Part shown: positions 1 to 64,000 of the stretch, in pieces
How the letters are laid out: every line of letters starts with the position of its first letter
Position numbering within the stretch: the first letter of the stretch is position 1
Origin: an uncultured Planctomycetota bacterium
Lineage (GTDB): Bacteria > Planctomycetota > Planctomycetia > Isosphaerales > Isosphaeraceae
NCBI GenBank assembly: GCA_963823665.1
Contig: CAWGMQ010000010.1
Span: 704,001-768,000 of the forward strand
Length of the DNA stretch: 64,000 bases
Direction of reading: 5' to 3'
The notes under the pieces: generated by a model
Seen by the model: the letters and a program-made list of their open reading frames with translations, nothing else
Told to the model about the DNA's origin: nothing
The model's database searches: none
Made by a program: the position numbers and the translations under genes

Positions 1-288
1 GTGAAGCCTGAAACATTCGGCTTGCGATTCGCGAAGACGTACATCCACACTTCCGGGGACTTTCGGGTCTTGAAAACTGTGCTCTTCAAAGAGACGCCAC
101 CTTACAAGCAGTATGCATGCGAAGGGACTGTGAATGGACCCGGAACGTCGCTGCCGTTCACGGTTCTGTTCACTTACGACACCAAGGAAGGCAAAGCATT
201 CCCTAATTCTGTGGACTACGCAGGAGGGAACGTTTTTGATCTGGAAGCGTCCATTGCTGCCTCGGGCAAGGGTAACCAAGAGCGTTAG
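1..288 (+). CDS. hypothetical protein, probably 5'-truncated by the window edge
   Basis: Open frame from base 1 with natural-looking composition; no recognisable motif. Confidence 0.45.
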   Translation: MKPETFGLRFAKTYIHTSGDFRVLKTVLFKETPPYKQYACEGTVNGPGTSLPFTVLFTYDTKEGKAFPNSVDYAGGNVFDLEASIAASGKGNQER

Positions 289-502
289 CCCGGCCAAACG
301 TCGCGCACGCCATCGTCGGCCTACTGATCGGGGCCGTGGACGCTACGAGCATCGGCCGGTGGGTGCTGCGCACCAGGGACGATCGCAAGCGGCTTCAGCG
401 TCGTTGCCGAGGCCCTGTACGCCTCCCGCAGACGCCGCGCGGTGCTCTGGACGTGGAAAGCATTGGCCAGGCGCTGGGAATCGCACGCGGGCGGGGCACG
501 GG

Positions 503-1373
503 CTATTGCCACCCGTCGTCGCTGCGCGGATCAATCTCTTGCGGCGGCGGCACCGGAAAAGATCTAAGCAGCGAGCCTATCCACTGTTTCGCCATTGATA
601 TCTTCTTTCGATAGTCCGTTTCGTCCGCCAAAATCACGCCCTCTGGCCCCGGCCTCATTGTCGATAGAAGGCTGTCCTTGATTAAGCTGAGCTGTTGGGT
701 CAAAACTGCCTGGCGGCCGTCGATGAGATCCAAGAGAGAGTCGATTTCTGTACGAATCTCTTCCACCGCGCCGTCTAAGACCCGCGGATTATGTGGACGC
801 GACAACGTGTGAAAAATATCGCGCAACTGTCGCTTTAGGTATTGGGATATTGCTCGTTCCTCTAGATGCTCGTCCCAACCATCGCCGTCAAATCCGAAGT
901 TCGCCTCTTCTGTGAGAATGGAAATCTGTTGAAGAATCCTCCCTGCCTTATTCCTGAGGTTCTCATTTCGGAATAGCTTCAAGGCATTCACTGAATTCTG
1001 CGCAGCGGAGTCATAAGCGGGAAGCTGTGCGGAAAGCAGCGACATCCGAGCGGTCAAGAATTGTTGGTTTTCCTGCTTCTTCATAGCGGCAGCATTCTGC
1101 TCTTGCGCCGTAGCCGATCGCTTCAACTCCGAACGCGTCTCCGCAAGTTCCTTCCGCTGCAGACCGAGTTCTTCACTTTGAAGGAAGATCGCGACGACGA
1201 CGCCCACGAACGCTAAGCCGGAAAACAGGGTGGCTGCGATCTGGATTCTCGTGTCGAGGGGTCGAAACGGGATTCAGGAGCGCCATCGCAAGAATCGCGA
1301 CCACGATAACGGCGGCTACTGCGCCCCAGTAGAGCCAATTCTGATGAGGCTCTTCGATGTGCTCGCCTGACAT
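503..1373 (-). CDS. membrane-anchored coiled-coil protein resembling the N-terminus of putative phage abortive-infection proteins; frameshift at ~1240-1272
   Basis: ATG at 1373 gives MSGEHIEEPHQNWLYWGAVAAVIVVAILAMALL (TM helix). A shifted frame continues IAATLFSGLAFVGVVVAIFLQSEELGLQRKELAETRSEL into ORF 503..1207. Confidence 0.55.
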
Positions 1374-1586
1374 CGCGAGTGATTCCGCAAGGGGATGAGT
1401 AACACGGGCGCGCCCGTCGCTCCAAAACCAATCGTGGTAACTACCACGAATCCCCCCGGAACACCAGAAAATACCGCAAATGAAAAAAGTTTCGTGGTAC
1501 GCGATCTGGGCCAGTGGCAAGAATTCTTCAACGGAATGTACCACCACACTGTTGATTTTCAAACAACCAAAGCATAGACTATCATT

Positions 1587-1790
1587 ATGAGCAACGCACT
1601 GACTGACCAGATTCGAGAAGCGGTCAAGCATTCTGAGCTGACGCACTACGAAATCTGCCGGCGAACCGGAATCAATAAGGCGTCGATGTCCCGATTCGTC
1701 AATGGGCATGGCGGCTTGTCTCTGGCGCACTTGGACAAGCTGGCCGAACTGTTGGGCCTGCGGATCGCAACCACGCGGAGGGCGAATTGA
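1587..1790 (+). CDS. Cro/XRE-family helix-turn-helix protein
   Basis: 67 aa, LTDQIREAVKHSELTHYEICRRTGINKASMSRFVNGHGGLSLAHLDKLAELLGL, a typical small phage/ICE HTH. Confidence 0.8.
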   Translation: MSNALTDQIREAVKHSELTHYEICRRTGINKASMSRFVNGHGGLSLAHLDKLAELLGLRIATTRRAN

Positions 1791-1797
1791 CGGGGCC

Positions 1798-1970
1798 ATA
1801 CCGGTTGAATACCGTTTGCGCCTCAAATACCATGTGTTTTTGCACAGGTTTGTTACCGTTTGCAGAGTTTGTCAGTGGAGAATAGCAGACGCAACTATTG
1901 ATCAGAAAAGGGGTTAGGTTGACGCACGCGACATCTCGGCGACTAGCTTGCTAAACTGATGTTCAAATCG
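1798..1970. mobile_element. possible attachment end of an integrated element
   Basis: Repeated ATACCGGTTG, ATACCGTTTG and TTACCGTTTG (1798, 1809, 1853), then TTGCTAAACTGATGTTCAAATC, which resembles a damaged tRNA 3' fragment; lower-GC DNA to the left. Confidence 0.35.
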
Positions 1971-2034
1971 CCGGGGGAAACGGAAAGCGGCTTTGCTCCC
2001 GGGGATGGACTTTGCCGCGCGCTCGCTCCGCACC

Positions 2035-4644
2035 ATGAACGAATCGTTGACTCCGATGATGCAGCAGTATCGCGAGCTCAAGGCTCGTGATCCGGATGCG
2101 CTCTTGTTGTTTCGGATGGGTGATTTCTACGAGATGTTCGGCGATGATGCCGAGCGAGCCTCGGCGCTATTGGGCCTGGCGCTCACGTCGCGGGACAAGG
2201 GCGACGACGCCGTGCCAATGGCGGGATTTCCTCATCCGGCCCTGGAGACCTACCTGGCCAAGATCGTCCAGGCGGGGCTGCGAGCGGCGGTGTGCGAGCA
2301 GGTCGAGGATGCGAAACTGGCCAAGGGATTGGTCAAGCGCGACGTGGTTCGCATCGTGTCGCCGGGCACTCTTACCGACGATGAGCTGCTCGACCCGAAG
2401 ACAGCAAATTACCTGGCGGCCATTGTGGAGGCCGGTGCGAAGCTCGGGCTGGCCTGGGTGGAGCTCTCAACCGGACGATTCTCGCTGACCGGGCTGCTTC
2501 GCACCGAGCTCGCCGACGAGATTGCCCGTCTCAACCCGGCGGAGATCTTGCTATCGGAGCTGAGCCTGGACGCGCCTTGGGCAAGACTGCTGCGCTGCCA
2601 ATCGGTGGCGCTGACGACGCGACCCTCCTGGGATTTTCAGCCCGAGCAGGCGCGGAAAGCACTCTTTGAGCATTTCCGCACCACGACGCTTGCCGGCTTC
2701 GGCATCGACGATCGGGCGATTGAAGTTCAGGCCGCCGGTGCACTCATGGCGTACTTGAAGGATACCCAGAAATCGTCGCTGGGCCACATCGCCCGGCTCA
2801 TCCCTTATCGCCGGGCCGATACGCTGGCTCTGGACGAGATGACTCGCCGGAGCCTCGAGCTGGTGCGCACCCTTCGCGAAGGCAAGCGCGAAGGCTCCCT
2901 GCTCTCGGTGATCGACCTCTCAGCCACGCCCATGGGGTCCCGGCAACTGGCGGAATGGCTGACATCGCCGCTGACTTCGCCCGAGCTCATCGAGGAGCGG
3001 CTGGAAGCCGTGAACGAGCTGGTCGAGAACGCGGCGCTTCGGGGCGATGTGCGCAGCTTGCTCGGCCAGTCGTACGACCTCGAGCGATTGGCCGCGCGCG
3101 TCGGCACCGGGCGAGCGAACCCGCGCGACCTGGTGGCACTCGCCCGGACTCTATCGATTCTGCCCAAGCTCAAGGCGCGGCTCTCCGCGCGGATGTCGGC
3201 GCGGCTGAACCAGCTCGAGGCCGCGCTTGAGCTATGCCCCGAGATCCGCGCCGAGATCGAGGCGGCGCTGTATGACGACCCGCCGCTGGCCGTGAAAGAG
3301 GGGGGCTTGATTCGCGACGGATACCACCCCGGCCTGGATGAGCTTCGCGAAGCCGCCAAGGGCGGCAAGTCCTGGATCGCCAAGTTTCAGTCCGAGCAGG
3401 TGCGACGGACCGGGATCCAGCACCTCAAGGTCGGATATAATAAGGTGTTCGGATATTACATCGAGATCACGCATGCCCAGGCTCAGGCACGCGGCGGAGA
3501 CATCCCCGCCGACTACATTCGCAAGCAGACGGTGAAGAACGCCGAGCGCTACATCACCCCCGAGCTCAAGGAACACGAAGATCGCGTGCTTCGGGCCGAG
3601 GGCCGCGCCTTCGAGCTGGAGTACGAGCTGTTCACGACGTTGCGCGACCGGGTCTCGGCCGAATCGCCCCGGCTGATCCAGGCAGGTGCAGTGCTTGCCC
3701 AGCTCGATGTTCTGGCCGGGCTTGCCGAGCTGGCAGCCCGTCACGGCTACACTCGCCCCGAGATCGCCTCCGAGCCGGTCTTCGAGGTCCAGGCCGGCCG
3801 CCATGCAGTGCTCGACGCGATTCTGCCGCCGGGTGATTTCGTGCCCAATGACGTTCACCTGGGCGGCGATTCAGGCTCGATCCTCCTGATCACCGGGCCC
3901 AACATGGCAGGCAAGAGCACGTATATCCGCCAGGTCGCACTGATCGCCATCATGGCGCACGTGGGGAGTTTCGTTCCGGCCAAACGAGCGAGGATCGGGG
4001 TGGTCGATCGCCTGTTCGCCCGGGTAGGTGCCACCGATGACCTGAGCCGCAGTCAGAGCACGTTCATGGTGGAGATGAGCGAGACCGCCAACATCCTGAA
4101 CAATGCGACGCCGCGCAGCCTGGTCATTCTCGACGAAGTGGGCCGCGGCACCAGCACATTTGACGGCATCTCGCTGGCGTGGGCCATCACCGAGCACATC
4201 CACGACGCAATAGGCTGCCGCACGCTTTTTGCCACGCATTACCATGAGCTCGTCGAGCTGGAGAAGACCAAGCCACGCTTGAGGAACGCAAACGTGGCTG
4301 TGAGGGAAAGCGAGGGCGAGATCGTCTTTCTTTACCGGATCTCCCCCGGCGGCGCGGACCAGAGCTACGGCATCCACGTCGCCAGGCTGGCCGGTGTTCC
4401 GTCGCCCGTTCTGGATCGCGCGCGAGAGATTCTCAAGTTCCTGGAGAAGCAGCACGGCCCGGATCCTGGCTTGCCGGAAGGCCCGATCAAGCGGAAGGTG
4501 AAAACCGGCCATGCCCTTCAAAACAGCCTGTTCGCCGCGCTGCCTGACCCGTTACTGGAAGAGCTAAGAAAGGTTGACTTGAAAGAGCTAAACCCCGACG
4601 CTGCCCTTGCATTGCTGAAACGCTTGCGTGAGCTGGCCAAGTAG
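2035..4644 (+). CDS. mutS: DNA mismatch repair protein MutS
   Basis: TPMMQQY, FRMGDFYEMF, Walker A GPNMAGKS, STFMVEM, DEVGRGTST, SYGIHVA. Confidence 0.97.
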   Translation: MNESLTPMMQQYRELKARDPDALLLFRMGDFYEMFGDDAERASALLGLALTSRDKGDDAVPMAGFPHPALETYLAKIVQAGLRAAVCEQVEDAKLAKGLVKRDVVRIVSPGTLTDDELLDPKTANYLAAIVEAGAKLGLAWVELSTGRFSLTGLLRTELADEIARLNPAEILLSELSLDAPWARLLRCQSVALTTRPSWDFQPEQARKALFEHFRTTTLAGFGIDDRAIEVQAAGALMAYLKDTQKSSLGHIARLIPYRRADTLALDEMTRRSLELVRTLREGKREGSLLSVIDLSATPMGSRQLAEWLTSPLTSPELIEERLEAVNELVENAALRGDVRSLLGQSYDLERLAARVGTGRANPRDLVALARTLSILPKLKARLSARMSARLNQLEAALELCPEIRAEIEAALYDDPPLAVKEGGLIRDGYHPGLDELREAAKGGKSWIAKFQSEQVRRTGIQHLKVGYNKVFGYYIEITHAQAQARGGDIPADYIRKQTVKNAERYITPELKEHEDRVLRAEGRAFELEYELFTTLRDRVSAESPRLIQAGAVLAQLDVLAGLAELAARHGYTRPEIASEPVFEVQAGRHAVLDAILPPGDFVPNDVHLGGDSGSILLITGPNMAGKSTYIRQVALIAIMAHVGSFVPAKRARIGVVDRLFARVGATDDLSRSQSTFMVEMSETANILNNATPRSLVILDEVGRGTSTFDGISLAWAITEHIHDAIGCRTLFATHYHELVELEKTKPRLRNANVAVRESEGEIVFLYRISPGGADQSYGIHVARLAGVPSPVLDRAREILKFLEKQHGPDPGLPEGPIKRKVKTGHALQNSLFAALPDPLLEELRKVDLKELNPDAALALLKRLRELAK

Positions 4645-4666
4645 GTCAGGCTTTAGCCTGACCTAC
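4641..4666. repeat. GTAG-type REP-like palindrome
   Basis: GTAGGTCAGGCTTTAGCCTGACCTAC; related copies at 15202 and 24418. Confidence 0.75.
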
Positions 4667-6186
4667 TTGGATTTCGCGGCGGGAACATCCATCTCCACGG
4701 GCATCGACCACTTACCTTGCTTCAGGCTGAAGGCGTACAGGCGCTTGCCCTGGCGGACGAGGAGGTGGTTCTCGGTCCATGAGGTTAGCGCTGGGGCGGT
4801 CGCATCCGCGGCGACTTCGAGAACGGACCAGGCGCCCTTCTCGGCACTGAAGGCGTAGAAGACGTTACCCCCCTGGTAGAGGGCGAAGCCATTGCCGAGG
4901 AGAGGCTGTACCGGACCCTCCAGGGGCGCTCGAAGTTTCACGCGCTCCCACAGCCCGTGCTTGGCGCTGAACGCCGCGATCTCTTCGATCGCTTTCCCCT
5001 CGTACACGAACGCCACAGTGTCGACGGTGTAGATAGGCGTGACCTTCACGCCATCGGGCACCGCAATCCGCTGCCATCCTCCCGTGACGTCCTGATCGAC
5101 ATCATCGCTCCACGCGTTGTAAGCTCGACCATCTTGCGATTTGACGACCAGGATCGACCCCATGCCGAGGACCGGATTGTGGTCCAAGTTGGGATGGTTC
5201 TTCCCCTTCCGCAGTTGGGCGGCAGGCGGGTTGAGAGGGATTGTTATTGGCGCGTTGGGATTCGTCTGCACCGCGGCCGCAGCGGACCGCGCGTTCGGAT
5301 CGGGTGGTGCCTGCACCTGGGCCGCACGCAACGCCAGGGCCCCGGCGACGCCCGACACGGATCCAACCACGACAATGGCCAGGAACGCGGTCTTGAACTT
5401 TTGGAAGAGCATGTTTCTCAAAACTCCTTGTGTCAGGGACAGAACGTTGGGTGCCACCGGCTGTGATGCCGCGAAGAGGAGCGCCGATTTCAGGGTCGAT
5501 GCGATCAAAGACCCGGGTGGCAAATCGCCGAGGTTGAGGAACGGCCGCGCGACCGCAGCCATCGGCACCGCCAGCCCGCGCCGCTCGAGTCGACCTTTCA
5601 GCAAGGCACGGCCGCGTGAGAGCCGGCCGCTGAGCGTTCCGACCGGCCAGTTCAGCACGCGGGCTGCCTCCTCATGCGTTTTGCCTTCAAGGTGGCAAAG
5701 CACGATGGGCGACCGGTACTTCTCCGGCAGCCGGCCGATCTCGTCGTGGAGCAGGGGGGCCGTCTCGAGTGCGGAGCCAACTTCCGACGGCGACCCGACC
5801 GATGATTCGATGTCGTCCAGGGCCAAGGGCGCGTGCCGCGCAGCGTAAACCCGCGCCCGCAGGGCTGTCCGGTACGCCACCTTGTACAGCCAGGGGCCGA
5901 TCGACTCGCGCACCTGCATCGACCGAGCTTTGCGAACCAGCACGAGAAACGTCGCCTGAAAGGCGTCGTCCGCGTCTTGCGGCCGTCGCACGATCTGACG
6001 GCAAACTCCCATGACCATCGGTGCGTGCCGTTCCAGCAGCTCGCGAAACGCCAGCTCCGCTGTGGCATCACGATCGAGCGTGAAGCGTTGCAAAAGCTGG
6101 GCATCACTGGCGCCGGTGACTGTACCCGCCGACCAGAGAACTTCCAGCTCCTGAGCGACCTTGCCACCCTTGCTCTGGACCATCAC
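4663..6186 (-). CDS. ECF sigma-70 factor with TM segment and C-terminal extension
   Basis: DAQLLQRF, AFRELLERHAPMV, DADDAFQATFLVL, LPEKYRSPIVLCHLEGKTHEEAARVLNWPVGTLSGRLSRGR, then a hydrophobic helix and a beta-rich domain. Confidence 0.92.
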   Translation of the reverse strand: MMVQSKGGKVAQELEVLWSAGTVTGASDAQLLQRFTLDRDATAELAFRELLERHAPMVMGVCRQIVRRPQDADDAFQATFLVLVRKARSMQVRESIGPWLYKVAYRTALRARVYAARHAPLALDDIESSVGSPSEVGSALETAPLLHDEIGRLPEKYRSPIVLCHLEGKTHEEAARVLNWPVGTLSGRLSRGRALLKGRLERRGLAVPMAAVARPFLNLGDLPPGSLIASTLKSALLFAASQPVAPNVLSLTQGVLRNMLFQKFKTAFLAIVVVGSVSGVAGALALRAAQVQAPPDPNARSAAAAVQTNPNAPITIPLNPPAAQLRKGKNHPNLDHNPVLGMGSILVVKSQDGRAYNAWSDDVDQDVTGGWQRIAVPDGVKVTPIYTVDTVAFVYEGKAIEEIAAFSAKHGLWERVKLRAPLEGPVQPLLGNGFALYQGGNVFYAFSAEKGAWSVLEVAADATAPALTSWTENHLLVRQGKRLYAFSLKQGKWSMPVEMDVPAAKSK

Positions 6187-6512
6187 GGCTATCTCCCCGC
6201 GATCATTTCAGCCTCTATCGTCTAAATGCACCCGGGAGCGTTTGTCATACGCAATTCTCGAAAATTCCTCGCAATCTGGCGAGCGTGTGTACAAAAGTTC
6301 ATGTTCACGGCACGCCAAGCGAACTGGCTCTGCCATTCGAGTGCTCGCCGTTGCCGCGGGGCGACGCCGGGCGGCGGTTTGCACGAAATTGTTCCGGGCA
6401 GCACGGTGCGGACGGGTCGGTCGTCAAAAGTTCTTGTTAGAATTGGACGGAAATCATCCTCGACGGCGCAATCGTGATCGAAGCCGCAACGAGCGCATTG
6501 GGAGTGCCCGCC

Positions 6513-9500
6513 ATGAACGAGCTCGACCTATTCATCGCAGGCCTGGAAGTCGACGATCCTGTCGAACGCGCCGCCTACCTCGACGAGGTCTGCGGCGGTG
6601 ACAGCGAAATGCGACAAAGGTTGGCCGCACTCATCGTCGCGATCGACCGGCCGGGCGCAGTTACTGGAGCGCTTTCGCGCGGCGGGCCGGGAGCGAGCAG
6701 CGATGGAATCCGAGCGGATCACCATTGAGGTCGGCTCCAGCTTGGCGGCGAGCAGTTGCGAACAAACGGTGAGCCATCAACAGGAAACAGGGGCACCGGG
6801 TCCGCTCATCGACAGCGTTATCGGCGGGCGTTACAAGCTGCGCCAGGAGCTCGGCGAAGGGGGCATGGGCTCGGTCTATCTTGCCGAGCAGACTGAGCCC
6901 GTGACGCGCACCGTGGCGCTCAAGCTGATCAAGCCGGGCTTGGACTCGAAGGCCGTGCTGGCGCGGTTTGAGTCGGAGCGGCAGGCCCTGGCGCTGATGG
7001 ACCACCCGCACATCGCCAAGTTCTTCGACGCCGGGGCGACCGAAACCGGCCGCCCGTTCTTCGTGATGGAGCTGATCAAGGGCGCCCCGCTCACGAGCTA
7101 CTGCGACGAGCACCGCCTGGGGCTGCTCGAGCGTTTGAACCTCTTCCGCCGGATCTGCGCGGCCGTGCAGCATGCGCATCAAAAGGGAATCATCCATCGC
7201 GACCTGAAGCCGACGAACATCCTGGTCGAGAGCCACGACGGCGAGCCTGTCCCCAAGGTCATCGACTTTGGCCTGGCGAAGGCGACAAGCGGGCTGCGAT
7301 TGAGCGATCACAGCATGTTGACTGCCTTTGGAGCCGTGGCCGGTACGCCACTTTACATGGCCCCCGAGCAGGTAGCCTGGAGTGCGCTCGACATCGACAC
7401 CCGAGCCGACATCTACTCGCTGGGCGTGATTCTGTACGAGCCTCTTGACCGGAAGCACGCCCATCCGTCGTGAGCTGCTTCATCAAGCGGCCGCGGACGA
7501 GATGGTGCGTTTGATCCGCGAGGTCGAGCCCCCGACCCCGAGCAGCCGCATCAGCACCTCGGACAAGCTGAAGCTGCCGAGCATCGCGGCGACACGGCAG
7601 ACCGAGCCCGCGCGGCTCTCCCGGTTCGTCCGCGGCGACCTCGACTGGATCGTGATGAAGGCGCTCGCCAAGGAACGGAACCGGCGGTATGAGTCGGCGA
7701 TCGCGCTGGCCCAGGACATCGAGCGGTTCATGAACCACGAGCCGGTGACGGCCGGGCCGCCGGCAGTGATGTACCGGTTCCGGAAATTCGCCCGCAGGCA
7801 CCGGGCGGGCTTGACGACGGTCGGAGCATTCGCCGTGCTGCTCGTCGCCACGGCCGCGGCAAGCACCAGCCTCGCCTTCTGGGCAAATCGGGAACGCGTG
7901 CGTGCGCTCAAGGCCGAAAGCATGGCCAGGGAACAACAAGCCCGCGCGCATGACCGTGAAAAGCTGGCGATCGACGCGGTGCGGCGGTACGGCGAGGCCG
8001 TTCGCACGACGCCCGAGTTGAAGAATGGTTCCGCCCTTTCAGAGCTCCGTGCCACCTTGCTCAAGGAGCCGCAGGCGTTCTTCAGAACCCTGCGCGACCG
8101 GCTCCAAGGCGATGGCGAGACGTCGGCCGACTCGCTCGCCCGCCTGGCTGCTGCGAGCTTCGAGCTGGGCCGCCTCACCGACGAGATCGGCGACAAGGAG
8201 GACGCCCTCCGAGCGTACGAGGAATCGCGGGCGATCCGGGAGCGGCTCGCCAGAGCGGAGTCGGCGAGCATCCAGATCCGGAGCGATCTGGCCACCACTT
8301 GCAACAACATCGGCATCCTGCAAGCAAGGATGGCACGGCCGGCGGAGGCGAAGGCGTCGTTCGAGCGGGCGCTCGCGATCCGGGAGATGCTCGCGCGAGA
8401 TAACCCGTCGGTCACCCAGTTTCAGAGGAACCTCACCTTCATCTACACGAACATCGGTAACCTGCAGCGTGCGACCGGCCGGCTGGCGGACGCGATGGCG
8501 TCATTCCAGCGAGCGCGCACACTCGAGGAGCGGCTCGTTCGTGAGAACCCGTCCGCCACTGAGCTCGAGCGCAACCTGGCCTTGAATGACCAACTGATCG
8601 GCGACCTGCAGCGTGAGATAGGCCGACCGGCCGAGGCGATGGCGTCGTACGAGCAGGCCCGAGTGATCCTGGAGCGGCTGGCACCCGAGAACCCGACGGT
8701 CGACAGGTTCCAGGGCACCCTGGCCGCGATCCAGATGTGCATCGGCGACCTGCAGCAAGAGACGGGAAGGCCGGCCGAGGCGAAGGTGTCGTACGAGCGG
8801 GGCCTCCCGATCCTCGAGCGGCTGGCGAGCGAACACCCGTCGGCGGCCCAGTTTCAGATCCACTTCGCCGAGGGACTCATCAAAGTGGGCGAGCTGAAGC
8901 GTGACATGAGCCGGCCGGAGGAGGCCATGGCGTTGCACGTCCGCGCCCACGCGATTCTTCTTCGGACGGTGAGCGAGAACCCGTCGTTCGCCGAGTTCCA
9001 GAGCCGCCTTGCTCACAGCCACCATTGCATCGCAGCGCTGCAAAGCGAGGCGGGCCGGCGGGCGGAGGCGCTCGAGTCGTACGAGAAGGCTCGGGTGATC
9101 CAGCAGCGGCTGGCGAGCGAGAACCCGGCGCTCACCGGCTCCGGCCTTGATCTGGCCGGCACCCTGGAAGGCATCGGATACATCAAGCTTGGAGCGGGCC
9201 AGGTGGCGGAGGCCCTCCAGTCGTTTGAGCAGGCCCGCCCGATCCGCGAACGGCTGGTCGCGAGAACCCGTCCGTCGACCGCTACCAGCAAGGCCTGGCC
9301 AGAAGTCGCAACATGATCGGCACCATGCTGCGCAAGACCGGCCATCCGGCCGAGGCGCACGAGTCGCTCGAGCAGGCCCGCGCGATCCGGGATCGCCTCG
9401 CCCGTGAGCATCCGGAATCGCCCGGCTACGCCAGCGACCTGGGCGGGACGATCCATAACCTGGCCCAGATCGACTTCGACCAGGGGCAATTCGACAAAGC

Positions 9501-10215
9501 CCGGACCAGGCTCACGGAGGCCATCCAGTGGCAGCGAAAGGCACTCGCCGCCAACCCGAATCAACCCGTCTACCGGCAGTACATGACCAATCATTTGACC
9601 GGCTTGATCCGAGCCGCCGTACGCCTGGGTCGCTCAGACGAGGCCGCCCTCGCCCGGCGTGAGCTGGCCGAGCTGGCCGCGAGCGATCCGGCGAAGGCGG
9701 CCCTCGATGCTCGCCTGGCCGCCGTGCTCAGAGGGAAAGAGTCTCCGAAGAACGCGGCCGACCGGATCGCACTCGCGTTTCGGGCCAATCAGAAGAAACT
9801 GTACGCATCCTCCGCCCACCTCTACACCGAGACGCTCGCCAGCGACCCCAAGCTCGCGGAGGATCGCAAGACCCGGCATCGCTATAACGCGGCCTGCGCC
9901 GCCGCGCTGGCGGCTTCCGGCCAGTCGAAGGATGAGCCGCAGCCGGATGCGGCTGCCGCAGCCACGCTCCGCGGGAAGGCGCGCGATTGGCTCAAGGCCG
10001 AGCTCGCCGCCTGGGCCAAGGTGCTGGACACCGGCCCGGCCCAGTTTAAGGCCGTCGTGCCCAAGACACTCGAGCACTGGAAGACCGACTCCGACCTGGC
10101 GGGCATCCGTGACGAGAAGGAATTGGCCAAGCTTTCGGATGCCGAGCGCGCCGCGCTCAAGGAGCTCTGGAACGACGTCGATCGCGTGCTCAAGAGTGCC
10201 GTTGCAAGCCAGTAA
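6513..10215 (+). CDS. Ser/Thr protein kinase with TPR repeats; frameshifts at ~6660, ~7445 and ~9265
   Basis: N-terminal [45 protein letters not shown], then TPR repeats and a C-terminal [10 protein letters not shown]...[13 protein letters not shown], spread over four consecutive ORFs. Confidence 0.9.
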
Positions 10216-10273
10216 CCCGCTAACCGGGGCTTCGAGGACGTCCACCTCATCACCGACGGAAAAGTTGGAGGAT

Positions 10274-11077
10274 TCATCGAGCGGACGTCAACAAGCTCCG
10301 GTCCACGTGTTTGGTCGAGAGGCTCTGCGCGTACGCTTTGAGTGCGCCCTTGACGGTCGAGCGAATCTCAGTGTGCTCGGCATCGACCCAGTATGCGTCG
10401 CCACTCGCGACCATGAACCGCGCCCGCGCTTCGTGGATGCCCTCGAACGCCGCAAGTGGGTTTTCGGCAGACAATGGTTTGGCGTGCTGTCCAGACGCCC
10501 GTATCCGCGCTTGGTGGCGGCCGACAAGTTGGTCAAAATCGGCGTCCATGTACAAGATCTCGTCGTACAATCCCGGCGTTCGCGATCCGATGGGGCGGTC
10601 GGACGTGACGAGGTATCGCCCGTTCTCCAGCTCCGTATAAAACACCGTCCCCCGGTTTCGGATTCCCGCAGTCGTTCCCCACCGGAACACAGCAAGGATC
10701 TCTCGAGAAGGAGAGACCAGGAGCGCACCATAGGTCTTGTAGATCCCACCCTTGGCATGTTTGAACAGAAGGGGCGCGGTGAAGCCAAGCCGAACGGCCG
10801 CGCGAATCTGAGGTGCGGGAAACGGGGAAGTTCCAGCCGCGGCGTAGGGATTTGTGTCGGACTCCGGATCGTCATGCGATCCGCGATCTGATCCAATTGC
10901 GCCGAGTTTTTGTCGCTCAGGATCGTCTAAGTCGGCCGATGCCAGAAACTTCACGGGACGCCGCTCAAGCAGAGAAGTCACGATGATCGCGACTCCGAGC
11001 GATACGTAGAGCCCGGCGGCCAAGAGCACAACGCCGAGGATGATTGTCTCGAGCCAACTCATGCGAAATCTCGACAA
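10274..11077 (-). CDS. hypothetical membrane-anchored protein
   Basis: 267-aa ORF with an N-terminal hydrophobic helix. Confidence 0.65.
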   Translation of the reverse strand: MSRFRMSWLETIILGVVLLAAGLYVSLGVAIIVTSLLERRPVKFLASADLDDPERQKLGAIGSDRGSHDDPESDTNPYAAAGTSPFPAPQIRAAVRLGFTAPLLFKHAKGGIYKTYGALLVSPSREILAVFRWGTTAGIRNRGTVFYTELENGRYLVTSDRPIGSRTPGLYDEILYMDADFDQLVGRHQARIRASGQHAKPLSAENPLAAFEGIHEARARFMVASGDAYWVDAEHTEIRSTVKGALKAYAQSLSTKHVDRSLLTSAR

Positions 11078-11252
11078 CGGGTATAGGGCAGGGGGCCTTC
11101 GCCCCGACCGATGCAGTCACGTGAGGTTCTCCCGCCGCTCTGGTCGCCGATTGTACTGGGCTTGCTCTGGAGCGGGCTATCCCCGATCATCGAGACCCTC
11201 GTAAAATCGAGGTTGGCCGGATCGAATTGAATGCCGTTTTGGACTGAATCGC

Positions 11253-11654
11253 GTGGACCGTCTGAACCGTTTCTTCACGAAGGAAAAGCCCGCACCAAGC
11301 TCCCTCGCGGATCTGGAAGCCATCTGGCAGGCGCGACGCGCGTACTGGGCGCGCAAGCTCGGCCGCATTCGGCTCGGCGTCGAGCCGATCGAGGAACAGC
11401 TCACTCGCTACCGTCGCGTGACCTGGATGCTGACGGCCGTGCCTGCATTCGTGAGCACGGTGATCTTCACCCTCTTGACCGTCTTCCGTCGGCCCGACAT
11501 TGGGGCCGTTGCCGCGGCCCTCTTATTCCTGCCGATCGTGGCGGGCGCATGGCTCGGTTATTTCCTGCTGCAAAGCAGAGCTCGGCGCTATCTGGTCGAG
11601 CTGGACGAATATGAGAACGCGAGGAACGGGCTTCTGTCCGACGCCGCTGAGTGA
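11253..11654 (+). CDS. hypothetical two-TM membrane protein
   Basis: 133-aa ORF with two hydrophobic segments. Confidence 0.65.
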   Translation: MDRLNRFFTKEKPAPSSLADLEAIWQARRAYWARKLGRIRLGVEPIEEQLTRYRRVTWMLTAVPAFVSTVIFTLLTVFRRPDIGAVAAALLFLPIVAGAWLGYFLLQSRARRYLVELDEYENARNGLLSDAAE

Positions 11655-11683
11655 CGGACTGAGGCTTTCGTCGCCTGAGGTGG

Positions 11684-11723
11684 AAAAACTCATGCCCCAG
11701 GGCGTTGCCGCCCTGGGGCATGA
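11684..11723 (-). terminator. intrinsic terminator of the ECF sigma transcript
   Basis: Perfect stem CATGCCCCAGGGCG/CGCCCTGGGGCATG followed on the minus strand by AGTTTTT, just after the sigma stop codon. Confidence 0.75.
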
Positions 11724-11730
11724 TGATCCG

Positions 11731-12417
11731 CTACCACGCGGAGGCTTCCGAGGCCCCCGCGCCGACGAGCTCGAGCTCGTCTTCATTATCACGGCAGGTG
11801 CCGGAGTCGCACCATTCGAGCGGGTCAGCGACCGAGGTCTCGAGCTCGACCTTGAGCCGCTTCCGCGCCGTGTGCAGCCGCCGCTTGACGGTGCCCAGGG
11901 GCACGTCGAGCAGCTCGGCGATCTCGACGAGCGAGTGGCCGCGGATGTAGAACGCGTCGAGCGCCTCGCGATCCATCGACTTGAGGCGTCCGAGCGCCGC
12001 CCACACGTGCTCGGCCCGCTCGCGATCAATCAACTGATCGAGCGGCTCGTCGCTCTCGAGCGAGGCCCCTTCGAGAACACCGGCCTCGACCGAAGGCGGA
12101 GCCACCCGGCGCGTGGCGCGGTTGATCGCCATACGCACCGTGACCTGGCGCAGCCAGCCGGCGAACCGCTCCGGCTCGCGCAACTGCGTGATCCGCTCGA
12201 GCACGTGCAGGAAGACTTCCTGCGTCAGCTCGAGCGCATCGCTGGGGTTGCCCAGCCGGCGCAGCGCGATGGCGTAGACCGTCGGCTGGAACTGCTCGAC
12301 CAGGGAGCCAAACGCGTCGCGGTCGCCCGCTTGCGCCTGGCGGACGAGCACCGCCAGCTCGGCCCAGGCCGTGACATCCCGATCCAGAATCGTCGACGTG
12401 AGGAGCACTTGATCCAC
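11731..12417 (-). CDS. ECF sigma-70 factor (no anti-sigma gene nearby)
   Basis: LVRQAQAGDRDAFGSLVEQFQ, DALELTQEVF, FAGWLRQVTVRMAIN, SLVEIAELLDVPLGTVKRRLHTARKRLK. Confidence 0.92.
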   Translation of the reverse strand: MDQVLLTSTILDRDVTAWAELAVLVRQAQAGDRDAFGSLVEQFQPTVYAIALRRLGNPSDALELTQEVFLHVLERITQLREPERFAGWLRQVTVRMAINRATRRVAPPSVEAGVLEGASLESDEPLDQLIDRERAEHVWAALGRLKSMDREALDAFYIRGHSLVEIAELLDVPLGTVKRRLHTARKRLKVELETSVADPLEWCDSGTCRDNEDELELVGAGASEASAW

Positions 12418-12429
12418 CTTCCCCGCCAG

Positions 12430-13666
12430 GGGTTCTCCCGCTTCTTCCGCCGCAAGTCCGGCTTCTCGTGCCGGATTGAAAATGGGCGGAAAAGCGTGGC
12501 CTCATGAACGTCGTCACGCTCGGCGCTTGATTGATCTTGATCACGCTTTGATGTGATGCTCGCCGGATCGACCGATCCGGAAAACACCAGCATCGAGATC
12601 CGCGTGGGATCAACGGCGCGGCGACTGTTGCGACGGCGCGTGTGCGGTGGCCAATTCATGCCCAGAAGGTCGGAGATCCGGTTCCAGGCCAGCCGCACGA
12701 AACCGATGGTTCGAATCCGTCTGTTGCCTTGGATCTTCGAAGGTTGAATCAAGCGGGATGACCCAGGCCCTTAGCGCAAGGACTTGGGGCTGCTTGCGAG
12801 CCACCTTCTTGCGATCACTCAAGCGGACGGAATCGGGCGATCGGTACTCACTTTCCGACGGTTGTTGCTCTCGCCAGGGCCGAGCTTGCTAAGCGGGCTC
12901 GACGACGGGCGGTGCGATCGCGATCGGTGGCGTTACTCGCAGCCACCGCGTCGCGCTATCGCCTGGCATTCCAGGCCGCGCCTCGCGGTGTTCCCGACGC
13001 AATTCGGTAGCGTCGGGAAGCGGGTAACTCGATCGTCCGGTCGCGGTTCGCACGTGTCGGCGAGGTCTGCCGGCCTCGGATCCGTCACGTCGCAACCTTC
13101 AACCGCCCAGCCGCCTTGTTGCCACATCGCGCAACTCGGTTGCTGGACCTGAACCGGGGAAATTGAGCCGGGAATGGACGGCATTCCTGGTTTCGATTTG
13201 GGTTTCGAAAAGGAATACTGCACCACTCCCTCACGCATGACGTCATGATGGGAGTTAAGGATGTATAGGGTCTGGCCATCAAGGTTGACGTCCGCAATAG
13301 CGGCGCGCGACCGCGTCCCGAGATTCAGCCCGTTGGAAAGTACCAAGGCCGACAGCGTCAGGTTCTTGCGGCTCAACATGGCTATGACCCTCACATCCGC
13401 CTGAAGGGGCGGGATCGTGTGATGACGCAACAGCCGAGCTCCAGAATGGAGCGAGCGGCCGTCGCATCATGGGGATTTGGGCGACTTAACGCCCTGGCGA
13501 TTACCGAGTCATGGGCTCCGTTCTGGCTCCCGAGACATCGATGCGACCGGGCAACGCGCCCGATCTTCCAGAACCCAGGCCAATCGGCCTGGGATACCAG
13601 GTGGTCGATTGCCGTCGGTTCGCGGGTGCTCTGCACCCAGTCGCAGCACGCGCCACCTAGTGGTAC
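12430..13666 (+). ncRNA. candidate large (~1.2 kb) highly structured non-coding RNA
   Basis: No credible ORF; more than 20 local and long-range helices (e.g. 12627-12635/13088-13096, 12702-12726/12820-12846, 13268-13279/13378-13390, 13461-13468/13540-13547); the wobble pairs found are G-T on the + strand. Confidence 0.65.
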
Positions 13667-13668
13667 CG

Positions 13669-13700
13669 AGTATAGACATCCTATCGCCGTTTTGTGTTCG
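13669..13700 (-). promoter_or_regulatory. putative ECF-type promoter, overlapping a TATACT -10-like hexamer
   Basis: Minus strand CGAACAC-N16-GTCTAT matches GAAC-N16-GTCTA ECF geometry and points through the structured region toward the ECF gene. Confidence 0.45.
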
Positions 13701-15195
13701 CGCGAAATTCCAAAAAATCGGATTTTCCGTTTTCGGGACGTTCCGAATTTGACGTGCGACGGTCAGTTTCGGCCCTTCGTGCACGACCTCAAAGCCTTGG
13801 TCCAGCAACACTTTGAGAAGAGGATAATCGTTTCGGACGAAGAGCCAGCGGATTCCGGGATCGAGTTCGGGATAGCGCATCGGCAGGTTCCAGTTCACGA
13901 GGTAGCCGTAGAGTCGCCGGCGGGACGAAAGTGACGCGGAGACCAGATGGTCAGCGAGCACCCCATCGTCGGGGCCGACCTGTTCGATCGATCGCCAGAG
14001 CTCGGCGGCTTCGCCCGCGGCGATTGGAATCGGGATGCGGTCCATCCGCGACTTCATGGCGTACGTGCCTGCGGCGCCCGAGGCGCAGAGTATCGCCCAG
14101 GCCAGCGCGGCCCACATGACGCCGCTGCGGCGCTTGAGGATCCAGGTTCCCGCTCTCGCGTAGCCGATCAGCCCCGCCGCGAGCACAAGCGCGGTCATGG
14201 GAAGAACGTAGCGCACGTGGTGCCAGTCGGCGGTCGAGAGTGAATCGATCGACCACTCGCCGCTGCACGGGCCCCAGATCCACGGCAGCGCAAGGATCGC
14301 GACCCGTGGCGCGAAGCAGGCCAGAATCGTCCACATCCCCAGGCCGTACGCGAGGGCTTCGAGCGACGTGTGAAGCGTGGCGGGCAGCGCGGCCTTCTTG
14401 ACCAGGAACTGCTGGATGTAGAACGCGGGCGCGTTGCTGCCCACAACAAACCGCAGGTAACCGAGAAATCCAAAGAACAGCCATGAAAGTCCGGCAAACA
14501 CGATGACGTGTCGCCATCGCAGCGTCACGCGTGAGCGGCTCGGGCACGCGCGGAGGGATCAAGGCGAACGTCGCGGCCATGACGGCGAATTCCTGGCGGC
14601 AGGCGAGCATCCCCGCGATTCCAAAAATCGCTAGCGGTGCCGACCGGCTCCGAACCCCCTGAACGGCCCACACCACGAAGGGAAGGGCGAGTTGAAGCTC
14701 GCGGAAATCGTTGAGGGCGAGCGGCCAGAGCAGGGGGGTGAGCGGGACGATCGCTGCGGCAGAGACGCCGAGCCATCGCGAGCCCGACTCGGAGCGCACC
14801 AGCGTGTAAGCCGCTGGAACGACCAACCAGAACATGATGTTCTGGATGATCAGGAGCGTGCGCGGGTCTGGGAACAGGCGGTAGACCGGTGCCAGTGCAA
14901 AGCGAATCGGCGCCAGGTAATTCATCTTCCAGACCGACGGCCCTTCCTCGGCGTATCGGGACAAGGGCCGGACTGTTATCTCACGATCTCCGCAGGTGAG
15001 CGCCCAGAACCACTGGTTGTAGTAAGCCAGGTCCCAGGCCCACCCACTGCGGAATTCGTGGTAGCGATTGAGCGACTCACGCGCCGAGATGAGCGTCATC
15101 GCCACGGTGATTGTGGCGACGATCAGCCAGCAAATCGCTCCGGGGCGACGATCATTCGACGCATCGCGCACGGCTTGGGCAGCCTGTTCCAGCAC
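13681..15195 (-). CDS. DUF2079-like polytopic membrane protein (GT-C-like glycosyltransferase); frameshifts at ~14527 and probably ~13730
   Basis: WDLAYYNQWFW, NDFRELQLALPF, LACRQEFA, HHVRY and many TM helices. The 3' end is uncertain: a shifted frame stops at 13681, the ORF track runs to 13509. Confidence 0.7.
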
Positions 15196-15201
15196 GATTG
15201 A

Positions 15202-15223
15202 GTAGGTCAGGCCTTAGCCTGAC
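15202..15223. repeat. GTAG-type REP-like palindrome
   Basis: GTAGGTCAGGCCTTAGCCTGAC. Confidence 0.7.
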
Positions 15224-15259
15224 GTTCAGGTCATTGCACGAACGCGAGCCGCGTTCCGC

Positions 15260-15349
15260 TACGCAAGAAAACAAGCACTTTCGCGGAGCGAAAGGCGACT
15301 CTGATACGCGAGAAAACAAGCACTTTCGCGGAGCGAAAGGCGACTCTGG
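15260..15349. repeat. two tandem 45-bp units, each with a CTTTCGCGGAGCGAAAG hairpin
   Basis: TACGC(A/G)AGAAAACAAGCACTTTCGCGGAGCGAAAGGCGACTCTG repeated head to tail. Confidence 0.85.
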
Positions 15350-15356
15350 TTACCGA

Positions 15357-16346
15357 CTAGCCCCGGCCCATTGGCTTTGACGCCACGGAATTCACTGGGT
15401 TCCTTGGCGCCTCGCCCAGCAGGATGCGCCGGGTTTCCTCGGCGGTCTTGGTCCGCAGCTCGTTGTAGCCTTCGACGCTGTAGAATGCCGTGTGGGGCGT
15501 GAGCAGCACCTTTGGATGGTTTCGCAGCCGATCGTAATCGAGCGGCTCGCGCTCGATCACGTCCAGTCCTGCGGCGGCGAGATGGCCGCTGTCGAGGGCG
15601 TCAAGCAAAGCGGTTTCCTCGATGATCGGGCCGCGCGCCGTGTTGATCAGGATCGCGCCCGGTTTCATCCGGGCGATCGTTGTCGCATTGACCAGATGCT
15701 TGGAATTCGCATCGAGGTAGCAGTGCAGGCTCACGAAGTGGCTCTGCTCGAGCAGGTCATCGAGCGCATAAACCCGGCGGATTCCGAGCGCCTTGTCCAT
15801 GCCCTGCCGCAGATAGGGATCGTAGAAGACCACGTCGAGCCCGAACGCCTTCGCTCGCAGCGCCGCTGCGGTTCCGATCCGGCCGCAGCCCACCACGCCG
15901 AACGTCTTGCCGCGGAGCCGGGGTGCTCCCAGAGCCGTGCGATAATCCCAGTTGCCATCGCGGATCGCCTGATGCGAGATGACCAGGCGGCGCACAAGTG
16001 CCAGCAGGAACATGATCGCGTGATCGGCGACTTCTTCGGTGCCGTAGTCGGGCACGTTGCACACGACCACGCCGTGGCGGCTCGCCGATTCGACGTCCAC
16101 GTTGTTGAAGCCCACCCCGGCACGGACGACGCCACGGCAGCGAGGTGCGCGGGAGAAGCTCAGCTCGCTCAGAATCGATAGGTCATGAAAGAGCATGATC
16201 GCATCAGCCTGCGGGAGGAACCTCTCGAGCTGAGATTCCTCGGTCGCGTGGGCCATCACGAGCTGCGCGAGATCGCCGAGAACTGCCGATTCAATGGAAG
16301 TCTCGTCGAGGAAGTCGGCGATGAGGACGTTGAAGCGTTTTGACAT
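15357..16346 (-). CDS. D-isomer-specific 2-hydroxyacid dehydrogenase (CtBP-like)
   Basis: RAGVGFNNVD, NVPDYGTEEVADHA, GCGRIG, INTARG, LDVIEREP, TPHTAFYS. Confidence 0.92.
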   Translation of the reverse strand: MSKRFNVLIADFLDETSIESAVLGDLAQLVMAHATEESQLERFLPQADAIMLFHDLSILSELSFSRAPRCRGVVRAGVGFNNVDVESASRHGVVVCNVPDYGTEEVADHAIMFLLALVRRLVISHQAIRDGNWDYRTALGAPRLRGKTFGVVGCGRIGTAAALRAKAFGLDVVFYDPYLRQGMDKALGIRRVYALDDLLEQSHFVSLHCYLDANSKHLVNATTIARMKPGAILINTARGPIIEETALLDALDSGHLAAAGLDVIEREPLDYDRLRNHPKVLLTPHTAFYSVEGYNELRTKTAEETRRILLGEAPRNPVNSVASKPMGRG

Positions 16347-16379
16347 TCAATCGATTCTCCCAACGCGTGCGAGTCGTTT

Positions 16380-16835
16380 TTACCTTTTGAAGACGCGAAT
16401 CCACCGCGCCGCGACTTGACTGCTACGACGGCACCAGGCACCCAGTCGGCGCGGCACAGGCGGGTGAGCACGACGCCACTCGTCCTCGGCTGCCGACAAG
16501 AGCTTCTCCAGCCGGTCATAGGTGGCGCCGACGGCGGCCAGTGCCGCTTCGTGCTGCCGTGCGAGCGCGAGAAGAAGGTGTTCCGTCCCCACGTACGGTT
16601 TGCCGCGCAATCGGGCTATTTCGATGGCACCCGCGACGAGCTCCGTCTGGCCGACGGAAGTGCGGTCTTCGGGGAGCGCTTCGACGTCCAAATTGACCGC
16701 GGACAGAAGCGTCGCGGCGAACCCGCCCTGCTTGCCCGTTAGACCGCGCAGAACACCTAGCAAGTTCGACGTGGCGTGGCGCCGGAACGCCTTCCGAATC
16801 ACTGCGCGAGCGTTGTCCGTAAACCTTGCCATCAT
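16380..16835 (-). CDS. Clp N-terminal domain-containing protein
   Basis: RFTDNARAVI and YVGTEHLLLAL. Confidence 0.75.
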   Translation of the reverse strand: MMARFTDNARAVIRKAFRRHATSNLLGVLRGLTGKQGGFAATLLSAVNLDVEALPEDRTSVGQTELVAGAIEIARLRGKPYVGTEHLLLALARQHEAALAAVGATYDRLEKLLSAAEDEWRRAHPPVPRRLGAWCRRSSQVAARWIRVFKR

Positions 16836-16945
16836 CGGTCGCTCTCCGGTCTCCCTCCCGACGAAATATGGCTCATTGGCTCCGCAAAACCATCAGTGAG
16901 ACCGCGCATGACGCCGGTGTCACAGACCGCCAAGTCCCCCTCACG

Positions 16946-17188
16946 CTAATTTCTGCGCCGCTTCTCAGCTTCGTTCCTCCCCGGCTTGATCTCGAGGTCG
17001 GTCACGAGAAGGAGATCGATGATGTTCAGCGTATCGTCCGATTGATAAACGTTGATGGTTCGCCCGCTCGGGGCGGACATGATGAACTCCCGGTGCATCA
17101 CCGGTATCGAACGGCCGTCCGCCAGATGCATGACGAACGGTCGGAAAGGTTGGGCATCGTAGGCAGTGCGGATTTGCTCGATCGTCAT
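16946..17188 (-). CDS. small hypothetical protein
   Basis: MTIEQIRTAYDAQPFRPFVMHLADGRSIPVMH; 80 aa, natural-looking. Confidence 0.7.
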   Translation of the reverse strand: MTIEQIRTAYDAQPFRPFVMHLADGRSIPVMHREFIMSAPSGRTINVYQSDDTLNIIDLLLVTDLEIKPGRNEAEKRRRN

Positions 17189-17277
17189 CGTAAGTTGGCT
17201 CTCGTCGACGAAATTCAGTCTTCCCCGAGACCTGATCGTACCACGACCGATGTAACCACCGCCACACGCCCTCACCG

Positions 17278-18127
17278 CTACACAGCGTTGAACCCCTCAC
17301 AGCTTACCAAAACGCGTTCACTCCCCAGCACCCCGACCATCACGTCACGCACTTCCCAGAGCTTTTCGAGGCCGTTCCATTCGCCAAATCCGGCGGCTGC
17401 GAGCAACTCGGCGAAGCCGGTGCGCTTGGTGCGGAGCCCGTTTTTTGATCCATCACCGATCAAGTAATGGTCCAGGATCACGCGGTCGCAGGCGCTATCC
17501 AGGCGGCGGGCGAAGGCGATCGGGTTTGACAAGGGCAAGAGCGGGCTGACCGTTGCCTGCGTCGGGATGCCACGGCAGCGAAAACGCGCGAGCGTTTCGA
17601 TCCGCCGCAAAGGGGGGCTGGCATGCCTGGGGAAAGCCGGAGGCAGCTCATCCCGGTCCGTCTCGACGGTGATCGAGACCCAAAGCTTACATCGCCGCGA
17701 AAGCTCGTCGATGATGTCAATGTCTCGTTCGATCAGCGTCGCGTGCGTCTGGATCACGAGCACGTCCGGCGGGCGTTCGAGCATTTCTTTCAAGACCGAT
17801 CGGGTGATCTCCTGAGCTTTTCTCCTGGGGAACATAGGGGTCGGTGACGCTACTCATGAAGATCTTGAGCGGCCGCGGCTCGCCTCGCCGCGGGCGTTTC
17901 AATCGATCGTAATCCGCCCGATAGGCTGTCGCGGCGTTCTTCTTGGCGCCGTAGAGTCGCCATGGGCGACCCCTCGTGATATTGCCGTCGTGCTGAGCAT
18001 AGCAGAACAGCCCGCAGATCGAGCCGGCAAAGGCGCAGCCGCTGTAGGGGTTGAGCGTGTGCGTATATCCGGGGCCGAGGAAGCCCCTCGTAGGACTTAG
18101 GATCGAGGCGTTATCGATCAGTTCCAT
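17278..18127 (-). CDS. radical SAM protein, spore photoproduct lyase-like family; frameshift at ~17825
   Basis: LNPYSGCAFAGSICGLFCYA, IFMSSVTDPY, VSITVETD, TVSPLLP. Confidence 0.8.
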
Positions 18128-18305
18128 TGAAAGGGCTACGGCGTTGGTTTGCTCCGGAATGGTCCGCGAATCGTTGAATTGTACCGACACTCCATCGGAG
18201 CGCACGACTTTGCGTTGGACCACATGCCCGCGATTTCCGTTAGAATGGACGCCCACGCTGATATCTGACCGCGTCCTACCGAGTTTCAGGGAGAGATCGA
18301 TACCG

Positions 18306-19085
18306 ATGCCGCGAATCAAGCAACTGCTCCGTGAGGGGAAGGTCGTTCGTTGTTTCGGCTTTGGGCAGCTTCTGGCTCCCAAGCTGGTGGCGATTCTGGG
18401 CGAGCACGGCGATTTCGACGCGCTCTGGATCGACTCGGAGCACGGCGGGTTGACCATGAAGGAGATCGAGCTGGCGACGATGGCCGCCCGCGGATACGGG
18501 ATGGACCACTTCGTGAGGCTGGCGGCGACGGATTACGCGTCGGTGATGCGCCCGCTCGAGGCCGGCGCAGGAGGCTTGATGATCAGCATGGTTCGCGGCG
18601 CCGCCGAGGCGGAACAGGCCGTGCGATGGGCCAAGTTCTGGCCCAGGGGCGAGCGAGGATTGAACGGCGGCAACGCCGATGGACGGTTCGGTCTGACCCC
18701 GCTGGCGGAATACACGGCCCGGGCCAACGCCGAAACGTTTCTGGGCATCCAGATCGAGACGGCCGGTGCGCTGGAATCCGTGGCTGAAATTGCGGCCATT
18801 CCGGATGTGGACTTGCTCTTTATCGGGCCGTCCGACTTGAGCCAGATGCTCGGGGTGACGGGCCAGTTCGAGCATCCCAAATGCCTGGAGGCGATCGAAT
18901 CGGTCGCCCATGCCTGCCAGCAGGCCGGCAAGCCATGGGGAATCTTCAGCCGCGGGCCGGAGTATGCCGCCCGGATGCGCAGCATGGGCTGCCAGCTCTT
19001 TGTCCTGGGAGCAGACATTCACGCCATGCATGCGGGAATCCGCAGCGTCAAGGAGCGTTATTCTGCCTTTTTCAAGCAGGCGTGA
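18306..19085 (+). CDS. HpcH/HpaI aldolase family protein
   Basis: DALWIDSEHG, KFWPRGERG, QIETAGA, DLLFIGPSDLS. Confidence 0.92.
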   Translation: MPRIKQLLREGKVVRCFGFGQLLAPKLVAILGEHGDFDALWIDSEHGGLTMKEIELATMAARGYGMDHFVRLAATDYASVMRPLEAGAGGLMISMVRGAAEAEQAVRWAKFWPRGERGLNGGNADGRFGLTPLAEYTARANAETFLGIQIETAGALESVAEIAAIPDVDLLFIGPSDLSQMLGVTGQFEHPKCLEAIESVAHACQQAGKPWGIFSRGPEYAARMRSMGCQLFVLGADIHAMHAGIRSVKERYSAFFKQA

Positions 19086-19108
19086 ATGACGCTGCGTCCG
19101 TTTTTATA

Positions 19109-20686
19109 TCAAGGAGTTTCCGTCGGAATGAATTCCTTGCTTCGGTTCTGCTCGATGGCCGTCAGAACGCCGGTGGTCACACGCCGGTAGAGCGTGGGGC
19201 GGTGTTCTTCGGGGACCTCGGCGGCGATCCACTTACGGGCCGTCTCGGCGTTGCCTCGCCGGCCCTGTGCTTCGGCGACGGCACCCAGGGCGACGAACCG
19301 CAGAGCTGGATCGGGATAGAGCACGACGCACTTGCGGGCGTCCTGGAAACGCCCGCTGGCAATCAAGCTGTCCACGACGAAGCCCGCGAGCACTCCGCGC
19401 AGGCCGTCTTGCTGCACGGTCGACACGGCCCTGGCCGCTTCTTCGTACGAGGCGGTCGCGCCGTCGTTTTGATCGTCGCGGGCCTGGGCCTCCGCCAGCA
19501 GGAGCATCGCCTCGGCGCGTGACTCGCCGTTGGCGATACCGCGGGCGAGAGCGTAACCCCGGGAGTATTGCTGGGAGTCGGCTGCGAGCAAGGTGATCCG
19601 GACCATCGCGCGATATTTCCAGATCAATCGGTCAATTTTCGTGGCGACATCGAAGGCTTCGATGAGGATGTCGTCAGCCATCTTGCGGTATGTCTGCGTG
19701 TCCACGGGCTTTGGTCCGGCAGCAGCCTGGCGGGCACCAGCATCGCCTCCGGGGTTGCGATCGGCCGGCTTGGGACCCGCAGGCGGGGCGGCAGGAGCGG
19801 GCGACGGCGGGTTTTCCGACGGGGTCGCCGGCGCCGAGGACCTGGCAAACTCGTTGGCGATGCTGGCGCTTCCGGACGCCATGTTCTCGGCGACATGGTA
19901 CATCATCTCGTTGCGATAAGTCGGATTGCCGATGATCTCTGCGAGGTAAACAGCGCGCTTCCATTCGAGCCGTGCCGTGCGGATGAGGACGAGCGGGTCG
20001 TTGGACCCGTTGGGCAGCGCCTCGGGCTTTGCGCGGGGATCGACATTAGCCGACTCGTTCAAGATCTGACGCCCATGCAGCAGCGTGGCGTCGGTGAGCG
20101 CGGTCATCGTTTCCACAATCTTCATCAATCGCTGGTCCCGCACCAGCGGGATCGTCACTTCCGACGTCGCGGTCGTGGCTTCTTCCAGCAACTGGTGGGC
20201 AAGGAAAAGCTGCCGGCTTGCGATCGCACCGGCCGCGAGTCGCTGCAGCGCCAGGCTGCGCTCTTCGGGAGTCGCGATCATCCGGGCGTTCTTGAGGAGT
20301 TCATTGGTGACCTGCGTGGGGATCTTCTTGTCGAATGGCGCGCCCCCCTGTTCGAGCTGGATGAACGGGAGCAGATACGGGTCGTTCGGAAAGCTGACAT
20401 CGACGCCGGGGCCGAAGCTCGTTATCGGCGCACGCCTGCGACCACCCAGCGGCTGGATCGGAGGGCCGCGGAGGCCGTCGTCGCCGCTTCCTGGGCCTAC
20501 GCCGGAAAGCGAGCCGGATCGGTTGCGCTGCACGCCGGTTGAGTAACCGGAACCGGTGCCCGCCCCGCTGCCGGATGACAGACCCGGCCCCTGAGTCATC
20601 TGGGCACTCGCCGCGGAGGCCAGCCCCAGCACGAGGCACGACGCGAAACTCGCCGGCTTGCGAATCGTCTGTATTGCTTGAATCAT
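19109..20686 (-). CDS. hypothetical secreted alpha-helical protein
   Basis: 525 aa; signal peptide ending ASAASAQ, Gly/Ser-rich N-terminus, helical-repeat-like body. Confidence 0.7.
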   Translation of the reverse strand: MIQAIQTIRKPASFASCLVLGLASAASAQMTQGPGLSSGSGAGTGSGYSTGVQRNRSGSLSGVGPGSGDDGLRGPPIQPLGGRRRAPITSFGPGVDVSFPNDPYLLPFIQLEQGGAPFDKKIPTQVTNELLKNARMIATPEERSLALQRLAAGAIASRQLFLAHQLLEEATTATSEVTIPLVRDQRLMKIVETMTALTDATLLHGRQILNESANVDPRAKPEALPNGSNDPLVLIRTARLEWKRAVYLAEIIGNPTYRNEMMYHVAENMASGSASIANEFARSSAPATPSENPPSPAPAAPPAGPKPADRNPGGDAGARQAAAGPKPVDTQTYRKMADDILIEAFDVATKIDRLIWKYRAMVRITLLAADSQQYSRGYALARGIANGESRAEAMLLLAEAQARDDQNDGATASYEEAARAVSTVQQDGLRGVLAGFVVDSLIASGRFQDARKCVVLYPDPALRFVALGAVAEAQGRRGNAETARKWIAAEVPEEHRPTLYRRVTTGVLTAIEQNRSKEFIPTETP

Positions 20687-20824
20687 GGCGGGCTGATCCT
20701 TCGAGCTGCTTGGTTCAGGTCCTCGAAGAGAGAACCGGACTGCGGGCCGCGGGAGGTCGGGCCCGCGCGGCGACCGTGCTCGCGCCGCCGTTCCATCGAA
20801 AGATGCCTTGAGTTTGCTCCCAGG

Positions 20825-22144
20825 TCAAATCGCGGCTGCGGAACCTGCGCGAACTTCCGGGAAAATTCGTTTGGGGTTATCGATCAGGATGAGTTTGGCG
20901 AGATCAAGCGCCCGTTCCACCGGCCAGCCCTGGCCGCGGACGACTTCTTCCGAGAGCACATCCGCCAGGATCCGCCGGTACATGTTGAACTTGGGGGCGA
21001 TGAACTCGAGCTTGTACGCATCTGAATAATAGCCGAGAAGCTTCGTCTTGGGCAAGGCTTGGACGCGCGCCCGCAGATCGGCGGCGATGAACGCCGGCAC
21101 GTTCGAATACCACCAGTGGCCCATGGGCAGCACGTTGGGAAAGATCCAGGAATACGCCACCAGCTCGCCTGCGGCATCCGGCGAGAGTGTGGAAACCGGA
21201 AACTTGACAGCCGCGAAGTGATTGAACAAGTCGCGGTAGTCGTAAAGGCTGACCCGACGATCAAAGAGGTCGCGGCCCCCCGCGACTCCATTTGGATAAA
21301 CATTGCGGATCGGGCCGATCATCAGGTCAAACGGCAAGCAAAAATCGGCGCAGAGCTCGGCCACTGTCCAGAATACCGCGCACCGCACGTCTTCGATCTC
21401 GTCGCGTCTGAGATCCATCCCGTTGATCGCCTTGCGAATCGGGGTCGAGGCTCGCCGGTGCGGAGCGGGGCGCGGGGCGAAGTCCGGCGGCAAGCTCACC
21501 GCAGCCGCCCGGGCACCGCGGGCCACGAAGCGCTCGAAAAGCCGGCCGAGCGCCTCTCGCAAGCTCGTCACGTCGCCAATCTCCATGTCGAGTGCCGCCT
21601 TCAAGCGGGCGATTGTGCGCGGCTCGTGCAGCTTCAAGACCAGATCGTCGGTCCGCAGGCACGGGACGTAGGCTGTGGTGTCCCAGCCTTCGAGCGGATC
21701 GTCAAAGTCGTTGGTCAGAAAGACGGCCTCAAGCCCGCTTGCCCGGAACACCTCGCGGTCCCACTGCGGCCCGTCGCCGCTGTGGTCGGCCTTGCGCAAA
21801 AGCTCCCCCAGGTTCTTGGGGGTGATCCGGTCGTGCGGGAACTGGTGGAACGTACGGGCGATTTCCAGCAGCCACGAATACTGGATGGTTGAATCGATGC
21901 GATCGAGGTATTCCACGACCGCTGCGGCGCGGGCGTCCTGGTCGAGTGCGGGCGAAACGGCTTCCCTGGGCATCCCGGAGGAGTGGGCCAGCTCGGTATA
22001 GTAGTGATAACCGAGAATCTCCTCGAAATGGCGCGCGGCCGGCCGGTGAGGGTCGATGTGGGTGTGTGGGTCGAAGATCGGCCACCGCGCCATCTCGGCG
22101 AAGAGCTCGCCGGCACAGGTCTCGAAGCTTGTTGCGTGGTTCAT
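20825..22144 (-). CDS. uronate isomerase-like amidohydrolase
   Basis: DPHTH, ILGYHYYTELAH, GHWWY, YYSDAYKLEF. Confidence 0.8.
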   Translation of the reverse strand: MNHATSFETCAGELFAEMARWPIFDPHTHIDPHRPAARHFEEILGYHYYTELAHSSGMPREAVSPALDQDARAAAVVEYLDRIDSTIQYSWLLEIARTFHQFPHDRITPKNLGELLRKADHSGDGPQWDREVFRASGLEAVFLTNDFDDPLEGWDTTAYVPCLRTDDLVLKLHEPRTIARLKAALDMEIGDVTSLREALGRLFERFVARGARAAAVSLPPDFAPRPAPHRRASTPIRKAINGMDLRRDEIEDVRCAVFWTVAELCADFCLPFDLMIGPIRNVYPNGVAGGRDLFDRRVSLYDYRDLFNHFAAVKFPVSTLSPDAAGELVAYSWIFPNVLPMGHWWYSNVPAFIAADLRARVQALPKTKLLGYYSDAYKLEFIAPKFNMYRRILADVLSEEVVRGQGWPVERALDLAKLILIDNPKRIFPEVRAGSAAAI

Positions 22145-22260
22145 ATTCGACTACCAAAGTCCATGCGCGCCGGGCGAGTGCCCTTGAATCGACAACCGCG
22201 ACCTGGCCAGGCTAGCGGGGTGCGCGCTCTCCCGCAAGAGTGACCAAAGGAGCTTTTCCC

Positions 22261-23042
22261 GTGATGAACGTGGTGGTGACGGCAGGAGCCACGATTGCGC
22301 CGATCGACGACGTACGTCAATTGACGAATGTCTCCACCGGCCGCTTCGGCGCGGCGATCACTGAGTCGGCATTGCGACGAGGAGCACGGGTCTGGCACAT
22401 TTACTCCCGGTCGGCCGAGCTGCCGCTTCTGCGGTTTGCGCGGTTTGATCTGGACGCCCGCTCGCCCGAACTCGAGCTTGACCGTCTGGCGGAGCTCCAG
22501 AAGCAGTGGCTCGCCTGCCGCGATCGCCTCACGCGGGTTCCGCTCAGAGTCGGCAACGTGAGCAACTATTCCGACACACTTCGCCGCGTGCTCGAATCAC
22601 ATCCGATCGACGTGGTGATCCTGCCCATGGCCGTGGCCGATTACGAGCCCGAGCAAGAGGCCGGCAAGATCAGATCCGATCGCGAATCGCTGGTGGTGCA
22701 CTGCCGGCGCACGCCCAAGGTGATCAGCCTGGTTCGTGACTGGGCCCCAGCGGTTTATCTCGTCGGTTTCAAGCTGCTGTCGCACGTATCCGAGCAAGAG
22801 CTGATCCGCACCGCGGCGAGCGCCTGCGTGAGCAATCGCGCCCAACTCACGGTCGCCAATGACCTCGAGACGCTGGCGCGGGAAGGCACACGATCCATCT
22901 CGTGCGGCCCGGACACGAATGCGAGACGCTCGGACCGGGGGCAGATCTGGCCGATCGCCTCGTTGCCCGCATCTTCGACTGGGCCGCCCTATCGCGGCCG
23001 GCGAGCCACGTCGGGGCATTGCCGGAAGGTCTGAAGCCATGA
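22261..23042 (+). CDS. phosphopantothenate-cysteine ligase (CoaB-like) domain protein; frameshift at ~22880
   Basis: VVVTAGATIAPIDDVRQLTNVSTGRFG, MAVADY, LVGFKL, VANDL. Confidence 0.85.
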
Positions 23043-24304
23043 GTCAGCCCGCCGCCGCGCTTGAACGGGCCGTCGTGGGCTCGGAAACTCCCGAGCCGGG
23101 CGAGCGAGTCTACTTTCCCGAGCTGGACGGCATGAGGTTCATCGCCTTCCTGCTCGTGTTTCTCTTCCACCGGGGTGTCCCTTGGGCCTTGCTCACCCGA
23201 AGCTTCCAGACGGTGGCAGACGCGGTTAACTACTGTCTCCTCTACACCGGCGTTTCGTGGTGGTCGCTCTCGAACGAGTTCGGACGCACCGTCACCCGAC
23301 GCTTGCAGGAAAACGGTGGTTTCGGCGTCCAGCTCTTTTTCATCCTGAGCGGCTATCTGATCGCGACGCTCTTGCTGCGCGAAGAGGCCCGCTTTGGCCG
23401 CATCGCCCTGCGGGCATTCTGGATCCGGCGCATCCTGCGGATCTGGCCGCTGTATTACCTGGTCGTGGTCATCGGATTCTTCGTCCTGCCTCCGCTCCAG
23501 ACTCCATTCTATGTGCCGGATTATCTTTCCATGCTGAGGATACACCTGGTGCCGTTCTTGCTCTTCCTCGGCAACTGGTCGATGGTCTTGATCAACCCCA
23601 TTCCGTCCGACAGCTTGAGCGTGCTCTGGAGCGTTTGTGTCGAGGAGCAGTTTTACCTCGTTGTTCCACTTTTCATCGCGCTGGTGCTTCCTCGATTCAG
23701 AGTTCGACTGGTCGGATTTCTGCTCGTTGCCTCGATCGCCGTGCGCTACTGGAACGCTTCTCGATCCGGGTCGCCGCTTGCGATTGTTTATAACACGTTC
23801 GCCCAGTTCGACACGCTCTGTTCCGGTGTGCTGCTGGCACTGGTCATGGGTTGGAACCGCGACCGGCCGATCCTCACTCGCTGGCTGCGCTATCTGCAAT
23901 GGCCGATCTATGCGGCGACCCTGTGGCTCTTCAGCCAGCAGAAGCTGGGCCAGGGAACCGTCTGGCACCGGACGTGGGATTACGTCTGGGTGTGGATGTG
24001 CGGTGTCGCGCTGGTCATGGTGGCGATCTGGGGCCAGGGCTGGCTGCGCAGGGCGCTTTCGTATTCACGAATCGTGTGGCTGGGCAAGATCAGCTACGGA
24101 CTTTACATGTACCACGAGATTGCGATCTGGGTGCGAGAGCGAGTCATGTACAGGTCGGCGTGGTTCGCCAACCGGGACGAGCTCTTCGCGATCGGCACCT
24201 TTGCGCTCGTGATCGCGATGGCAGCGCTATCGTATTATGCGTATGAGCGCCGATTCTTGGTCTGGAAGCGAGCATGGACGCGGGTGCCGTCACGGCCGGT
24301 GTAG
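23039..24304 (+). CDS. acyltransferase-3 (OafA/YrhL-like) membrane O-acyltransferase
   Basis: PELDGMRFIA, GVQLFFILSGYLI, RRILRIWPLYY, LWSVCVEEQFY, LGKISYGLYMYH. Confidence 0.93.
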   Translation: MSQPAAALERAVVGSETPEPGERVYFPELDGMRFIAFLLVFLFHRGVPWALLTRSFQTVADAVNYCLLYTGVSWWSLSNEFGRTVTRRLQENGGFGVQLFFILSGYLIATLLLREEARFGRIALRAFWIRRILRIWPLYYLVVVIGFFVLPPLQTPFYVPDYLSMLRIHLVPFLLFLGNWSMVLINPIPSDSLSVLWSVCVEEQFYLVVPLFIALVLPRFRVRLVGFLLVASIAVRYWNASRSGSPLAIVYNTFAQFDTLCSGVLLALVMGWNRDRPILTRWLRYLQWPIYAATLWLFSQQKLGQGTVWHRTWDYVWVWMCGVALVMVAIWGQGWLRRALSYSRIVWLGKISYGLYMYHEIAIWVRERVMYRSAWFANRDELFAIGTFALVIAMAALSYYAYERRFLVWKRAWTRVPSRPV

Positions 24305-24327
24305 ACAGAGGGCGTGTGCTCGTGCTC

Positions 24328-24439
24328 GTGACCACGGTCGTGAGACCTTGTTTCGGACGGGGCGAACGTCCTCCAACCTCGGGCGTAAGTCCGATCCTCG
24401 CGGGCGGCCGCACCAACGTAGGTCAGGCTTTAGCCTGAC
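24328..24439 (+). repeat. dispersed intergenic repeat followed by a GTAG REP-like palindrome
   Basis: GTGACCACGGTCGTGAGACC...CCTCCAACCTCGGGCGTAAGTCCGATC matches copies at 49093-49430; GTAGGTCAGGCTTTAGCCTGAC at 24418. Confidence 0.75.
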
Positions 24440-24445
24440 GCCCAT

Positions 24446-24763
24446 TCACAAGGAAGTACTTCGCGAGGGCGGACGTTCGCGGGATTCCCTGGAGTCCATC
24501 CAACAGAAGAGCCAGCCAACCAGATGAGTTGGCACCACCACGAGACAGAATGGCCAGCAATTGACTCCCCAAAGCCGCTGCAGGCCCAGAAGGCCATCGC
24601 TCTCGACGACACCGGGTTTGAGCCCGTCCTTGATAATCGCAGCGTAGGTGGCAAACTCGATCTGAATCTCGGCGAGGACGCCCCAAAGATCGAACGTGAA
24701 AAGGAGATGCCGCAGGTAGCGCAGGTGGCCCTGAACGTTGACGTCTGCCAGAAGACCGCGCAC
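24446..24763 (-). CDS. DUF5615/PIN-like putative toxin
   Basis: Starts (M)RGLLADVNVQG directly downstream of a DUF433-like gene; C-terminal half may be frameshifted or degraded. Confidence 0.55.
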   Translation of the reverse strand: MRGLLADVNVQGHLRYLRHLLFTFDLWGVLAEIQIEFATYAAIIKDGLKPGVVESDGLLGLQRLWGVNCWPFCLVVVPTHLVGWLFCWMDSRESRERPPSRSTSL

Positions 24764-24764
24764 G

Positions 24765-25205
24765 TCAGGGCATCCCGCCGTAGGCGGCGTCACACTCGGC
24801 GAGCCATTGTTTGAGCGTCGGCACTCGACCGCCATTTGGTCGAGGATTTGGCGAGGCCGGCTCCTCGGCTTCAATCACAGGCGTCGACTGCTGGCGCTCG
24901 GCGAGCCAGTTCTTGAATCGCATGAAGTCCGCATGTGTTTTTTTGGACCGCTCGATCAATTCGGGTGAATTTCCAAGGCTGATCTTCGCCTCAATCTCGA
25001 GGTGTTTCGCCAGCACGGTATCCGCATGGTTCAGCACATAAGCCCGCGCAGCCGCGACTTGCTCCGGAGTCAATTCGTAGAGCTGGCAGATGTATGCCTC
25101 GGTGGCAGTTGAATCCAGGAAGTTAGGCAGCAGGTTGTAAACAGTGATGCGCGTGCCAACGATTTCAGGTCCGCGCCCTCGGTCGTGAATCAAGTCAGAT
25201 TCCAT
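24765..25205 (-). CDS. DUF433-like putative antitoxin
   Basis: GRGPEIVGTRITVYNLL...YELTPEQVAAARAY. Confidence 0.8.
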   Translation of the reverse strand: MESDLIHDRGRGPEIVGTRITVYNLLPNFLDSTATEAYICQLYELTPEQVAAARAYVLNHADTVLAKHLEIEAKISLGNSPELIERSKKTHADFMRFKNWLAERQQSTPVIEAEEPASPNPRPNGGRVPTLKQWLAECDAAYGGMP

Positions 25206-25384
25206 GTGGATGCCCCTTTCCGCTGTGCTGCACTGGTGCTGCGACAATCTTCGATTGGCGGGTCGGCCGCCTGGAGACCTTCGGTCGGTGAGGAGGGCGG
25301 GGTCAGGAGACCCGCGCCCAACAACCGCTCAATCGAAGATTGTCGGGACACTTGCCTGCCGAAGTCATTATAGCGGGCTCCGCT

Positions 25385-25750
25385 TCACTCGTGCAGCAAC
25401 GCACAAAGCTTTTTGGGCGCTACCAGCCGATAGGAGTCGCGCAGGAATTCGGCGATGTCATCCCAGTCGACCGCGCCGTCGAGCCAGATGCCGATCCAGC
25501 CGCTCGGGCCGACATACGGGGGAACGAAGAAGCAATCGGGCGCCGCAGCGACCATGGCGGCCTGTTCGCCGGGTGCGGCTTTGACCCAGGTGGCGTTCCG
25601 CCCGCGTCCGTGATGGTTGGAAGCGCTGGCGTACATCGCGAAGATCTTGTTCCGAACCCGGAAGGTTGGCTCGCCCCAGGCCTCGACCTCGTGCGCCTCG
25701 GGCAGGGCCAGGCAGAGCTTTCGCAGTCGCGGGAGCGGGGAGGCCGGCAT
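25385..25750 (-). CDS. MmcQ/YjbR family protein
   Basis: LCLALPEAHEVEAWGEPTFRVRNKIFA, FFVPPYVGPSGWIG, DSYRLVAPKKL. Confidence 0.9.
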   Translation of the reverse strand: MPASPLPRLRKLCLALPEAHEVEAWGEPTFRVRNKIFAMYASASNHHGRGRNATWVKAAPGEQAAMVAAAPDCFFVPPYVGPSGWIGIWLDGAVDWDDIAEFLRDSYRLVAPKKLCALLHE

Positions 25751-25805
25751 CAGAATTGCCTTGAGGCCCAGAGATAGACTCGATCCCTATCACAATCGAT
25801 CCGGC

Positions 25806-26420
25806 TCACACGTCACTTTCCGGTCTTCGGCGCGCGCGTCCCGTTCTTTCGACCGTCGGAAACTCCCGTCCCACCAGAGAATATCCGGGCTTAGCCTTCA
25901 CCAGATTCCCAATGGACAGATGCTGCTCGCAGCGGGTAAGAAAGATCGAGAGCCCGGGTACCAAGATCGAAACATGGAAGTTCCAGCGATCCTTGGTGTG
26001 AATGACGAACCACGAGTTCATCGAGCTGTACGAAAGCCTTTCGACCCGGTTCCAAGGGACGAATCGACTCGGACGCCAGGGTGAGCGGCAATCGAGACCG
26101 TCCTCCGAGATGCCGAGAGCAAACCGGAGCGCTTCCCACAGTAGCGGCCCGCCGAGTGAGCCAAACAGGGCGAACAGGCCGATGATCGCGAGGACGTCGG
26201 CCCTGTTCTTCGGCGGCTTGAATACGATGAGCGCCGTGATGGCCAGCGGAACGCCGAAACCCATCAACAGCGCGAATCCGCGAAAGATCGCGCTGTGACG
26301 GAACCAGACCACGCCTGTCTCCGCGTCGAGCTTGGGCCGCCCGCGCTGCGCGACCAAATAGAGCAGGCCAAGGAAACCTAGCACGAGCAATGAGGTAATC
26401 AGTTGCTGATATCGTGCCAT
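25806..26420 (-). CDS. hypothetical membrane protein with PH-like C-terminal domain
   Basis: Three TM helices, then ISEDGLDCRSPWRPSRFVPWNRV. Confidence 0.65.
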   Translation of the reverse strand: MARYQQLITSLLVLGFLGLLYLVAQRGRPKLDAETGVVWFRHSAIFRGFALLMGFGVPLAITALIVFKPPKNRADVLAIIGLFALFGSLGGPLLWEALRFALGISEDGLDCRSPWRPSRFVPWNRVERLSYSSMNSWFVIHTKDRWNFHVSILVPGLSIFLTRCEQHLSIGNLVKAKPGYSLVGREFPTVERTGRARRRPESDV

Positions 26421-26632
26421 GTAATGATTTCTCCGGTCGGCGATTCAACGCTGCCTGAATCTGGCTACCCTTTCCGTGACGACCCTGGTATGTAGCGGTG
26501 CGGCAAATGTTTCGCGATGCTCTTTGCCGGATAACAATTCGATTCGCGCCGTATGAGGGAATCATCTTAGCCCAGCGGTCGCCCGCCCTCCATGAAGCGG
26601 TGGGGAGAAGCTTTCGGGGACGCGAGCAGGCG

Positions 26633-26884
26633 CTATTGGTTCGGATTCAACAATCCGCGGGATTTCTTGGCGGTGGTTCTGCCGGTGCGGAGCTTCCCCT
26701 GTTTTGTCGCTCCAAGAATCCGAAGGAGTGAAGCCAGAACCGGGCTCTCGCCCGACCCGGCAGGGCTCGGCACCGCGCCCGCAGTCATTCTTTTTTCGAG
26801 CCATTCGATGGGGTCATCCCCAGTCGCGGTTAGAGAGCGGTGCAACTCCTTGCGAATTGTGTCCAGTTTTTTCGGACCGATCAT
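26633..26884 (-). CDS. small hypothetical protein with basic C-terminus
   Basis: ATGA overlap with the upstream gene. Confidence 0.55.
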   Translation of the reverse strand: MIGPKKLDTIRKELHRSLTATGDDPIEWLEKRMTAGAVPSPAGSGESPVLASLLRILGATKQGKLRTGRTTAKKSRGLLNPNQ

Positions 26885-27372
26885 AACATCGCCTCAAATA
26901 GGTCCCACAGTTCCTGAAGCCGAGCTGTCGCTACCTGCAAATCGTCGCCGTGATCGAGCAGCTCGACTGTTGCCTTGGCCACCAATGCATCCCGGTCCGT
27001 CTGAACGCCCACGATCATGGCTCCGAGCGGGGACGCCAGGACTTCCTCGCTTTCGGGCGAAATTCGGCCTTCGACCCGCTTGCTAATCCGTCGATGACGC
27101 GCCAGGAGTTGGTGGCCTCGCTCGTGCGCGAGGATCGCTCGGAGGGTGAAATCCTCTGGGTCCGCATCGCGCTCAAACGCTTCCGCATAAACGATGAGCA
27201 AATCCTCCGCAACCGTGCTTCCTCGTCCAAATTGGGCACCCCCGCTGTGGCTGTAAACATGACGGTACTCGATGCGTCCGACGAATCCCAGCGTGCGTGC
27301 GATTCGAGCGATTCGCTCGCGACGGCCACGACGTTGTAGAGGGGTGAGACGCGGCGGTGATGAGTTTGCCAT
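26881..27372 (-). CDS. hypothetical protein with HExxH (zincin-like) motif
   Basis: ILAHERGHQ and a downstream EEVLAS. Confidence 0.6.
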   Translation of the reverse strand: MANSSPPRLTPLQRRGRRERIARIARTLGFVGRIEYRHVYSHSGGAQFGRGSTVAEDLLIVYAEAFERDADPEDFTLRAILAHERGHQLLARHRRISKRVEGRISPESEEVLASPLGAMIVGVQTDRDALVAKATVELLDHGDDLQVATARLQELWDLFEAML

Positions 27373-27545
27373 GAACGAGCCGTATATCCAAGGCTACCGC
27401 AATCGATTGTTTTCAGGAAGGCGAGGCTCCGGCTGTCACGAGTGGCGGAGACGACCATCGCTACCTCCGGCCAGGCCTAGAGTTTTCGCAGTCGAAGGCG
27501 CGGGGATCTGGCCTTCTCGAAGCGCACGGAATCGAGGTGAGATCG

Positions 27546-28863
27546 TCAGCCTTTGAACTTCGACACCATTTCCTTCGGAAGCCGCGCGAGCAATTCCGCA
27601 GGAAATGTCCCGCGACTGACATCCTCGGGACAATACTCGTTAATTGCCTCTTGGGCGAAGCGGGCGCTATAGAACTGGCACTGTAAAAGATAGTTGCCGC
27701 CGTCGAAAGTCCACACCTCATCGGCCGCTTTGGGATAGACGAACCATTTCGAGTCTTTTTTGAACAGCGGCCGGATCGGGCTCCAGGCCCGGTTGCCACA
27801 CTCGATCACGCAGTGTACTTCCTGGTCCTTCTCTGAGAGCTTGACCACGTAAGCTCCTCCAAAAAGCGGATACGTGCCAACTTTCGTGATGGCTTTCGCT
27901 GCCGGTCCCGCATCCGCCGCCTCCTTCTTTCTTGCCTTCAGATGCGCATCGAACCAGTCGGCGATGATGGGGATATCTGTTTTTAGCAGATCGCCCCAGC
28001 CGTGGGCGGCGCCTTTCTTGACGACCAGCTTGGTTTCCACGCCGGCGGCCTTGAGCTTATCCAGGAAGATCTCGGCCTGCTGGATCGGCACCAGCTTGTC
28101 GGCATCGCCGTGGATGATCAGGGTCGGTGGGTCGTCGGAGGAGACGTGATTCACGGGGCTGATCTGGCGGCCGAGCTCGAGGATCCGGTTTTCGTCGGTG
28201 ATCGGTCGGAAGACCTTGGTCTCTCGATCCTGCTCCTGGAAATCGAACGGGGGCTTGAAGCCCGACAGGATGCCTCGGCCAATGGCGTTTTCGCCCGGCT
28301 TGCCGTAGTTGAGGAAATCGGTGGGCGGGAAGAAGCAGCCGACGGCCTGGACGCGGCTTGATGTCTGGTCGACCGGATCGCGGGCTTTCTTGTCGCCCAG
28401 GTCGCTGGCGGCTCCCAGCATGAGCGAGAGATGGCCGCCGGCGGAGCCGCCCGTCACGCCGATGCGATCGGGGTCGATCTGATAGTCCTTGGCATGATAG
28501 CGGATGAATCGGACCGCCCGATTCATGTCCTGGGTGACTTCGGGAATCGTGAATCGCGGCTGGCTGCCGTGCACGACGGCGAAGACGGTGTACCCGCGCT
28601 TGAGAAACTCCTCGATGGGCGGGGAGCTGATGGCTTCATGGGCCGAGAACCAGCCGCCGCTCACAACCCAGATGATGGCGGGACCGTGCTCGCTGTAGTT
28701 GGGGTTGTCCCTCGGCGTGAAGACGTCCATGGTGATGCGCCATGCCCCATTTTCGGCCGTAGACCACATCGGTCTGGCGGTCGTAGGCGGGTGGATCGGC
28801 CGCGAATGCGGTGTGAGCAAACGAAACGACGGCCAGCGCGGCCGGAATCATCATGCGCAGCAT
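27546..28863 (-). CDS. secreted alpha/beta hydrolase (esterase/lipase) with extra C-terminal domain; frameshift at ~28740
   Basis: Signal peptide MLRMMIPAALAVVSFAHTAFAA, DVVYGRKWG, VSGGW, GGSAGGHL, IHGDAD, AHGW. Confidence 0.85.
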
Positions 28864-29304
28864 TTTCGGAGCTCCACGACGGCGAGTCGGCTTCTCGAGC
28901 CCTTTTCGCCTTTTGAATTCCAGTTGAACGGTCGAGATCCTCAATCTTTTGCGGAGATGCGCGACTGCCGGGATCGCGAGCCGCTTCCGCACACAACCAG
29001 GAGATCATCTCACCCCGGCGGTTTGCTCGCAATCCATGACAAAGACTTTGAACGCCAACGACTTCGACGAGGCGCAAGCCGCCGCACGCGTTCCCCAGCC
29101 TCGATTGTTAAGCAATGTTGTAACAAAATGTCGGAACAGCACATCGGCGTTTGACGCTAATTAATTAGTAGTGCGGAGTGATATCGCGTAGTCGCGAGAA
29201 CGTGGGTTCTCGGCGTTTGCGAGAGATCGCTCGGTACAAACATATGATATTCGACCTGTTATCATCGTTTGTAAAGATATGCTATCGTGCCGGGAGCTAC
29301 AGGT

Positions 29305-29472
29305 ATGCCGAACTGGTCGCCGATATTCGCGTATTTTGGTCCGGAGGTGCAGTTTCCGGTCCTATCAATACTAGGTGCGATGTCGGGGTTGCTCATGCTC
29401 GTCGGTGGGGCGCCGTATCGCCGGATCAGACGATGGGTTTACGACCGGAAGGGGCGTGAACCCGCATCCTGA
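29305..29472 (+). CDS. small membrane peptide
   Basis: MPNWSPIFAYFGPEVQFPVLSILGAMSGLLMLVGGAPYRRIRRW; one TM helix and a basic tail, directly before the sulfatase-like gene. Confidence 0.55.
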   Translation: MPNWSPIFAYFGPEVQFPVLSILGAMSGLLMLVGGAPYRRIRRWVYDRKGREPAS

Positions 29473-29480
29473 GATCGGAG

Positions 29481-31445
29481 GTGGCCGGAGAGGCTGAGAT
29501 GGCGCGAACGAGCCGAGGTGACGCCGGCGAGAACGGGCGCGGCGACGTGGAGCTGCGGTGTGCCGAGACGATCGGCTGGTGGTGGCCACTTGTGATTGCG
29601 CTCTGGTTCGGTCTGGTGGCTGGCTTGCTCGAGCTGTTGCTCCTGGTGATTCGCGTCGAGCTGCTCGAAGCGGGCTTCTTTCTGCGGAGCCGGCATTTCG
29701 TGTGGATGGTCCCGCTCTCCGACGTGCTGATCTTCGGAGCGGTGGGAATCTTGATGGTGGTGCCCTGGCCGTACATCGGGCGGCTTCCGGTTCGAAACAC
29801 ATTCGCGTTGCTCCTTTTCCTCGGCCTGATGAGCCAGCTTTTGCTGTTGCGCGGGGTCAATTTCTTGTCCTGCGCGCTCTTCTCGGCGGGGTTGGCCTAC
29901 CAGGTGTCACGGCGGTTCGCCTCGAACTGGCGAGGTTTTGCCAGTGCGATTCGATGGTCGGCGCCTCTGCTGGCAAGCATCCTGGCCGGAGTTCTGGCTG
30001 TGGCCGTTCTGAGGAACGCCGGCGGTTCATCCACTGTCCCCGGCAGAACGGTTGCGGAGCGCGGCGCACCGAATGTGCTTTTGATCGTGTTGGACACTGT
30101 TCGGGCCGATCACCTGAGCGTCTACGGATACCACCGCGAGACGTCGCCGCGGCTGGAAGGGCTGGCCGCGCGAGGCGTTCGATTCGACCTCGCGCGTTCC
30201 ACCGCGCCCTGGACGCTGCCTTCGCACGCCAGTATGTTTACTGGTCGATGGCCGCATGAGCTTGGTGTCGAGCGGCTCGGCTGGCTGGACGGCGGCAGTC
30301 CAACGCTCGCGGAGCACCTGCGCTCGCGCGGCTACGAGACCGCCGGCTTCGTGGCCAATACGTTTTTCTGTGGTCATGAGTCAGGCCTCGATCGCGGCTT
30401 CGACACGTATCAAGATTATCCAGTCGGACCGGCGGCGGTTCTTCGGTCATCGAGCATGGGTTGGCTACTCGCTCAAACCGCAAGCCGTGTGTGCGGTGAG
30501 CTCGCCTGGCTTTTTGGGGGTGTTCCCGGCGCAGGAATCACTCTCGATTTCGCTCGCAAGGAAGCGGGCACGGTCAGTGCCGAGTTCCTGGGCTGGCTGG
30601 ACAGGAAGCGGTCGCGGCCATTCTTTGCGTTTCTCAATTACTTCGACGCGCACGATCCCTATCTCCCGGTCCGTGATGGTCGGATCGTTCTCGATTCCGC
30701 TCGCAAATCGCGTGCGGCCTACGCGATGCTGCGCGACTGGCAGAAGTTGAAGAAAGACGAGCTCACCACCGCGGATCGCGGCCTGGCGCTGTCGGCGTAC
30801 GACGAATGCATCGCGGCACTCGACCGCGAACTGGGTAAGCTATTCGATGAGCTTGAGCGCAGGGGCATTCTCGATGACACGCTGCTGATCGTGACCGCCG
30901 ATCACGGCGAACAGTTCGGCGAACACGGCGATTTCGGACATGGGTTCAGCGTCTATCAACCAGAGGTCCACGTGCCGCTCTTGATCCATTTCCCGCGCAA
31001 GGTTCCGCAGGGGCATGTTGTTCGTGAAGCCGTCAGCCTGCGCGATGTGCCTTCGACCGTTCTTGAACTCGCGGGTCTCGACGCTCGCTCGCCGCTTCCG
31101 GGCAAGTCGCTCTCCGCATTCTGGCAAGGGAGCGAGCCAGCGTGCCCGCGCGAGGCATCGGCGCCTCTCTCGGAGCTCGCCGCACCGATCGAAACCGCGA
31201 GCTCCAGGCCCGCTCCTCCGGACTTCACAGGCTCGGTGCAGTCCGTCGGCGCCGGCCGGCACGTCTTCATCCGCCACGCCGGAGGTGCCGAAGAGCTGTA
31301 TGATCTTGAAGCCGACCCCGAGGAGCGATCGAACCTGATCGATTCTGCGAATGTCGAGCTGGTCGCGCGGCTTCGACGGTTGCTCGAGGAGCAGCAGGGC
31401 GGGTGCAGTTCTCAGCCGCCCGTGTCGTTCCTCATCGACCCGTGA
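29481..31445 (+). CDS. membrane-anchored sulfatase-like (alkaline phosphatase superfamily) hydrolase/transferase
   Basis: N-terminal TM helices, PNVLLIVLDTVRADHL, WTLPSHASMFTG, DAHDPY, TADHGE, ELYDLEADPEE. Confidence 0.9.
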   Translation: MAGEAEMARTSRGDAGENGRGDVELRCAETIGWWWPLVIALWFGLVAGLLELLLLVIRVELLEAGFFLRSRHFVWMVPLSDVLIFGAVGILMVVPWPYIGRLPVRNTFALLLFLGLMSQLLLLRGVNFLSCALFSAGLAYQVSRRFASNWRGFASAIRWSAPLLASILAGVLAVAVLRNAGGSSTVPGRTVAERGAPNVLLIVLDTVRADHLSVYGYHRETSPRLEGLAARGVRFDLARSTAPWTLPSHASMFTGRWPHELGVERLGWLDGGSPTLAEHLRSRGYETAGFVANTFFCGHESGLDRGFDTYQDYPVGPAAVLRSSSMGWLLAQTASRVCGELAWLFGGVPGAGITLDFARKEAGTVSAEFLGWLDRKRSRPFFAFLNYFDAHDPYLPVRDGRIVLDSARKSRAAYAMLRDWQKLKKDELTTADRGLALSAYDECIAALDRELGKLFDELERRGILDDTLLIVTADHGEQFGEHGDFGHGFSVYQPEVHVPLLIHFPRKVPQGHVVREAVSLRDVPSTVLELAGLDARSPLPGKSLSAFWQGSEPACPREASAPLSELAAPIETASSRPAPPDFTGSVQSVGAGRHVFIRHAGGAEELYDLEADPEERSNLIDSANVELVARLRRLLEEQQGGCSSQPPVSFLIDP

Positions 31446-31966
31446 ACTTCAGGCTGGCGATGGGCTCCCTTGGTGCCTTTCGAGCGGAACCGCGACTTCT
31501 GCGATACGAGCCGGATCCGTTCGGTACGATGAACAGTTCCTCTCGAAGGCCGCCCGACCGCCGGATGCCGTCCGCTCCTCTGGGCCGCCGCACCACCGGT
31601 CGGCGACGCCGGACCAGTCGGCCGCGGGTAGCTGCCCCGGCGCAGCGGGGTCAGCCTGACCCGGCACGGCGTCTTGTGGAGCAGCTCGGCGAGTCTTGAA
31701 AGTGCGCTCCCGTTCTGGGTCCAACCCGACCGCAAGTCGAGTCGCGTGAACCAGCACGTTGGTATTCGGCTCTGAACGCGATTAAAATCAGTTCGGCGGG
31801 CGAACGGAGGCCATCGCGGGCCGCGGCTCCCGTCCCTCTCGAGCGCGGCGCGGGGGAACTCACCAAGGTGCGCGTCAGCGAACTCGGAACGTCCTCCGGA
31901 CACGGTAACCCAACACTGCCCGGAGAACGTGAAATCGAGACCAAGCAAGAGACTGGAAGGAATCCG

Positions 31967-32823
31967 ATGACCCACGGCGTGCAATCGATGCCGAGCCCGT
32001 CGAACCGGGGCACTGACTTTCTTATCCTGACACCCCTTCCAGAAGAGCGGGACGCTGTCCTCCGCTGCCTGGGGTCCTACCGTAAGCTACCGCCATCCGA
32101 CGAAGACATTCGGGTCTACTACGAGTCGGATCTGGCAGCGATCTTCCCGGATGGATCGAGCACGACCTACCGGGTCGTGGTGACTCCGCTGCTCGGGATG
32201 GGGCGGGTCGAAGCGGCGAACGCGACAGGGGACGCCGTCCGCCGCTGGCGGCCGCGTTACGTCCTCCTCGTGGGCATCGCGGGGGGCCTGGCCAAGGCGC
32301 TCGTCGGGCTCGGCGACGTCCTCATCTCGGACCAAATCGTTGACTACGAGCTTCAGAAGCTGACAACCGAAACGACGACGATCCGCTGGCAGGTGTATCG
32401 AGTCGACCCCCGTATGCTGGGGGCGGCGCAAAACGTGATTGGCGATGAGTGGCAAGAGCTCCTGGAGCACGAGCGACCAGGAGGCCGCGGCAAGCCCAAG
32501 CAGCTCTTTGGCCCGATCTGCACCGGCGACAAAGTCATCGCCAACAGCCTGATCGACGAGTATCGCGAGGTGTGGAGCAAGTTAATCGGCGTCGAGATGG
32601 AGGCCGGCGGCACAGCGAGCGCGGCGTTCCAGGCGGCCAACTCCCCCGGTTTCTTCATGATTCGCGGCGTGTCTGACCTTGCCGATGGGGCCAAGGACTC
32701 GTCTGACGTGTTGAGCTGGCGCCGTACGCCTGCGATGTCGCTGCAGCGTACGCGGTCGCGCTCCTCCGGAGCGGACCAGTCCCGGCGTCTGGAAGACCGG
32801 AGGCTACCGCAAACCCTCAGTAA
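31967..32823 (+). CDS. PNP/MTA-SAH nucleosidase-family effector (~285 aa); probable 1-nt sequencing deletion at ~32722
   Basis: LILTPLPEE, GMGRVEAA, LLVGIAGG, GDVLISD, GDKVI, GVEMEAGG, IRGVSDLAD; a shifted frame gives the expected end YACDVAAAYAVALL...ANPQ*. Confidence 0.88.
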
Positions 32824-32858
32824 GCCCACCGGCGGCCGAGGGCTTCACGCCGGTGGGC
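32799..32858 (+). promoter_or_regulatory. putative -1 programmed ribosomal frameshift signal
   Basis: GGAGG (32799), A_AAC_CCT heptamer (32811-32817), 6-nt spacer containing the stop codon, 11-bp stem GCCCACCGGCG/CGCCGGTGGGC (32824-32858); the -1 frame is the NB-ARC ORF. Confidence 0.7.
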
Positions 32859-35663
32859 GAGACACCTTTACCTTGGTCTGCCAGTAAACCTGGACGGAGC
32901 CCGGCGCCGCCACCCGTAATTCACCCCGATGAAGGCACCGCCGTTGGTGACGATAGGGCGCAGCCAGCCCCGCTGCTACAAAACCTTCCCCACCAGCGCA
33001 ACCAGAACTTCACCGGCCGTGAAGACTTTCTGGCTCGGATGGCTGAATATTTTGCCACGGCGGACTCGACCGCCCGGAGGCTGGCACTGTGGGGATTGGG
33101 CGGGGTTGGCAAGACCCATATGGCCAACGAATATGCTTACAGACATCAATCGCGGTACCGCCTGATCTGGTGGGTTCGTTCCGAGGATCTGGGCACACTC
33201 TTCGATGACATCGCTGCACTTGCCGTCGCTCTCCAGTTGGCCGGAGCCGGTTTGCCCGAACGTTCGTCAATCGTCGAGGCCGTGCGGAACGCACTCGAGA
33301 TACGCCGCGAATGGCTGTTGATTTTCGACAACGCGGAGGTTCTAGACAACCTTTCCGAGATACTACCACGCCGCGGCGGTCATGTTCTCATCACGTCGCG
33401 CAACCCCAACTGGGGGGAATTAGCGACCGCGCGCCAAGTCCGGCAGTGGGATCGGCCGGAATCGATCGAGTTTCTGCGGAAGCGAACGTCCGACGAGGAT
33501 GACGCCGCCGCCGATGCCTTGGCGGAAGCCCTGGGCGACTTGCCGCTCGCGCTGGCGCAAGCATCTGCTTACATTGACAAAACAGGTACAACATACAAGC
33601 AGTATCTCGAACTTTTCCTCAGTCGTCGCCAAGACCTCTGGGGGAGGGAAGAGAAACCTCTCGGGTACAATGAAACGATCACAACAACCTGGAGTGTGGC
33701 GATCGGCGAAATTCGCCAGTCGAGACCACAAGCCGCTAAACTCCTCGGCATGTTCGCTAGATTCGGCTCCGGCTCGGTCGAAGACTATCGCTCGATCGCC
33801 AGCGATTTCGCAGGTGCTTTGTCTGACTTGATCACCTTCAACGATTCGATCGCGGCCCTCAGGTCCTTCTCGCTCATCGAACGAAACGGAGACCTGGTCT
33901 TTGTCCATCCACTTGTAAGGAAGGTCGTCTCCGACGGATTCGGCGAGAAATTTGACAAGCCGACACATTTGGACATGCCCGGTCCAGGTGAGCAAACGAA
34001 TTTGGCGATTGACACTGCACAGACATCGGGCCTCGATGCCGGCGGGCCCGATCTGGTGAATCGGGGCCGGGAGCCAGAGCCCATCGGTGCGGTCCAGCGG
34101 ACCAGAATGGGCGCGATCGTCACAACCAAGCTGGATTGCCCATATCCGCGGTGCACCTCGAACGGCGCACCGACGTTCAATCGCCTGCCAGGAGGGATCG
34201 GCCAGTGCCGAAGTTGCAATCGGTTGGTCGTGGAGTGTAGGGAGGAGGGCTGCCGGCGCTCAGGCACGTTCAACCGCCCTTTCGTGCGTCACTGCCGGCG
34301 CTGCGGTGAGAGAATCAATCAGACGGCACAGTGGGAGAAGGCTCGCTCCGACGGATGGGACCTTGTACCCCAGTCGGTCTCGCGTCCTGAGGTCATCGCC
34401 GATCTCTCCGGACTGGCGGACAACAGCTCGTCGGGAAGCGTTGCGATCGCGACGGCGATGGTGCGCGGGGCTTTGGCCGTTCACCACGCGGGCCGTTTCC
34501 TGGCCCTGCTCAGGGTCGTGCCGCTTGCGACCGGCAACCCGTTCCTCTGGGAGCTCGACCGCTATCCGTTCCCGGCTTTGCCTGATGGGTCCGATCCCGC
34601 TCCCTATCCGCCGAAGCTTCTTCCCGGCGAGCGGTATCTGGCTTATTCCTGCCCTCAAGGAGTGCTGGTGCTCGACCTCTGGAGTTGCCCAGGACTGTCG
34701 GCGAAGGACCTCGGTCCCCAATACCGGCTCATCCGGTGTCAGCGCCGTTCGCTCGCCGCAGCCCCGATCCCCCTGGATGAATCGCGGATCGGCCTTTTGA
34801 CCAGAGATCGGTCGGGCGACGGGCACTTCCGATGGGCCGTTTGGGATCTCTCGAACAAAGACTTGACCGACGCGGAGTTGTCGTCCCGTCTGGACTCCCG
34901 GGAGACCAAAGATCTCGGGCACCTGTCGTGGATACGCAAGAGCTGTCGAGCTGAGCTAGTTGACGACCGCGTGATCGTCTTCACGACGCCGCGAGCGCAG
35001 AGAATCTGGCGTATCGAAGACGCAATCGCCTCGCGTTTTGACATGCTGCTGACGATCTGGCCAAATCGCGCCACGAAACAGACCGACTCCATCATCCTCA
35101 ACGAGCACCACGACGATTGGGCATCCGTGGGACTGTCCAGCCACGCCTTTCTACTTGAACCAGGCGCCGTGCGGTTCTCGTGTGTTATTTGCGTCGAGCA
35201 AGATGACTCGACCAGCCCGGTACGTATCGAGGAATATGAAGTCGACTTCGACACCTTGCAAGCGAATGCGCCTCAATCGATGGGACATCGTTCGGGAGCC
35301 GTACCTATCGGTTTGGCGCCCAACCCGAACAAGGTCTCGCAAATGTATTTCCGCGTGGGGACCGAAATCTGGTCCCAGACCGACGGGCAGGGTACCAGCA
35401 TTTGCCTCGATGGCCTTCCAAAAGTCGTGGTCAGCCTCCGTCTCAGCGGCCCGCTGGTCACAAGCGTCGGCGAGAACGAAGAAGGGGAACGGTTCATCCA
35501 GATCGATTCGCTACGGCACAGGGGCGGGCATGCCGGCGTTCTCGTCGAGAACAGGCTTCTTTCCGAACCGTTACTCTGGTATCACTGGCTCTTTACGATC
35601 GAGATGGACGCTGAAAACCGTCTGCAGGCATGCCGTCGTATCGTGGCGTTTAACCAAGGCTAA
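32811..35663 (+). CDS. NB-ARC/STAND ATPase fused to zinc ribbons and a beta-rich C-terminal domain
   Basis: NLPHQRNQNFTGRE, GLGGVGKT, WLLIFDNAE, LITSR, LPLALAQA, VHPLV; then CPYPRC, CRSC, CREEGC, CRRC. The frame is open from 32811; the ORF track starts it at 32853. Confidence 0.85.
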   Translation, partial: KPSVSPPAAEGFTPVGETPLPWSASKPGRSPAPPPVIHPDEGTAVGDDRAQPAPLLQNLPHQRNQNFTGREDFLARMAEYFATADSTARRLALWGLGGVGKTHMANEYAYRHQSRYRLIWWVRSEDLGTLFDDIAALAVALQLAGAGLPERSSIVEAVRNALEIRREWLLIFDNAEVLDNLSEILPRRGGHVLITSRNPNWGELATARQVRQWDRPESIEFLRKRTSDEDDAAADALAEALGDLPLALAQASAYIDKTGTTYKQYLELFLSRRQDLWGREEKPLGYNETITTTWSVAIGEIRQSRPQAAKLLGMFARFGSGSVEDYRSIASDFAGALSDLITFNDSIAALRSFSLIERNGDLVFVHPLVRKVVSDGFGEKFDKPTHLDMPGPGEQTNLAIDTAQTSGLDAGGPDLVNRGREPEPIGAVQRTRMGAIVTTKLDCPYPRCTSNGAPTFNRLPGGIGQCRSCNRLVVECREEGCRRSGTFNRPFVRHCRRCGERINQTAQWEKARSDGWDLVPQSVSRPEVIADLSGLADNSSSGSVAIATAMVRGALAVHHAGRFLALLRVVPLATGNPFLWELDRYPFPALPDGSDPAPYPPKLLPGERYLAYSCPQGVLVLDLWSCPGLSAKDLGPQYRLIRCQRRSLAAAPIPLDESRIGLLTRDRSGDGHFRWAVWDLSNKDLTDAELSSRLDSRETKDLGHLSWIRKSCRAELVDDRVIVFTTPRAQRIWRIEDAIASRFDMLLTIWPNRATKQTDSIILNEHHDDWASVGLSSHAFLLEPGAVRFSCVICVEQDDSTSPVRIEEYEVDFDTLQANAPQSMGHRSGAVPIGLAPNPNKVSQMYFRVGTEIWSQTDGQGTSICLDGLPKVVVSLRLSGPLVTSVGENEEGERFIQIDSLRHRGGHAGVLVENRLLSEPLLWYHWLFTIEMDAENRLQACRRIVAFNQG

Positions 35664-35666
35664 GAC

Positions 35667-36047
35667 ATGCCCGCTACCGATCCCAGTCCAATCCGGGAGT
35701 TGCTGAGCAATTTCGCAATCTTCCTTGCGGTCTCGGCGGTCGGCGGGTCTGTCTGGTATTTCGGGCTGTTCCGATGGTTGCTCCGTAAGAAAAACCCGGC
35801 TTGGCCGCTCGACGCCTGGAGGATTGCCTCCTGCGGCGCCTGGCTGACCGTCTGTGCCGCGCTACTCGTGTTCCGGGACCAGTTTTGCAAGGAGCTACTC
35901 ATTCCGCTGCTCACCCGCTTTGGTCTTCACCCCATATTGATATCATGGCTCCCGGTCGTGGTGGTTCTCCCTGTGATCGCGTTGGTCGGCCTGCTGGTGA
36001 TCTGGAACTTTCGCCGGGACGAGAGCAACCGCGCGAGGCCCGCCTGA
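35667..36047 (+). CDS. small three-TM membrane protein
   Basis: 126 aa, three hydrophobic segments, starts 3 nt after the NB-ARC stop codon. Confidence 0.7.
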   Translation: MPATDPSPIRELLSNFAIFLAVSAVGGSVWYFGLFRWLLRKKNPAWPLDAWRIASCGAWLTVCAALLVFRDQFCKELLIPLLTRFGLHPILISWLPVVVVLPVIALVGLLVIWNFRRDESNRARPA

Positions 36048-36202
36048 CCGCCGGTGTCGCCCGCCGGGATTCGGCCCGAAGTGATTGGATCGTGCCATCC
36101 AGGAACTTTTCCTTCTTGCGAGTGGCCGTCCGCGGTAGCGCGAGGAGCAGTTGATGAGCGACGTCGAATCGAGGGTCACGTCCACCTCGAGGGGCGTCAT
36201 CC

Positions 36203-39200
36203 ATGGGGATGAGACCCTCACAAAGCCCGTCCCCACAATCTTCATCGCCTTGGGGGGAGCGGTACAGACGTCGTCATGCGGCTGCGCAAGCGGTTCTTCG
36301 ACCGCTTTCACACCGCGGATCCGGGTCACGTCCGGTTTGTGTTTATCGATACCGACACGCAGAAGTCGGTTCCCAAAGGAGAGAATTCGGAGTTGTTCGA
36401 CGAACTCCAGCCCAGTCAGGAGGACCTGGTTTCCGCCCCTATCACCGCGGCTCAATTCCAACGCGTCTTCGCCGACCTGTGCGCAAGATCAACTGCGACC
36501 ACCTCACGTGGCTGAAACCTGAGCTCGAGCGGATCGGTCCCGAGGCTCTGGAGCACGGGGCCGGGACCCATCGGCAGTTTGGCCGCCTGGCGTTCTATCT
36601 CAATCATGTGCCGATCCGTCACACGATCGAGCGGCAGATCGCCGAGTCCCTGCGCTTTGCCGCCCTTAACCCCACCAAAGTCGCGGAGGATCGGATCGAA
36701 GTCGTGATCGTGATGACGCTGGCCGGCGGGACCGGGTCGGGGATGTTCATCGATGTGGCTTATCTGGTCCAGGATATCCTCGATCGGCCCACCTATCGCG
36801 CATGCAGAAGCAAGAGCGTCACCCTGATCGCCTTCCTTCCCGGCCTCTTCGACGCACACAGGGCGCTGTCGCAGCGATTCCGACAGAATGCGTTCGCCGC
36901 GCTCCTGGAACTCGAATACTACGGAACACCTCGCACGGGCGACGATCTGTTGCTGGGAGACGTTCGGCACGGTGCGCGACAGGAGCGTCACTGGACCGGC
37001 TTCATGGCCGACTGGGGCGATGGCAACAGGCGGTTCATCCGCGGCCCCGGCTGGGACACCTGCTTCCTGATCGACAACCGCAACGATCTCGATCCAAACG
37101 CCCCGTTGTCGGATCGCGACGTCTTCCAGATGGCGGCGGACTACCTGTTCCTCGACTTCGAGAACCATGAACTCGCCGTCGCCAAGCGATCGTCTCGCTC
37201 CAATATCGTTCAATTCAAGGACAAGGTCAAGGAGACGTGGGTGCGCCGGCCGGATAGCAGGGAGGCGGCGGGCGGCATCTTCGAGGGCAACTCCGTCTAC
37301 GCCACCCAGAACGGCTGCCGATTCAGCTCATTCGGGCTGGCCGAGATCTACTTCGACCTGGAAAAGCTCTACCAGGTCGCGGCATACCGACTCGCCGCAA
37401 TTCTGGTCCGATCCCGATGGCTCGGCAACGCCGACCAACACCCGGAGAGCCGGTACACGACTTGGATCAACGAACACCTGTTTCAGCCAAGAGACATACT
37501 GGACGAGGAAATTCCCCCTTCATTCCACCCCGAGCGACTGACACGCCAGTTACTGACGACTGCCTCCGGTTGCTGGCTCGACGACATCACGCGGGACATT
37601 GAGTCCTTGAGCAAGATCGAGCCGAAGGAGGGCCTCGATCGGATGCGCCGGCTCCTCGGCGCCCACGTGGAGCTGCTTCACAAGGCGGCCCCCGGAGATA
37701 TTGCGGCCGCCCGCCAGACGATCCAGGACAACCTGGTGCGGTTGAGTGGCGACGCGAAAACGCTGGGCTCGTTGCGCACGCGCCTTCGCGAGCTCGCCGC
37801 CAGGCATTGCGCGCTTCATGGCGTCTCCTCGACTCTGCGCTTGCTCGATGACATTGTCCGCGCTCTCTACGAGATCCGGGAACGCTCTCTCGCCCTGCCG
37901 GCAGGTCCAACCGACCACGATCTCCTGGCACGTCTTGTCGAAGCCCAGATGGTCCCCTGGCCGGTACACGACACCGCCGTGGCAACCGAATTCAGCCGAG
38001 CCCGTGACCTGATAGAAAAAGCGCTTCGACGCCGCTACGACCAGGCCGCCGGGATGGCGATCGACCGCATGCTCCTGGATGTTTGCCGGTACCTCCGTGC
38101 GCCGGCCCAACCCCCTTACCCCGAAGTGACGGTGCATGGCACATTGCATGCCTACTACAGACGGGCGCAAAGTTTCCTGAGAATGCTCGCCGAGCGCCTG
38201 GAAAAACGGTTCAAGTTGACCTACGGCTACGACCATTTCAAGGTGGCCCGCAGGCACTCGCTCGGCCCAAATTGGGATGAAGCCACCTTCGATAAACGGA
38301 TCGATGAGGCACTGGTGCTTCATCCCGAAATCAACAAGTCGGATGACGCGAACGACAAGTTCAGCTTCGACTGGAGCCGGTTCGAGGCTCTGGTCCTGCA
38401 AAACTTACGCAATTTGCACGGCGCCGGGATGGAGGTGGTGAAGGACGTCGATGATCTCATCAGGAACTGTTTCGAGAACGAGCGGGACAACACCGAAGGG
38501 ATCATCCAGGTCGCCGACTGGCTGGCGGACGCCTGCAAGGTCGTCCTCCACGGTGGCAAGGATGCCAGCGGCTTGCCTGCCGGCGGTTTCCAGCTCAGGG
38601 ACGAGGCAGACGGTAACGCCGTCGACCTGCTAGTCCGCCAGGCAGACTGGATGGAGATCCTTGACAGGATGGTCAAGGTGAGCATGCCGTACCTTCAGAC
38701 GACCGACCCGACCCGGATCTCGAACGATTTCTCTCCGGCCTACAGCAATCTCTACAGCCAGAAACAGGGAGAAACCAACACCAGGGTGAGCGAGAGGAAC
38801 GCCGCGCGGGTGTTCGAGAAAGTGCGGGAAATCGTTGCCTCCCGCGCACAGTACAGCGCCAGTTTGGCGCGCGCAATATCGCTCGCCCACTGGAGGCCGA
38901 GAACTCAAGGATCATCCTCGTCCGCGAGATGACCGGGTTTCCCCTCCAGTTCTACGCCCACCTGGACAGCCTGCGCGAGGCTTATGAGACCACCCCGAAC
39001 GTCACGCTCAAGAACGACGAGTGCCACATCAACTTCAAGGTAGCGAGTGAAGACCTCCCCGACATCACCCTGTTGGAGACGGATACCTATGCCCTGATTC
39101 GTGAGAACGTGTCGGTCGTGATCCGCGCGATCATCCTCCAGGCCATCAACTGGAGGGAGGGGATGCTGAAAGTGGCGGTGCCCGACAAGTATGGTACGGC

Positions 39201-39792
39201 AGGGATCGAGGTGCCGCTGGGCTCTCGCCTCCATCGGGCCATCAAGTACGCGTGCGAAAAAGACAGCGTCCGGCAGTATCTCGTCCGGTTCTGGAAGGAA
39301 TGGACAGACCGGGCCTTGCCCCACGACTGGGCGTCTCTGTACGCGTCGGGGCGAATGACTTGGACTGAGTTGAATCCCGAACGCGACATTCGGCAAGACG
39401 ACGTGTCTTCGCCGCTCCGCAATTGCTATGACAACCTCCTCGCACAGGCCAGTAAATGCTTGAAATCCACCGAGGAAGGCCAGCGATGGCTGCAGGATCT
39501 CCAGCCGTACGCCTTCTCGGAGCCGCCCCCCGCGGACCGTCTCGATGGTGCCAACACTCGTCCCCTGGCCGCCAGGTTTGTGCGAAGGTGCTTGAGGCGA
39601 CTCAACGCGGACCTGCCGATCTACCAGGTGATCGCCGACACGGTCCCCATGACGCTGGAGCAGGCCGCGATGGCCCACGATTGCATATGCGCGACGGAAA
39701 GGTTCCCCCTCGCGGTCTTCTGCGATGACGATCTGTTTTGCCCGCAATGTGGCGGACGCGTGAACGAGGAGTCCCAGCCCGCTCGAATTTGA
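36203..39792 (+). CDS. large tubulin/FtsZ-like (Tubulin_2-type) protein, ~1190 aa, with helical body and C-terminal zinc ribbon; frameshifts at ~36206, ~36257, ~36485 and ~38870
   Basis: Reconstructed PTIFIALGGxGTDVV, FVFIDTD, GAGTHRQFGRLAF, TLAGGTGSGMFIDVAY, NAFAALLEL, FSSFG; C-terminal CIC...FCPQCGG. Confidence 0.85.
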
Positions 39793-40035
39793 ATCCGCTG
39801 CGAATGACCTGTCTTTGGCCGTGAGCACCGCCCGCACTTGGTTTCCTGCGATAGATCCATTGACAGGCGTTGAAGCGAGTGCGCAACTTTCCCGTAAACC
39901 GCGTGCCGAACACCTTAATAAGGCGTTTCCCTGCTTAAAAACGAAAGAGGCGCGTTCCGATCGGCCGATAACTGGGGGCGTGGGTGCCGAAGAGGGCAGA
40001 GGGATGCCATCGTGAATTGATCGGAAGGAAGCGCG

Positions 40036-41553
40036 ATGACGGCGGATTCGGCGATTGTCAAAGAGGGTAGCGCTGGGGAGAAGGGGGACGCCGAGAGCGT
40101 CGTCGAGATGCTGCTCCGGGTGGCTGGGAGCGCGCATTATTTCCGTTCGAGCGATGGCGGCGTGCACGCTCGGGTGCGGGTGGGGAACCGGCACGAGACA
40201 TACCGGCTGAAATCGCTGGAATTCACCGACTGGCTGATCGAGAGTTACCGACGTGAGCGGGTCGACCTGCCGCCACCGACTGCGGTTGTGCGCGTTGTGA
40301 GGGCGGTTGAGGCTCGAGCGCGGTTTGATGGTGGCACGCGGTTGTCTTACGTGCGGGTGGGGCGTGGGGGCGACGGCGATGGCGGGGGGACGGAGAGTTA
40401 CATCGACCTGGGTGATTCCAGCGGTCAGGCGGTGAGGATCAGCGCGCGGGAATGGTCGGTGGTGGATCGACCGCCGGTGCATTTTCGTCGGCCACCGGGG
40501 TTGTTATCGCTCCCTTTTCCAGCGCGGGGCGGCTCGATCGAGCTGCTGCGGCGTTATGTCAACGTGACCGAGCCGGATTTTCGACTGTTGATTGGCTGGA
40601 TGGCGGCTGCGCTCTTACCGGACGGACCTTACCCGGTTCTCGTGGTTCATGGGGAGCAGGGATCGGCCAAGACGACGCTGGCGAAGGTGATCGGTTGCTT
40701 GATCGACCCGCAGGCTGCGCCGTTGCTCGCGGAGCCGCGGAGCACGCGTGACCTTATTGTGACCGCAGCAAACGGATGGCTGCTGGTTTATGACAACCTC
40801 AGCGTGGTTCCGAACTGGTTATCGGATGGTCTGTGCCGGCTTGCGACCGGCGGAGGTTTGGCGGGCCGGGCGCTCTGGTCGAACAACGAGCGGAGTGTGC
40901 TGCAAGCCCGACAGCCGACCATCTTGAACGGCATCGACGAATTCGTATGCCGTCAGGATCTGGCCGACCGCTGTCTCTTTGTGTATTTGCCGCCGATCGC
41001 CGGCGCAAACCGGCGAGTCGAGGGCGATCTGTGGCGTGAGTTTCAAGCGGAAGCTCCGGTGATCCTGGGAGGACTGCTGGACGCGATCATGGGCGGGCTG
41101 GCGGTGCTTCCGTCGGTGCGGCCGCCCGAGCTGCCGCGGATGGCGGATTTTGCATGCCTGGGGGAGGCAATCGGGCGCGGGCTGGGCTGGCCGGAGGGGA
41201 CTTTTCTGACGGCCTACAGCGATAACCGCCGCGCCGCGACGGTTGCGTCGCTCGAGGATTCGCTGATTGTCGCCGCATTGTTCGAGAGGGCGCAATGGGG
41301 CGAGCTCGACAACTGGACGTGCTCCGCGAGCGAGATGCTGGAACAGCTCGCCGCACGAGTCTCCCCTAAAGTCAAGGCATCCGTTCGCTGGCCGAAGACG
41401 CCGCGCTCGCTGGCCGATGAGCTGCGCCGGGTTGGCCCGCAGCTTCGGATGCGCGGGATATCCGTGACGTTCACGCGAACGGCCGAGAATCGCCTGATCA
41501 CGATCGATGCGGCCGCGGCGGCAGATTTTTCGAGGGTCCCAGGCCGAAGTTGA
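40036..41553 (+). CDS. P-loop ATPase of the type found in replication modules of integrative elements (primase-associated helicase-like)
   Basis: GPYPVLVVHGEQGSAKTT, VYDNLS, LCRLATGGG, ILNGI, DLADR, PRMADF. Confidence 0.75.
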   Translation: MTADSAIVKEGSAGEKGDAESVVEMLLRVAGSAHYFRSSDGGVHARVRVGNRHETYRLKSLEFTDWLIESYRRERVDLPPPTAVVRVVRAVEARARFDGGTRLSYVRVGRGGDGDGGGTESYIDLGDSSGQAVRISAREWSVVDRPPVHFRRPPGLLSLPFPARGGSIELLRRYVNVTEPDFRLLIGWMAAALLPDGPYPVLVVHGEQGSAKTTLAKVIGCLIDPQAAPLLAEPRSTRDLIVTAANGWLLVYDNLSVVPNWLSDGLCRLATGGGLAGRALWSNNERSVLQARQPTILNGIDEFVCRQDLADRCLFVYLPPIAGANRRVEGDLWREFQAEAPVILGGLLDAIMGGLAVLPSVRPPELPRMADFACLGEAIGRGLGWPEGTFLTAYSDNRRAATVASLEDSLIVAALFERAQWGELDNWTCSASEMLEQLAARVSPKVKASVRWPKTPRSLADELRRVGPQLRMRGISVTFTRTAENRLITIDAAAAADFSRVPGRS

Positions 41554-41634
41554 GCGGGCCCGGCGTTCGGGCATGAGGCTCAGGCAGATCGAGCGAGAGT
41601 GTAGACGACGAGCTCCGACAAGCAGGAGGACTCG

Positions 41635-42654
41635 ATGGGCTGGACGTCTTTTGATACCACGAAGGCTTGGCTCGTGGGCAACATGAAGAGAAGGTTCGAG
41701 AGCCGGCGAGGGACCGCGGCTCGCCCCCCAGACTTGAAGTTCGTCAGTGAAGTGCTGCGCGAGCTGCTTCCCGCGAAGCAGTTCGAGGCGATCTGGAAGA
41801 GGGTCGAGGATTGGGATCGTCGCGCGCAGCCGTGCGAACTGGCGGATGATATCTTCACCTACTTGATTGTTGGCGAAGCCAAGCGCTTCGAACACATCAA
41901 GGGTATCCGAGATCGTTCCTTTGCCGAATATCAGCGGGAAGTGGCTTCACGCGGAGACGACGAGGCCTACAGACTCGCGGCGCGGCTGGTCACGGGACTT
42001 GACGAGCTTTGTCTCCCTGGGCGCGGGTGCACTGCCCCGGCGGAAGGGGCACCTGCTCCAGGCTCAGGGGCGATCGATGTGACGAACAGCCCGGGGTGGC
42101 TCGTGCAACAGCTCGAGTCGACCGCGCCGGGGTGCGAGTGGCTGCTCAGGGCGTGGGCGCAGGTTCGCGAGTGCTTGCAGGAGTCGCGTTTGTGGTGGTT
42201 CAACGAAGGCAGCTTCAGGGTAATCCGGCTGCTGGGTAAAGAGCCGCGCGACGCGCTCGAAGGGACTCTGGTCGCCGAGATCTTTCTGGCGAGCCACGCG
42301 GTCGATCGGTGCAGCAGGAACCCGTTCTCGTTGCTGCGGGGCCAAGCGAGCCTCGACGAGGTGAATGACCTGCTGCGGCGGCTAGGGCCGCGCGTGAAAT
42401 CGTCCGTCGATACAAGCGACAAAGAGCAGGGGCGCCAAACGCTGCTTGCAATCGTGGAGCAGGCGATCGCCCGGCTCCAGGCGAGAGCCAGAGAGCACGT
42501 CGAACGTGCAAGCGGCGATGAGGCGACGATCGCAGTCCAGCGCGCGTTCGATGCCTCGCCCCGGGGGCAAGACGTCGAGGAATGCAAGCGCCGCGTTAAA
42601 GAGCGCGTCAAACACACAATCGCTACAATGCGGCAGCTCGGGGGTAAAAAATGA
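41635..42654 (+). CDS. hypothetical protein
   Basis: 339-aa ORF; its 3' part is duplicated at 46104-46510. Confidence 0.6.
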   Translation: MGWTSFDTTKAWLVGNMKRRFESRRGTAARPPDLKFVSEVLRELLPAKQFEAIWKRVEDWDRRAQPCELADDIFTYLIVGEAKRFEHIKGIRDRSFAEYQREVASRGDDEAYRLAARLVTGLDELCLPGRGCTAPAEGAPAPGSGAIDVTNSPGWLVQQLESTAPGCEWLLRAWAQVRECLQESRLWWFNEGSFRVIRLLGKEPRDALEGTLVAEIFLASHAVDRCSRNPFSLLRGQASLDEVNDLLRRLGPRVKSSVDTSDKEQGRQTLLAIVEQAIARLQARAREHVERASGDEATIAVQRAFDASPRGQDVEECKRRVKERVKHTIATMRQLGGKK

Positions 42655-42700
42655 CGCAGATGACCGGGGCAGCATTTGTTATGCGCGTGGTTCGGGTGGG
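42304..42700 (+). repeat. ~400-bp imperfect direct repeat, copy 1
   Basis: Colinear with 46104-46510 (offset 3800) and ends in GGGGGTAAAAAATGACGCAGATGAC. Confidence 0.9.
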
Positions 42701-42806
42701 ACATTCTTGAGATAATCCTACCGATCAGGCGCTCACCGGCTGCAAACCCCCGGCGGCGGGGGCCGTTCGCCGATCCGTCGCGCCGGGCTTCCGGGAGGCC
42801 CGCCTC

Positions 42807-45800
42807 ATGGCTGCCGTCGCCGCGGATCGAGAGCTGCTGTTCGGACTTCTGGCCCTCCAGAACGGGATCATCAACCAGGGGCAACTCCTGGCCGCCTTCC
42901 AGGCGTGGACCCTCGAGAGATCGAAGGGCCTGGCCGACCATCTCGTGGCACTCGGGCATTTAACCCCCGCGCGGCGGCCGATCGTCGAAGCGATGGCGGC
43001 ACTCCACCTGGAAGCCCACGGCGGCGATGTCGAGAAGAGCCTGGCCGCCGTCCCGTCAAACAGGGGGACCCGCGATGGGCTGGCGAGCCTCAAGGAGCCC
43101 CAGATCGAGGCGACGCTGACCCGCGTCGGCCGCATCTGCTTTGATCAAGCGACCGATCGCGACGGGCAAGACAGCAATGCCGACAGCACGGTCGGCCTCT
43201 CGCTGGGTGCTTCGACCAGCGACGGCCAGCGGTTTCGCGTGCTCCGGCCGCACGCCCGCGGCGGGCTGGGCGAGGTCTTCGTCGCGCTCGATTCCGAGCT
43301 CAATCGCGAGGTCGCGCTCAAGCACATCCTCGAGAGGCACGCCGACGATCCGTTCAGCCGCAAGCGGTTCGTCGCCGAGGCCGAGATCACCGGCAGCCTG
43401 GAACATCCCGGGGTCGTGCCCGTGTACGGGCTGGGCACGTACGCCGACGGCCGGCCCTACTACGCCATGCGGTTCATCCGCTGCGACAGTCTCAAGGAAG
43501 CGATCGGCCGCTATCACGGCGATGAAACCCTCAAGAACGATCCCGGCAAGCGCTCGCTGGCCCTGCGCAAGCTGCTGCGCCGGTTCCTGGACGTCTGCAA
43601 CGCCGTCGACTACTCGCACAGCCGCGGCGTCATCCACCGTGACATCAAGCCGGCCAACATCATCCTGGGCCAGCACGGCGAGACGCTGGTCGTCGATTGG
43701 GGGCTGGCCAAATCGGTCGGGCGGGCCGATCCGACCGTCGGCGAGCAGACGATTGCTCCGTCCTCCTCGGGCCGGTCGTCGGAGACCCTTCCCGGAAGTG
43801 TCCTGGGAACGCCGGCCTACATGAGCCCCGAGCAGGCCGCCGGCGTGCTGGAGAAGCTCGGCCCGCGGTCCGACGTCTATAGCCTGGGCGCCACGCTCTA
43901 TTGCCTTCTGACCGGCAAGCCGCCGTTCGAGAATGAAGACCTTGGCGCCATGCTCCGCGCCGTGCAGGCCGGCGATTTCGCCCGGCCGGCGGAGCGCGGC
44001 CCGGCGCCGACCGGGCGCTCGAGGCCATCTGCCTGAAGGCCATGGCGCTGGAGCCGCAGGACCGCTACCCGACCGCGCGGGCCCTGGCAGACGACCTGGA
44101 GCGGTGGATGGCCGACGAGCCGGTCTCGGCCTGGCGTGAGCCGCTCTCGCGGCGATTGCGGCGGTGGTCGCGGCGGAACCGCACGGCCGTGACCGCCGCG
44201 GTCGTGGCGTTGCTTGCGGCGCTGGCGGGCCTGGGGGCCGTGGCCGCCGTGCAGGCGAAGGCCAACGGCGAATTGTATGCGCTCACCGGCCGGCTGGAGC
44301 GAGCCAACGCCGAGTTGTTCGACGAGAAGTCCCGCGTGCAAGAGCGGTTCGACGTGGCGATGGACGCGATCCGGACCTTCCACACGGGCGTGAGCGAGGA
44401 CTTCCTGCTCAGGGAGGAGCAATTCAAGGGCCTGCGCGACAAGCTCCTGAAGTCGGCGGCCGACTTCTACGGCAAGCTGGGCGGGCTTCTGAAGCAGCAG
44501 ACCGACCTCGCGTCGCGGCGGGCACTGGCGCAGGCCGAGTTCGAGCTGGCCGAGCTGACGGCGAAGGTCGGCGACTCGAAGCAGGCGCTGGATCGGCACC
44601 GCGAGGCGCTCTCGCTGCGCGAGGCGCTGGCTGCCGAGCCGCGGGCCGACGCCGAGACGCAGGCCGAGGCGGCGCGGAGCGTACTGGCGGTGGGGCGGGC
44701 AGAGCGCGTCATCGGCAAGACGACCGAGGCCGAGGCATCCTTCCGGTCGGCCCACGAGCGGCTGGCAAAACTCGTGGAGGCAGATCCCGGAGCCGATGAC
44801 CACCGCGCCGAGCTGGCATCGGTTGTGTGGCACCTGGGATCCTTGTTGAGGGATAACGGGCGGTATCCCGAGGCGCTGGCCTGGCTGGAGCGATCGCGCA
44901 ACGCGCGGGAGGCGCTTGCCGCGGCCGAGCCCTCAAATGCGCTCCGGCAGCTCGAGCTGGCAAGAAGCCTCCGCATCCTGGCCGATACGTTGGGCGGGCT
45001 CGGTCGGATGTCGGAATCGCTGGAATCCGGCCGTCGCGCCGTGGCGATCCTCGAGCGGCTGGTCGCGGCCGACCCTGCCGCGACCGAAACTCGCTTCGAG
45101 CTGTGTGCGAGCCAGTACACCGTGGGACAGCGACTGGGCATTGTGGGGCAGACCGCGGCGGCGCTGGAAACGTACGGGCGCATGCGAGAGAACGCGCGCC
45201 GCCTGGTGGAGGACAACCCTGCGGTCGCCTCGTTCCAGTATGCCCTGGCGAGGGCCTATCACGGCACCGGAAACTACCTCCACTCGGCCGGCCGGGAGGC
45301 GGAGGCCGTGGAGGCGCTCGGTCACGCGCTGGAGGTGTTTCGGAAGCTCGTCCGCGACCACCCGTCGGTCTATGATTATTGCCGGCGTCTGGCCGATATG
45401 TACGCCAACGTCGGCGAGTCCCTGGCCAACTTGGGCCGGCCGGTCGAGGGGCTGGAGTCGGCCCGCGAGGGCCTCAAGGTCGCACGCGAGCTGTTGGCCT
45501 CAAACCCGGAGATGACCAACTCCCGCTACTGTCTGGGCCACGCCCTCAATGGGGTGGGGCGGGCCGAGGCGCGGCTGGGCCGCCGCGCCGAGGCGGCGGC
45601 TACGTTCCGCGAGGCGATCGGAATCTATGAGGCCATCCCCGAGCCGGTGCGTAGTGCGGTCGTCCGCTACAACCTGGCATGCAGCCATTCCCAGCTCTCG
45701 GGCGTGCTGGCCGGTTCAAGCGCCGAGGGCGACGCGCTGCGCGGGCCGAGGCCGACCGGGCGATGGCGTCCCTGCGCGACGCAGTCGCCCACGGCTACCG

Positions 45801-45912
45801 TAACCTGCCCGGCCTGCGGACCGACCCCGACCTCAACGTTATCCGCCCCCGGCCCGACTTCCAGCTCCTGCTCCTTGACCTGTCCTTCCCCACCCAGCCG
45901 TTCGCGCCCTGA
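42807..45912 (+). CDS. Ser/Thr protein kinase with TPR repeats; frameshifts at ~44000 and ~45745
   Basis: LLFGLLALQNG, HARGGLGEV, HRDIKPAN, DWGLAK, GTPAYMSPEQ, TPRs, C-terminal YNLAC...DPDL...RPDFQLLLLDLSFPTQPF. Confidence 0.9.
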
Positions 45913-46103
45913 GCGGCAAGCCCGGAGTTTGTGGATCGGCCGATTCTCATGGCGAGCATTTTCGATGCACACCGCGGGCCGTCGGCCCCGATCCGTTCGC
46001 CGCTGGGATCCGACGCCTCGTCCGTCGACCCCGCACGCCGTTCCCAAGCGAATACCGCCCTCAGGCCTCGGTCGAAAAGGACAGGCATCGCCCCGTTGAC
46101 ACG

Positions 46104-46510
46104 GATCGCCTGGGCAGGAACCCGTTCTCGGCGCTTCGGGGCAGAGTGAGCCTTGACGAGGTGAATGACTTGCTTCTGCGGCTGGGCCCGCGCGTGAAAT
46201 CGTCGGTCGAGACCCGCGATGAGGAGGAGCGGCGTCAAACGCTGCTTGCAATCGTGGAGCAAACGATCGTCCGGCTCCAGGCGAGAGCTAGAGAGCACGT
46301 CGAACGCGCGAACGGCGATGAGGCGAGGATCGCAGTTGGGCGAGCGTTCGATGCGTCGCCCCGGGGGCAAGACTTCGAGCAATACAAGCGCCGCGTTAAA
46401 GAACGCATCAAACTCACGATCGCTACAATGCGGAAGTTCGGGGGTAAAAAATGACGCAGATGACGCAGATGACGCAGGTCAGCATCTCTTATGCGCGGGA
46501 TTCGGGGGGC
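46104..46510 (+). repeat. ~400-bp imperfect direct repeat, copy 2 (3' gene fragment)
   Basis: Encodes SLDEVNDLLLRLGPRVKSSV...TIATMRKFGGKK and is followed by three ATGACGCAG units. Confidence 0.9.
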
Positions 46511-46671
46511 GGGGTAAGGTTGGACCGTTGTGATTCGCTCGCGCTCGCCAGACAATAGAACGGAGGCAGGAACCGCGTTTCGACCGATCGCGATGGCGGC
46601 GAGACGGTCTTCCGTGAATGACGGTGCGAGCACGCGCGGTACAGGGGCCGCGCCGACAGGTCCAGACCCGT

Positions 46672-48971
46672 ATGTCCAATCGCCGCATCTTCGTCAGCGC
46701 CACAAATCGAGAACCTCGCGAGTTATCGTGACCTTGCGAGCAAGTCGCTTCGCAAGCGCGGTTATGACGTGGATGACCAGGCTGTATTCAGTCTGAGCTT
46801 TCTCCAGCTCATCCAGATGCTCGAGCAGCGAATTGAGCGGTGCGACGCGGTCGTTTGCCTGGTTGGTTTCGCCTACGGCGGCGAGCCATCAAATCGCCCG
46901 CCCGATCAACCCCGCCGCTCCTACGCCCAGTGGGAGTACCACCTCGCCCGCGAGCTTGATAAGCCCGTCTACCTTCTCATGGGCACAGGAGAACACGACG
47001 TTTGACGAGCCAAAGCCAAACATCACGCCAGAAAGCGGCGAGCTGCTCCAGCTCCAGCGTGACCATCGCGTCGAGCTTACTCGCGATCGCGACTGGCGCC
47101 CGTTCAACGGCGCCGATCAACTCCGCGCCGAGCTCGCCGAGCTTCGTTTCCCCTGGCCAGATTCGCCAGTCGCACACCAGCCCAACAATCTGCCGCTGGC
47201 CTCGATCGGCAAGCTTTTCAAAGGCCGCGACTCGTTCCTCGACGAGCTGCGCGAAAGGCTAGGAGTCGCCGGAGCCTCAGCCACAGCAATCGTGAACCGG
47301 CTGGCTGTTCACGGCCTGGGTGGTGTCGGCAAGACCCGCGCCGCGGTCGAATTTGCCTGGCGACATGCCGATGACTAAACCGCCTTGCTCTTCGTCTCGG
47401 CCCAGTCTCAGGCCGAGCTCCGGTCCAACCTGGCCAATCTTGTCGGTGTATTGGGGATGACCGGCGGCGAGACATCGGTCGAGAATCAATCGACCGCCAT
47501 CCTGGAGTGGCTCGATGCCCACCCCGGCTGGCTGCTGATCATCGACAACGTAGACACCGAAGAGGCGGCCCAGGCGGTCGAGGACCTGCTGACCAAACTC
47601 CGGTCCGGCCACACATTGATCACATCTCGAATCGGCAACTGGGGTGCCGGCGTCGAGCCGCTCGATCTGGACATCCTGGCCCGGTCCGACGCCGTGGCCT
47701 TCTTGATCGAGCGGACCCCGCACCGTCGCAGGACGAAGGACGATGGGACCATCGCCGCCGAGCTCGCCCGCGAGCTGGACGGCCTGGCCCTGATGCTGGA
47801 GCAGGCCGGCGCTAACATCGACAAGCTGCGCCTGTCATTCGCCGAGTATTTGGACCAATGGAAGGCGAAGCGCTCCGAAGTGCTCCGCTGGCACGACCCG
47901 CGCCTCATGAAGTATCCCGCCGGCGTGGCCGTTACCTGGGAAACCACGTTCGCCCAGTTGACAGATCGCGAGCGGCGGTTGCTCGACGTCCTCTCCTGGC
48001 TGGCCCCCGACCCGATCCCGCTCTTCCTGTTCGATGCCAAGCCACTCGTCGACGCCATCCCAGATATCCGCACGGCGCTGGCCGCCCTGGCAGGCTACTC
48101 GCTGGCGCGCTTCGACGCCTCGGGCAACGCGGTTCTGGTCCACTGCCTCGTGCAAGAGATCACCCGCGGCCGCATACCCGCGGCCGACCGAATCACCACG
48201 CTCCAGCTCTCCCTCGACGCAGTAAACGATGTCGCCGTGGGCAATCCTCAGGATTTCCGTACATGGCGGGTCTGGAAACCCCTGGCAGCCCACGGCGAGG
48301 CCGTGAGCCGGTATGGCGACACCGCGGGCCTCGCCAACCCCACCGCGTGGCTGATGGGCCAACTCGCTGGGTACTGGCTCTACTGCGGAGTGTACCGCCA
48401 GGCCGAGCCGCTGATGCGGCGAGCGCTGTCGATCGACGAGGCAAGCTTTGGCCCGGACCACCCCGACGTGGCCAGAGACCTCAACAATCTGGCGCAATTG
48501 CTGCAAGCCGCCAACCGCCTGTCCGAGGCCGAGCCGCTGATGCGTCGAGCGCTATCGATCGACGAGGCAAGCTTTGGCCCGGACCACCCCGACGTGGCCA
48601 GAGACCTCAACAACCTGGCGTCGTTGCTGCAAGCCACCAACCGCCTCTCCGAGGCCGAGCCACTGATGCGTCGCGCGCTTTCGATCGACGAGGCAAGCTA
48701 TGGCCCGGACCACCCCGATGTGGCCATCGACTTCAACAACCTGGCGCGACTGCTGCAAGCCACCAACCGCCCGTCCGAGGCCGAGCCCCTCTTCCGCCGC
48801 GCCGCCCAGATCCTGACCGATTTCACGCAGAAGACCCGCCACGAACATCCAAACCTTCAAGCTGTCATCAACAATTACCGTGCCTTCTTGGACGAGCAAG
48901 GACAGACGCCGGAACAAATCGATCAAGCCTTGGGCGAGCTGACCAGCTCACCCGACGCGAACGACTCCTGA
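46672..48971 (+). pseudogene. DUF4062-like effector + NB-ARC + TPR (NLR-like); frameshifts at ~46710 and ~46990 and an in-frame TAA at 47376
   Basis: RIFVSAT, CDAVVCLVGFAYG, SYAQWEY, NNLP, GLGGVGKT, WLLIIDNVD, LITSR, 42-aa TPRs. Confidence 0.8.
48401..48800 (+). repeat. three tandem 126-bp TPR-coding repeats
   Basis: AEPLMRRALSIDEASFGPDHPDVARDLNNLA repeated with near DNA identity. Confidence 0.9.
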
Positions 48972-49092
48972 CACCGTCAAGCTTTCCACCCGTTTTCACA
49001 CGGAAGAATGAATCGCCCATCCCCGGGTCTTTCCCGCGTTCAGCACGCCAGACGACGCTCCTGAAATGACACTCGACACGGATCGCGACGCC

Positions 49093-49430
49093 GTGACCAC
49101 GGTCGTGAGACCGTGGTTCAGACGGGGAACCCCCAGCCTCGCACGTCACTGCGACCGCGCTCGAAGATCGGGCTTACGCCCGAGGCTGGAGGACCTTCGT
49201 CCCGTACGAACCACGCACTGACGTGCGTTGTCACATGTTTTTTGCTCAACGCGTCGCTCGCGCCAGCGCGTAACGTGCCGGTGCACCGCTCGTCGGGTGC
49301 CCGCTTCCCGCAGTGGAACACCGCGCCGTGACCACGGTCGTGAGGCCTTGGTTCAGACGGGGAACCTCCAACATCGCGCGTGAGTGCGACCGTCGCGGCG
49401 AGTCTGGCTCACGCCCAAGACTGAAGGCTC
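49093..49430. repeat. cluster of dispersed intergenic repeats in both orientations (MITE/REP-like)
   Basis: GTGACCACGGTCGTGAG...GGTTCAGACGGGGAACC at ~49093 and ~49328; reverse-complement copy of the 24350-24412 sequence at ~49150-49215. Confidence 0.75.
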
Positions 49431-49559
49431 CCGAAGTCGAGCCGTCGTGACCTGCAAAGTCCAGCCGTGTCGTCATCGACACCAGAAGTCGCGTCCTGTA
49501 AAACGATGACAAGACGCAACCACCGATCGAATTCAAACGCAGGACGGAGGCCCCCCACC

Positions 49560-50624
49560 ATGACGCTCGACCCCAGAGGCTCCGGAGTTCAGCAGCAAGC
49601 ATCACTCAGCCGGCGGCAGGCACTGGCGTCAACCCTGGGCGCCACGGCGCTGGCCGCGTGGCCGGGCGCTTTCATCCGCCACGGCCGCGCACACAGAAGG
49701 GACCTTCGCGCCTGACCCGCTCAAAGCTTCGCCCAAGAGTTACCGGAACAGGAAATCGATCAATTTGTGGGCGTTTCCGTTTCCGGGGAGGATGAGCCTT
49801 CGCGAATGCTTGCAGCTTGCCAAGGACGCCGGATTCGAAGGAATCGAGCTCAACTACGACATGGAAACCGAGCTTTCGCCCAAGTCGGGTGCATCCGAGT
49901 TTCAAGCCGTACGCAAGATGGCCGAGGAAATCGGCATCGCGATTAGCGGCCTGTGCTCCTTCCTCTACTGGCCCTATTCGCTCACCGACAACGACGCCGC
50001 CCGCCGCGCTCGGGCGCTCGAGCTGGCGACGCTCATGCTCGACGCTGCGCACGAGCTGGGAACGGAGAACCTGCTGACGATCGCGGGCTCAACGTATATT
50101 CCCTGGCTGCCCGATCGCGAGCCGGTTCCGATCGGCGTCTGCGCCCAGCGGGCGCGCGAATCGATTGGCAAGCTCTTGCCCAGGGCCGAGAAGCTAGGCG
50201 TCTATCTGAACATCGAGAACATCGTGTTTAACGGCTACTTGACGACTCCCGACGAGTTGAACGCGTTCGTCGACAGTTTTGCCAGCAAGCACGTCCGGGT
50301 GCATTTTGACACAGGGAACGTGATGCTCTTTCAGTTTCCCGAACACTGGATTCCCATTCTGGGAGGGCGAATTCGGAACGTGCACTTCAAGGAGTTCTCG
50401 AAGAAGGGCACCGACCATACGCTCGAGTCGTTCCGGACGTTGCTCGACGGCACCACGAACTGGCCCGCGGTGATGGATGCGCTCGAAGCTGCCGGCTACG
50501 AGGGATATGTGACCTTCGAGTATTTTCACCCCTTTCTCCATTATCCCGAGGCGCTCGTCGAGCAGAGCTCGGATGCGCTTGATCGGATTCTCGGGCGCAA
50601 GCTTGCGCCAGGGTCCTCGGCTGA
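49560..50624 (+). CDS. Tat-exported sugar phosphate isomerase/epimerase (xylose isomerase-like TIM barrel); both ends frameshifted
   Basis: SRRQAL leader, GFEGIELN, LNIENIV, HFDTGN, VHFKEF, YVTFEYF. The ORF-track extension to 51411 overlaps otsB and is probably artefactual. Confidence 0.8.
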
Positions 50625-50632
50625 CGAATGGC

Positions 50633-51435
50633 TCAGGAAGACGGTTGCCGCGAAGAGAGTTTCTCCAGCAGCCATGCGAGAAACAGCTCCACGGCCGCCG
50701 GATCGGCGAGCTCGTATCGCGCCTGCGTTGCGCCTCATGGCCGACCTTGATCGTCACGCCTTCAGGCAGGCTGGCGAAGGCGTCCTCGTCGGTGCGGTCG
50801 TCGCCGACGAAGAACACGAGTCGATGATCAGGATCCTCAAGGTGCGAGGCGACCCAATTGACTGCTCTGCCTTTGTGCCAGAAGACACGCGGACGGATCT
50901 CCCAGACCCGCCGGCCGGGCAGGACGACAAAGCGAGCGGCCTGGCTCGCAACGACCTCGCGAACGACGTGCGCAACGTGATCCCATCGCTCAGGAGGTGT
51001 GTTGCGGTAGTGCACGCTAGCTGTGGGGCCCTTGTTTTCGACGAGAACACCGGGCACCTCCGACAAGAGTTCTTCGACGCGCAGGGCCAGCTCCCCCAGC
51101 GGTTCTATCGCTGCGCTGCCCGTCGGTTCTTCAAAGCTGAGACCGCGGCCGCAGATTTCCAGTCCGTGGTTGCCGGAATAAATGAGCTGCGGCAGGGCGA
51201 CCCGGCTGCGAGCGTCGGCGATGCTGCGTCCGCTCGCGATCATCACATCCACACGAGGCAAGCGACTCAGCTCGTCCAGAAGCGTACGCACTGTTTCGGC
51301 GAGGACGGCGTCGCCGGGGTGCGGGCGGATTGGCGTCAACGTGCCGTCGAAATCGAGTGCCAGGAGGATACTTCCGGCCCGATCGATCCGGCGGCCGATC
51401 TCCGGCAGTGATTCCATCAAGTTGGGTCGAGTCAT
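50633..51435 (-). CDS. otsB: trehalose-6-phosphate phosphatase; frameshift at ~50735
   Basis: LDFDGTL, ASGR, GNHGLE, ENKG..ASVHYR, HKGRAV, GDDRTDEDAF. Confidence 0.9.
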
Positions 51436-51474
51436 CCGTGTTCAGAATCCTCCGCGAAATCCGTCCGACGATCT

Positions 51475-54841
<3,367 letters not shown>

Positions 54842-54866
54842 GGCGGTTGTTCCGGCATCCTCCGTG

Positions 54867-56099
<1,233 letters not shown>

Positions 56100-56370
56100 G
56101 GTGTGCTCCCTGGCGTGCAAGAGGAATGTTCTTCACGCAGTTTAGCCGTCAAAAAGCCTTCAGACAACCGGGAATGCCTGATCGGTATTTTCGGCGCATG
56201 GGTGTGACCCATAGTGAACTGGTCTTGCAGGACTATAAGATAGAGGCCACTTCGCGCCTTGGGGAGCTTCGGTGGCTGACGAGAAAGTCGTTGACGACAA
56301 GGCTGTGCTCATTGCACTGGTGCACGAGGGCGGGTTGCATCGGGCGATACAACGAAGAGGGTTCAACGCG

Positions 56371-59300
56371 ATGTCTGCGTCACGCCGTAGGGTGGAGGGT
56401 GCTCGTAGTCGACTTCGGAAATCGTCCGGCATGGGGCGAGCCGGTCGAGTGCGATCGCCGTGGGTGGAAACGCTTGAAGATCGGCGGTTGCTCGCGGGGC
56501 TGCAATTCACCGGGGCGCTGGGCGAGCAATCGACACTCGACTCGGTGGTCCAGACCGAGAATGAGGTGGCGAATCTGAACACGCCGGCGTCACAGCAATT
56601 CACGCACAATGATGGCACGGCGTACTCCAACGTAACGTTGACGACTGCGGCCTCCACGACAGGCAATCCTGGCGTAAACCTCGACATCCAGTCGCAGGGA
56701 GGCGTTCGGAAGAACGGCATCGCGAGCGTATCGGTGAACTCGGGTCTGACAGACGCGAGCGGCGCGATCGGGCCGACCATCAATGTTCCGGTCACGATCG
56801 TGGCGACTGATCCCGACGAAGAAACGGGCGACCCGGTTACCGTGCAGTTCGCCTTTGTCTTCAACGTCAAGACATTAGCCTCAAATAACGCTACGGCGAG
56901 TTTCACATACGCCGCGAGCTATACTTACAACGGGACGACCACGCCTCTCGCCTCACAGGTTGACAATCTGGGCGGCAGCGGAATCACGCCGATCGGGTCG
57001 GGACCGACGGATGACGAGACGGGAACCCTTGATGCCAAGATCGGCGATTCCTTCACGCTTTCGTTTTCGGAGAGCCTCGGCGGGCAGACCATAGCGCCGT
57101 TTCTCGGCGCGGGCGTTAATAATGTGGGATGGCTCGTTGATATGAACCTGGATGTGAGCCTCGTGCCCGAGCCGACGATCGTTCCAACATCCGTTTCATG
57201 GGATCACTCGTCCACCGCCGGTATTGACTTCGACTACGGTGTCAGCGGCGAACCGACGACCTCGCCCACTCCGTTCGCGCTTTACTGGGCAAGTGGCGAG
57301 AATTACCCGAGCGATGTGGTAGGATCGCCCATAAACCTCGTCCCAACTGTGAATACGATCCCGGCTGGACAAGTCGCCCAGGCCGCGCCTTACGGACCGA
57401 TCCACGTGGTTGGGTCGGTGTTGACCGGCGCGCCCGCGGACGCCAATTACCTGCTCGTCGTGATTGATCCGGACAACACGCTCGGGACGTTCGACCCGAC
57501 AGCCAACACAAAGGCCCTCGAGATCGATCAGGATGTTCCACTTGTGCTTCAGTACCAGGGCGCCTGGGCCAATCCCGATCAGCCAACATACATGGACGAT
57601 ACCGGTCATACGGTCCGGGGTTCGGGCTGCGGCTTGACGTCGCTTGTGATGGCCCTCGACTTCGCGGGCGTACAAACGGATCCGGGCACGCTCAACAGTG
57701 AATTGACCGGCACCAACGGCTACGTCGGCGACGCTCAGTTGAACTGGGGGCCGGCGACTTCGATCGCGGCTTCAGCGGCCGGGTCTTCCGGCGCGGCCAT
57801 CCACTGGAACACTGCATGGGGCATGACGAGCGATCAAGATTTACGCAATCTACTCACGACGACATCCGAACCGATCATCGTACATGTTTACAACCCACAT
57901 GCGCCGGACGCCACGCACCCGAACACATGGTACACGAATCACTTTGTCCTGGTCACGGGAATTGATGGTGACACGTTCTGGATCAACGATCCGGCGGGCA
58001 ACTCAGAAACCCTCGATTACTACGGCGATGACTTCGAGACCCGCGGCTATGTGTCGGATCCGACCAGCGACTTGAGCGCGCTTTATGTCGCAGCCGCGTC
58101 CACGGGCACGGGAGTGAATCTGGCCGTCGGCGACGCGCAGGGCCTGGTTACGGGAATTCCGTCCGGAGGGACGCAGCCTCTCAACCAGATTCCGAATGCG
58201 GTTTACTTCACCGAAGGGCCGCTGGAAGATCTCACGGGGGAAGACCCTGGCACAACCGGGGCGCAGTTCGTGTATATCTCGCAACCTGGGACGGGGACGT
58301 TCGAGATCCAGGGAAGCGGGACAACAGGACAGTCGCAGGTAGAATTTGCTGGCGTCGCGACCAACGGCGCGATCCAGTCGCAGCAGTCTTTATCCCTTCA
58401 AAGTGCCGATGGCAACCCATTTCAGCTTGCTGTGGACGTCGGCCCAACCTATAGCGTCGCGGCCAGTAACGCCCCGCTTGCCGCGAGCTTCTCCACCGTC
58501 TCCGCCAGCGGAACTCGTGCCGGCACGGCGAGCCTGTCGGCAATCCTGACGTCGGACGGCTTGCCGGTGGCGGGCCGCACCGTGGATTTCACGCTTGACG
58601 AGGGGGGGGTTATCACGCTAATCGGCTCAGCCGTGACCGATATGGGCGGCGCTGCGACAATGACAGGCGGGAGCCTGGCCGGCTTCAATGTCGGCATTTT
58701 CGCGGATGACGTCGAGGCCAGCTTCGCCGGCGACGCGACGTACGAGAGCGCCAGCGCCTCAGGTGCGCTCACCGTCTTGCCCCAGGCCGTTGATCAACTC
58801 GCGCTCTGCTCCTCGGCGAATCCCAGCCTTCCCGGCGAGCTGATGACCTTTGGCGTGCTGGCCATCCCGTTAAGCGGTGGTCTGACGCCGACCGGTACAA
58901 TCCAGTTCCAGATCGACGGCAACGACTTCGGGTCGCCTGTTCCACTATCAGGGGGCGCCGCCACCAGCGGGCTCGTCACGTCGCTTTCGGTCGGCTCGCA
59001 TTCGATCGCAGCCATTTACTCCGGCGACTCCACCTACCCCAGCAGCACGGCGACGCTCACGCAAACAGTTGAGAGCCCGGCCGCGGTAACGGGCCGCGTC
59101 TACACGGTCACTTCGCTGGGCGACACGGGGACCGGCTCAGGAACATCGGGCGACCTTCGCTTCGCGATCACCCAGGCCAACGCCAACCCCGGCAGCGTGA
59201 TCGATTTCAGTGTCATGGGGACGATTCAACTGGCGCAGGCCCTACCGGACGTCGACGCCAACATGACCATCAACGGCCCCGGGGCGTCTCTGGTTACGCT

Positions 59301-62300
59301 AAAGGGCGGCGGCGCCTCATCGAACTTCAGCGGCCTGCTCGTGGATCGCGGGGTGACGGCCACGCTCTCCGGCCTGACCATCACAGGCGCAAACGCGACC
59401 TACGGTGGCGGCATTGATGACGCTGGCACGTTGACTCTCTCCGACGCCACCGTGTCCGGCAACTCCGCGACGTCCGAAGGCGCAGGAATCAACATGGCTG
59501 GATACGAGGAAACGTTGACGCTGTCCGACTGCACCATCTCTGACAACACGATCGCCACGAACGGTGCCGGCGGCGGAGTCAAGGGGTCCGGCGCTGGGGT
59601 GACGGTGACGGACAGCGTCATTTCTGGAAACTCTTGCGGCGAGGGCGGAGGCTTTATCACGAGCCAGGGCACCTCGCTGACGATATCCTACAGCCTGATT
59701 TCCCAGAACACGGCCGAGGAAGGAGTCGGCGGCGGCATCGCGGGTTCGCCGACGCTCTTGGACTGCTCGTTGACCGGCAACACAGCCGTGCAAGGCGGAG
59801 CCATCGATGGTGGCACGGCGAGCTTGACGAACTGCACCTTGTCGGGAAACAGCACCATCTTTCCGGGGAACAGCAGGGCGGGAGGCCCTGGTGGCGCCCT
59901 CCACATGAGCGGCGGAACGCTGACCGACTGCACCTTCCTCGATAACTCAGTAGGAACCAACGAGAATGGCGGGGCCATCAACGGCGGCGCATGGACGATC
60001 GACGGTTGTGCCTTCATGGGCAACACGTCGGAATCCGGCGGCGGCGCCATATGGACGGAGAGCCCGATGTCCCTCACCGACTGTGCAATCACGGGGAACT
60101 CGGCCGTCAACGGCGGCGGCATTTTCAGCGGTGCCGGCCAGAGCTTTAACGGATACAAGGGCTACGTGACCCCGGGCGCTTTTTCGCTCACCGACTGCAT
60201 CATCGCCGGAAACTCGGCCACGGCCTCCGGAGGCGGCATCTTCAACATCGGCGGGATGACGCTGACCAATTGCACCGTCTCCGGCAATTCGGCCGCCAAC
60301 GGCGGCGGCATCGCCGATATTTCCTTATACCATCCACCCCCTGTGCCTTATCCGTTTCCCGTTGAATCGGCGCTCGTCGATTGCACTGTCTCTGGGAACT
60401 CGGCCACGTCCGACGGTGGCGGCATCCTGAACCAGGGGACGTTGACACTCACCGACAGCACCGTCTCCGGTAACTCGGCCGCTCTAGGCGGCGGCATCTT
60501 CAACGCGATTTACCCCGTCGCCCCTGACCAGACAACAACCATCACCGGAACTTCCGTCACGGCAAACACAGCCACGAAGTACGGCGGTGGCATCATGAAC
60601 GAGGGGACGCTCGCAGTGACGAGCTGCACCATTTCCGGCAACACGGCGACTCAAGACGGCGGTGGGCTGGCCAACCTGTCCCTGTTTTTCTTCTACCCCG
60701 GCGGCGGCGCGCCATCGAGCGCGCCCGCTGCGGCAGCCGTTGCCGACAGCACCCTCTATGGCAACACCAGCCTTTCCGGAGGCGCCGTCGTCAATGAGGA
60801 CGCCAAGCTGACCCTGACGAACGCCACCATCACTGGCAACCGCACTACCGACAGTGGGCCTTACGGCGCCGCTCTCGAAACAATCAAGTACCCCGGTGAT
60901 ATCCTGATTACCAACACCCTGATCGCCGGAAACACCAAGGGCGCCAGCCCAAGCACGACGCCCGGCGACGTGGCAGGCACACTCGATGCGAAGAGCTCCA
61001 ACAACCTGATCGGCGACGGCGATCTCTTGAGCGGCATCAGCAATCAATCCCAGGGCAACCAGATCGGCTCCGCGAGCGCCGGCACGGTCATCGACCCCAC
61101 GCTGGGAGCGCTCGGCAACAACGGCGGCCCGACGGAGACCGTCCCTCTGCTTGCCGGCAGCACCGCGATCAACGCCGGGAACAATTTGCTTGCCATCGAT
61201 CCCACGACGCAACAAACACTTACCTGGGACCAGCGTGGTCCAGGCTACGCGCGGATCGTCGGAGGCACCGTCGACATCGGGGCATTCGAATACGGGGCAG
61301 TTCTGATAACCCCGAAGCAGTTGGTCGCGACTCCCACGGCCCCCGCTTCGGTCATAGCCGGTGCGACGTTCAGCTTGACCGTCACAGCCGAAGACTCAAG
61401 CGGCAACACGGCCCTCGCGTTTGATGCCCCCGTCACCGTAGCGATCACCAACGGGCCCACCGGCGCGACGCTGGGTGGCAATCCCACCGCGACCGCCTCG
61501 CTGGGCGTGGCGAAGCTCACCGGCTTGAGCTTCAGTCAGCTCGGCTCGTACACACTCTCCGTCTCCGGCGGTGGACTATCCGGCTCGATCGGTCCGATCC
61601 AGGTCACGGCCGGTTCGGCCGTCCAGCTTGTGCTCACAACCGACCCACCGAGTCAGGTGTTTGCCAATGAGAGCTTTCAAGTCGTCGTCGCGGCCGAAGA
61701 TTCCTTGGGGTTCGTCAACACGTCCTACACAGGCACCGCGACGGTGGCCTTGATCAGCAACCCCGGGCCTGCCGCACTTGGCGGCATGCTGAGCGCTCCG
61801 TTTAACGCCGGTGTCGCCACGTTCAATCCGCTGACGTTGAACTTCGCGGATGACGGCTATATCTTGCAGATCACGAGCGGCACTCTCGTCCCGGCGACGA
61901 GCGGCGACGTCGACGTCACGGCCCAGCCGGTTTTGCCACTGGTTCCAGACGCACCCGTGCTGGCGCCGCAGAGCGACACCGGCGTGGGTAGCTCCGATGG
62001 ACTGACGCGAGATAATGGCTCGAGCGCGGCGCCGCTCTATTTCACCGTCTCCGGCGTCAACCCCGCCAACAGCTTCGTCCAGATTTACAACGATAGCAAT
62101 CCCGGCGACCCGGTCCCGCTCGGCAGTCGCGTCGCGGCCGTGGGCAGCGCCGCCACGATCACCCTGAGCGGTGCAGCTCTGCCGGATGGCACCTATCAGA
62201 TTGCCGACGCCGCGTCATTAACTTCCGGAGGGGCGCTGAGCGCCCTGTCGGGTACGACCGCGATAACGATCCAGTCGAGCCTGACCATCACCGCCACCAA

Positions 62301-63264
62301 CCCGGCCGACGGTGCGTCCGTAACGGCTCTTCCCGACGGCCAGGTGTCCGTGACCTTCAGCCACGCGCTGGCCGGCCTGACGGACGGCGGACCCGCACTT
62401 TCGACCAGCGATCCGACCGCGCTCGAGCTTACCACGCAAGGCGGAAACTCGCTGACGATCACCACGCTCTACCGCGTGAATGCCGACGACACTTCCACCG
62501 TCGTGTTGACCCCGATTTCTCCTCCGCTCCCCGGCGTGCTGTCGCTCGTGGTCGACCCCACCGCATTCAGCGACCTGGCCGGGAACCCGCTCAGCGCGCC
62601 GAATGGCGACAGATTCGTATTCACGATCACCGGCCCGCAGGCCGCCCCTGTGACGATCAATCCCATCCCGAGTCAAATGGTCGCACCGGGGGGCAACCTC
62701 AGCGTTTTAGTCACGTCGACCGGCTCCGGCTCGGGCCGAACACTACTCTACAGCTTGGGTTCAGCCGCCCCCGTAGGCACACTGATCGACCCGCAGTCCG
62801 GCCTCTTCACCTGGAGCCCGAGCCTGGCTCAGGCCGGCCGCACGTATAGCTTCACGGTAACGGTGGCCGTTCAGGGCGACCCGGCCGTTTTCGACTCGAC
62901 TTTACTCTCCATCACCGTGCTGTCGCCACCGAAAGTCGTGAGCGTCAATCCGACCTCGCTTCGCAAGCGCCGCGTGAACGAAGGGACGATCTCGATCAGC
63001 CTCACGTTTAACCAGGCGATGGCCCCATCGGCTAGCACCCGAAGCTTCTATTCCTTGGGAATTCTGACGAAGGTTCATACTCGCAAGGGGACGAGCATCA
63101 AGCTCGTCCCCGTGCGATTTACAACACGTTCCACCGGTGGCAACACGGTCACCCTGACGCTCGCGAAACCGTCCAAGCAGCACCTCACATTGACCGTTCT
63201 CAGCGGTGTCCCTGCAGCAAACGGTTTGATCCTTGGCCCGGCTGAGCCGTTCGAGGTGCAATGA
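56371..63264 (+). CDS. giant secreted/surface protein: C39-like peptidase, Ig-like domains, parallel beta-helix with choice-of-anchor-Q-like end, cadherin/Ig-like domains
   Basis: VETLEDRRLLA N-terminal motif; GCGLTS...HFVLV...INDP; YSGDSTY; repeated GNSA..GGGI; LGNNGGPT...DQRG...DIGAFE; GLFTWSP. Confidence 0.88.
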   Translation: MSASRRRVEGARSRLRKSSGMGRAGRVRSPWVETLEDRRLLAGLQFTGALGEQSTLDSVVQTENEVANLNTPASQQFTHNDGTAYSNVTLTTAASTTGNPGVNLDIQSQGGVRKNGIASVSVNSGLTDASGAIGPTINVPVTIVATDPDEETGDPVTVQFAFVFNVKTLASNNATASFTYAASYTYNGTTTPLASQVDNLGGSGITPIGSGPTDDETGTLDAKIGDSFTLSFSESLGGQTIAPFLGAGVNNVGWLVDMNLDVSLVPEPTIVPTSVSWDHSSTAGIDFDYGVSGEPTTSPTPFALYWASGENYPSDVVGSPINLVPTVNTIPAGQVAQAAPYGPIHVVGSVLTGAPADANYLLVVIDPDNTLGTFDPTANTKALEIDQDVPLVLQYQGAWANPDQPTYMDDTGHTVRGSGCGLTSLVMALDFAGVQTDPGTLNSELTGTNGYVGDAQLNWGPATSIAASAAGSSGAAIHWNTAWGMTSDQDLRNLLTTTSEPIIVHVYNPHAPDATHPNTWYTNHFVLVTGIDGDTFWINDPAGNSETLDYYGDDFETRGYVSDPTSDLSALYVAAASTGTGVNLAVGDAQGLVTGIPSGGTQPLNQIPNAVYFTEGPLEDLTGEDPGTTGAQFVYISQPGTGTFEIQGSGTTGQSQVEFAGVATNGAIQSQQSLSLQSADGNPFQLAVDVGPTYSVAASNAPLAASFSTVSASGTRAGTASLSAILTSDGLPVAGRTVDFTLDEGGVITLIGSAVTDMGGAATMTGGSLAGFNVGIFADDVEASFAGDATYESASASGALTVLPQAVDQLALCSSANPSLPGELMTFGVLAIPLSGGLTPTGTIQFQIDGNDFGSPVPLSGGAATSGLVTSLSVGSHSIAAIYSGDSTYPSSTATLTQTVESPAAVTGRVYTVTSLGDTGTGSGTSGDLRFAITQANANPGSVIDFSVMGTIQLAQALPDVDANMTINGPGASLVTLKGGGASSNFSGLLVDRGVTATLSGLTITGANATYGGGIDDAGTLTLSDATVSGNSATSEGAGINMAGYEETLTLSDCTISDNTIATNGAGGGVKGSGAGVTVTDSVISGNSCGEGGGFITSQGTSLTISYSLISQNTAEEGVGGGIAGSPTLLDCSLTGNTAVQGGAIDGGTASLTNCTLSGNSTIFPGNSRAGGPGGALHMSGGTLTDCTFLDNSVGTNENGGAINGGAWTIDGCAFMGNTSESGGGAIWTESPMSLTDCAITGNSAVNGGGIFSGAGQSFNGYKGYVTPGAFSLTDCIIAGNSATASGGGIFNIGGMTLTNCTVSGNSAANGGGIADISLYHPPPVPYPFPVESALVDCTVSGNSATSDGGGILNQGTLTLTDSTVSGNSAALGGGIFNAIYPVAPDQTTTITGTSVTANTATKYGGGIMNEGTLAVTSCTISGNTATQDGGGLANLSLFFFYPGGGAPSSAPAAAAVADSTLYGNTSLSGGAVVNEDAKLTLTNATITGNRTTDSGPYGAALETIKYPGDILITNTLIAGNTKGASPSTTPGDVAGTLDAKSSNNLIGDGDLLSGISNQSQGNQIGSASAGTVIDPTLGALGNNGGPTETVPLLAGSTAINAGNNLLAIDPTTQQTLTWDQRGPGYARIVGGTVDIGAFEYGAVLITPKQLVATPTAPASVIAGATFSLTVTAEDSSGNTALAFDAPVTVAITNGPTGATLGGNPTATASLGVAKLTGLSFSQLGSYTLSVSGGGLSGSIGPIQVTAGSAVQLVLTTDPPSQVFANESFQVVVAAEDSLGFVNTSYTGTATVALISNPGPAALGGMLSAPFNAGVATFNPLTLNFADDGYILQITSGTLVPATSGDVDVTAQPVLPLVPDAPVLAPQSDTGVGSSDGLTRDNGSSAAPLYFTVSGVNPANSFVQIYNDSNPGDPVPLGSRVAAVGSAATITLSGAALPDGTYQIADAASLTSGGALSALSGTTAITIQSSLTITATNPADGASVTALPDGQVSVTFSHALAGLTDGGPALSTSDPTALELTTQGGNSLTITTLYRVNADDTSTVVLTPISPPLPGVLSLVVDPTAFSDLAGNPLSAPNGDRFVFTITGPQAAPVTINPIPSQMVAPGGNLSVLVTSTGSGSGRTLLYSLGSAAPVGTLIDPQSGLFTWSPSLAQAGRTYSFTVTVAVQGDPAVFDSTLLSITVLSPPKVVSVNPTSLRKRRVNEGTISISLTFNQAMAPSASTRSFYSLGILTKVHTRKGTSIKLVPVRFTTRSTGGNTVTLTLAKPSKQHLTLTVLSGVPAANGLILGPAEPFEVQ

Positions 63265-63280
63265 ACGGCTCTCGGTGCGA

Positions 63281-63871
63281 TCAGAATCCGGGCGCGCTCG
63301 TGAGTCGCCTAAAAATCCTGCGGCGAAGCGCCGCAAGGAAGGTCAGCGCGACACCCGAGGCCATGATCACCCACGAAGACGGCTCGGGCACGCTGCTCTG
63401 GTGGATTGTGGGTCCTGAGCCGCCGCCGGAGCCGCCGCCGCCGGGATCGTGGCCTCCCGGGCCGCCGCCGCCCGGTGGGGTGCTGTCGGACGTGTTTCCG
63501 CCGGGCGGGGTGAGCACGGTGTCGGGCACGGACGGGGGCTTTGCGAACGGATGAAGCCTGTGATAGAGGATGTCACCGTCGATCACACGCCAAAGAAAAG
63601 GGGTGTGCTTGCAGAGCAAGCGCGGGAACGTGTGTTTGGCCAGGTACGCGTCAAAGCCCTCTTCACTCGCGAGGATGCGGCCGAGCACGGGATGGTGCTC
63701 GTCAAATCGGCTGGGGTCGCTGTTGTACAAGCCCATTTCGTGCTCGTAGAGCAAGATTCGCGCGGCCTGGACCTCGGGCTTCGTGACGTGCACCGAGCCC
63801 GCGCTCGCCCGCTCGTTCGACAGAACGAACAGGGCCAGGGCCAGGAGGCCGGCCGCCGAAAATCGCCGCAT
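63281..63871 (-). CDS. PEP-CTERM sorting-signal protein
   Basis: Signal peptide, Gly/Pro linker, VPEPSSWVIMASGVALTFLAALRRR. Confidence 0.88.
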   Translation of the reverse strand: MRRFSAAGLLALALFVLSNERASAGSVHVTKPEVQAARILLYEHEMGLYNSDPSRFDEHHPVLGRILASEEGFDAYLAKHTFPRLLCKHTPFLWRVIDGDILYHRLHPFAKPPSVPDTVLTPPGGNTSDSTPPGGGGPGGHDPGGGGSGGGSGPTIHQSSVPEPSSWVIMASGVALTFLAALRRRIFRRLTSAPGF

Positions 63872-64000
63872 CGTGGTCTCGCACGTGTGGACGGGGAATG
63901 TAGCTCACGCTTCTATTTGATTGTATGCACGGCTGATGAAATGGTGACGGATGCGTGCTTGGTGAGCCACGCGTGTTGCGAAAACGCACGATTCAGGTGG

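Follow-up and report, generated by a model that had tools for sequence, protein, structure and literature searches.

We found that a covarying RNA fold that buries the start of a long open reading frame (ORF-X) precedes an ECF sigma factor gene in essentially every Isosphaeraceae genome that carries this sigma gene. In the window (the whole 64,000-nt stretch of DNA that was analyzed), the order on the minus strand is an ECF-type promoter-like motif, a structured leader of ~280 nt, ORF-X, a spacer of ~430 nt, and the ECF sigma gene (Table 1). The element is conserved and syntenic across the family, its helices covary, the frame of ORF-X is maintained with no constraint at the codon level, and its sequence is present in RNA libraries. 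The explanation we favor is a family-wide sigma operon in which a conserved multihelix 5' fold would gate ORF-X and act in cis on the sigma factor, with the 1,237-nt interval from 12430 to 13666 forming the 5' two-thirds of one operon mRNA. We give this explanation as a whole, with promoter identity and cotranscription counted in, an even chance.

Table 1. Features of the sigma locus, in the direction of the minus strand
Feature	Coordinates	Strand	Remarks
ECF-type promoter-like motif, GCGCGAAC-N17-TGTCTA	13703-13673	-	AT-rich stretch upstream
5' leader, ~280 nt	13380..13665	-	Putative start, from promoter position
Leader hairpin P1, CCGGGC...GCCCGG, with covarying outer extension	13546..13564	-	Covariation count
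Leader hairpin P2, long and irregular, AUCGAG...CUCGGU, with inner GGG/CCC and CC/GG	13503..13542	-	Covariation count
Leader hairpin P3	13478..13495	-	GGGACG...CGUCCC in most relatives, GGGCG...CGCCC here
ORF-X translation-initiation region	13377..13425	-	Anti-SD UCAU/UCAC, CCGCC/GGCGG hairpin, SD GUGAGGGU, AUG at 13379
ORF-X	12933..13379	-	148 codons here, TAA stop at 12935-12933; 150-190 codons in most relatives
Internal ORF-X segment pairing with SD and AUG (about +90..+118)	13262..13290	-	Covarying helices 3 and 4
Conserved block CGG(R)nGUGAG.YRCCGA	12836..12860	-	Holds the ORF-X stop codon in most relatives
ORF-X-sigma spacer	12418..12835	-	Conserved blocks 12615-12650 and 12500-12524; no terminator-like site
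Sigma translation-initiation region	12406..12434	-	CCCC...GGGG hairpin overlapping SD GGGGAAGG; conserved GTG at 12408-12406
ECF sigma factor gene	11731..12417	-	Pfam and NCBIfam profile matches; single family ortholog

Judged by its sequence, the product of the gene at 11731 to 12417 is an ECF sigma factor. It has sigma-70 regions 2 and 4 only, with Pfam matches to Sigma70_r2 (PF04542; 3.9e-14) and Sigma70_r4_2 (PF08281; 3.2e-10), and it matches the ECF-family profile Sigma70_ECF (PF07638; 3.7e-08) as well as TIGR02937 of NCBIfam (1.3e-26; 93.2 bits with a cutoff of 42.9). At the sigma start, CCCC, GGGG(A)AGG, and GTG are near-invariant in an alignment of 66 loci, and because these columns do not vary, the CCCC/GGGG match is uninformative on pairing, for or against. 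No recognizable anti-sigma domain was found in ORF-X with Pfam or NCBIfam, and the other neighbor of the sigma gene is convergent, in agreement with the preliminary description, which had noted that an anti-sigma factor is lacking. This convergent gene lies behind a palindromic hairpin (11691 to 11722). At the other end of the locus, directly before the promoter motif, is a DUF2079 gene whose coding sequence is divided over two frames.

Of 121 Isosphaeraceae genomes, 81 have the core of the element, each in a single copy, and these span 38 of the 53 genera. A single sigma ortholog occurs in 100 of the 121 genomes, and at 78 of the 81 core loci it follows the core in the same orientation, so the proposed tie of the RNA to the sigma factor holds both physically and evolutionarily. 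Of 15 further sigma loci that gave no BLAST match to the core, 13 have a diverged copy, and at least 94 of the 100 genomes with the sigma ortholog therefore carry the element. A leader model gave no match in 150 other Planctomycetota, and within its own genome the core gave a single match, with no repeats elsewhere. A cmscan of 11000 to 15500 against Rfam 15 at E <= 10 returned three weak matches to miRNA models, none inside 12418 to 13700, which bears out the earlier view that the RNA is unlike known families. We rejected a known-RNA identity; RNase P, tmRNA, and the best 6S candidate all lie elsewhere in the genome. A prior description of the element was found neither in Rfam nor in the titles and abstract openings retrieved from the literature (one irrelevant paper and general motif surveys).

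The pattern GAAC-N17-TGTC occurs in 73 of the 81 loci (among which L026 is probably spurious) with a spacing of exactly 17 nt, mostly 230 to 360 nt upstream of the ORF-X ATG. We take it to be an ECF -35/-10 pair after the consensus GGAAC...GTC, and the promoter is presumably of the ECF type and recognized by the operon's own sigma factor. The strict promoter pattern has two occurrences in the 16.46-Mb genome, one of them at the locus, and a reversed control has one. A whole-genome regulon search with this pattern returned the locus site and one probable chance match only; since the strict motif has no second convincing genomic site, no regulon backs the promoter identity. Between 12300 and 13800, we found no sigma-70-like promoter and no terminator-like site. 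The upstream ECF-type promoter and the lack of a terminator-like site before the sigma gene point to a single operon mRNA.

Folding energies were compared with those of 30 dinucleotide shuffles per segment and with six coding controls of 456 nt, which had z-scores of +0.64 to -2.9. The 456-nt segment from 13205 to 13660, which comprises the leader and the 5' part of ORF-X, gave z-scores of -7.2 (minus) and -3.2 (plus). Values for 12849 to 13204 were -3.2 (minus) and -6.0 (plus), and those for the spacer (12418 to 12848) were -2.2 and -3.6. Against the controls, ~460 of the 1,237 nt are thus clearly structured on the sense strand and the remainder is marginal, so the almost continuous self-complementarity claimed at the outset was borne out in part, for 13205 to 13660. 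We found no support for a stand-alone 1.2-kb noncoding RNA of the GOLLD/ROOL/OLE class, as had been envisaged; the well-supported fold measures ~460 nt and takes in the leader together with ~170 nt at the 5' end of the ORF. The local inverted repeats listed in the preliminary description are present (12563, 12881, 12991, 13168, 13225, 13437, 13574, and 13624), as are the long-range pairs 12627/13088, 13268/13378, and 13461/13540, but the sequence at 13437, 13574, and 13624 is not conserved between genera.

The leader alignment (A1) has conserved blocks and, between them, variable stretches with lineage-specific hairpins. RNAalifold on alignment A2 gave P1 only; P2 and P3 came from a separate RNAalifold run and were then counted for covariation. 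P1 (helix 2) is 96.8% paired, with five of six pairs changed on both sides and an outer pair, 5-34, that reads GC:21, AU:20, and GU:7. In P2, pairing is 84% for helix 3 and 93% for helix 4, with pair 39-79 changing among UG:37, AU:9, and UA:4, and P3 (helix 5) is 92% paired (pair 102-116, AU:44 and GC:9; pair 99-119, GC:35 and AU:9). Over this module A, 88.4% of cells are paired versus 31.6 to 50.9% in slid controls, 18 of 28 pairs are changed on both sides, which none of 500 shuffles reached, and the covariation score is 0.226 versus 0.140. G-U pairs are frequent, which is consistent with the minus strand as the sense strand.

Module B joins the ORF-X initiation region to the inside of the frame. 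Its helix 1 is 82.7% paired (pair 29-66, AU:32, GC:12, GU:12, other:25), helix 2 is 97.5% paired, and pairing reaches 90% in helix 3 and 83.5% in helix 4 (pair 78-213, CG:36, UA:18, UG:6). The partner of the Shine-Dalgarno sequence and AUG inside the frame is +95..+110; the 13268/13378 helix noticed earlier is among the covarying pairs of helices 3 and 4. Helices 1, 3, and 4 pair the Shine-Dalgarno sequence GUGAGGGU and the GCCAUGU start region in 83 to 90% of cells, and the ribosome-binding site and start codon of ORF-X are therefore predicted to be occluded by conserved structure. Overall, 88.0% of module B cells are paired versus 32.6 to 39.3% in slid controls, and 104 cells are changed on both sides versus 59.6 +/- 5.5, a value that 0 of 500 shuffles reached. 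Counted by pairs, the changes on both sides were not significant (18 versus 15.5, reached by 81 of 500 shuffles), and many pairs are invariant. With compensatory changes judged against both shuffled and slid controls, modules A and B have the marks of a structured cis-regulatory leader, and the conserved, covarying RNA proposed in the preliminary description is upheld.

That description had also held that the interval has no credible ORF. The ORF listing contains a 165-amino-acid ORF on the minus strand (12933 to 13430) with a conserved ATG at 13379 after a GAGGG Shine-Dalgarno sequence; the motif GGCGGA.G.GAGGG...ATG is found in 81 of 81 loci, and the same frame is open in relatives. Between +181 and +450, the ORF-X frame is free of stops in 62 of 81 loci and the other two frames in 16 and 29, and the stops in this stretch number 33 versus 121 and 97. 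In 67 of 79 loci, the ORF-X frame meets no stop before codon 130 (0 and 15 in the other frames). Among close pairs of loci, to which the indel test was confined because alignment noise made the set of all pairs with >=78% identity uninformative, 10 of 21 indels inside ORF-X are multiples of 3, versus 6 of 77 in the spacer. The other 11 of the 21 cluster in the window and in five loci (L003/L014, L013, and L074/L076) from assemblies of 54 to 81% completeness, and we assume them to be errors. The stop-free frame and the frame-preserving indels indicate that the ORF-X frame is probably kept open by selection and translated.

A frame that is under selection and, at 78 of 81 loci, part of the sigma operon, with no other anti-sigma factor recognizable, could encode the missing anti-sigma factor or another regulator that is small, disordered, and fast evolving, with the RNA structure only tuning its translation. 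Disordered anti-sigma factors exist, FlgM being one, and the NLGTRS codons show some synonymous variation at third positions that are unpaired (GGG/GGC/GGA/GGT, AAC/AAT). We nevertheless consider this reading unlikely from the behavior of the peptide. The dN/dS ratio ranges from 0.41 to 1.04 across 16 pairs, mostly about 0.6 to 1, and is 0.97 even in the close pair L015/L021. Divergence by codon position is flat (0.404/0.383/0.432), and we found no synonymous or third-position excess that would indicate purifying selection on the ORF-X peptide. Column entropy is 0.51 to 0.62 at paired positions and 1.05 to 1.16 at unpaired positions regardless of codon position, so the conservation of an apparent N-terminal domain is explained by RNA pairing. 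It is RNA pairing and not codons that shapes the sequence of ORF-X, and the peptide seems not to matter.

Gene callers have predicted ORF-X hundreds of times (287 proteins; 342 cluster representatives), and public records annotate it as a hypothetical protein. Pfam gave only a chance GPS match (E = 0.033), NCBIfam gave 0 families for three orthologs, and a profile search returned same-length relatives only (342 cluster representatives), with no fused domains and no family. Recognition in the protein atlas was 1350, below the level reached by 91 of 100 known-family proteins, with no usable match. AlphaFold with a 67-sequence alignment returned no fold (pLDDT 57.1, pTM 0.17, and one four-residue helix as the only secondary structure). 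We rejected ORF-X as a folded protein on the lack of a Pfam or NCBIfam family, an AlphaFold fold, and a protein-atlas match. A predicted complex of ORF-X with the sigma factor (alignments A5 and A3, residues 1 to 80) scored 0.02, which carries no weight either way.

The 3' end of ORF-X also argues against a protein function. Across 68 ORFs compared around their stop codons, the block at 12836 to 12860 persists even where ORF-X ends earlier, and in the window only a different frame runs into it, past a +4-nt difference near 12945 to 12951. Since the block persists out of frame, the apparent C-terminal tail of ORF-X is an RNA block. A 4-nt gap near the ORF-X 3' end also separates L009 from L010, RNA contigs X6 and X9 lack 3 + 1 nt at 12945/12951, and DNA contig X3 does not have these deletions. 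Because the frameshift of the window lineage shortens ORF-X, and does so in an independent DNA contig, the full length of ORF-X appears to be dispensable. The spacer that follows is mostly 330 to 530 nt long among the 78 loci with the sigma gene downstream. RNAalifold gave no consensus structure for it from the 66-locus alignment, which is too gappy. By eye, local blocks of conservation and putative clade-specific hairpins can be made out in this alignment.

Three soil metatranscriptome runs, taken from two studies, had summed contig word depths of 808, 360, and 30 at 13272 to 13338, versus 0 to 7.6 over the sigma gene; these depths come from relatives' contigs (88 to 99% alike), are summed over organisms, and are unfit to rank genes or gene parts. 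A DNA run was flat at ~3.4 over 13272 to 13338 and rose to 19.7 in the sigma gene. Metatranscriptome contigs cover the leader from 13473 to 13606, depth is very high on 13272 to 13405 and 13473 to 13606, and 12334 to 12735 and 13607 to 13720 are without RNA contig cover. The drop in depth along ORF-X may be due in part to falling conservation, with a bias toward the most conserved segment. If the abundance of the 5' fold in these contigs is real, the fold could serve as a useful marker of Isosphaeraceae activity.

Such depths on the 5' segments are what one would expect if the first ~400 to 450 nt were a stand-alone, abundant, trans-acting RNA that an ORF follows or overlaps by chance and that might, for instance, partner RNA polymerase or the sigma factor. 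The single-copy, family-wide distribution, the covariation, the z-score of -7.2, and the absence of an Rfam match would all suit this reading, which we hold to be more unlikely still than an anti-sigma role for ORF-X. A pure noncoding RNA would need neither a Shine-Dalgarno sequence and ATG that are invariant in 81 of 81 loci nor a frame kept for >=100 codons past the fold, no terminator-like site follows the folded part, and the depths, summed over relatives' contigs, are biased as described above.

Covariation beyond slid and shuffled controls, the z-score of the 5' part, flat codon-position divergence, and noncoding blocks conserved in nucleotides across 38 genera make it improbable that the locus is no more than a hypothetical-protein gene flanked by long untranslated stretches, with hairpins from chance self-complementarity of G+C-rich DNA, even though public annotation has it so and the sense z-scores of the 3' ORF part (-3.2) and the spacer (-2.2) are near those of the coding controls. 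A degraded mobile element or pseudogene remnant, which the frameshift in this ORF-X copy and the split DUF2079 gene might suggest, is scarcely credible for a single-copy sequence with a fixed syntenic position across the family, no repeats elsewhere in its genome, and a conserved promoter, translation-initiation region, and structure.

In the sigma operon that we favor, the transcript would start at the ECF-type promoter, and its first ~450 nt would fold into P1 to P3 and the ORF-X initiation domain, with the Shine-Dalgarno sequence and AUG locked by the upstream anti-SD and by ORF-X codons ~30 to 37. In the folded state, ORF-X would not be translated, and the untranslated ORF-X and ~400-nt spacer would lead to premature termination or decay, so that a stable 5' piece builds up and sigma factor output stays low. 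A signal (temperature, a ligand, a protein, or an sRNA) would open the initiation helix and let ribosomes traverse ORF-X; transcription or mRNA stability would then reach the sigma gene and close a positive autoregulatory loop. An RNA gate, instead of a protein anti-sigma factor, would thus restrain the sigma factor. We also put forward, tentatively, a stronger form in which an abundant, family-wide, multidomain operon RNA of ~1.25 kb restrains the sigma factor in place of a protein anti-sigma factor. Only the act of translating its "dummy" frame of 150 to 190 codons would then be selected, this translation would unlock sigma expression, and the stable 5' fold may have a further role in trans toward polymerase or the sigma factor. 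We know of no close precedent for a regulatory ORF of this length.

Bacteria have no larger group of signal-responsive transcription factors than the ECF sigma factors, among which groups without a recognizable anti-sigma factor are an open problem, for which the locus offers a testable model of RNA-level control. It may also provide a natural example of an ORF selected for its translation and not its product, an annotation trap that has yielded 342 "hypothetical protein" clusters, and it offers Rfam a new RNA motif from the Planctomycetota, in which few RNA motifs have been described to our knowledge.

Among known systems, the element is like GOLLD, ROOL, OLE, HEARO, and raiA in size class and multihelix architecture and unlike them in its Shine-Dalgarno sequence, ATG, and maintained frame, its confinement to one family, and its lack of an Rfam match. 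SgrS/SgrT, RNAIII/hld, and SR1/SR1P are dual-function RNAs that combine base pairing in trans with short functional peptides; they share with our element a covarying structured RNA that carries a frame, whereas the element here lies in cis before a sigma gene. In rpoE-rseABC and sigW-rsiW, which are autoregulated ECF sigma/anti-sigma operons, an ECF-type motif (GAAC...GTC) likewise precedes a sigma operon with a partner gene, but here the sigma gene is distal, behind ~1.25 kb of RNA, and the partner ORF has no anti-sigma family match or protein-level constraint. The thermosensor in the Escherichia coli rpoH (sigma-32) mRNA pairs the initiation region with a segment ~100 nt inside its own coding region, and here too the initiation region would be sequestered by an intra-ORF segment, with the structure largely within an ORF and acting at the posttranscriptional level in a stress sigma pathway. 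Unlike in rpoH, the gated ORF is an upstream frame with an unconstrained peptide and not the sigma gene itself, a structured leader of ~280 nt and a spacer of ~400 nt are added, and there is no sequence or Rfam relationship. The tnaC-tnaA and mgtA/mgtCBR leaders use leader-ORF attenuation with Rho-dependent polarity, and their leader ORFs have 10 to 30 codons versus the 150 to 190 of ORF-X. Our locus resembles them in having an upstream frame followed by a long untranslated spacer, here with a conserved stop-codon context, and, as in those systems, translation status and not peptide function would set downstream expression.

Every inverted repeat listed in a preliminary description of the interval 12430-13666 was found in place. 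That description also took the interval to be free of ORFs, which did not hold: a 165-aa ORF lies at 12933-13430 on the minus strand, within which we call the reading frame 13379-12933 ORF-X. As a DNA query, the interval matched 17 of 24 other genomes of the same family but none of 16 drawn from the remaining families of the class. A narrower query, 13000-13700, matched at one locus each (the core) in 81 of 121 family genomes, representing 38 of 53 genera; it was matched in 26 of 47 genomes of at least 90% completeness. Conservation was strongest from about -37 to +78 around the ATG at 13379, with GGCGGA.G.GAGGG...ATG in 81/81 loci followed by near-invariant nucleotides. An ortholog of the sigma gene lay downstream on the same strand in 78 of the 81 loci, mostly 330 to 530 nt past ORF-X; two of the other three loci stop at a contig end, and in the third, L080, no ortholog was matched. 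The sigma ortholog is single copy and present in 100 of the 121 genomes. We retrieved 15 sigma loci without a BLAST core match; 13 had a diverged SD/ATG motif and an ORF of 112 to 168 codons, and in most of these the peptide start was still recognizably related (ML.RTN..LSA ... LNLGTRS). Together, the core loci and these 13 diverged copies place the module next to at least 94 of the 100 sigma orthologs. A covariance model of the leader hairpins P1 to P3 (module A) matched 52 of the 121 family genomes, exactly once in each, and had no match among 150 other members of the phylum; this portion of the leader is thus less widely distributed than the core.

A motif, GAAC-N17-TGTC, directly follows DUF2079 in 73 of the 81 loci with its spacing fixed at 17 nt, and lies 178 to 299 nt upstream of the ATG in 10 of the 13 diverged loci. 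At most loci that have it, it is embedded in (T/C)GCGCGAAC...GATGTCTA and preceded by an AT-rich stretch. It resembles the -35 "AAC" and -10 "GTC" pattern that we take to be the ECF consensus. The strict pattern occurred in the 16.46-Mb genome only at the window site and one probable chance site (reversed control, 1 occurrence). Because this motif is conserved and 12300-13800 contains no sigma-70-like promoter or intrinsic-terminator-like site on either strand, the sequence fits a single transcription unit that would run from the motif through sigma. The sigma start is probably the GTG at 12408-12406 (minus strand) and not the first GTG (12417) of the ORF list, since the former is invariant in 66 aligned loci and lies 11 nt past the SD GGGGAAGG (site within 12406-12434). 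All sigma orthologs L005-L034 in alignment A5 have an acidic stretch and then a conserved ..ELVGAG...W C terminus, about 35 residues past region 4, which may form a short regulatory tail. A perfect 14-bp palindromic hairpin at 11691-11722 (z about -5), located between the sigma stop and the convergent ORF, is likely a bidirectional terminator. Upstream, the DUF2079 frames meet near 14530, and the L005 ortholog is one continuous frame; the split reflects a frameshift or else an indel in the assembly.

Features of the sigma locus in window coordinates. z compares folding energy with dinucleotide-shuffled sequence; word depths are for contigs of relatives in RNA (X6, X9, X13) and DNA (X3) runs, summed over organisms, without strand or ends, and biased to the most conserved segment
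Feature	Position	Strand	Remarks
Convergent ORF, 133 aa	11253-11654	plus	two predicted membrane helices; no Pfam match
ECF sigma gene	11731-12417	minus	Sigma70_r2, Sigma70_r4_2, Sigma70_ECF; depth X6 0-7.6, X9 0-3.3, X13 0-2.5, X3 up to 19.7
Spacer	12418-12848		z -2.2 minus (sense), -3.6 plus
3' ORF part	12849-13204		z -3.2 minus (sense), -6.0 plus
Leader and 5' ORF	13205-13660		z -7.2 minus (sense), -3.2 plus
Six 456-nt coding controls		both	z +0.64 to -2.9
Segment	13272-13338		depth X6 808, X9 360, X13 30, X3 about 3.4
Segment	13339-13405		depth X6 223, X9 272, X13 21, X3 about 3.4
Segment	13473-13539		depth X6 45, X9 97, X13 10, X3 about 1.4
Module A hairpin P1	13546-13564	minus	57-sequence alignment
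Module A hairpin P2	13503-13542	minus	57-sequence alignment
Module A hairpin P3	13478-13495	minus	57-sequence alignment
Module B anti-SD UCAC/GUGA		minus	pair 29-66: AU 32, GC 12, GU 12, other 25
Module B hairpin CCGCC/GGCGG		minus	invariant
Module B helices, SD (GGG-U-C) and GCCAUGU with +95..+110	13262-13290 (internal side)	minus	pair 78-213: CG 36, UA 18, UG 6
Module B inner helices	within ORF-X	minus	
ECF-type promoter-like motif	13703-13673	minus	
DUF2079 membrane-protein gene	13509-15195	minus	overlapping frames 13951-15195 and 13509-14528

The frame from the conserved ATG is open for at least 120 codons in 70 of 80 loci. Of 79 loci, 67 have no stop before codon 130 in this frame, versus 0 and 15 in the two alternative frames, and +181..+450 is stop free in 62 of 81 loci (16 and 29 in the alternative frames), with 33 stops in total versus 121 and 97. 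In 14 close pairs, 10 of the 21 ORF-X indels were multiples of three, compared with 6 of the 77 spacer indels; the remaining 11 ORF-X indels were in L003/L014, L013, and L074/L076 (assemblies 54 to 81% complete) and in the window. Compared with L010, a locus of the same genus, the window copy of ORF-X carries four additional bases near ORF position 429 and therefore ends at 12933 (148 codons), with the ancestral stop block at 12836-12860 out of frame. Two metatranscriptome contigs of relatives lack 3 + 1 nt at 12945/12951. Because an independent DNA contig from X3 spans these positions without the deletions, the frameshifted state may be genuine in this lineage rather than a fault of the assembly.

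We compared three soil metatranscriptome runs from two studies and one DNA run with 11731-13720 at a likeness of at least 88%. No sequencing run contained above 19% of the sampled words. The depths, though unfit for ranking genes or gene parts, suggest a much higher RNA abundance for the folded 5' part than for the sigma mRNA, and we treat this as a lead. These depths favor one remaining rival, an abundant trans-acting RNA formed by the 5' fold, which the invariance of the SD/ATG and the retention of an open frame disfavor.

Folding exceeded the controls in the leader and 5' ORF and did not do so convincingly on the sense strand in the rest of the interval, so the proposed 1.2-kb structure was well supported only in its 5' part. 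In module A (MAFFT alignment, n = 57), 88.4% of cells were paired versus 31.6 to 50.9% with partners slid; both sides changed in 18 of 28 pairs, reached by 0 of 500 shuffles, and the covariation score was 0.226 versus 0.140 shuffled and 0.056 to 0.096 slid. In module B (ATG-62 to ATG+170, n = 81), 88.0% of cells were paired versus 32.6 to 39.3% slid, and 104 cells had both-side changes versus 59.6 ± 5.5, again reached by 0 of 500 shuffles; the number of pairs with double changes (18 versus 15.5 expected by shuffling) was not significant (81 of 500 shuffles). G-U pairs are frequent on the minus strand. Chance self-complementarity or an ordinary gene remains a rival, disfavored by this covariation and the z of -7.2. 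The predicted conservation and covariation at orthologous sigma loci were borne out, as was the absence of a known Rfam identity: the search gave no family for the leader/ORF-X structure, and the test for membership in any Rfam family was negative. Elsewhere in this genome, three full-length tmRNA matches exceeded the Rfam cutoff (C10:360462-360829, C10:422392-422760, and C8:2039527-2039897; 155, 148, and 137 bits); one ssrA copy is the rule in most bacteria. For 6S RNA, the top candidate was C6:1558908-1559072, which is full length and scores 35 bits, below the 46.4-bit cutoff.

Public gene calls of ORF-X comprise 287 proteins and, at 50% identity, 342 cluster representatives; the representatives are mostly 140 to 200 aa, with a beginning at residue 1 in most and a Pfam domain in none. 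One public record assigns the organism of a homolog to Isosphaeraceae. Divergence at codon positions 1/2/3 was 0.404/0.383/0.432, and dN/dS was 0.41 to 1.04 over 16 pairs (0.97 for L015/L021, with 20/14/12 differences by codon position). GC3 was not elevated in the distal two-thirds. In ATG..+170, column entropy was 0.51 to 0.62 at paired and 1.05 to 1.16 at unpaired sites for all three codon positions, and coupled L-to-F and S-to-N changes fall on opposite strands of one RNA helix (pair 171-198, CG 51, UA 10). The seemingly conserved C terminus (..IGK*, ..SGG*) is a translated nucleotide block, CGG(R)nGUGAG.YRCCGA, kept out of frame 10 to 20 nt past the stop in L057, L074, L075, L080, and L082-84. 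This block (68 loci) usually has the ORF-X stop in a hairpin loop; the small hairpins around it differ by clade, and 59 of the 68 ORFs end in TGA. AlphaFold (67 sequences) gave a pLDDT of 57.1, a pTM of 0.17, and no secondary-structure element longer than four residues, and the protein atlas "recognition" value was low (1350). The frame, indel, codon-position, dN/dS, entropy, block, and fold data together show that the frame is selected to stay open and that the peptide is not detectably selected. ORF-X is possibly a disordered anti-sigma, a reading that no protein-level signal supports; the test for membership in known anti-sigma families was negative.

The evidence best supports reading the region as the leader of an autoregulated ECF sigma operon, a leader that is structured, translated, and active in cis; this reading and its rivals are not mutually exclusive. 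The leader fold would sequester the ORF-X start site, and the frame would be kept open since ribosome passage, not the product, matters downstream, with a presumed polarity or stability mechanism and signal. The preliminary description was thus partly confirmed in what it observed and partly supported in its interpretation. The element is real, conserved, and undescribed, a regulatory leader that is structured and holds a long ORF of an unusual "open but unconstrained" kind; a limited literature search found no published description of it. In the rpoH mRNA thermosensor, the start site is paired with an internal coding segment, and the ORF-X start is likewise paired with a segment inside its own frame. 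In its presumed working the arrangement is closest to this thermosensor and to leader-ORF attenuators such as the tnaC and mgtA leaders. The leader lies within an ECF operon that has a putative ECF-type promoter.

Follow-up and report, generated by a model that had tools for sequence, protein, structure and literature searches.

A PNP effector gene, its 3′ hairpin and an NB-ARC sensor ORF in a Planctomycetota genome: two neighboring cistrons or a programmed −1 frameshift?

How is a PNP-superfamily effector connected to an NB-ARC sensor when the two are encoded back to back on one strand, with a stop codon and a −1 change of frame between them? The question is raised by a locus in a 64,000-nt stretch of DNA (hereinafter the window, meaning this whole stretch, from whose first letter all coordinates are counted), in which a gene coding for a PNP_UDP_1 domain of the nucleoside phosphorylase superfamily precedes a 936-aa NB-ARC/STAND open reading frame (ORF). 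The PNP-then-NB-ARC order and the motif ..P-H-Q-R-N-x-N-F-T-G-R-E are shared with single-chain PNP-NB-ARC-TPR proteins of the STAND/NLR-like type, which appear in the sources under names such as “FxSxx-COOH system tetratricopeptide repeat protein” and “nucleoside phosphorylase/TPR repeat protein”. Unlike these proteins, the window has its domains parted by the stop and the frame change; furthermore, the linker, which is ~20-35 aa in the single-chain forms, would be ~65 aa here, and the C-terminal part of the sensor is a Cys-rich region of ~510 aa rather than a TPR array. A sequence-only reading of the same DNA had proposed that a programmed −1 frameshift bridges the junction, such that one locus makes both a free PNP effector and a PNP-sensor fusion. 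We accordingly asked whether the junction is better understood as a recoding site or as the boundary of two genes.

Anatomy of the junction

The effector ORF opens with an ATG at 31967, a GTG at 31868 being a further possible start upstream, and its first part (31967..32721, plus strand, codon starts 2 mod 3) is recognized by the Pfam profile PF01048 with E = 5.5e-15, the match in the uncorrected frame covering profile positions 42-208 of 233. As assembled, this ORF ends only at a TAA at 32885, and the conserved C-terminal helix of the domain (..YACDVAAAYAVALLRSGPV..) carries on in frame 1 mod 3 from ~32722. The sequence-only reading had attributed this switch to a 1-nt deletion at 32722. To place it in context, we scanned metagenome contigs for the PNP domain and recovered 12 loci, among which L028 is the only close relative. 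The deletion is borne out by the alignment, in which both L028 and a further locus, L029, have an extra base at 32721..32723 of the plus strand (window GGCGC-CG versus L028 GGCGCGCG versus L029 GGCGAGCC). Thus, as judged from this alignment, the deletion is private to the window assembly, wherein it reflects either a mistake of assembly or a recent lesion. Past it, the last helix and tail of the PNP domain (frame translation ..YACDVAAAYAVALLRSGPVPASGRPEATANPQ*; 32722..32823, plus strand, codon starts 1 mod 3) close with GCA AAC CCT CAG TAA, the TAA occupying 32821-32823. The equivalent tail of L028 reads WRAYACDIAASYAVALLRSGPVPASPRPGTSANPQ* in a single frame, with the segment WRAYACD.. uninterrupted.

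Around this stop there is a dense cluster of potential signals, all on the plus strand. The heptamer A_AAC_CCT (32811..32817) is formally of the X_XXY_YYZ type in the PNP frame, an SD-like GGAGG (32799..32803) lies 7 nt 5′ of it, and the 6-nt spacer CAGTAA separates it from a perfect GC stem of 11 bp with a 13-nt loop (32824..32858), which starts 1 nt after the PNP stop. The arms of the stem, 32824-32834 (GCCCACCGGCG) and 32848-32858 (CGCCGGTGGGC), pair perfectly at all 11 positions. The NB-ARC ORF (32853..35663, plus strand, codon starts 0 mod 3) occupies the −1 frame, which is open from 32715 onward; its first ATG, GTG or TTG is the GTG at 32853, buried within the 3′ arm. All these elements are present where the sequence-only reading had placed them, and the burial of the start codon and the openness of the −1 frame are likewise as it described. 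The PNP frame meets the heptamer only once the lesion at 32722 is corrected. The GGAGG motif occurs 87 times on the plus strand of the window. In-frame X_XXY_YYZ heptamers were counted at 26 of 14,793 codon positions of the window ORFs, a census in which a few ORF coordinates were trimmed by eye, so that the phase may be off in some; hence, a heptamer with the right spacing would be an uncommon coincidence if it were without function. Contigs of four public runs from soil metagenomes, in which only small shares were found, span 31900-32311 and 33142-33900, with zero coverage over 32312-33141.

A PNP cassette with different neighbors in two organisms

The window and L028 are homologous over a single block comprising the linker, the PNP gene, its stop and the hairpin (31931..32858, plus strand; ~90% nucleotide identity), with both flanks being unrelated. 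Scored per 30 columns, the identity is 24-29/30 in the PNP core (31931-32739), 21-25/30 over 32740-32859 and 2-17/30 outside. In the PNP core, 677 of 755 nt are identical, including 195 of 251 third codon positions, and the encoded proteins are 91% identical over 251 residues. The PNP gene of L028 ends with GCA AAC CCT CAA TAA, that is, with the same stop in the same frame, and there are zero indels between the two sequences from the PNP helix to the GTG, which is itself the same in both. The recurrence of the last codons, stop and frame without an indel implies that the TAA is no artefact of the assembly.

The same inference is reached from more distant homologs. A representative search recovered 7742 relatives of the PNP domain at E <= 0.001, and among the best 150 of these the domain is found N-terminal in long proteins, C-terminal after 100-250 aa or alone. 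The nearest clade (66-70% identical to L028) consists of stand-alone proteins. Ten relatives were aligned, leaving out P0300, which equals L028; eight of them (307-433 aa) terminate at most one residue from the stop shared by the window and L028, whereas one is 8 residues longer and the other, P0309, extends ~110 residues further. This shared position indicates that the stop is ancient and native to a free effector. Taken together, the alignments establish the PNP stop as real and ancient.

The pattern of divergence within the block provides a finer view. The heptamer is identical in L028 at 7 of 7 positions, whereas the tail just upstream matches at only 11/18, and the stem arms are identical at 21 of 22 positions, whereas the loop matches at 7/13. 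The single arm substitution, C>T, keeps a G·U pair. At most one change in the 29 nt of heptamer and arms has a probability of P = 0.006 at the third-position rate (195/251), but the heptamer by itself is not significant (0.78^7, ~0.17). The upstream GGAGG is GGGGA in L028, and the SD-like loop motif GAGGG that precedes the GTG differs as well; hence, neither is conserved. Directly past the 3′ arm the identity falls to 16/42 nt, and the downstream peptides of the window and L028 yield no BLASTP alignment to each other. On these comparisons, the hairpin is conserved as a structure, and the conserved block ends at its last base. Given the sharpness of the block (31931-32858), the unit shared by the two organisms is the PNP gene with its linker, stop and 3′ hairpin, which has different neighbors in each.

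Upstream, the L028 ORF also encodes an adaptor domain, EAD8 (PF19961, E = 4.7e-14), and its PNP domain covers profile positions 37-226 of 233. The corresponding stretch of the window (31700-31966) and the leader of the NB-ARC ORF contain no Pfam domain, and the window sequence upstream of the shared block is unrelated to that of L028. EAD8 was not found in the genome, an absence that is weak since control genomes are equally blank. Downstream, the GTG frame of L028 is likewise −1 to its PNP and open up to the contig end; however, all three forward frames of the 120-nt L028 tail are open, so that openness of the −1 frame says little.

The sequence-only reading had suggested searching homologs for the heptamer, the hairpin and an open −1 frame. 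All three are kept in L028 (91% identical), whose downstream gene is unrelated or lies outside the contig, whereas L029 (79%) lacks both the heptamer and the stem and continues in frame into another domain. The same reading had named homologs without heptamer and hairpin, or an indel hiding a plain fusion, as findings that would tell against it; in the closest relative, L028, the stop, heptamer and stem recur, so that neither objection arises from it. Beyond L028, the PNP domain has been joined in frame to a range of partners. Among the metagenomic loci, it is fused to NB-ARC (L032, L033 and L038), to another P-loop NTPase (L035 and L036) or to a kinase (L037), and L029 and L030 have PNP domains with other C-terminal extensions. 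Further in-frame PNP-NB-ARC fusions are P0003, P0004, P0006, P0007 and P0010 (among 29 matches), as well as P0076 and P0144. Within the family, PNP relatives are present in 7 of 121 genomes (including G000, the genome at hand), the best full-length one being 55% identical and a fragment in G048 76%. Across the phylum, none of 400 other genomes was matched using P0150 as the query, and a search of plasmids found no PNP relative.

The hairpin and the sensor ORF

Folded alone, the hairpin has a predicted energy of −26.8 kcal/mol, as against −24.6 for its L028 counterpart; in its 86-nt context the value is −36.5 kcal/mol (z = −2.14), with 4 of 200 shuffles being as stable. Perfect stems of at least 11 bp with loops of 3-20 nt give 11 nested matches in the window, representing three distinct hairpins, versus a simulated mean of 0.65 matches (60 first-order Markov runs), which argues that the hairpin is not a product of chance. 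The other two (4637-4670 and 11690-11723) lie on or adjoining the stop codons of convergent genes and are without a canonical U-tract; the PNP hairpin is instead followed by a same-strand gene 29 nt away. Likewise, the PNP gene of L030 has a stem spanning its stop codon (L031 was left out of this comparison on account of a TGA within its tblastn match range). These further instances at gene ends support the interpretation of the element as a gene-end hairpin, and its position, the analogy with them and the homology boundary make a 3′ element of the PNP gene the simplest view. Terminator-like or stabilizing 3′ hairpins without a U-tract are known, as are hairpins that occlude a start codon and thereby serve translational coupling. 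The window resembles these in having a strong GC stem right after a stop, with the start of the next cistron in its 3′ arm. For an intrinsic terminator in the usual sense, the tail GAGACACCTTTACC offers no T run, and a simple terminator scan makes no call.

We also considered whether the element belongs to a class of mobile or repeated structures. A REP-like repeat was rejected, as there is a single site in the 16.46 Mb genome both with 11-bp and with 9-bp arms. Integron attC sites have a core motif of the GTTRRRY type, and inspection by eye found no such core here. A pattern scan across the collection retrieved 81 stretches; of the 80 loci fetched, not one contains a relative of PNP or NB-ARC at tblastn E <= 1e-5, and these stretches are chance GC palindromes.

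The sensor ORF is assigned to NB-ARC by PF00931 at 23.7 bits, just above the cut-off of 23.5 (E = 3.2e-5), and AAA_16 is also matched. FTGRE lies at residue 53 and the P-loop GLGGVGKT at residues 81-88, with GTG 32853 preceding the conserved NB-ARC N-terminal motif by 43 codons. The C-terminal ~510 aa feature zinc-ribbon-like motifs and are without a Pfam match. The ORF has 2143 homologs, and its NB-ARC module is 41-47% identical to many annotated NB-ARC-TPR proteins. Two relatives are closer: P0030, on a 3755-nt contig, differs by a single substitution in 702 aa, and P0031 shows 67% identity across 751 aligned columns; beyond these two, matches are at most 47% and confined to the NB-ARC module. 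The first 40 residues of P0031 align with an ORF of the window that is out of frame (48%, E = 5e-8), and only thereafter does the match move to the NB-ARC frame, so that the P0031 gene is likewise frame-broken. Relatives of the C-terminal region are found as open frames of 558 aa (G049) and 727 aa (G092), the G092 homolog being split.

Among the 118 listed homologs, 112 have ~100 residues or more before the P-loop, mostly TIR, HNH or PNP domains, indicating that a sensor without a fused effector is atypical for the clade. In the remaining 6 of 118 the P-loop lies at most 91 residues from the N-terminus; thus, short leaders exist. The effector-less state of the window sensor keeps the idea of a fusion alive, but it equally fits a rearranged or decayed locus.

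Two cistrons and the competing explanations

The interpretation we favor, at about even confidence and as more likely than a programmed frameshift, is that of two cistrons with a conserved 3′ or intercistronic hairpin between them. A stand-alone PNP-superfamily effector gene would finish at its native stop, and an NB-ARC sensor gene would begin 29 nt downstream, probably at GTG 32853. The GC hairpin would be part of the 3′ end of the PNP cassette, acting as a terminator-like or stabilizing RNA structure. At the same time, the stem would occlude the sole canonical start (ATG, GTG or TTG) before the NB-ARC N-terminal motif and thereby keep independent initiation low. With the stem beginning 1 nt past the stop and enclosing this start, initiation on the sensor may be restricted and tied to ribosomes terminating on the PNP gene; the sensor would then depend on ribosomes that, on completing PNP, open up the 5′ arm, i.e., on translational coupling. 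The EAD8-PNP architecture of L028 also favors two genes, in that EADs mark effectors as separate proteins that are recruited to a core component encoded next door, as put forward in PMC7159879. Indeed, the window resembles the EAD-adaptor effector modules described there (Kaur, Burroughs, Iyer, Aravind 2020) in having a separate PNPase-superfamily effector beside an NTPase, and L028 has the EAD8-PNP form; it differs in that its PNP lacks EAD8 or any other N-terminal adaptor, although the blank result for EAD8 in the genome is a weak absence. Several observations count against the two-gene reading. The hairpin has neither a U-tract nor a terminator call; 112 of the 118 listed sensor homologs are effector-fused; the adaptor-less state of the PNP leaves the control of a free effector by the sensor unexplained; a rare in-frame heptamer at 6-nt spacing is unchanged in L028; and the loop GAGGG before the GTG is not conserved. 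If the two-gene reading is right, the locus is one more ordinary case among the PNP-effector/STAND-sensor conflict systems and a clean example of cassette-wise effector shuffling, with the same effector module, delimited by its domain linker and 3′ hairpin, being coupled to an EAD8 adaptor in the L028 organism and placed bare before an effector-less NB-ARC sensor in the window.

Programmed −1 frameshifting, in which a slip on A_AAC_CCU stimulated by the stem would yield mostly free PNP (~285 aa) and a minor PNP-NB-ARC fusion (~1230 aa), is in our estimate unlikely. It draws on the joint presence of heptamer, 6-nt spacer, strong stem and open −1 frame, on the rarity of in-frame heptamers, and on the retention of heptamer and arms in L028 amid a diverged tail and loop, with the L028 GTG frame being also −1 to its PNP. 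Moreover, in-frame PNP-NB-ARC fusions are known, and a fusion product would restore the single-chain architecture with a fused N-terminal domain that is usual for the clade. The arrangement also resembles the −1 cassettes of dnaX and the IS3/IS911-type elements: an SD-like element comes first, then an X_XXY_YYZ heptamer read in the upstream frame and soon followed by the zero-frame stop, and a stable stem-loop lies beyond a 6-nt spacer. The E. coli data in PMC4066793 bear on both sides: the tetramer C_CCU is among six frameshift-prone ones, with 0.26-5.6% across the six when followed by the IS3 pseudoknot, so that it is shift-prone given a strong stimulator; however, A_AAC_CCU falls outside the efficient set of heptamers, in a weak class, and A_AAC_CCA is one of three heptamers that remain under the threshold even with that pseudoknot. 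Unlike the dnaX and IS3/IS911-type sites, the window combines a C-rich heptamer with an unconserved SD-like element and a downstream ORF that has its own conserved, albeit stem-buried, start codon. Also against frameshifting, L028 is the single comparator, its downstream sequence is unrelated to the window NB-ARC, and the homology between the two reaches the final hairpin base and goes no further. The conservation of the heptamer is not significant by itself, and the heptamer also encodes the conserved ANPQ end of the protein; the stop is at the position seen in stand-alone relatives; the two other perfect hairpins of the window sit at gene 3′ ends; and the PNP frame is broken in the assembly upstream of the heptamer. 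A limited full-text search of the literature found no programmed ribosomal frameshifting in an anti-phage, STAND or NLR context. By the same token, it is improbable that a portable PNP cassette carries at its 3′ end a functional −1 site of low efficiency made up of the heptamer and the hairpin. Were it true, placing the cassette ahead of any sensor gene in the −1 frame would give mostly free effector and a little effector-sensor fusion, plugging an effector into a STAND/NLR sensor without gene fusion. Such a site would stand as the first reported case of recoding in an NLR-like immune locus of bacteria, and would add recoding to the modes of sensor-effector wiring, with the mRNA fixing the effector-to-sensor ratio.

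Two further alternatives seem to us more remote. The inverted repeat might act at the DNA level, as an operator bound by a dimeric regulator of the NB-ARC gene, and not as a hairpin in RNA. This could be argued from its conserved arms and diverged spacer, and from its location directly upstream of or over the start of the NB-ARC ORF. We regard this as very improbable: the sole arm change keeps RNA pairing via G·U but breaks the DNA symmetry, operators seldom combine 11-bp GC arms with a 13-nt spacer, and no regulator gene was identified adjoining the repeat. Least probable of all is a plain in-frame PNP-NB-ARC fusion masked by a second assembly indel between ~32790 and 32821. Frame breaks are numerous in this assembly, including one that lies 100 nt upstream, the AAACCC sequence consists of two short homopolymers and fused homologs exist; nevertheless, the L028 contig is independent, its PNP is otherwise intact, its stop falls at the same place in the same frame and no indel occurs between the PNP helix and the GTG, and 8 of the 10 aligned relatives, at ~70% identity, stop in the same place.

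A more serious contender, though still on the unlikely side, is a decayed and rearranged locus, in which an adaptor-PNP gene was cut at the domain linker and after the 3′ hairpin, and the resulting PNP cassette was placed before an NB-ARC gene that had lost its N-terminal effector, with the PNP frameshift following later. The heptamer and the frame relation would then be accidental and there would be no regulated coupling. In its favor, both homology boundaries coincide with module edges, the N-terminal EAD8 of L028 is missing in the window, the 1-nt deletion at 32722 is private, the third-position GC content (GC3) differs between PNP (0.81) and NB-ARC (0.70), P0031, the closest NB-ARC relative apart from the near-identical P0030, is frame-broken and the G092 homolog is split. 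In addition, there are at least five other broken genes or breaks in the window. Against decay, the 936-codon NB-ARC ORF is intact, with its 702-aa stretch recurring in P0030 with one substitution, comparison of the window with L028 shows the stem to be structurally constrained, and the frame breaks are possibly long-read assembly errors (the 16.46 Mb genome is in 12 contigs). With about one frame break per 10 kb in the window, frame-based inferences from this assembly call for caution, and a frame change alone is weak evidence; the stop at the junction is, however, vouched for by L028.

The breaks themselves are spread across several gene families. A kinase-TPR gene (A) has frame changes at ~7440 and ~9250, and a second kinase-TPR gene (B) has one at ~43990; these were confirmed by paralog tblastn, each gene being intact where the other is broken, while Pfam searches with the short fragments past the kinase breaks returned no match. 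An NB-ARC-TPR gene is interrupted by an in-frame TAA at 47376, and a tubulin-like gene has a probable frame change near 38860. Judged by eye, 5 of the 6 indel-type breaks resemble deletions.

Relatives of the PNP effector

The nearest relative of the PNP protein is a two-domain effector, in which an EAD8 adaptor domain (PF19961) is joined to the PNP domain, encoded at positions 1034–2299 of the metagenome contig L028; the PNP copy in the window begins exactly at the EAD8/PNP interdomain linker of this protein. A further relative, P0309 (~69% identity), extends past the point at which the window PNP, its L028 counterpart and most of the relatives of ~70% identity terminate. This extension comprises ~60 residues that resemble a genuine helical domain, followed by GC-rich sequence that looks out of frame, and may represent a fusion with the downstream gene, either natural or artefactual.

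The C-terminal half of the NB-ARC protein

The C-terminal half of the NB-ARC ORF (34120–35663, + strand; residues ~424–936, ~510 aa) yielded no match in Pfam. It opens with Cys-rich, zinc-ribbon-like motifs (CPYPRC..CRSC..CRRCG), and its homologs of 46–50% identity come from two related genomes, where the open frames that contain them span 558 aa in G049 and 727 aa in G092. This half may constitute a sensor domain. In the closest relative of the NB-ARC protein, P0031 (67% identity), the first 40 residues align with an ORF at 33311–33499 of the window that is off-frame; therefore, the copy in that genome is frame-shifted within the NB-ARC module.

Disrupted and possibly disrupted genes in the window

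A pair of kinase-TPR paralogs, both on the + strand, displays frame changes at different places. The Ser/Thr kinase-TPR gene A (6517–10212) is a single gene split among three overlapping ORFs: the first frame change, at ~7440, falls within the kinase domain (with the downstream side of the junction reading LLTGSTPI), where, as judged by eye, there is an extra C in GAGCCTCTTG, and the second, at ~9250, lies within the TPR region. Its paralog, gene B (42711–46096), is unbroken at both these places and has its own frame change at ~43990 in the kinase C-lobe, between GDFARPAE and a stretch that includes DRALEAICLKAMA; at the corresponding place gene A reads through. In an NB-ARC-TPR gene (DUF7779 with TPR_12/TPR_10; 46797–48971, + strand), an in-frame TAA (47376–47378) occurs shortly past the P-loop (AWRHADD*TALLFV) and is a nonsense change with no indel.

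The tubulin-like ORF (PF13809, Tubulin_2) and an overlapping second ORF (together 36158–39792, + strand) share ~270 nt, with the second being in the −1 frame and coding-like in composition; this gene probably switches frame near 38860. The DFP (PF04127) ORF (22216–23031, + strand), whose domain match falls in two separate stretches and which overlaps the following acyltransferase ORF by ~200 nt, may be another disrupted gene.

Hairpins at convergent gene ends

Perfect 15-bp palindromic hairpins are seen at the ends of convergent genes at 4637–4670 (−28.2 kcal/mol), where the hairpin includes the stop codons of both genes, and at 11690–11723 (−32.5 kcal/mol). Both resemble bidirectional gene-end hairpins that lack U-tracts.

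Follow-up and report, generated by a model that had tools for sequence, protein, structure and literature searches.

Operons built around tubulin-like proteins of the FtsZl1 (Tubulin_2) family have been predicted since 2010 to function in membrane remodelling or in fighting invaders (Makarova and Koonin, 2010, PMC2875224), and the same account states that the T6-H7 elements could not be identified in the family. No experiment on these operons was found in the literature searched. A second group, the GAP1-N2 conflict systems outlined by Kaur et al. (2020, PMC7159879), is built on GAP1 and double GTPases, occurs mainly in Firmicutes and Actinobacteria, and shows tubulin and HSP70/GrpE as themes that do not overlap. 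ATP nucleosidase activity has been proven for PNP effector domains, those of NLR-like proteins included (Rousset et al., 10.1101/2023.01.24.525353), and beta-propellers occur among the sensors of bacterial NACHT proteins (10.1101/2022.07.19.500537). The planctomycete locus described here could be either a small defence module not described before or what is left of a truncated operon.

The locus lies in the window, a stretch of 64,000 nucleotides from the genome of an uncultured soil bacterium of the family Isosphaeraceae (G000, 91.9% complete). The four co-oriented neighbouring genes that a preliminary description had proposed as a defence operon were confirmed between 31967 and 39792, with gaps of 30, 3 and 106 nt. 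The genome of G029 was collinear with the window on both sides of the block (75-86% DNA identity), and its sulfatase end ran directly into sequence matching window 39911 with no block between. By this comparison the site of the block is empty in the sister genome, and the right-flank helicase/primase-like protein, which G029 has too, is outside the system. The final codons of the left-flank sulfatase are supplied by the block. No integrase or transposase was found among the block ORFs, terminal repeats of the block were not significant (score reached by 21 of 300 shuffles), and the search of the block for promoters and terminators gave nothing exceeding chance. PADLOC (2023 library) recognised no defined system; seven of the eight scanned proteins had no match at E≤0.1 and the PNP alone was matched, at the protein level. 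In PHROGs, four of four proteins were unmatched, and a plasmid search returned 34 records, the 15 matches listed being all to the NB-ARC only.

Table 1. Features of the block and its flanks
Feature	Coordinates	Strand	Basis or remark
Left flank: membrane sulfatase	29481..31445	+	backbone gene
Block, 8.5 kb	31434..39910	.	ends +/-5 nt; absent from same-genus G029
Stand-alone PNP/MTA-SAH-nucleosidase-fold protein, ~285 aa	31967..32822	+	PF01048, PADLOC
NB-ARC (AP-ATPase) + winged helix, N-terminal part of 936-aa ORF	32853..33940	+	PF00931, NF040586
Zinc-ribbon region + WD40-like beta-propeller, in-frame fusion to NB-ARC	34107..35663	+	AlphaFold2
126-aa membrane protein, three hydrophobic segments	35667..36047	+	hydropathy
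Tubulin_2 / FtsZl1 protein	36154..39669	+	Pfam, motif, homologues
Stub of zinc-ribbon Hsp70-like gene	39670..39792	+	similarity ends near 39762
Right flank: helicase/primase-like P-loop protein	40036..41553	+	backbone gene

The second gene, the start codon of which is uncertain, begins with an NB-ARC. PF00931 matched it with E=3.2e-5 (23.7 bits, cut-off 23.5), and NF040586 matched residues 48-365 with E=3e-83 over profile positions 3-333 of 830; this score of 281 bits is below the cut-off of 300, and the TPR part is missing. The Pfam scan found no TPR family in gene 2, which thus has neither the C-terminal TPRs nor the >300 bits of an FxSxx-COOH system TPR protein. All six of the closest NB-ARCs of the host family continue, when read by eye, into TPR-like repeats. 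Walker A (33093), Walker B (33312), sensor-1 (33387), GLPL (33537) and HPLV (33903) were located, and with its winged helix the protein has the make-up of a STAND AP-ATPase, although an effector domain is absent from it. The preliminary description had seen an NB-ARC and a zinc ribbon in this protein. Both are present, and the C-terminal half has to be corrected to a beta-propeller. The propeller model (pLDDT 92, pTM 0.92; an earlier model from 10 sequences, pLDDT 53, was left unused) had WDR41 as its best structural match in VIA-align (Z=18.9, rmsd 3.5 over 310 residues), and none of 106 invariant propeller columns was departed from. At other loci, zinc ribbon and propeller form a gene by themselves, with which the operon begins. 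The short-read protein P0001 has the same in-frame fusion to an NB-ARC, as does P0002 from a second genome; the linkers of the window and the second genome are of unequal length, both in frame, and the linker scored as coding in the fused frame. Like bacterial NLR-like STAND and AP-ATPase-TPR (NF040586) proteins and Apaf-1/Dark, the protein has its NB-ARC and winged helix intact, and a repeat sensor comes after them; unlike NLR-like STAND proteins, it has taken this sensor from the first gene of a neighbouring operon and has no N-terminal effector domain. The new element is an NB-ARC whose TPR sensor has been swapped in frame for the propeller of the operon.

This fusion is rare, as one of 90 profile hits contained it. 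No longer fused forms were found in the search range of 1295-3695 aa, and forms of 908-1294 aa were covered only by a 50%-identity library, in which one representative hides close relatives. A metagenome scan with the propeller alignment confirmed no locus, and a protein atlas gave scores all <0.9 for the propeller query. Besides the window, one other genome has the fusion (fused protein P0002, tubulin P0023, recorded on contigs of equal length), with identities to the window of 74% in the NB-ARC, 70% in the propeller and 67% in the tubulin; its DNA was not found in the 121 genomes of the host family or in the genome scan. Read off-frame, the Walker B region yields the N-terminus of P0002 (score 86, shuffles ≤41). 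In the trees, the two fused propellers grouped as sisters (100/98) within a set of homologues whose recorded sequences have no NB-ARC, and the tubulins of the two genomes also paired, weakly (93/87). Together these comparisons showed that an NB-ARC-TPR gene was stripped of its TPRs and fused in frame to the first gene of an FtsZl1 operon in an ancestor common to the window and one other genome.

Judged by their order and homologues, genes 2-4 make up the first half of a Tubulin_2 (FtsZl1) operon that is conserved in planctomycetes; its rear half is gone from the block. This parent operon runs from a zinc-ribbon/beta-propeller protein through a membrane protein and a tubulin-like protein to an Hsp70-like protein with a zinc ribbon, and vWA and GrpE frequently accompany the set. 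The order propeller, membrane protein, tubulin is the same in the block, and L004 and L005 have homologues of the membrane protein at the corresponding place (46-56% identity). The search for conserved neighbourhoods suggested earlier was carried out, and this three-gene series recurred at related loci, where the Hsp70-like gene was present at nine of ten, vWA at five and PNP at none. The gene upstream of the operon differs, being a TIR-kinase (L005), a divergent KAP NTPase (G405) or Hsp70/GrpE genes (L042), and in G578 an unrelated TIR-NB-ARC-TPR gene abuts the operon. The block tubulin resembles that of the FtsZl1-vWA operons (PMC2875224) in its N-terminal FtsZ-like domain, GGTGSG loop and length of ~1200 aa; an adjoining membrane protein and, at half of the related loci, a vWA gene are further shared features. 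Unlike those operons, the block has no vWA or P-loop GTPase; its tubulin is not of the kinase-fused planctomycete type named in that paper, and Hsp70-like, propeller, NB-ARC or PNP partners do not occur in the text consulted. In joining tubulin, Hsp70-like, GrpE-like and vWA proteins, and in having TIR, kinase or STAND genes beside it, the parent operon is like the GAP1-N2 GTPase-centric systems as outlined in PMC7159879. Pfam scans covering the block and a selection of ORFs from related loci turned up no GTPase family.

The Tubulin_2 domain was recovered in two pieces (E=3.3e-8, 33.6 bits; E=1.5e-39, 136.7 bits; cut-off 27), and LAGGTGSG at 36719 supplies the GGGTG(S/T)G-type loop (near 36725), which places the protein in the FtsZl1/Tubulin_2 family; no solved relative was found by sequence. 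The gene has three frameshifts (36251, 36483 and 38868), at each of which one short-read contig has an extra base; these are single bases dropped in the assembly. After the advised polishing, the tubulin reads as one 1213-aa ORF without internal stop (full-length homologues, 1158-1252 aa), and the genes are not a mosaic of decayed fragments, the possibility raised earlier. At 38575, a base is missing in a contig of run X1 and present in a contig of X4. Departures were seen at seven of 152 invariant columns, six of them conservative and one the unread break; at clade-invariant columns the window tubulin departed at 9.7% and six others at 0.9-14.6%. Its branch measured 0.32 vs 0.13-0.17 for close unfused homologues. 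The five other Tubulin_2 loci in the host family were distant (25%) and without partners matching the block queries.

Zinc ribbons had been assigned to both the STAND and the tubulin-like protein. Both are in the sequence, but the one on the tubulin belongs to the gene that follows in the parent operon, of which it represents the first ~31 codons. This stub matched the N-terminus of the zinc-ribbon Hsp70-like gene at nine of nine loci (0 of 500 shuffles each). With the tubulin stop lost, the reading frame of the tubulin runs straight on into the stub; a stop follows shortly after the last CxxC. None of 32 full-length tubulin homologues has a CxxC ending, and a short-read contig over 39509-39682 was without indel. 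The Hsp70-like gene breaks ~150 nt inside the right block edge, and its remainder was not found in G000. The earlier remark that no vWA gene is recognisable was borne out by profile scans of the block and by a search of G000 with L005 queries, which found neither vWA nor Hsp70-like partner. Since the zinc ribbon of the tubulin is the Hsp70-like stub, the missing vWA reflects truncation within the Hsp70-like gene and not a feature of the design. The helicase-like ORF at 40036 was considered as the element that cut the operon and was ruled out because it is a backbone gene shared with G029.

The PNP gene matched PNP_UDP_1 (PF01048) with E=5.5e-15 in the Pfam scan and the PADLOC profiles PDC-M60C (E=1.7e-22) and PN-superfamily effector (E=6e-16). 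All PNP motifs were found, including EME and VSD, and the product is probably a nucleotide-cleaving enzyme. Near 32724 one base is missing, as read from homologues that go on in the shifted frame, the site being uncovered by the listed contigs; it is probably an assembly error. The corrected frame ends at 32820-32822. A PNP-NB-ARC fusion via two frameshifts, at first thought likely, was ruled out because L163, the closest homologue, has its stop at this codon too; codon scores across the gap to the NB-ARC gave no clear preference. The PNP is a separate gene and not an N-terminal effector domain of the STAND protein. Of the possibly undescribed combination, NB-ARC, propeller and Tubulin_2 recur in the second genome; a PNP was found at none of the ten related loci. 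L163 lies in an unrelated gene context. The host family has eight PNP hits, the four best-scoring of which are fused to a C-terminal domain with an ATPase-like ORF after them, a layout resembling that of ABC-three-component defence loci. PF01048, the EME and VSD motifs and an NLR-like neighbour liken the block PNP, by profile matches only, to the Cap17-like effectors of Rousset et al. (10.1101/2023.01.24.525353), from which it differs in standing alone without a fused sensor.

It is quite possible, and is our tentative reading, that the block is a small abortive-defence island assembled from two known kits, in which an Apaf-1-like guard NLR triggers the PNP. Apaf-1-type NB-ARC/propeller proteins exchange nucleotide and oligomerise. 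By analogy, the propeller would still touch the tubulin-like/membrane complex as it does natively, and would act as sensor; an invader disturbing this complex would cause the NB-ARC to exchange nucleotide and oligomerise, the neighbouring PNP would be switched on in trans, and its cleavage of ATP or a related nucleotide would arrest the cell. The intact NB-ARC, PNP and tubulin motifs, the similar identities across the parts with the sister fused propellers, the TIR-NB-ARC-TPR gene abutting the operon in G578 and the PNP hits fused ahead of ATPase-like ORFs count in its favour. Against it count the ten related loci, at none of which a PNP was found, the control that a stand-alone PNP would need if constitutive, the NB-ARC without its own effector domain and the rarity of the fusion; moreover, the Hsp70-like partner cut to a stub and the lost tubulin stop look like damage, to which the long tubulin branch and the 9.7% departures are added.

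The same damage suggests, as a possibility only slightly less likely, a truncated remnant: the fusion would have worked in a complete FtsZl1/Hsp70/vWA operon, of which the front part alone entered or survived recently as a nonfunctional unit, its genes looking intact because little time has passed. The break inside the block, the lost stop, the partners not found elsewhere in a genome 91.9% complete, and the lack of a mobility gene or significant terminal repeat agree with this, whereas the corrected tubulin without stop or frameshift, the in-frame stub with its early stop and the retained conserved columns speak against it. Rather unlikely is a guard-type NLR in the making, in which the NB-ARC would have taken a subunit of the tubulin/Hsp70 machine as sensor, the machine being stripped to a tubulin and membrane bait with an Hsp70-like zinc-ribbon tip and the free PNP serving as effector.

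We consider it unlikely that a PNP and a broken NB-ARC merely lie upstream of an operon unrelated to defence, the join being tolerated read-through, the propeller being made from its own start and the operon doing membrane remodelling, as proposed for FtsZl1 operons (PMC2875224), or chaperone work. An ATG does stand at 34107, immediately before the zinc ribbon, and the Met of the ancestral propeller start is kept in P0002; the variable upstream genes and the unrelated context of L163 would also fit. However, that Met is Ile in the window, the linker is coding in the fused frame by its score, and drift would not have kept the NB-ARC as conserved as the propeller (74% vs 70%). That the block or its joins are a long-read misassembly is highly improbable, for although the assembly drops bases and none of the listed short-read contigs spans either block edge or the break near 39762, G029 is collinear with the flanks on both sides, one short-read run has near-identical contigs both within the block and on the right flank, and the fusion is found in a short-read protein and a second genome.

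A guard NLR in the making, if true, would parallel the integrated-decoy NLRs of plants and tie FtsZl1 operons to immunity. The block has four genes in 8.5 kb and a built-in readout (NB-ARC and PNP), a size that suits cloning and testing. Protection against phage would mean that an NLR has gained a new sensor by fusing to a subunit of a neighbouring complex, and would support a defence role of the parent operons. Even as a remnant, the block records a propeller-tubulin-Hsp70 operon that is conserved in planctomycetes.

The window's genome (16.5 Mb, 12 contigs, 91.9% complete) carries, as proposed in the preliminary description, four closely spaced co-oriented genes (PNP, NB-ARC/ribbon-propeller, membrane protein and tubulin-like protein; intergenic gaps of 30, 3 and 106 nt), with Pfam matches to PNP_UDP_1, NB-ARC and Tubulin_2. 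The nearest loci belong to Isosphaeraceae/Planctomycetota, a lineage that the window's genome probably shares. Collinearity with G029, a genome of the same genus, extends over this region, and there the sulfatase end joins directly to window position 39911; the four genes therefore fill a discrete block, in which neither a mobility gene nor a significant terminal repeat was found. The operon to which the block is related is sparse across family and phylum: the propeller was found in 4/121 family and 2/401 phylum genomes (window's genome counted). Because of this sparsity, gain of the block in the window's genome seems simpler than loss in G029, a tentative direction judged from one sister genome.

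Coordinates of the block and of neighbouring and related features
Feature	Location	Observation
Region collinear with G029	window 21934-48943	
Block	window ~31434-39910	
Four-gene locus	window 31967-39792	
PNP frame break	window near 32724	inferred from homologues
PNP stop codon (TAA)	window 32820-32822	
Tubulin frame breaks	window 36251, 36483, 38868	one extra base in one short-read contig at each
Contig covering the read-through into Hsp70-like start	window 39509-39682	zero indels
Helicase/primase-like P-loop gene	window 40036-41553	no Pfam or PHROGs family; 7 further DNA matches (64-69%) in window's genome, several in G029
300-nt direct repeat (87%) around kinase-TPR gene	window 42314-42700 and 46103-46520	stretch between repeats missing from G029; short pieces recur genome-wide
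Second NB-ARC-TPR gene, split near 47378	window 46833-48971	also in G029
Large planctomycete operon	L021:9955-19107, L022:1611-11000, L156 (G405); L150-L152 (G578); L042; L043	ribbon-propeller, membrane protein, Tubulin_2, ribbon-Hsp70-like, vWA, coiled-coil and coiled-coil/TPR proteins, zinc-finger GrpE-like protein, second DnaK-like gene; at least 10 genes, order variable
TIR-NB-ARC-TPR gene	G578 L152:12125-15139	27 nt 5' of the cluster's vWA-side genes; second, independent NLR beside operon
Short TIR-kinase gene, frameshifted near 7215	L005:6035-7400	directly 5' of propeller gene, the spot held by NB-ARC in the window
Two tandem Ppx/GppA-like genes and coiled-coil membrane gene	L004:1892-3958 and L025:6584-8776	accompany operon

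Gene 2 combines the NB-ARC and zinc ribbon noted before with a previously unnoted C-terminal WD40-type propeller. Residues 48-365 correspond to the NB-ARC/winged-helix portion of NF040586 (FxSxx-COOH system TPR protein) without the TPRs, and all catalytic motifs are present; the six closest family NB-ARCs (35-39%) all extend into TPR-like repeats. In the window, the frame after the NB-ARC instead encodes a cysteine-rich ribbon, followed by a domain whose AlphaFold2 model (pLDDT 92) matches WD40-type propellers (best Z=18.9). The ribbon-propeller forms a separate family with 90 profile matches, nearly all of 100-670 aa, among which the sole NB-ARC match is P0001, the short-read version of the window's protein. 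The same fusion was found in a second genome (P0002; 74% identity in the NB-ARC, 70% in the propeller), its odd N-terminus being the Walker B region read off-frame. The tubulin of that genome (P0023, placed on the P0002 contig by equal size) is 67% identical to the window's, and the suspected combination of NB-ARC and Tubulin_2 thus recurs. In trees of 19 propeller and 18 tubulin rows, picked from top matches, the two fused propellers form a sister pair (100/98) within a clade of forms recorded without NB-ARC, and the two tubulins pair with weaker support (93/87). The homologue P0011 (94% over 112 residues) is uninformative on the fusion because it is frameshifted at its end in the linker and apparently at its start.

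The window tubulin belongs to the FtsZl1 proteins, as treated in the accessible parts of PMC2875224 and PMC9871819. Ten related loci with tubulins aligned over their full available length were compared, several cut by contig ends and some being kin; distant Tubulin_2 loci were excluded. The ribbon-propeller and a ribbon-Hsp70-like gene each occur at 9/10, the latter immediately 3' of the tubulin in eight, a vWA gene at 5/10 and a DnaK-like gene at 4/10; the Hsp70 label is Pfam-backed at three of seven scanned loci having the whole gene, and GrpE matches at three loci range from E=1e-10 to 0.08. The sole NB-ARC (1/10) comes from G578, where an unrelated TIR-NB-ARC-TPR gene lies 27 nt off the far end of the cluster; other operon copies are flanked by TIR-kinase, KAP NTPase and FHA/kinase genes. 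In the accessible text on GAP1-N2 systems (PMC7159879), tubulin and HSP70/GrpE occur as separate themes.

The zinc ribbon previously ascribed to the tubulin-like protein is in the sequence, but is not the tubulin's own: none of 32 full-length homologues has a CxxC ending, and the last 41 residues match the Hsp70-like N-terminus at 9/9 loci, each above 500/500 shuffles. The Hsp70-like gene breaks off ~150 nt inside the block's right edge. As a contig covering 39509-39682 is free of indels, the read-through into this stub looks real. With queries from locus L005, neither the rest of the Hsp70-like gene, nor vWA, nor the next partner was found in the window's genome (91.9% complete). The reported absence of vWA therefore stands, but does not mark an undescribed design, since half of the related loci have the gene.

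Bacterial STAND proteins are known to carry PNP effectors and propeller sensors (available portion of 10.1101/2022.07.19.500537), and Cap17-type domains deplete ATP (available portion of 10.1101/2023.01.24.525353). We tentatively prefer a model in which the propeller would bind the tubulin/membrane complex, and the NB-ARC would sense its disturbance, oligomerise and activate the PNP in trans, leading to ATP depletion as with the Cap17-type domains. That the genes are instead a truncated remnant of the parent operon is a serious possibility, to which the lost partners would point. No clear sign of decay was apparent from the sequences, though the tubulin's branch exceeds in length those of its nearest unfused relatives: the propeller retains 106/106 columns invariant in nine relatives, and the tubulin deviates at 7/152 family-conserved columns (other sequences, 1-12) and at 9.7% of clade-invariant ones (0.9-14.6%).

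The PNP resembles MTA/SAH nucleosidases (PDB) and PADLOC PNP effector models. Its homologues carry on into YACDVAAAY, as does the window after a one-base shift. The closest, a copy that is damaged in its turn, shares 76% over 94 residues and terminates at the same codon as the window (30/51 bases alike over the final 17 codons), which makes it most likely that the PNP is a gene of its own, of ~285 aa. The best-scoring homologues (L158, L159, L160, L161) are joined to a ~140-aa C-terminal domain ahead of an ATPase-like ORF, a layout known from ABC-three-component systems. PNP was found in 9/121 family genomes (window's genome counted) and at 0/10 related loci. That the genes are neighbours lacking a functional link appears unlikely.

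The frameshifts that called for polishing were mended in the tubulin gene by short-read contigs (short, depth 2-4, possibly of the same strain), giving a 1213-aa ORF with zero internal stops; misassembly, which such breaks might suggest, is very improbable, and we regard the block as real and intact-looking. An NB-ARC fused to the FtsZl1-operon propeller was not described in the literature searched by full text (judged by titles and opening abstracts, with few subscription papers). The locus is a truncated operon of known type carrying one new graft, the NB-ARC, seen in two genomes.
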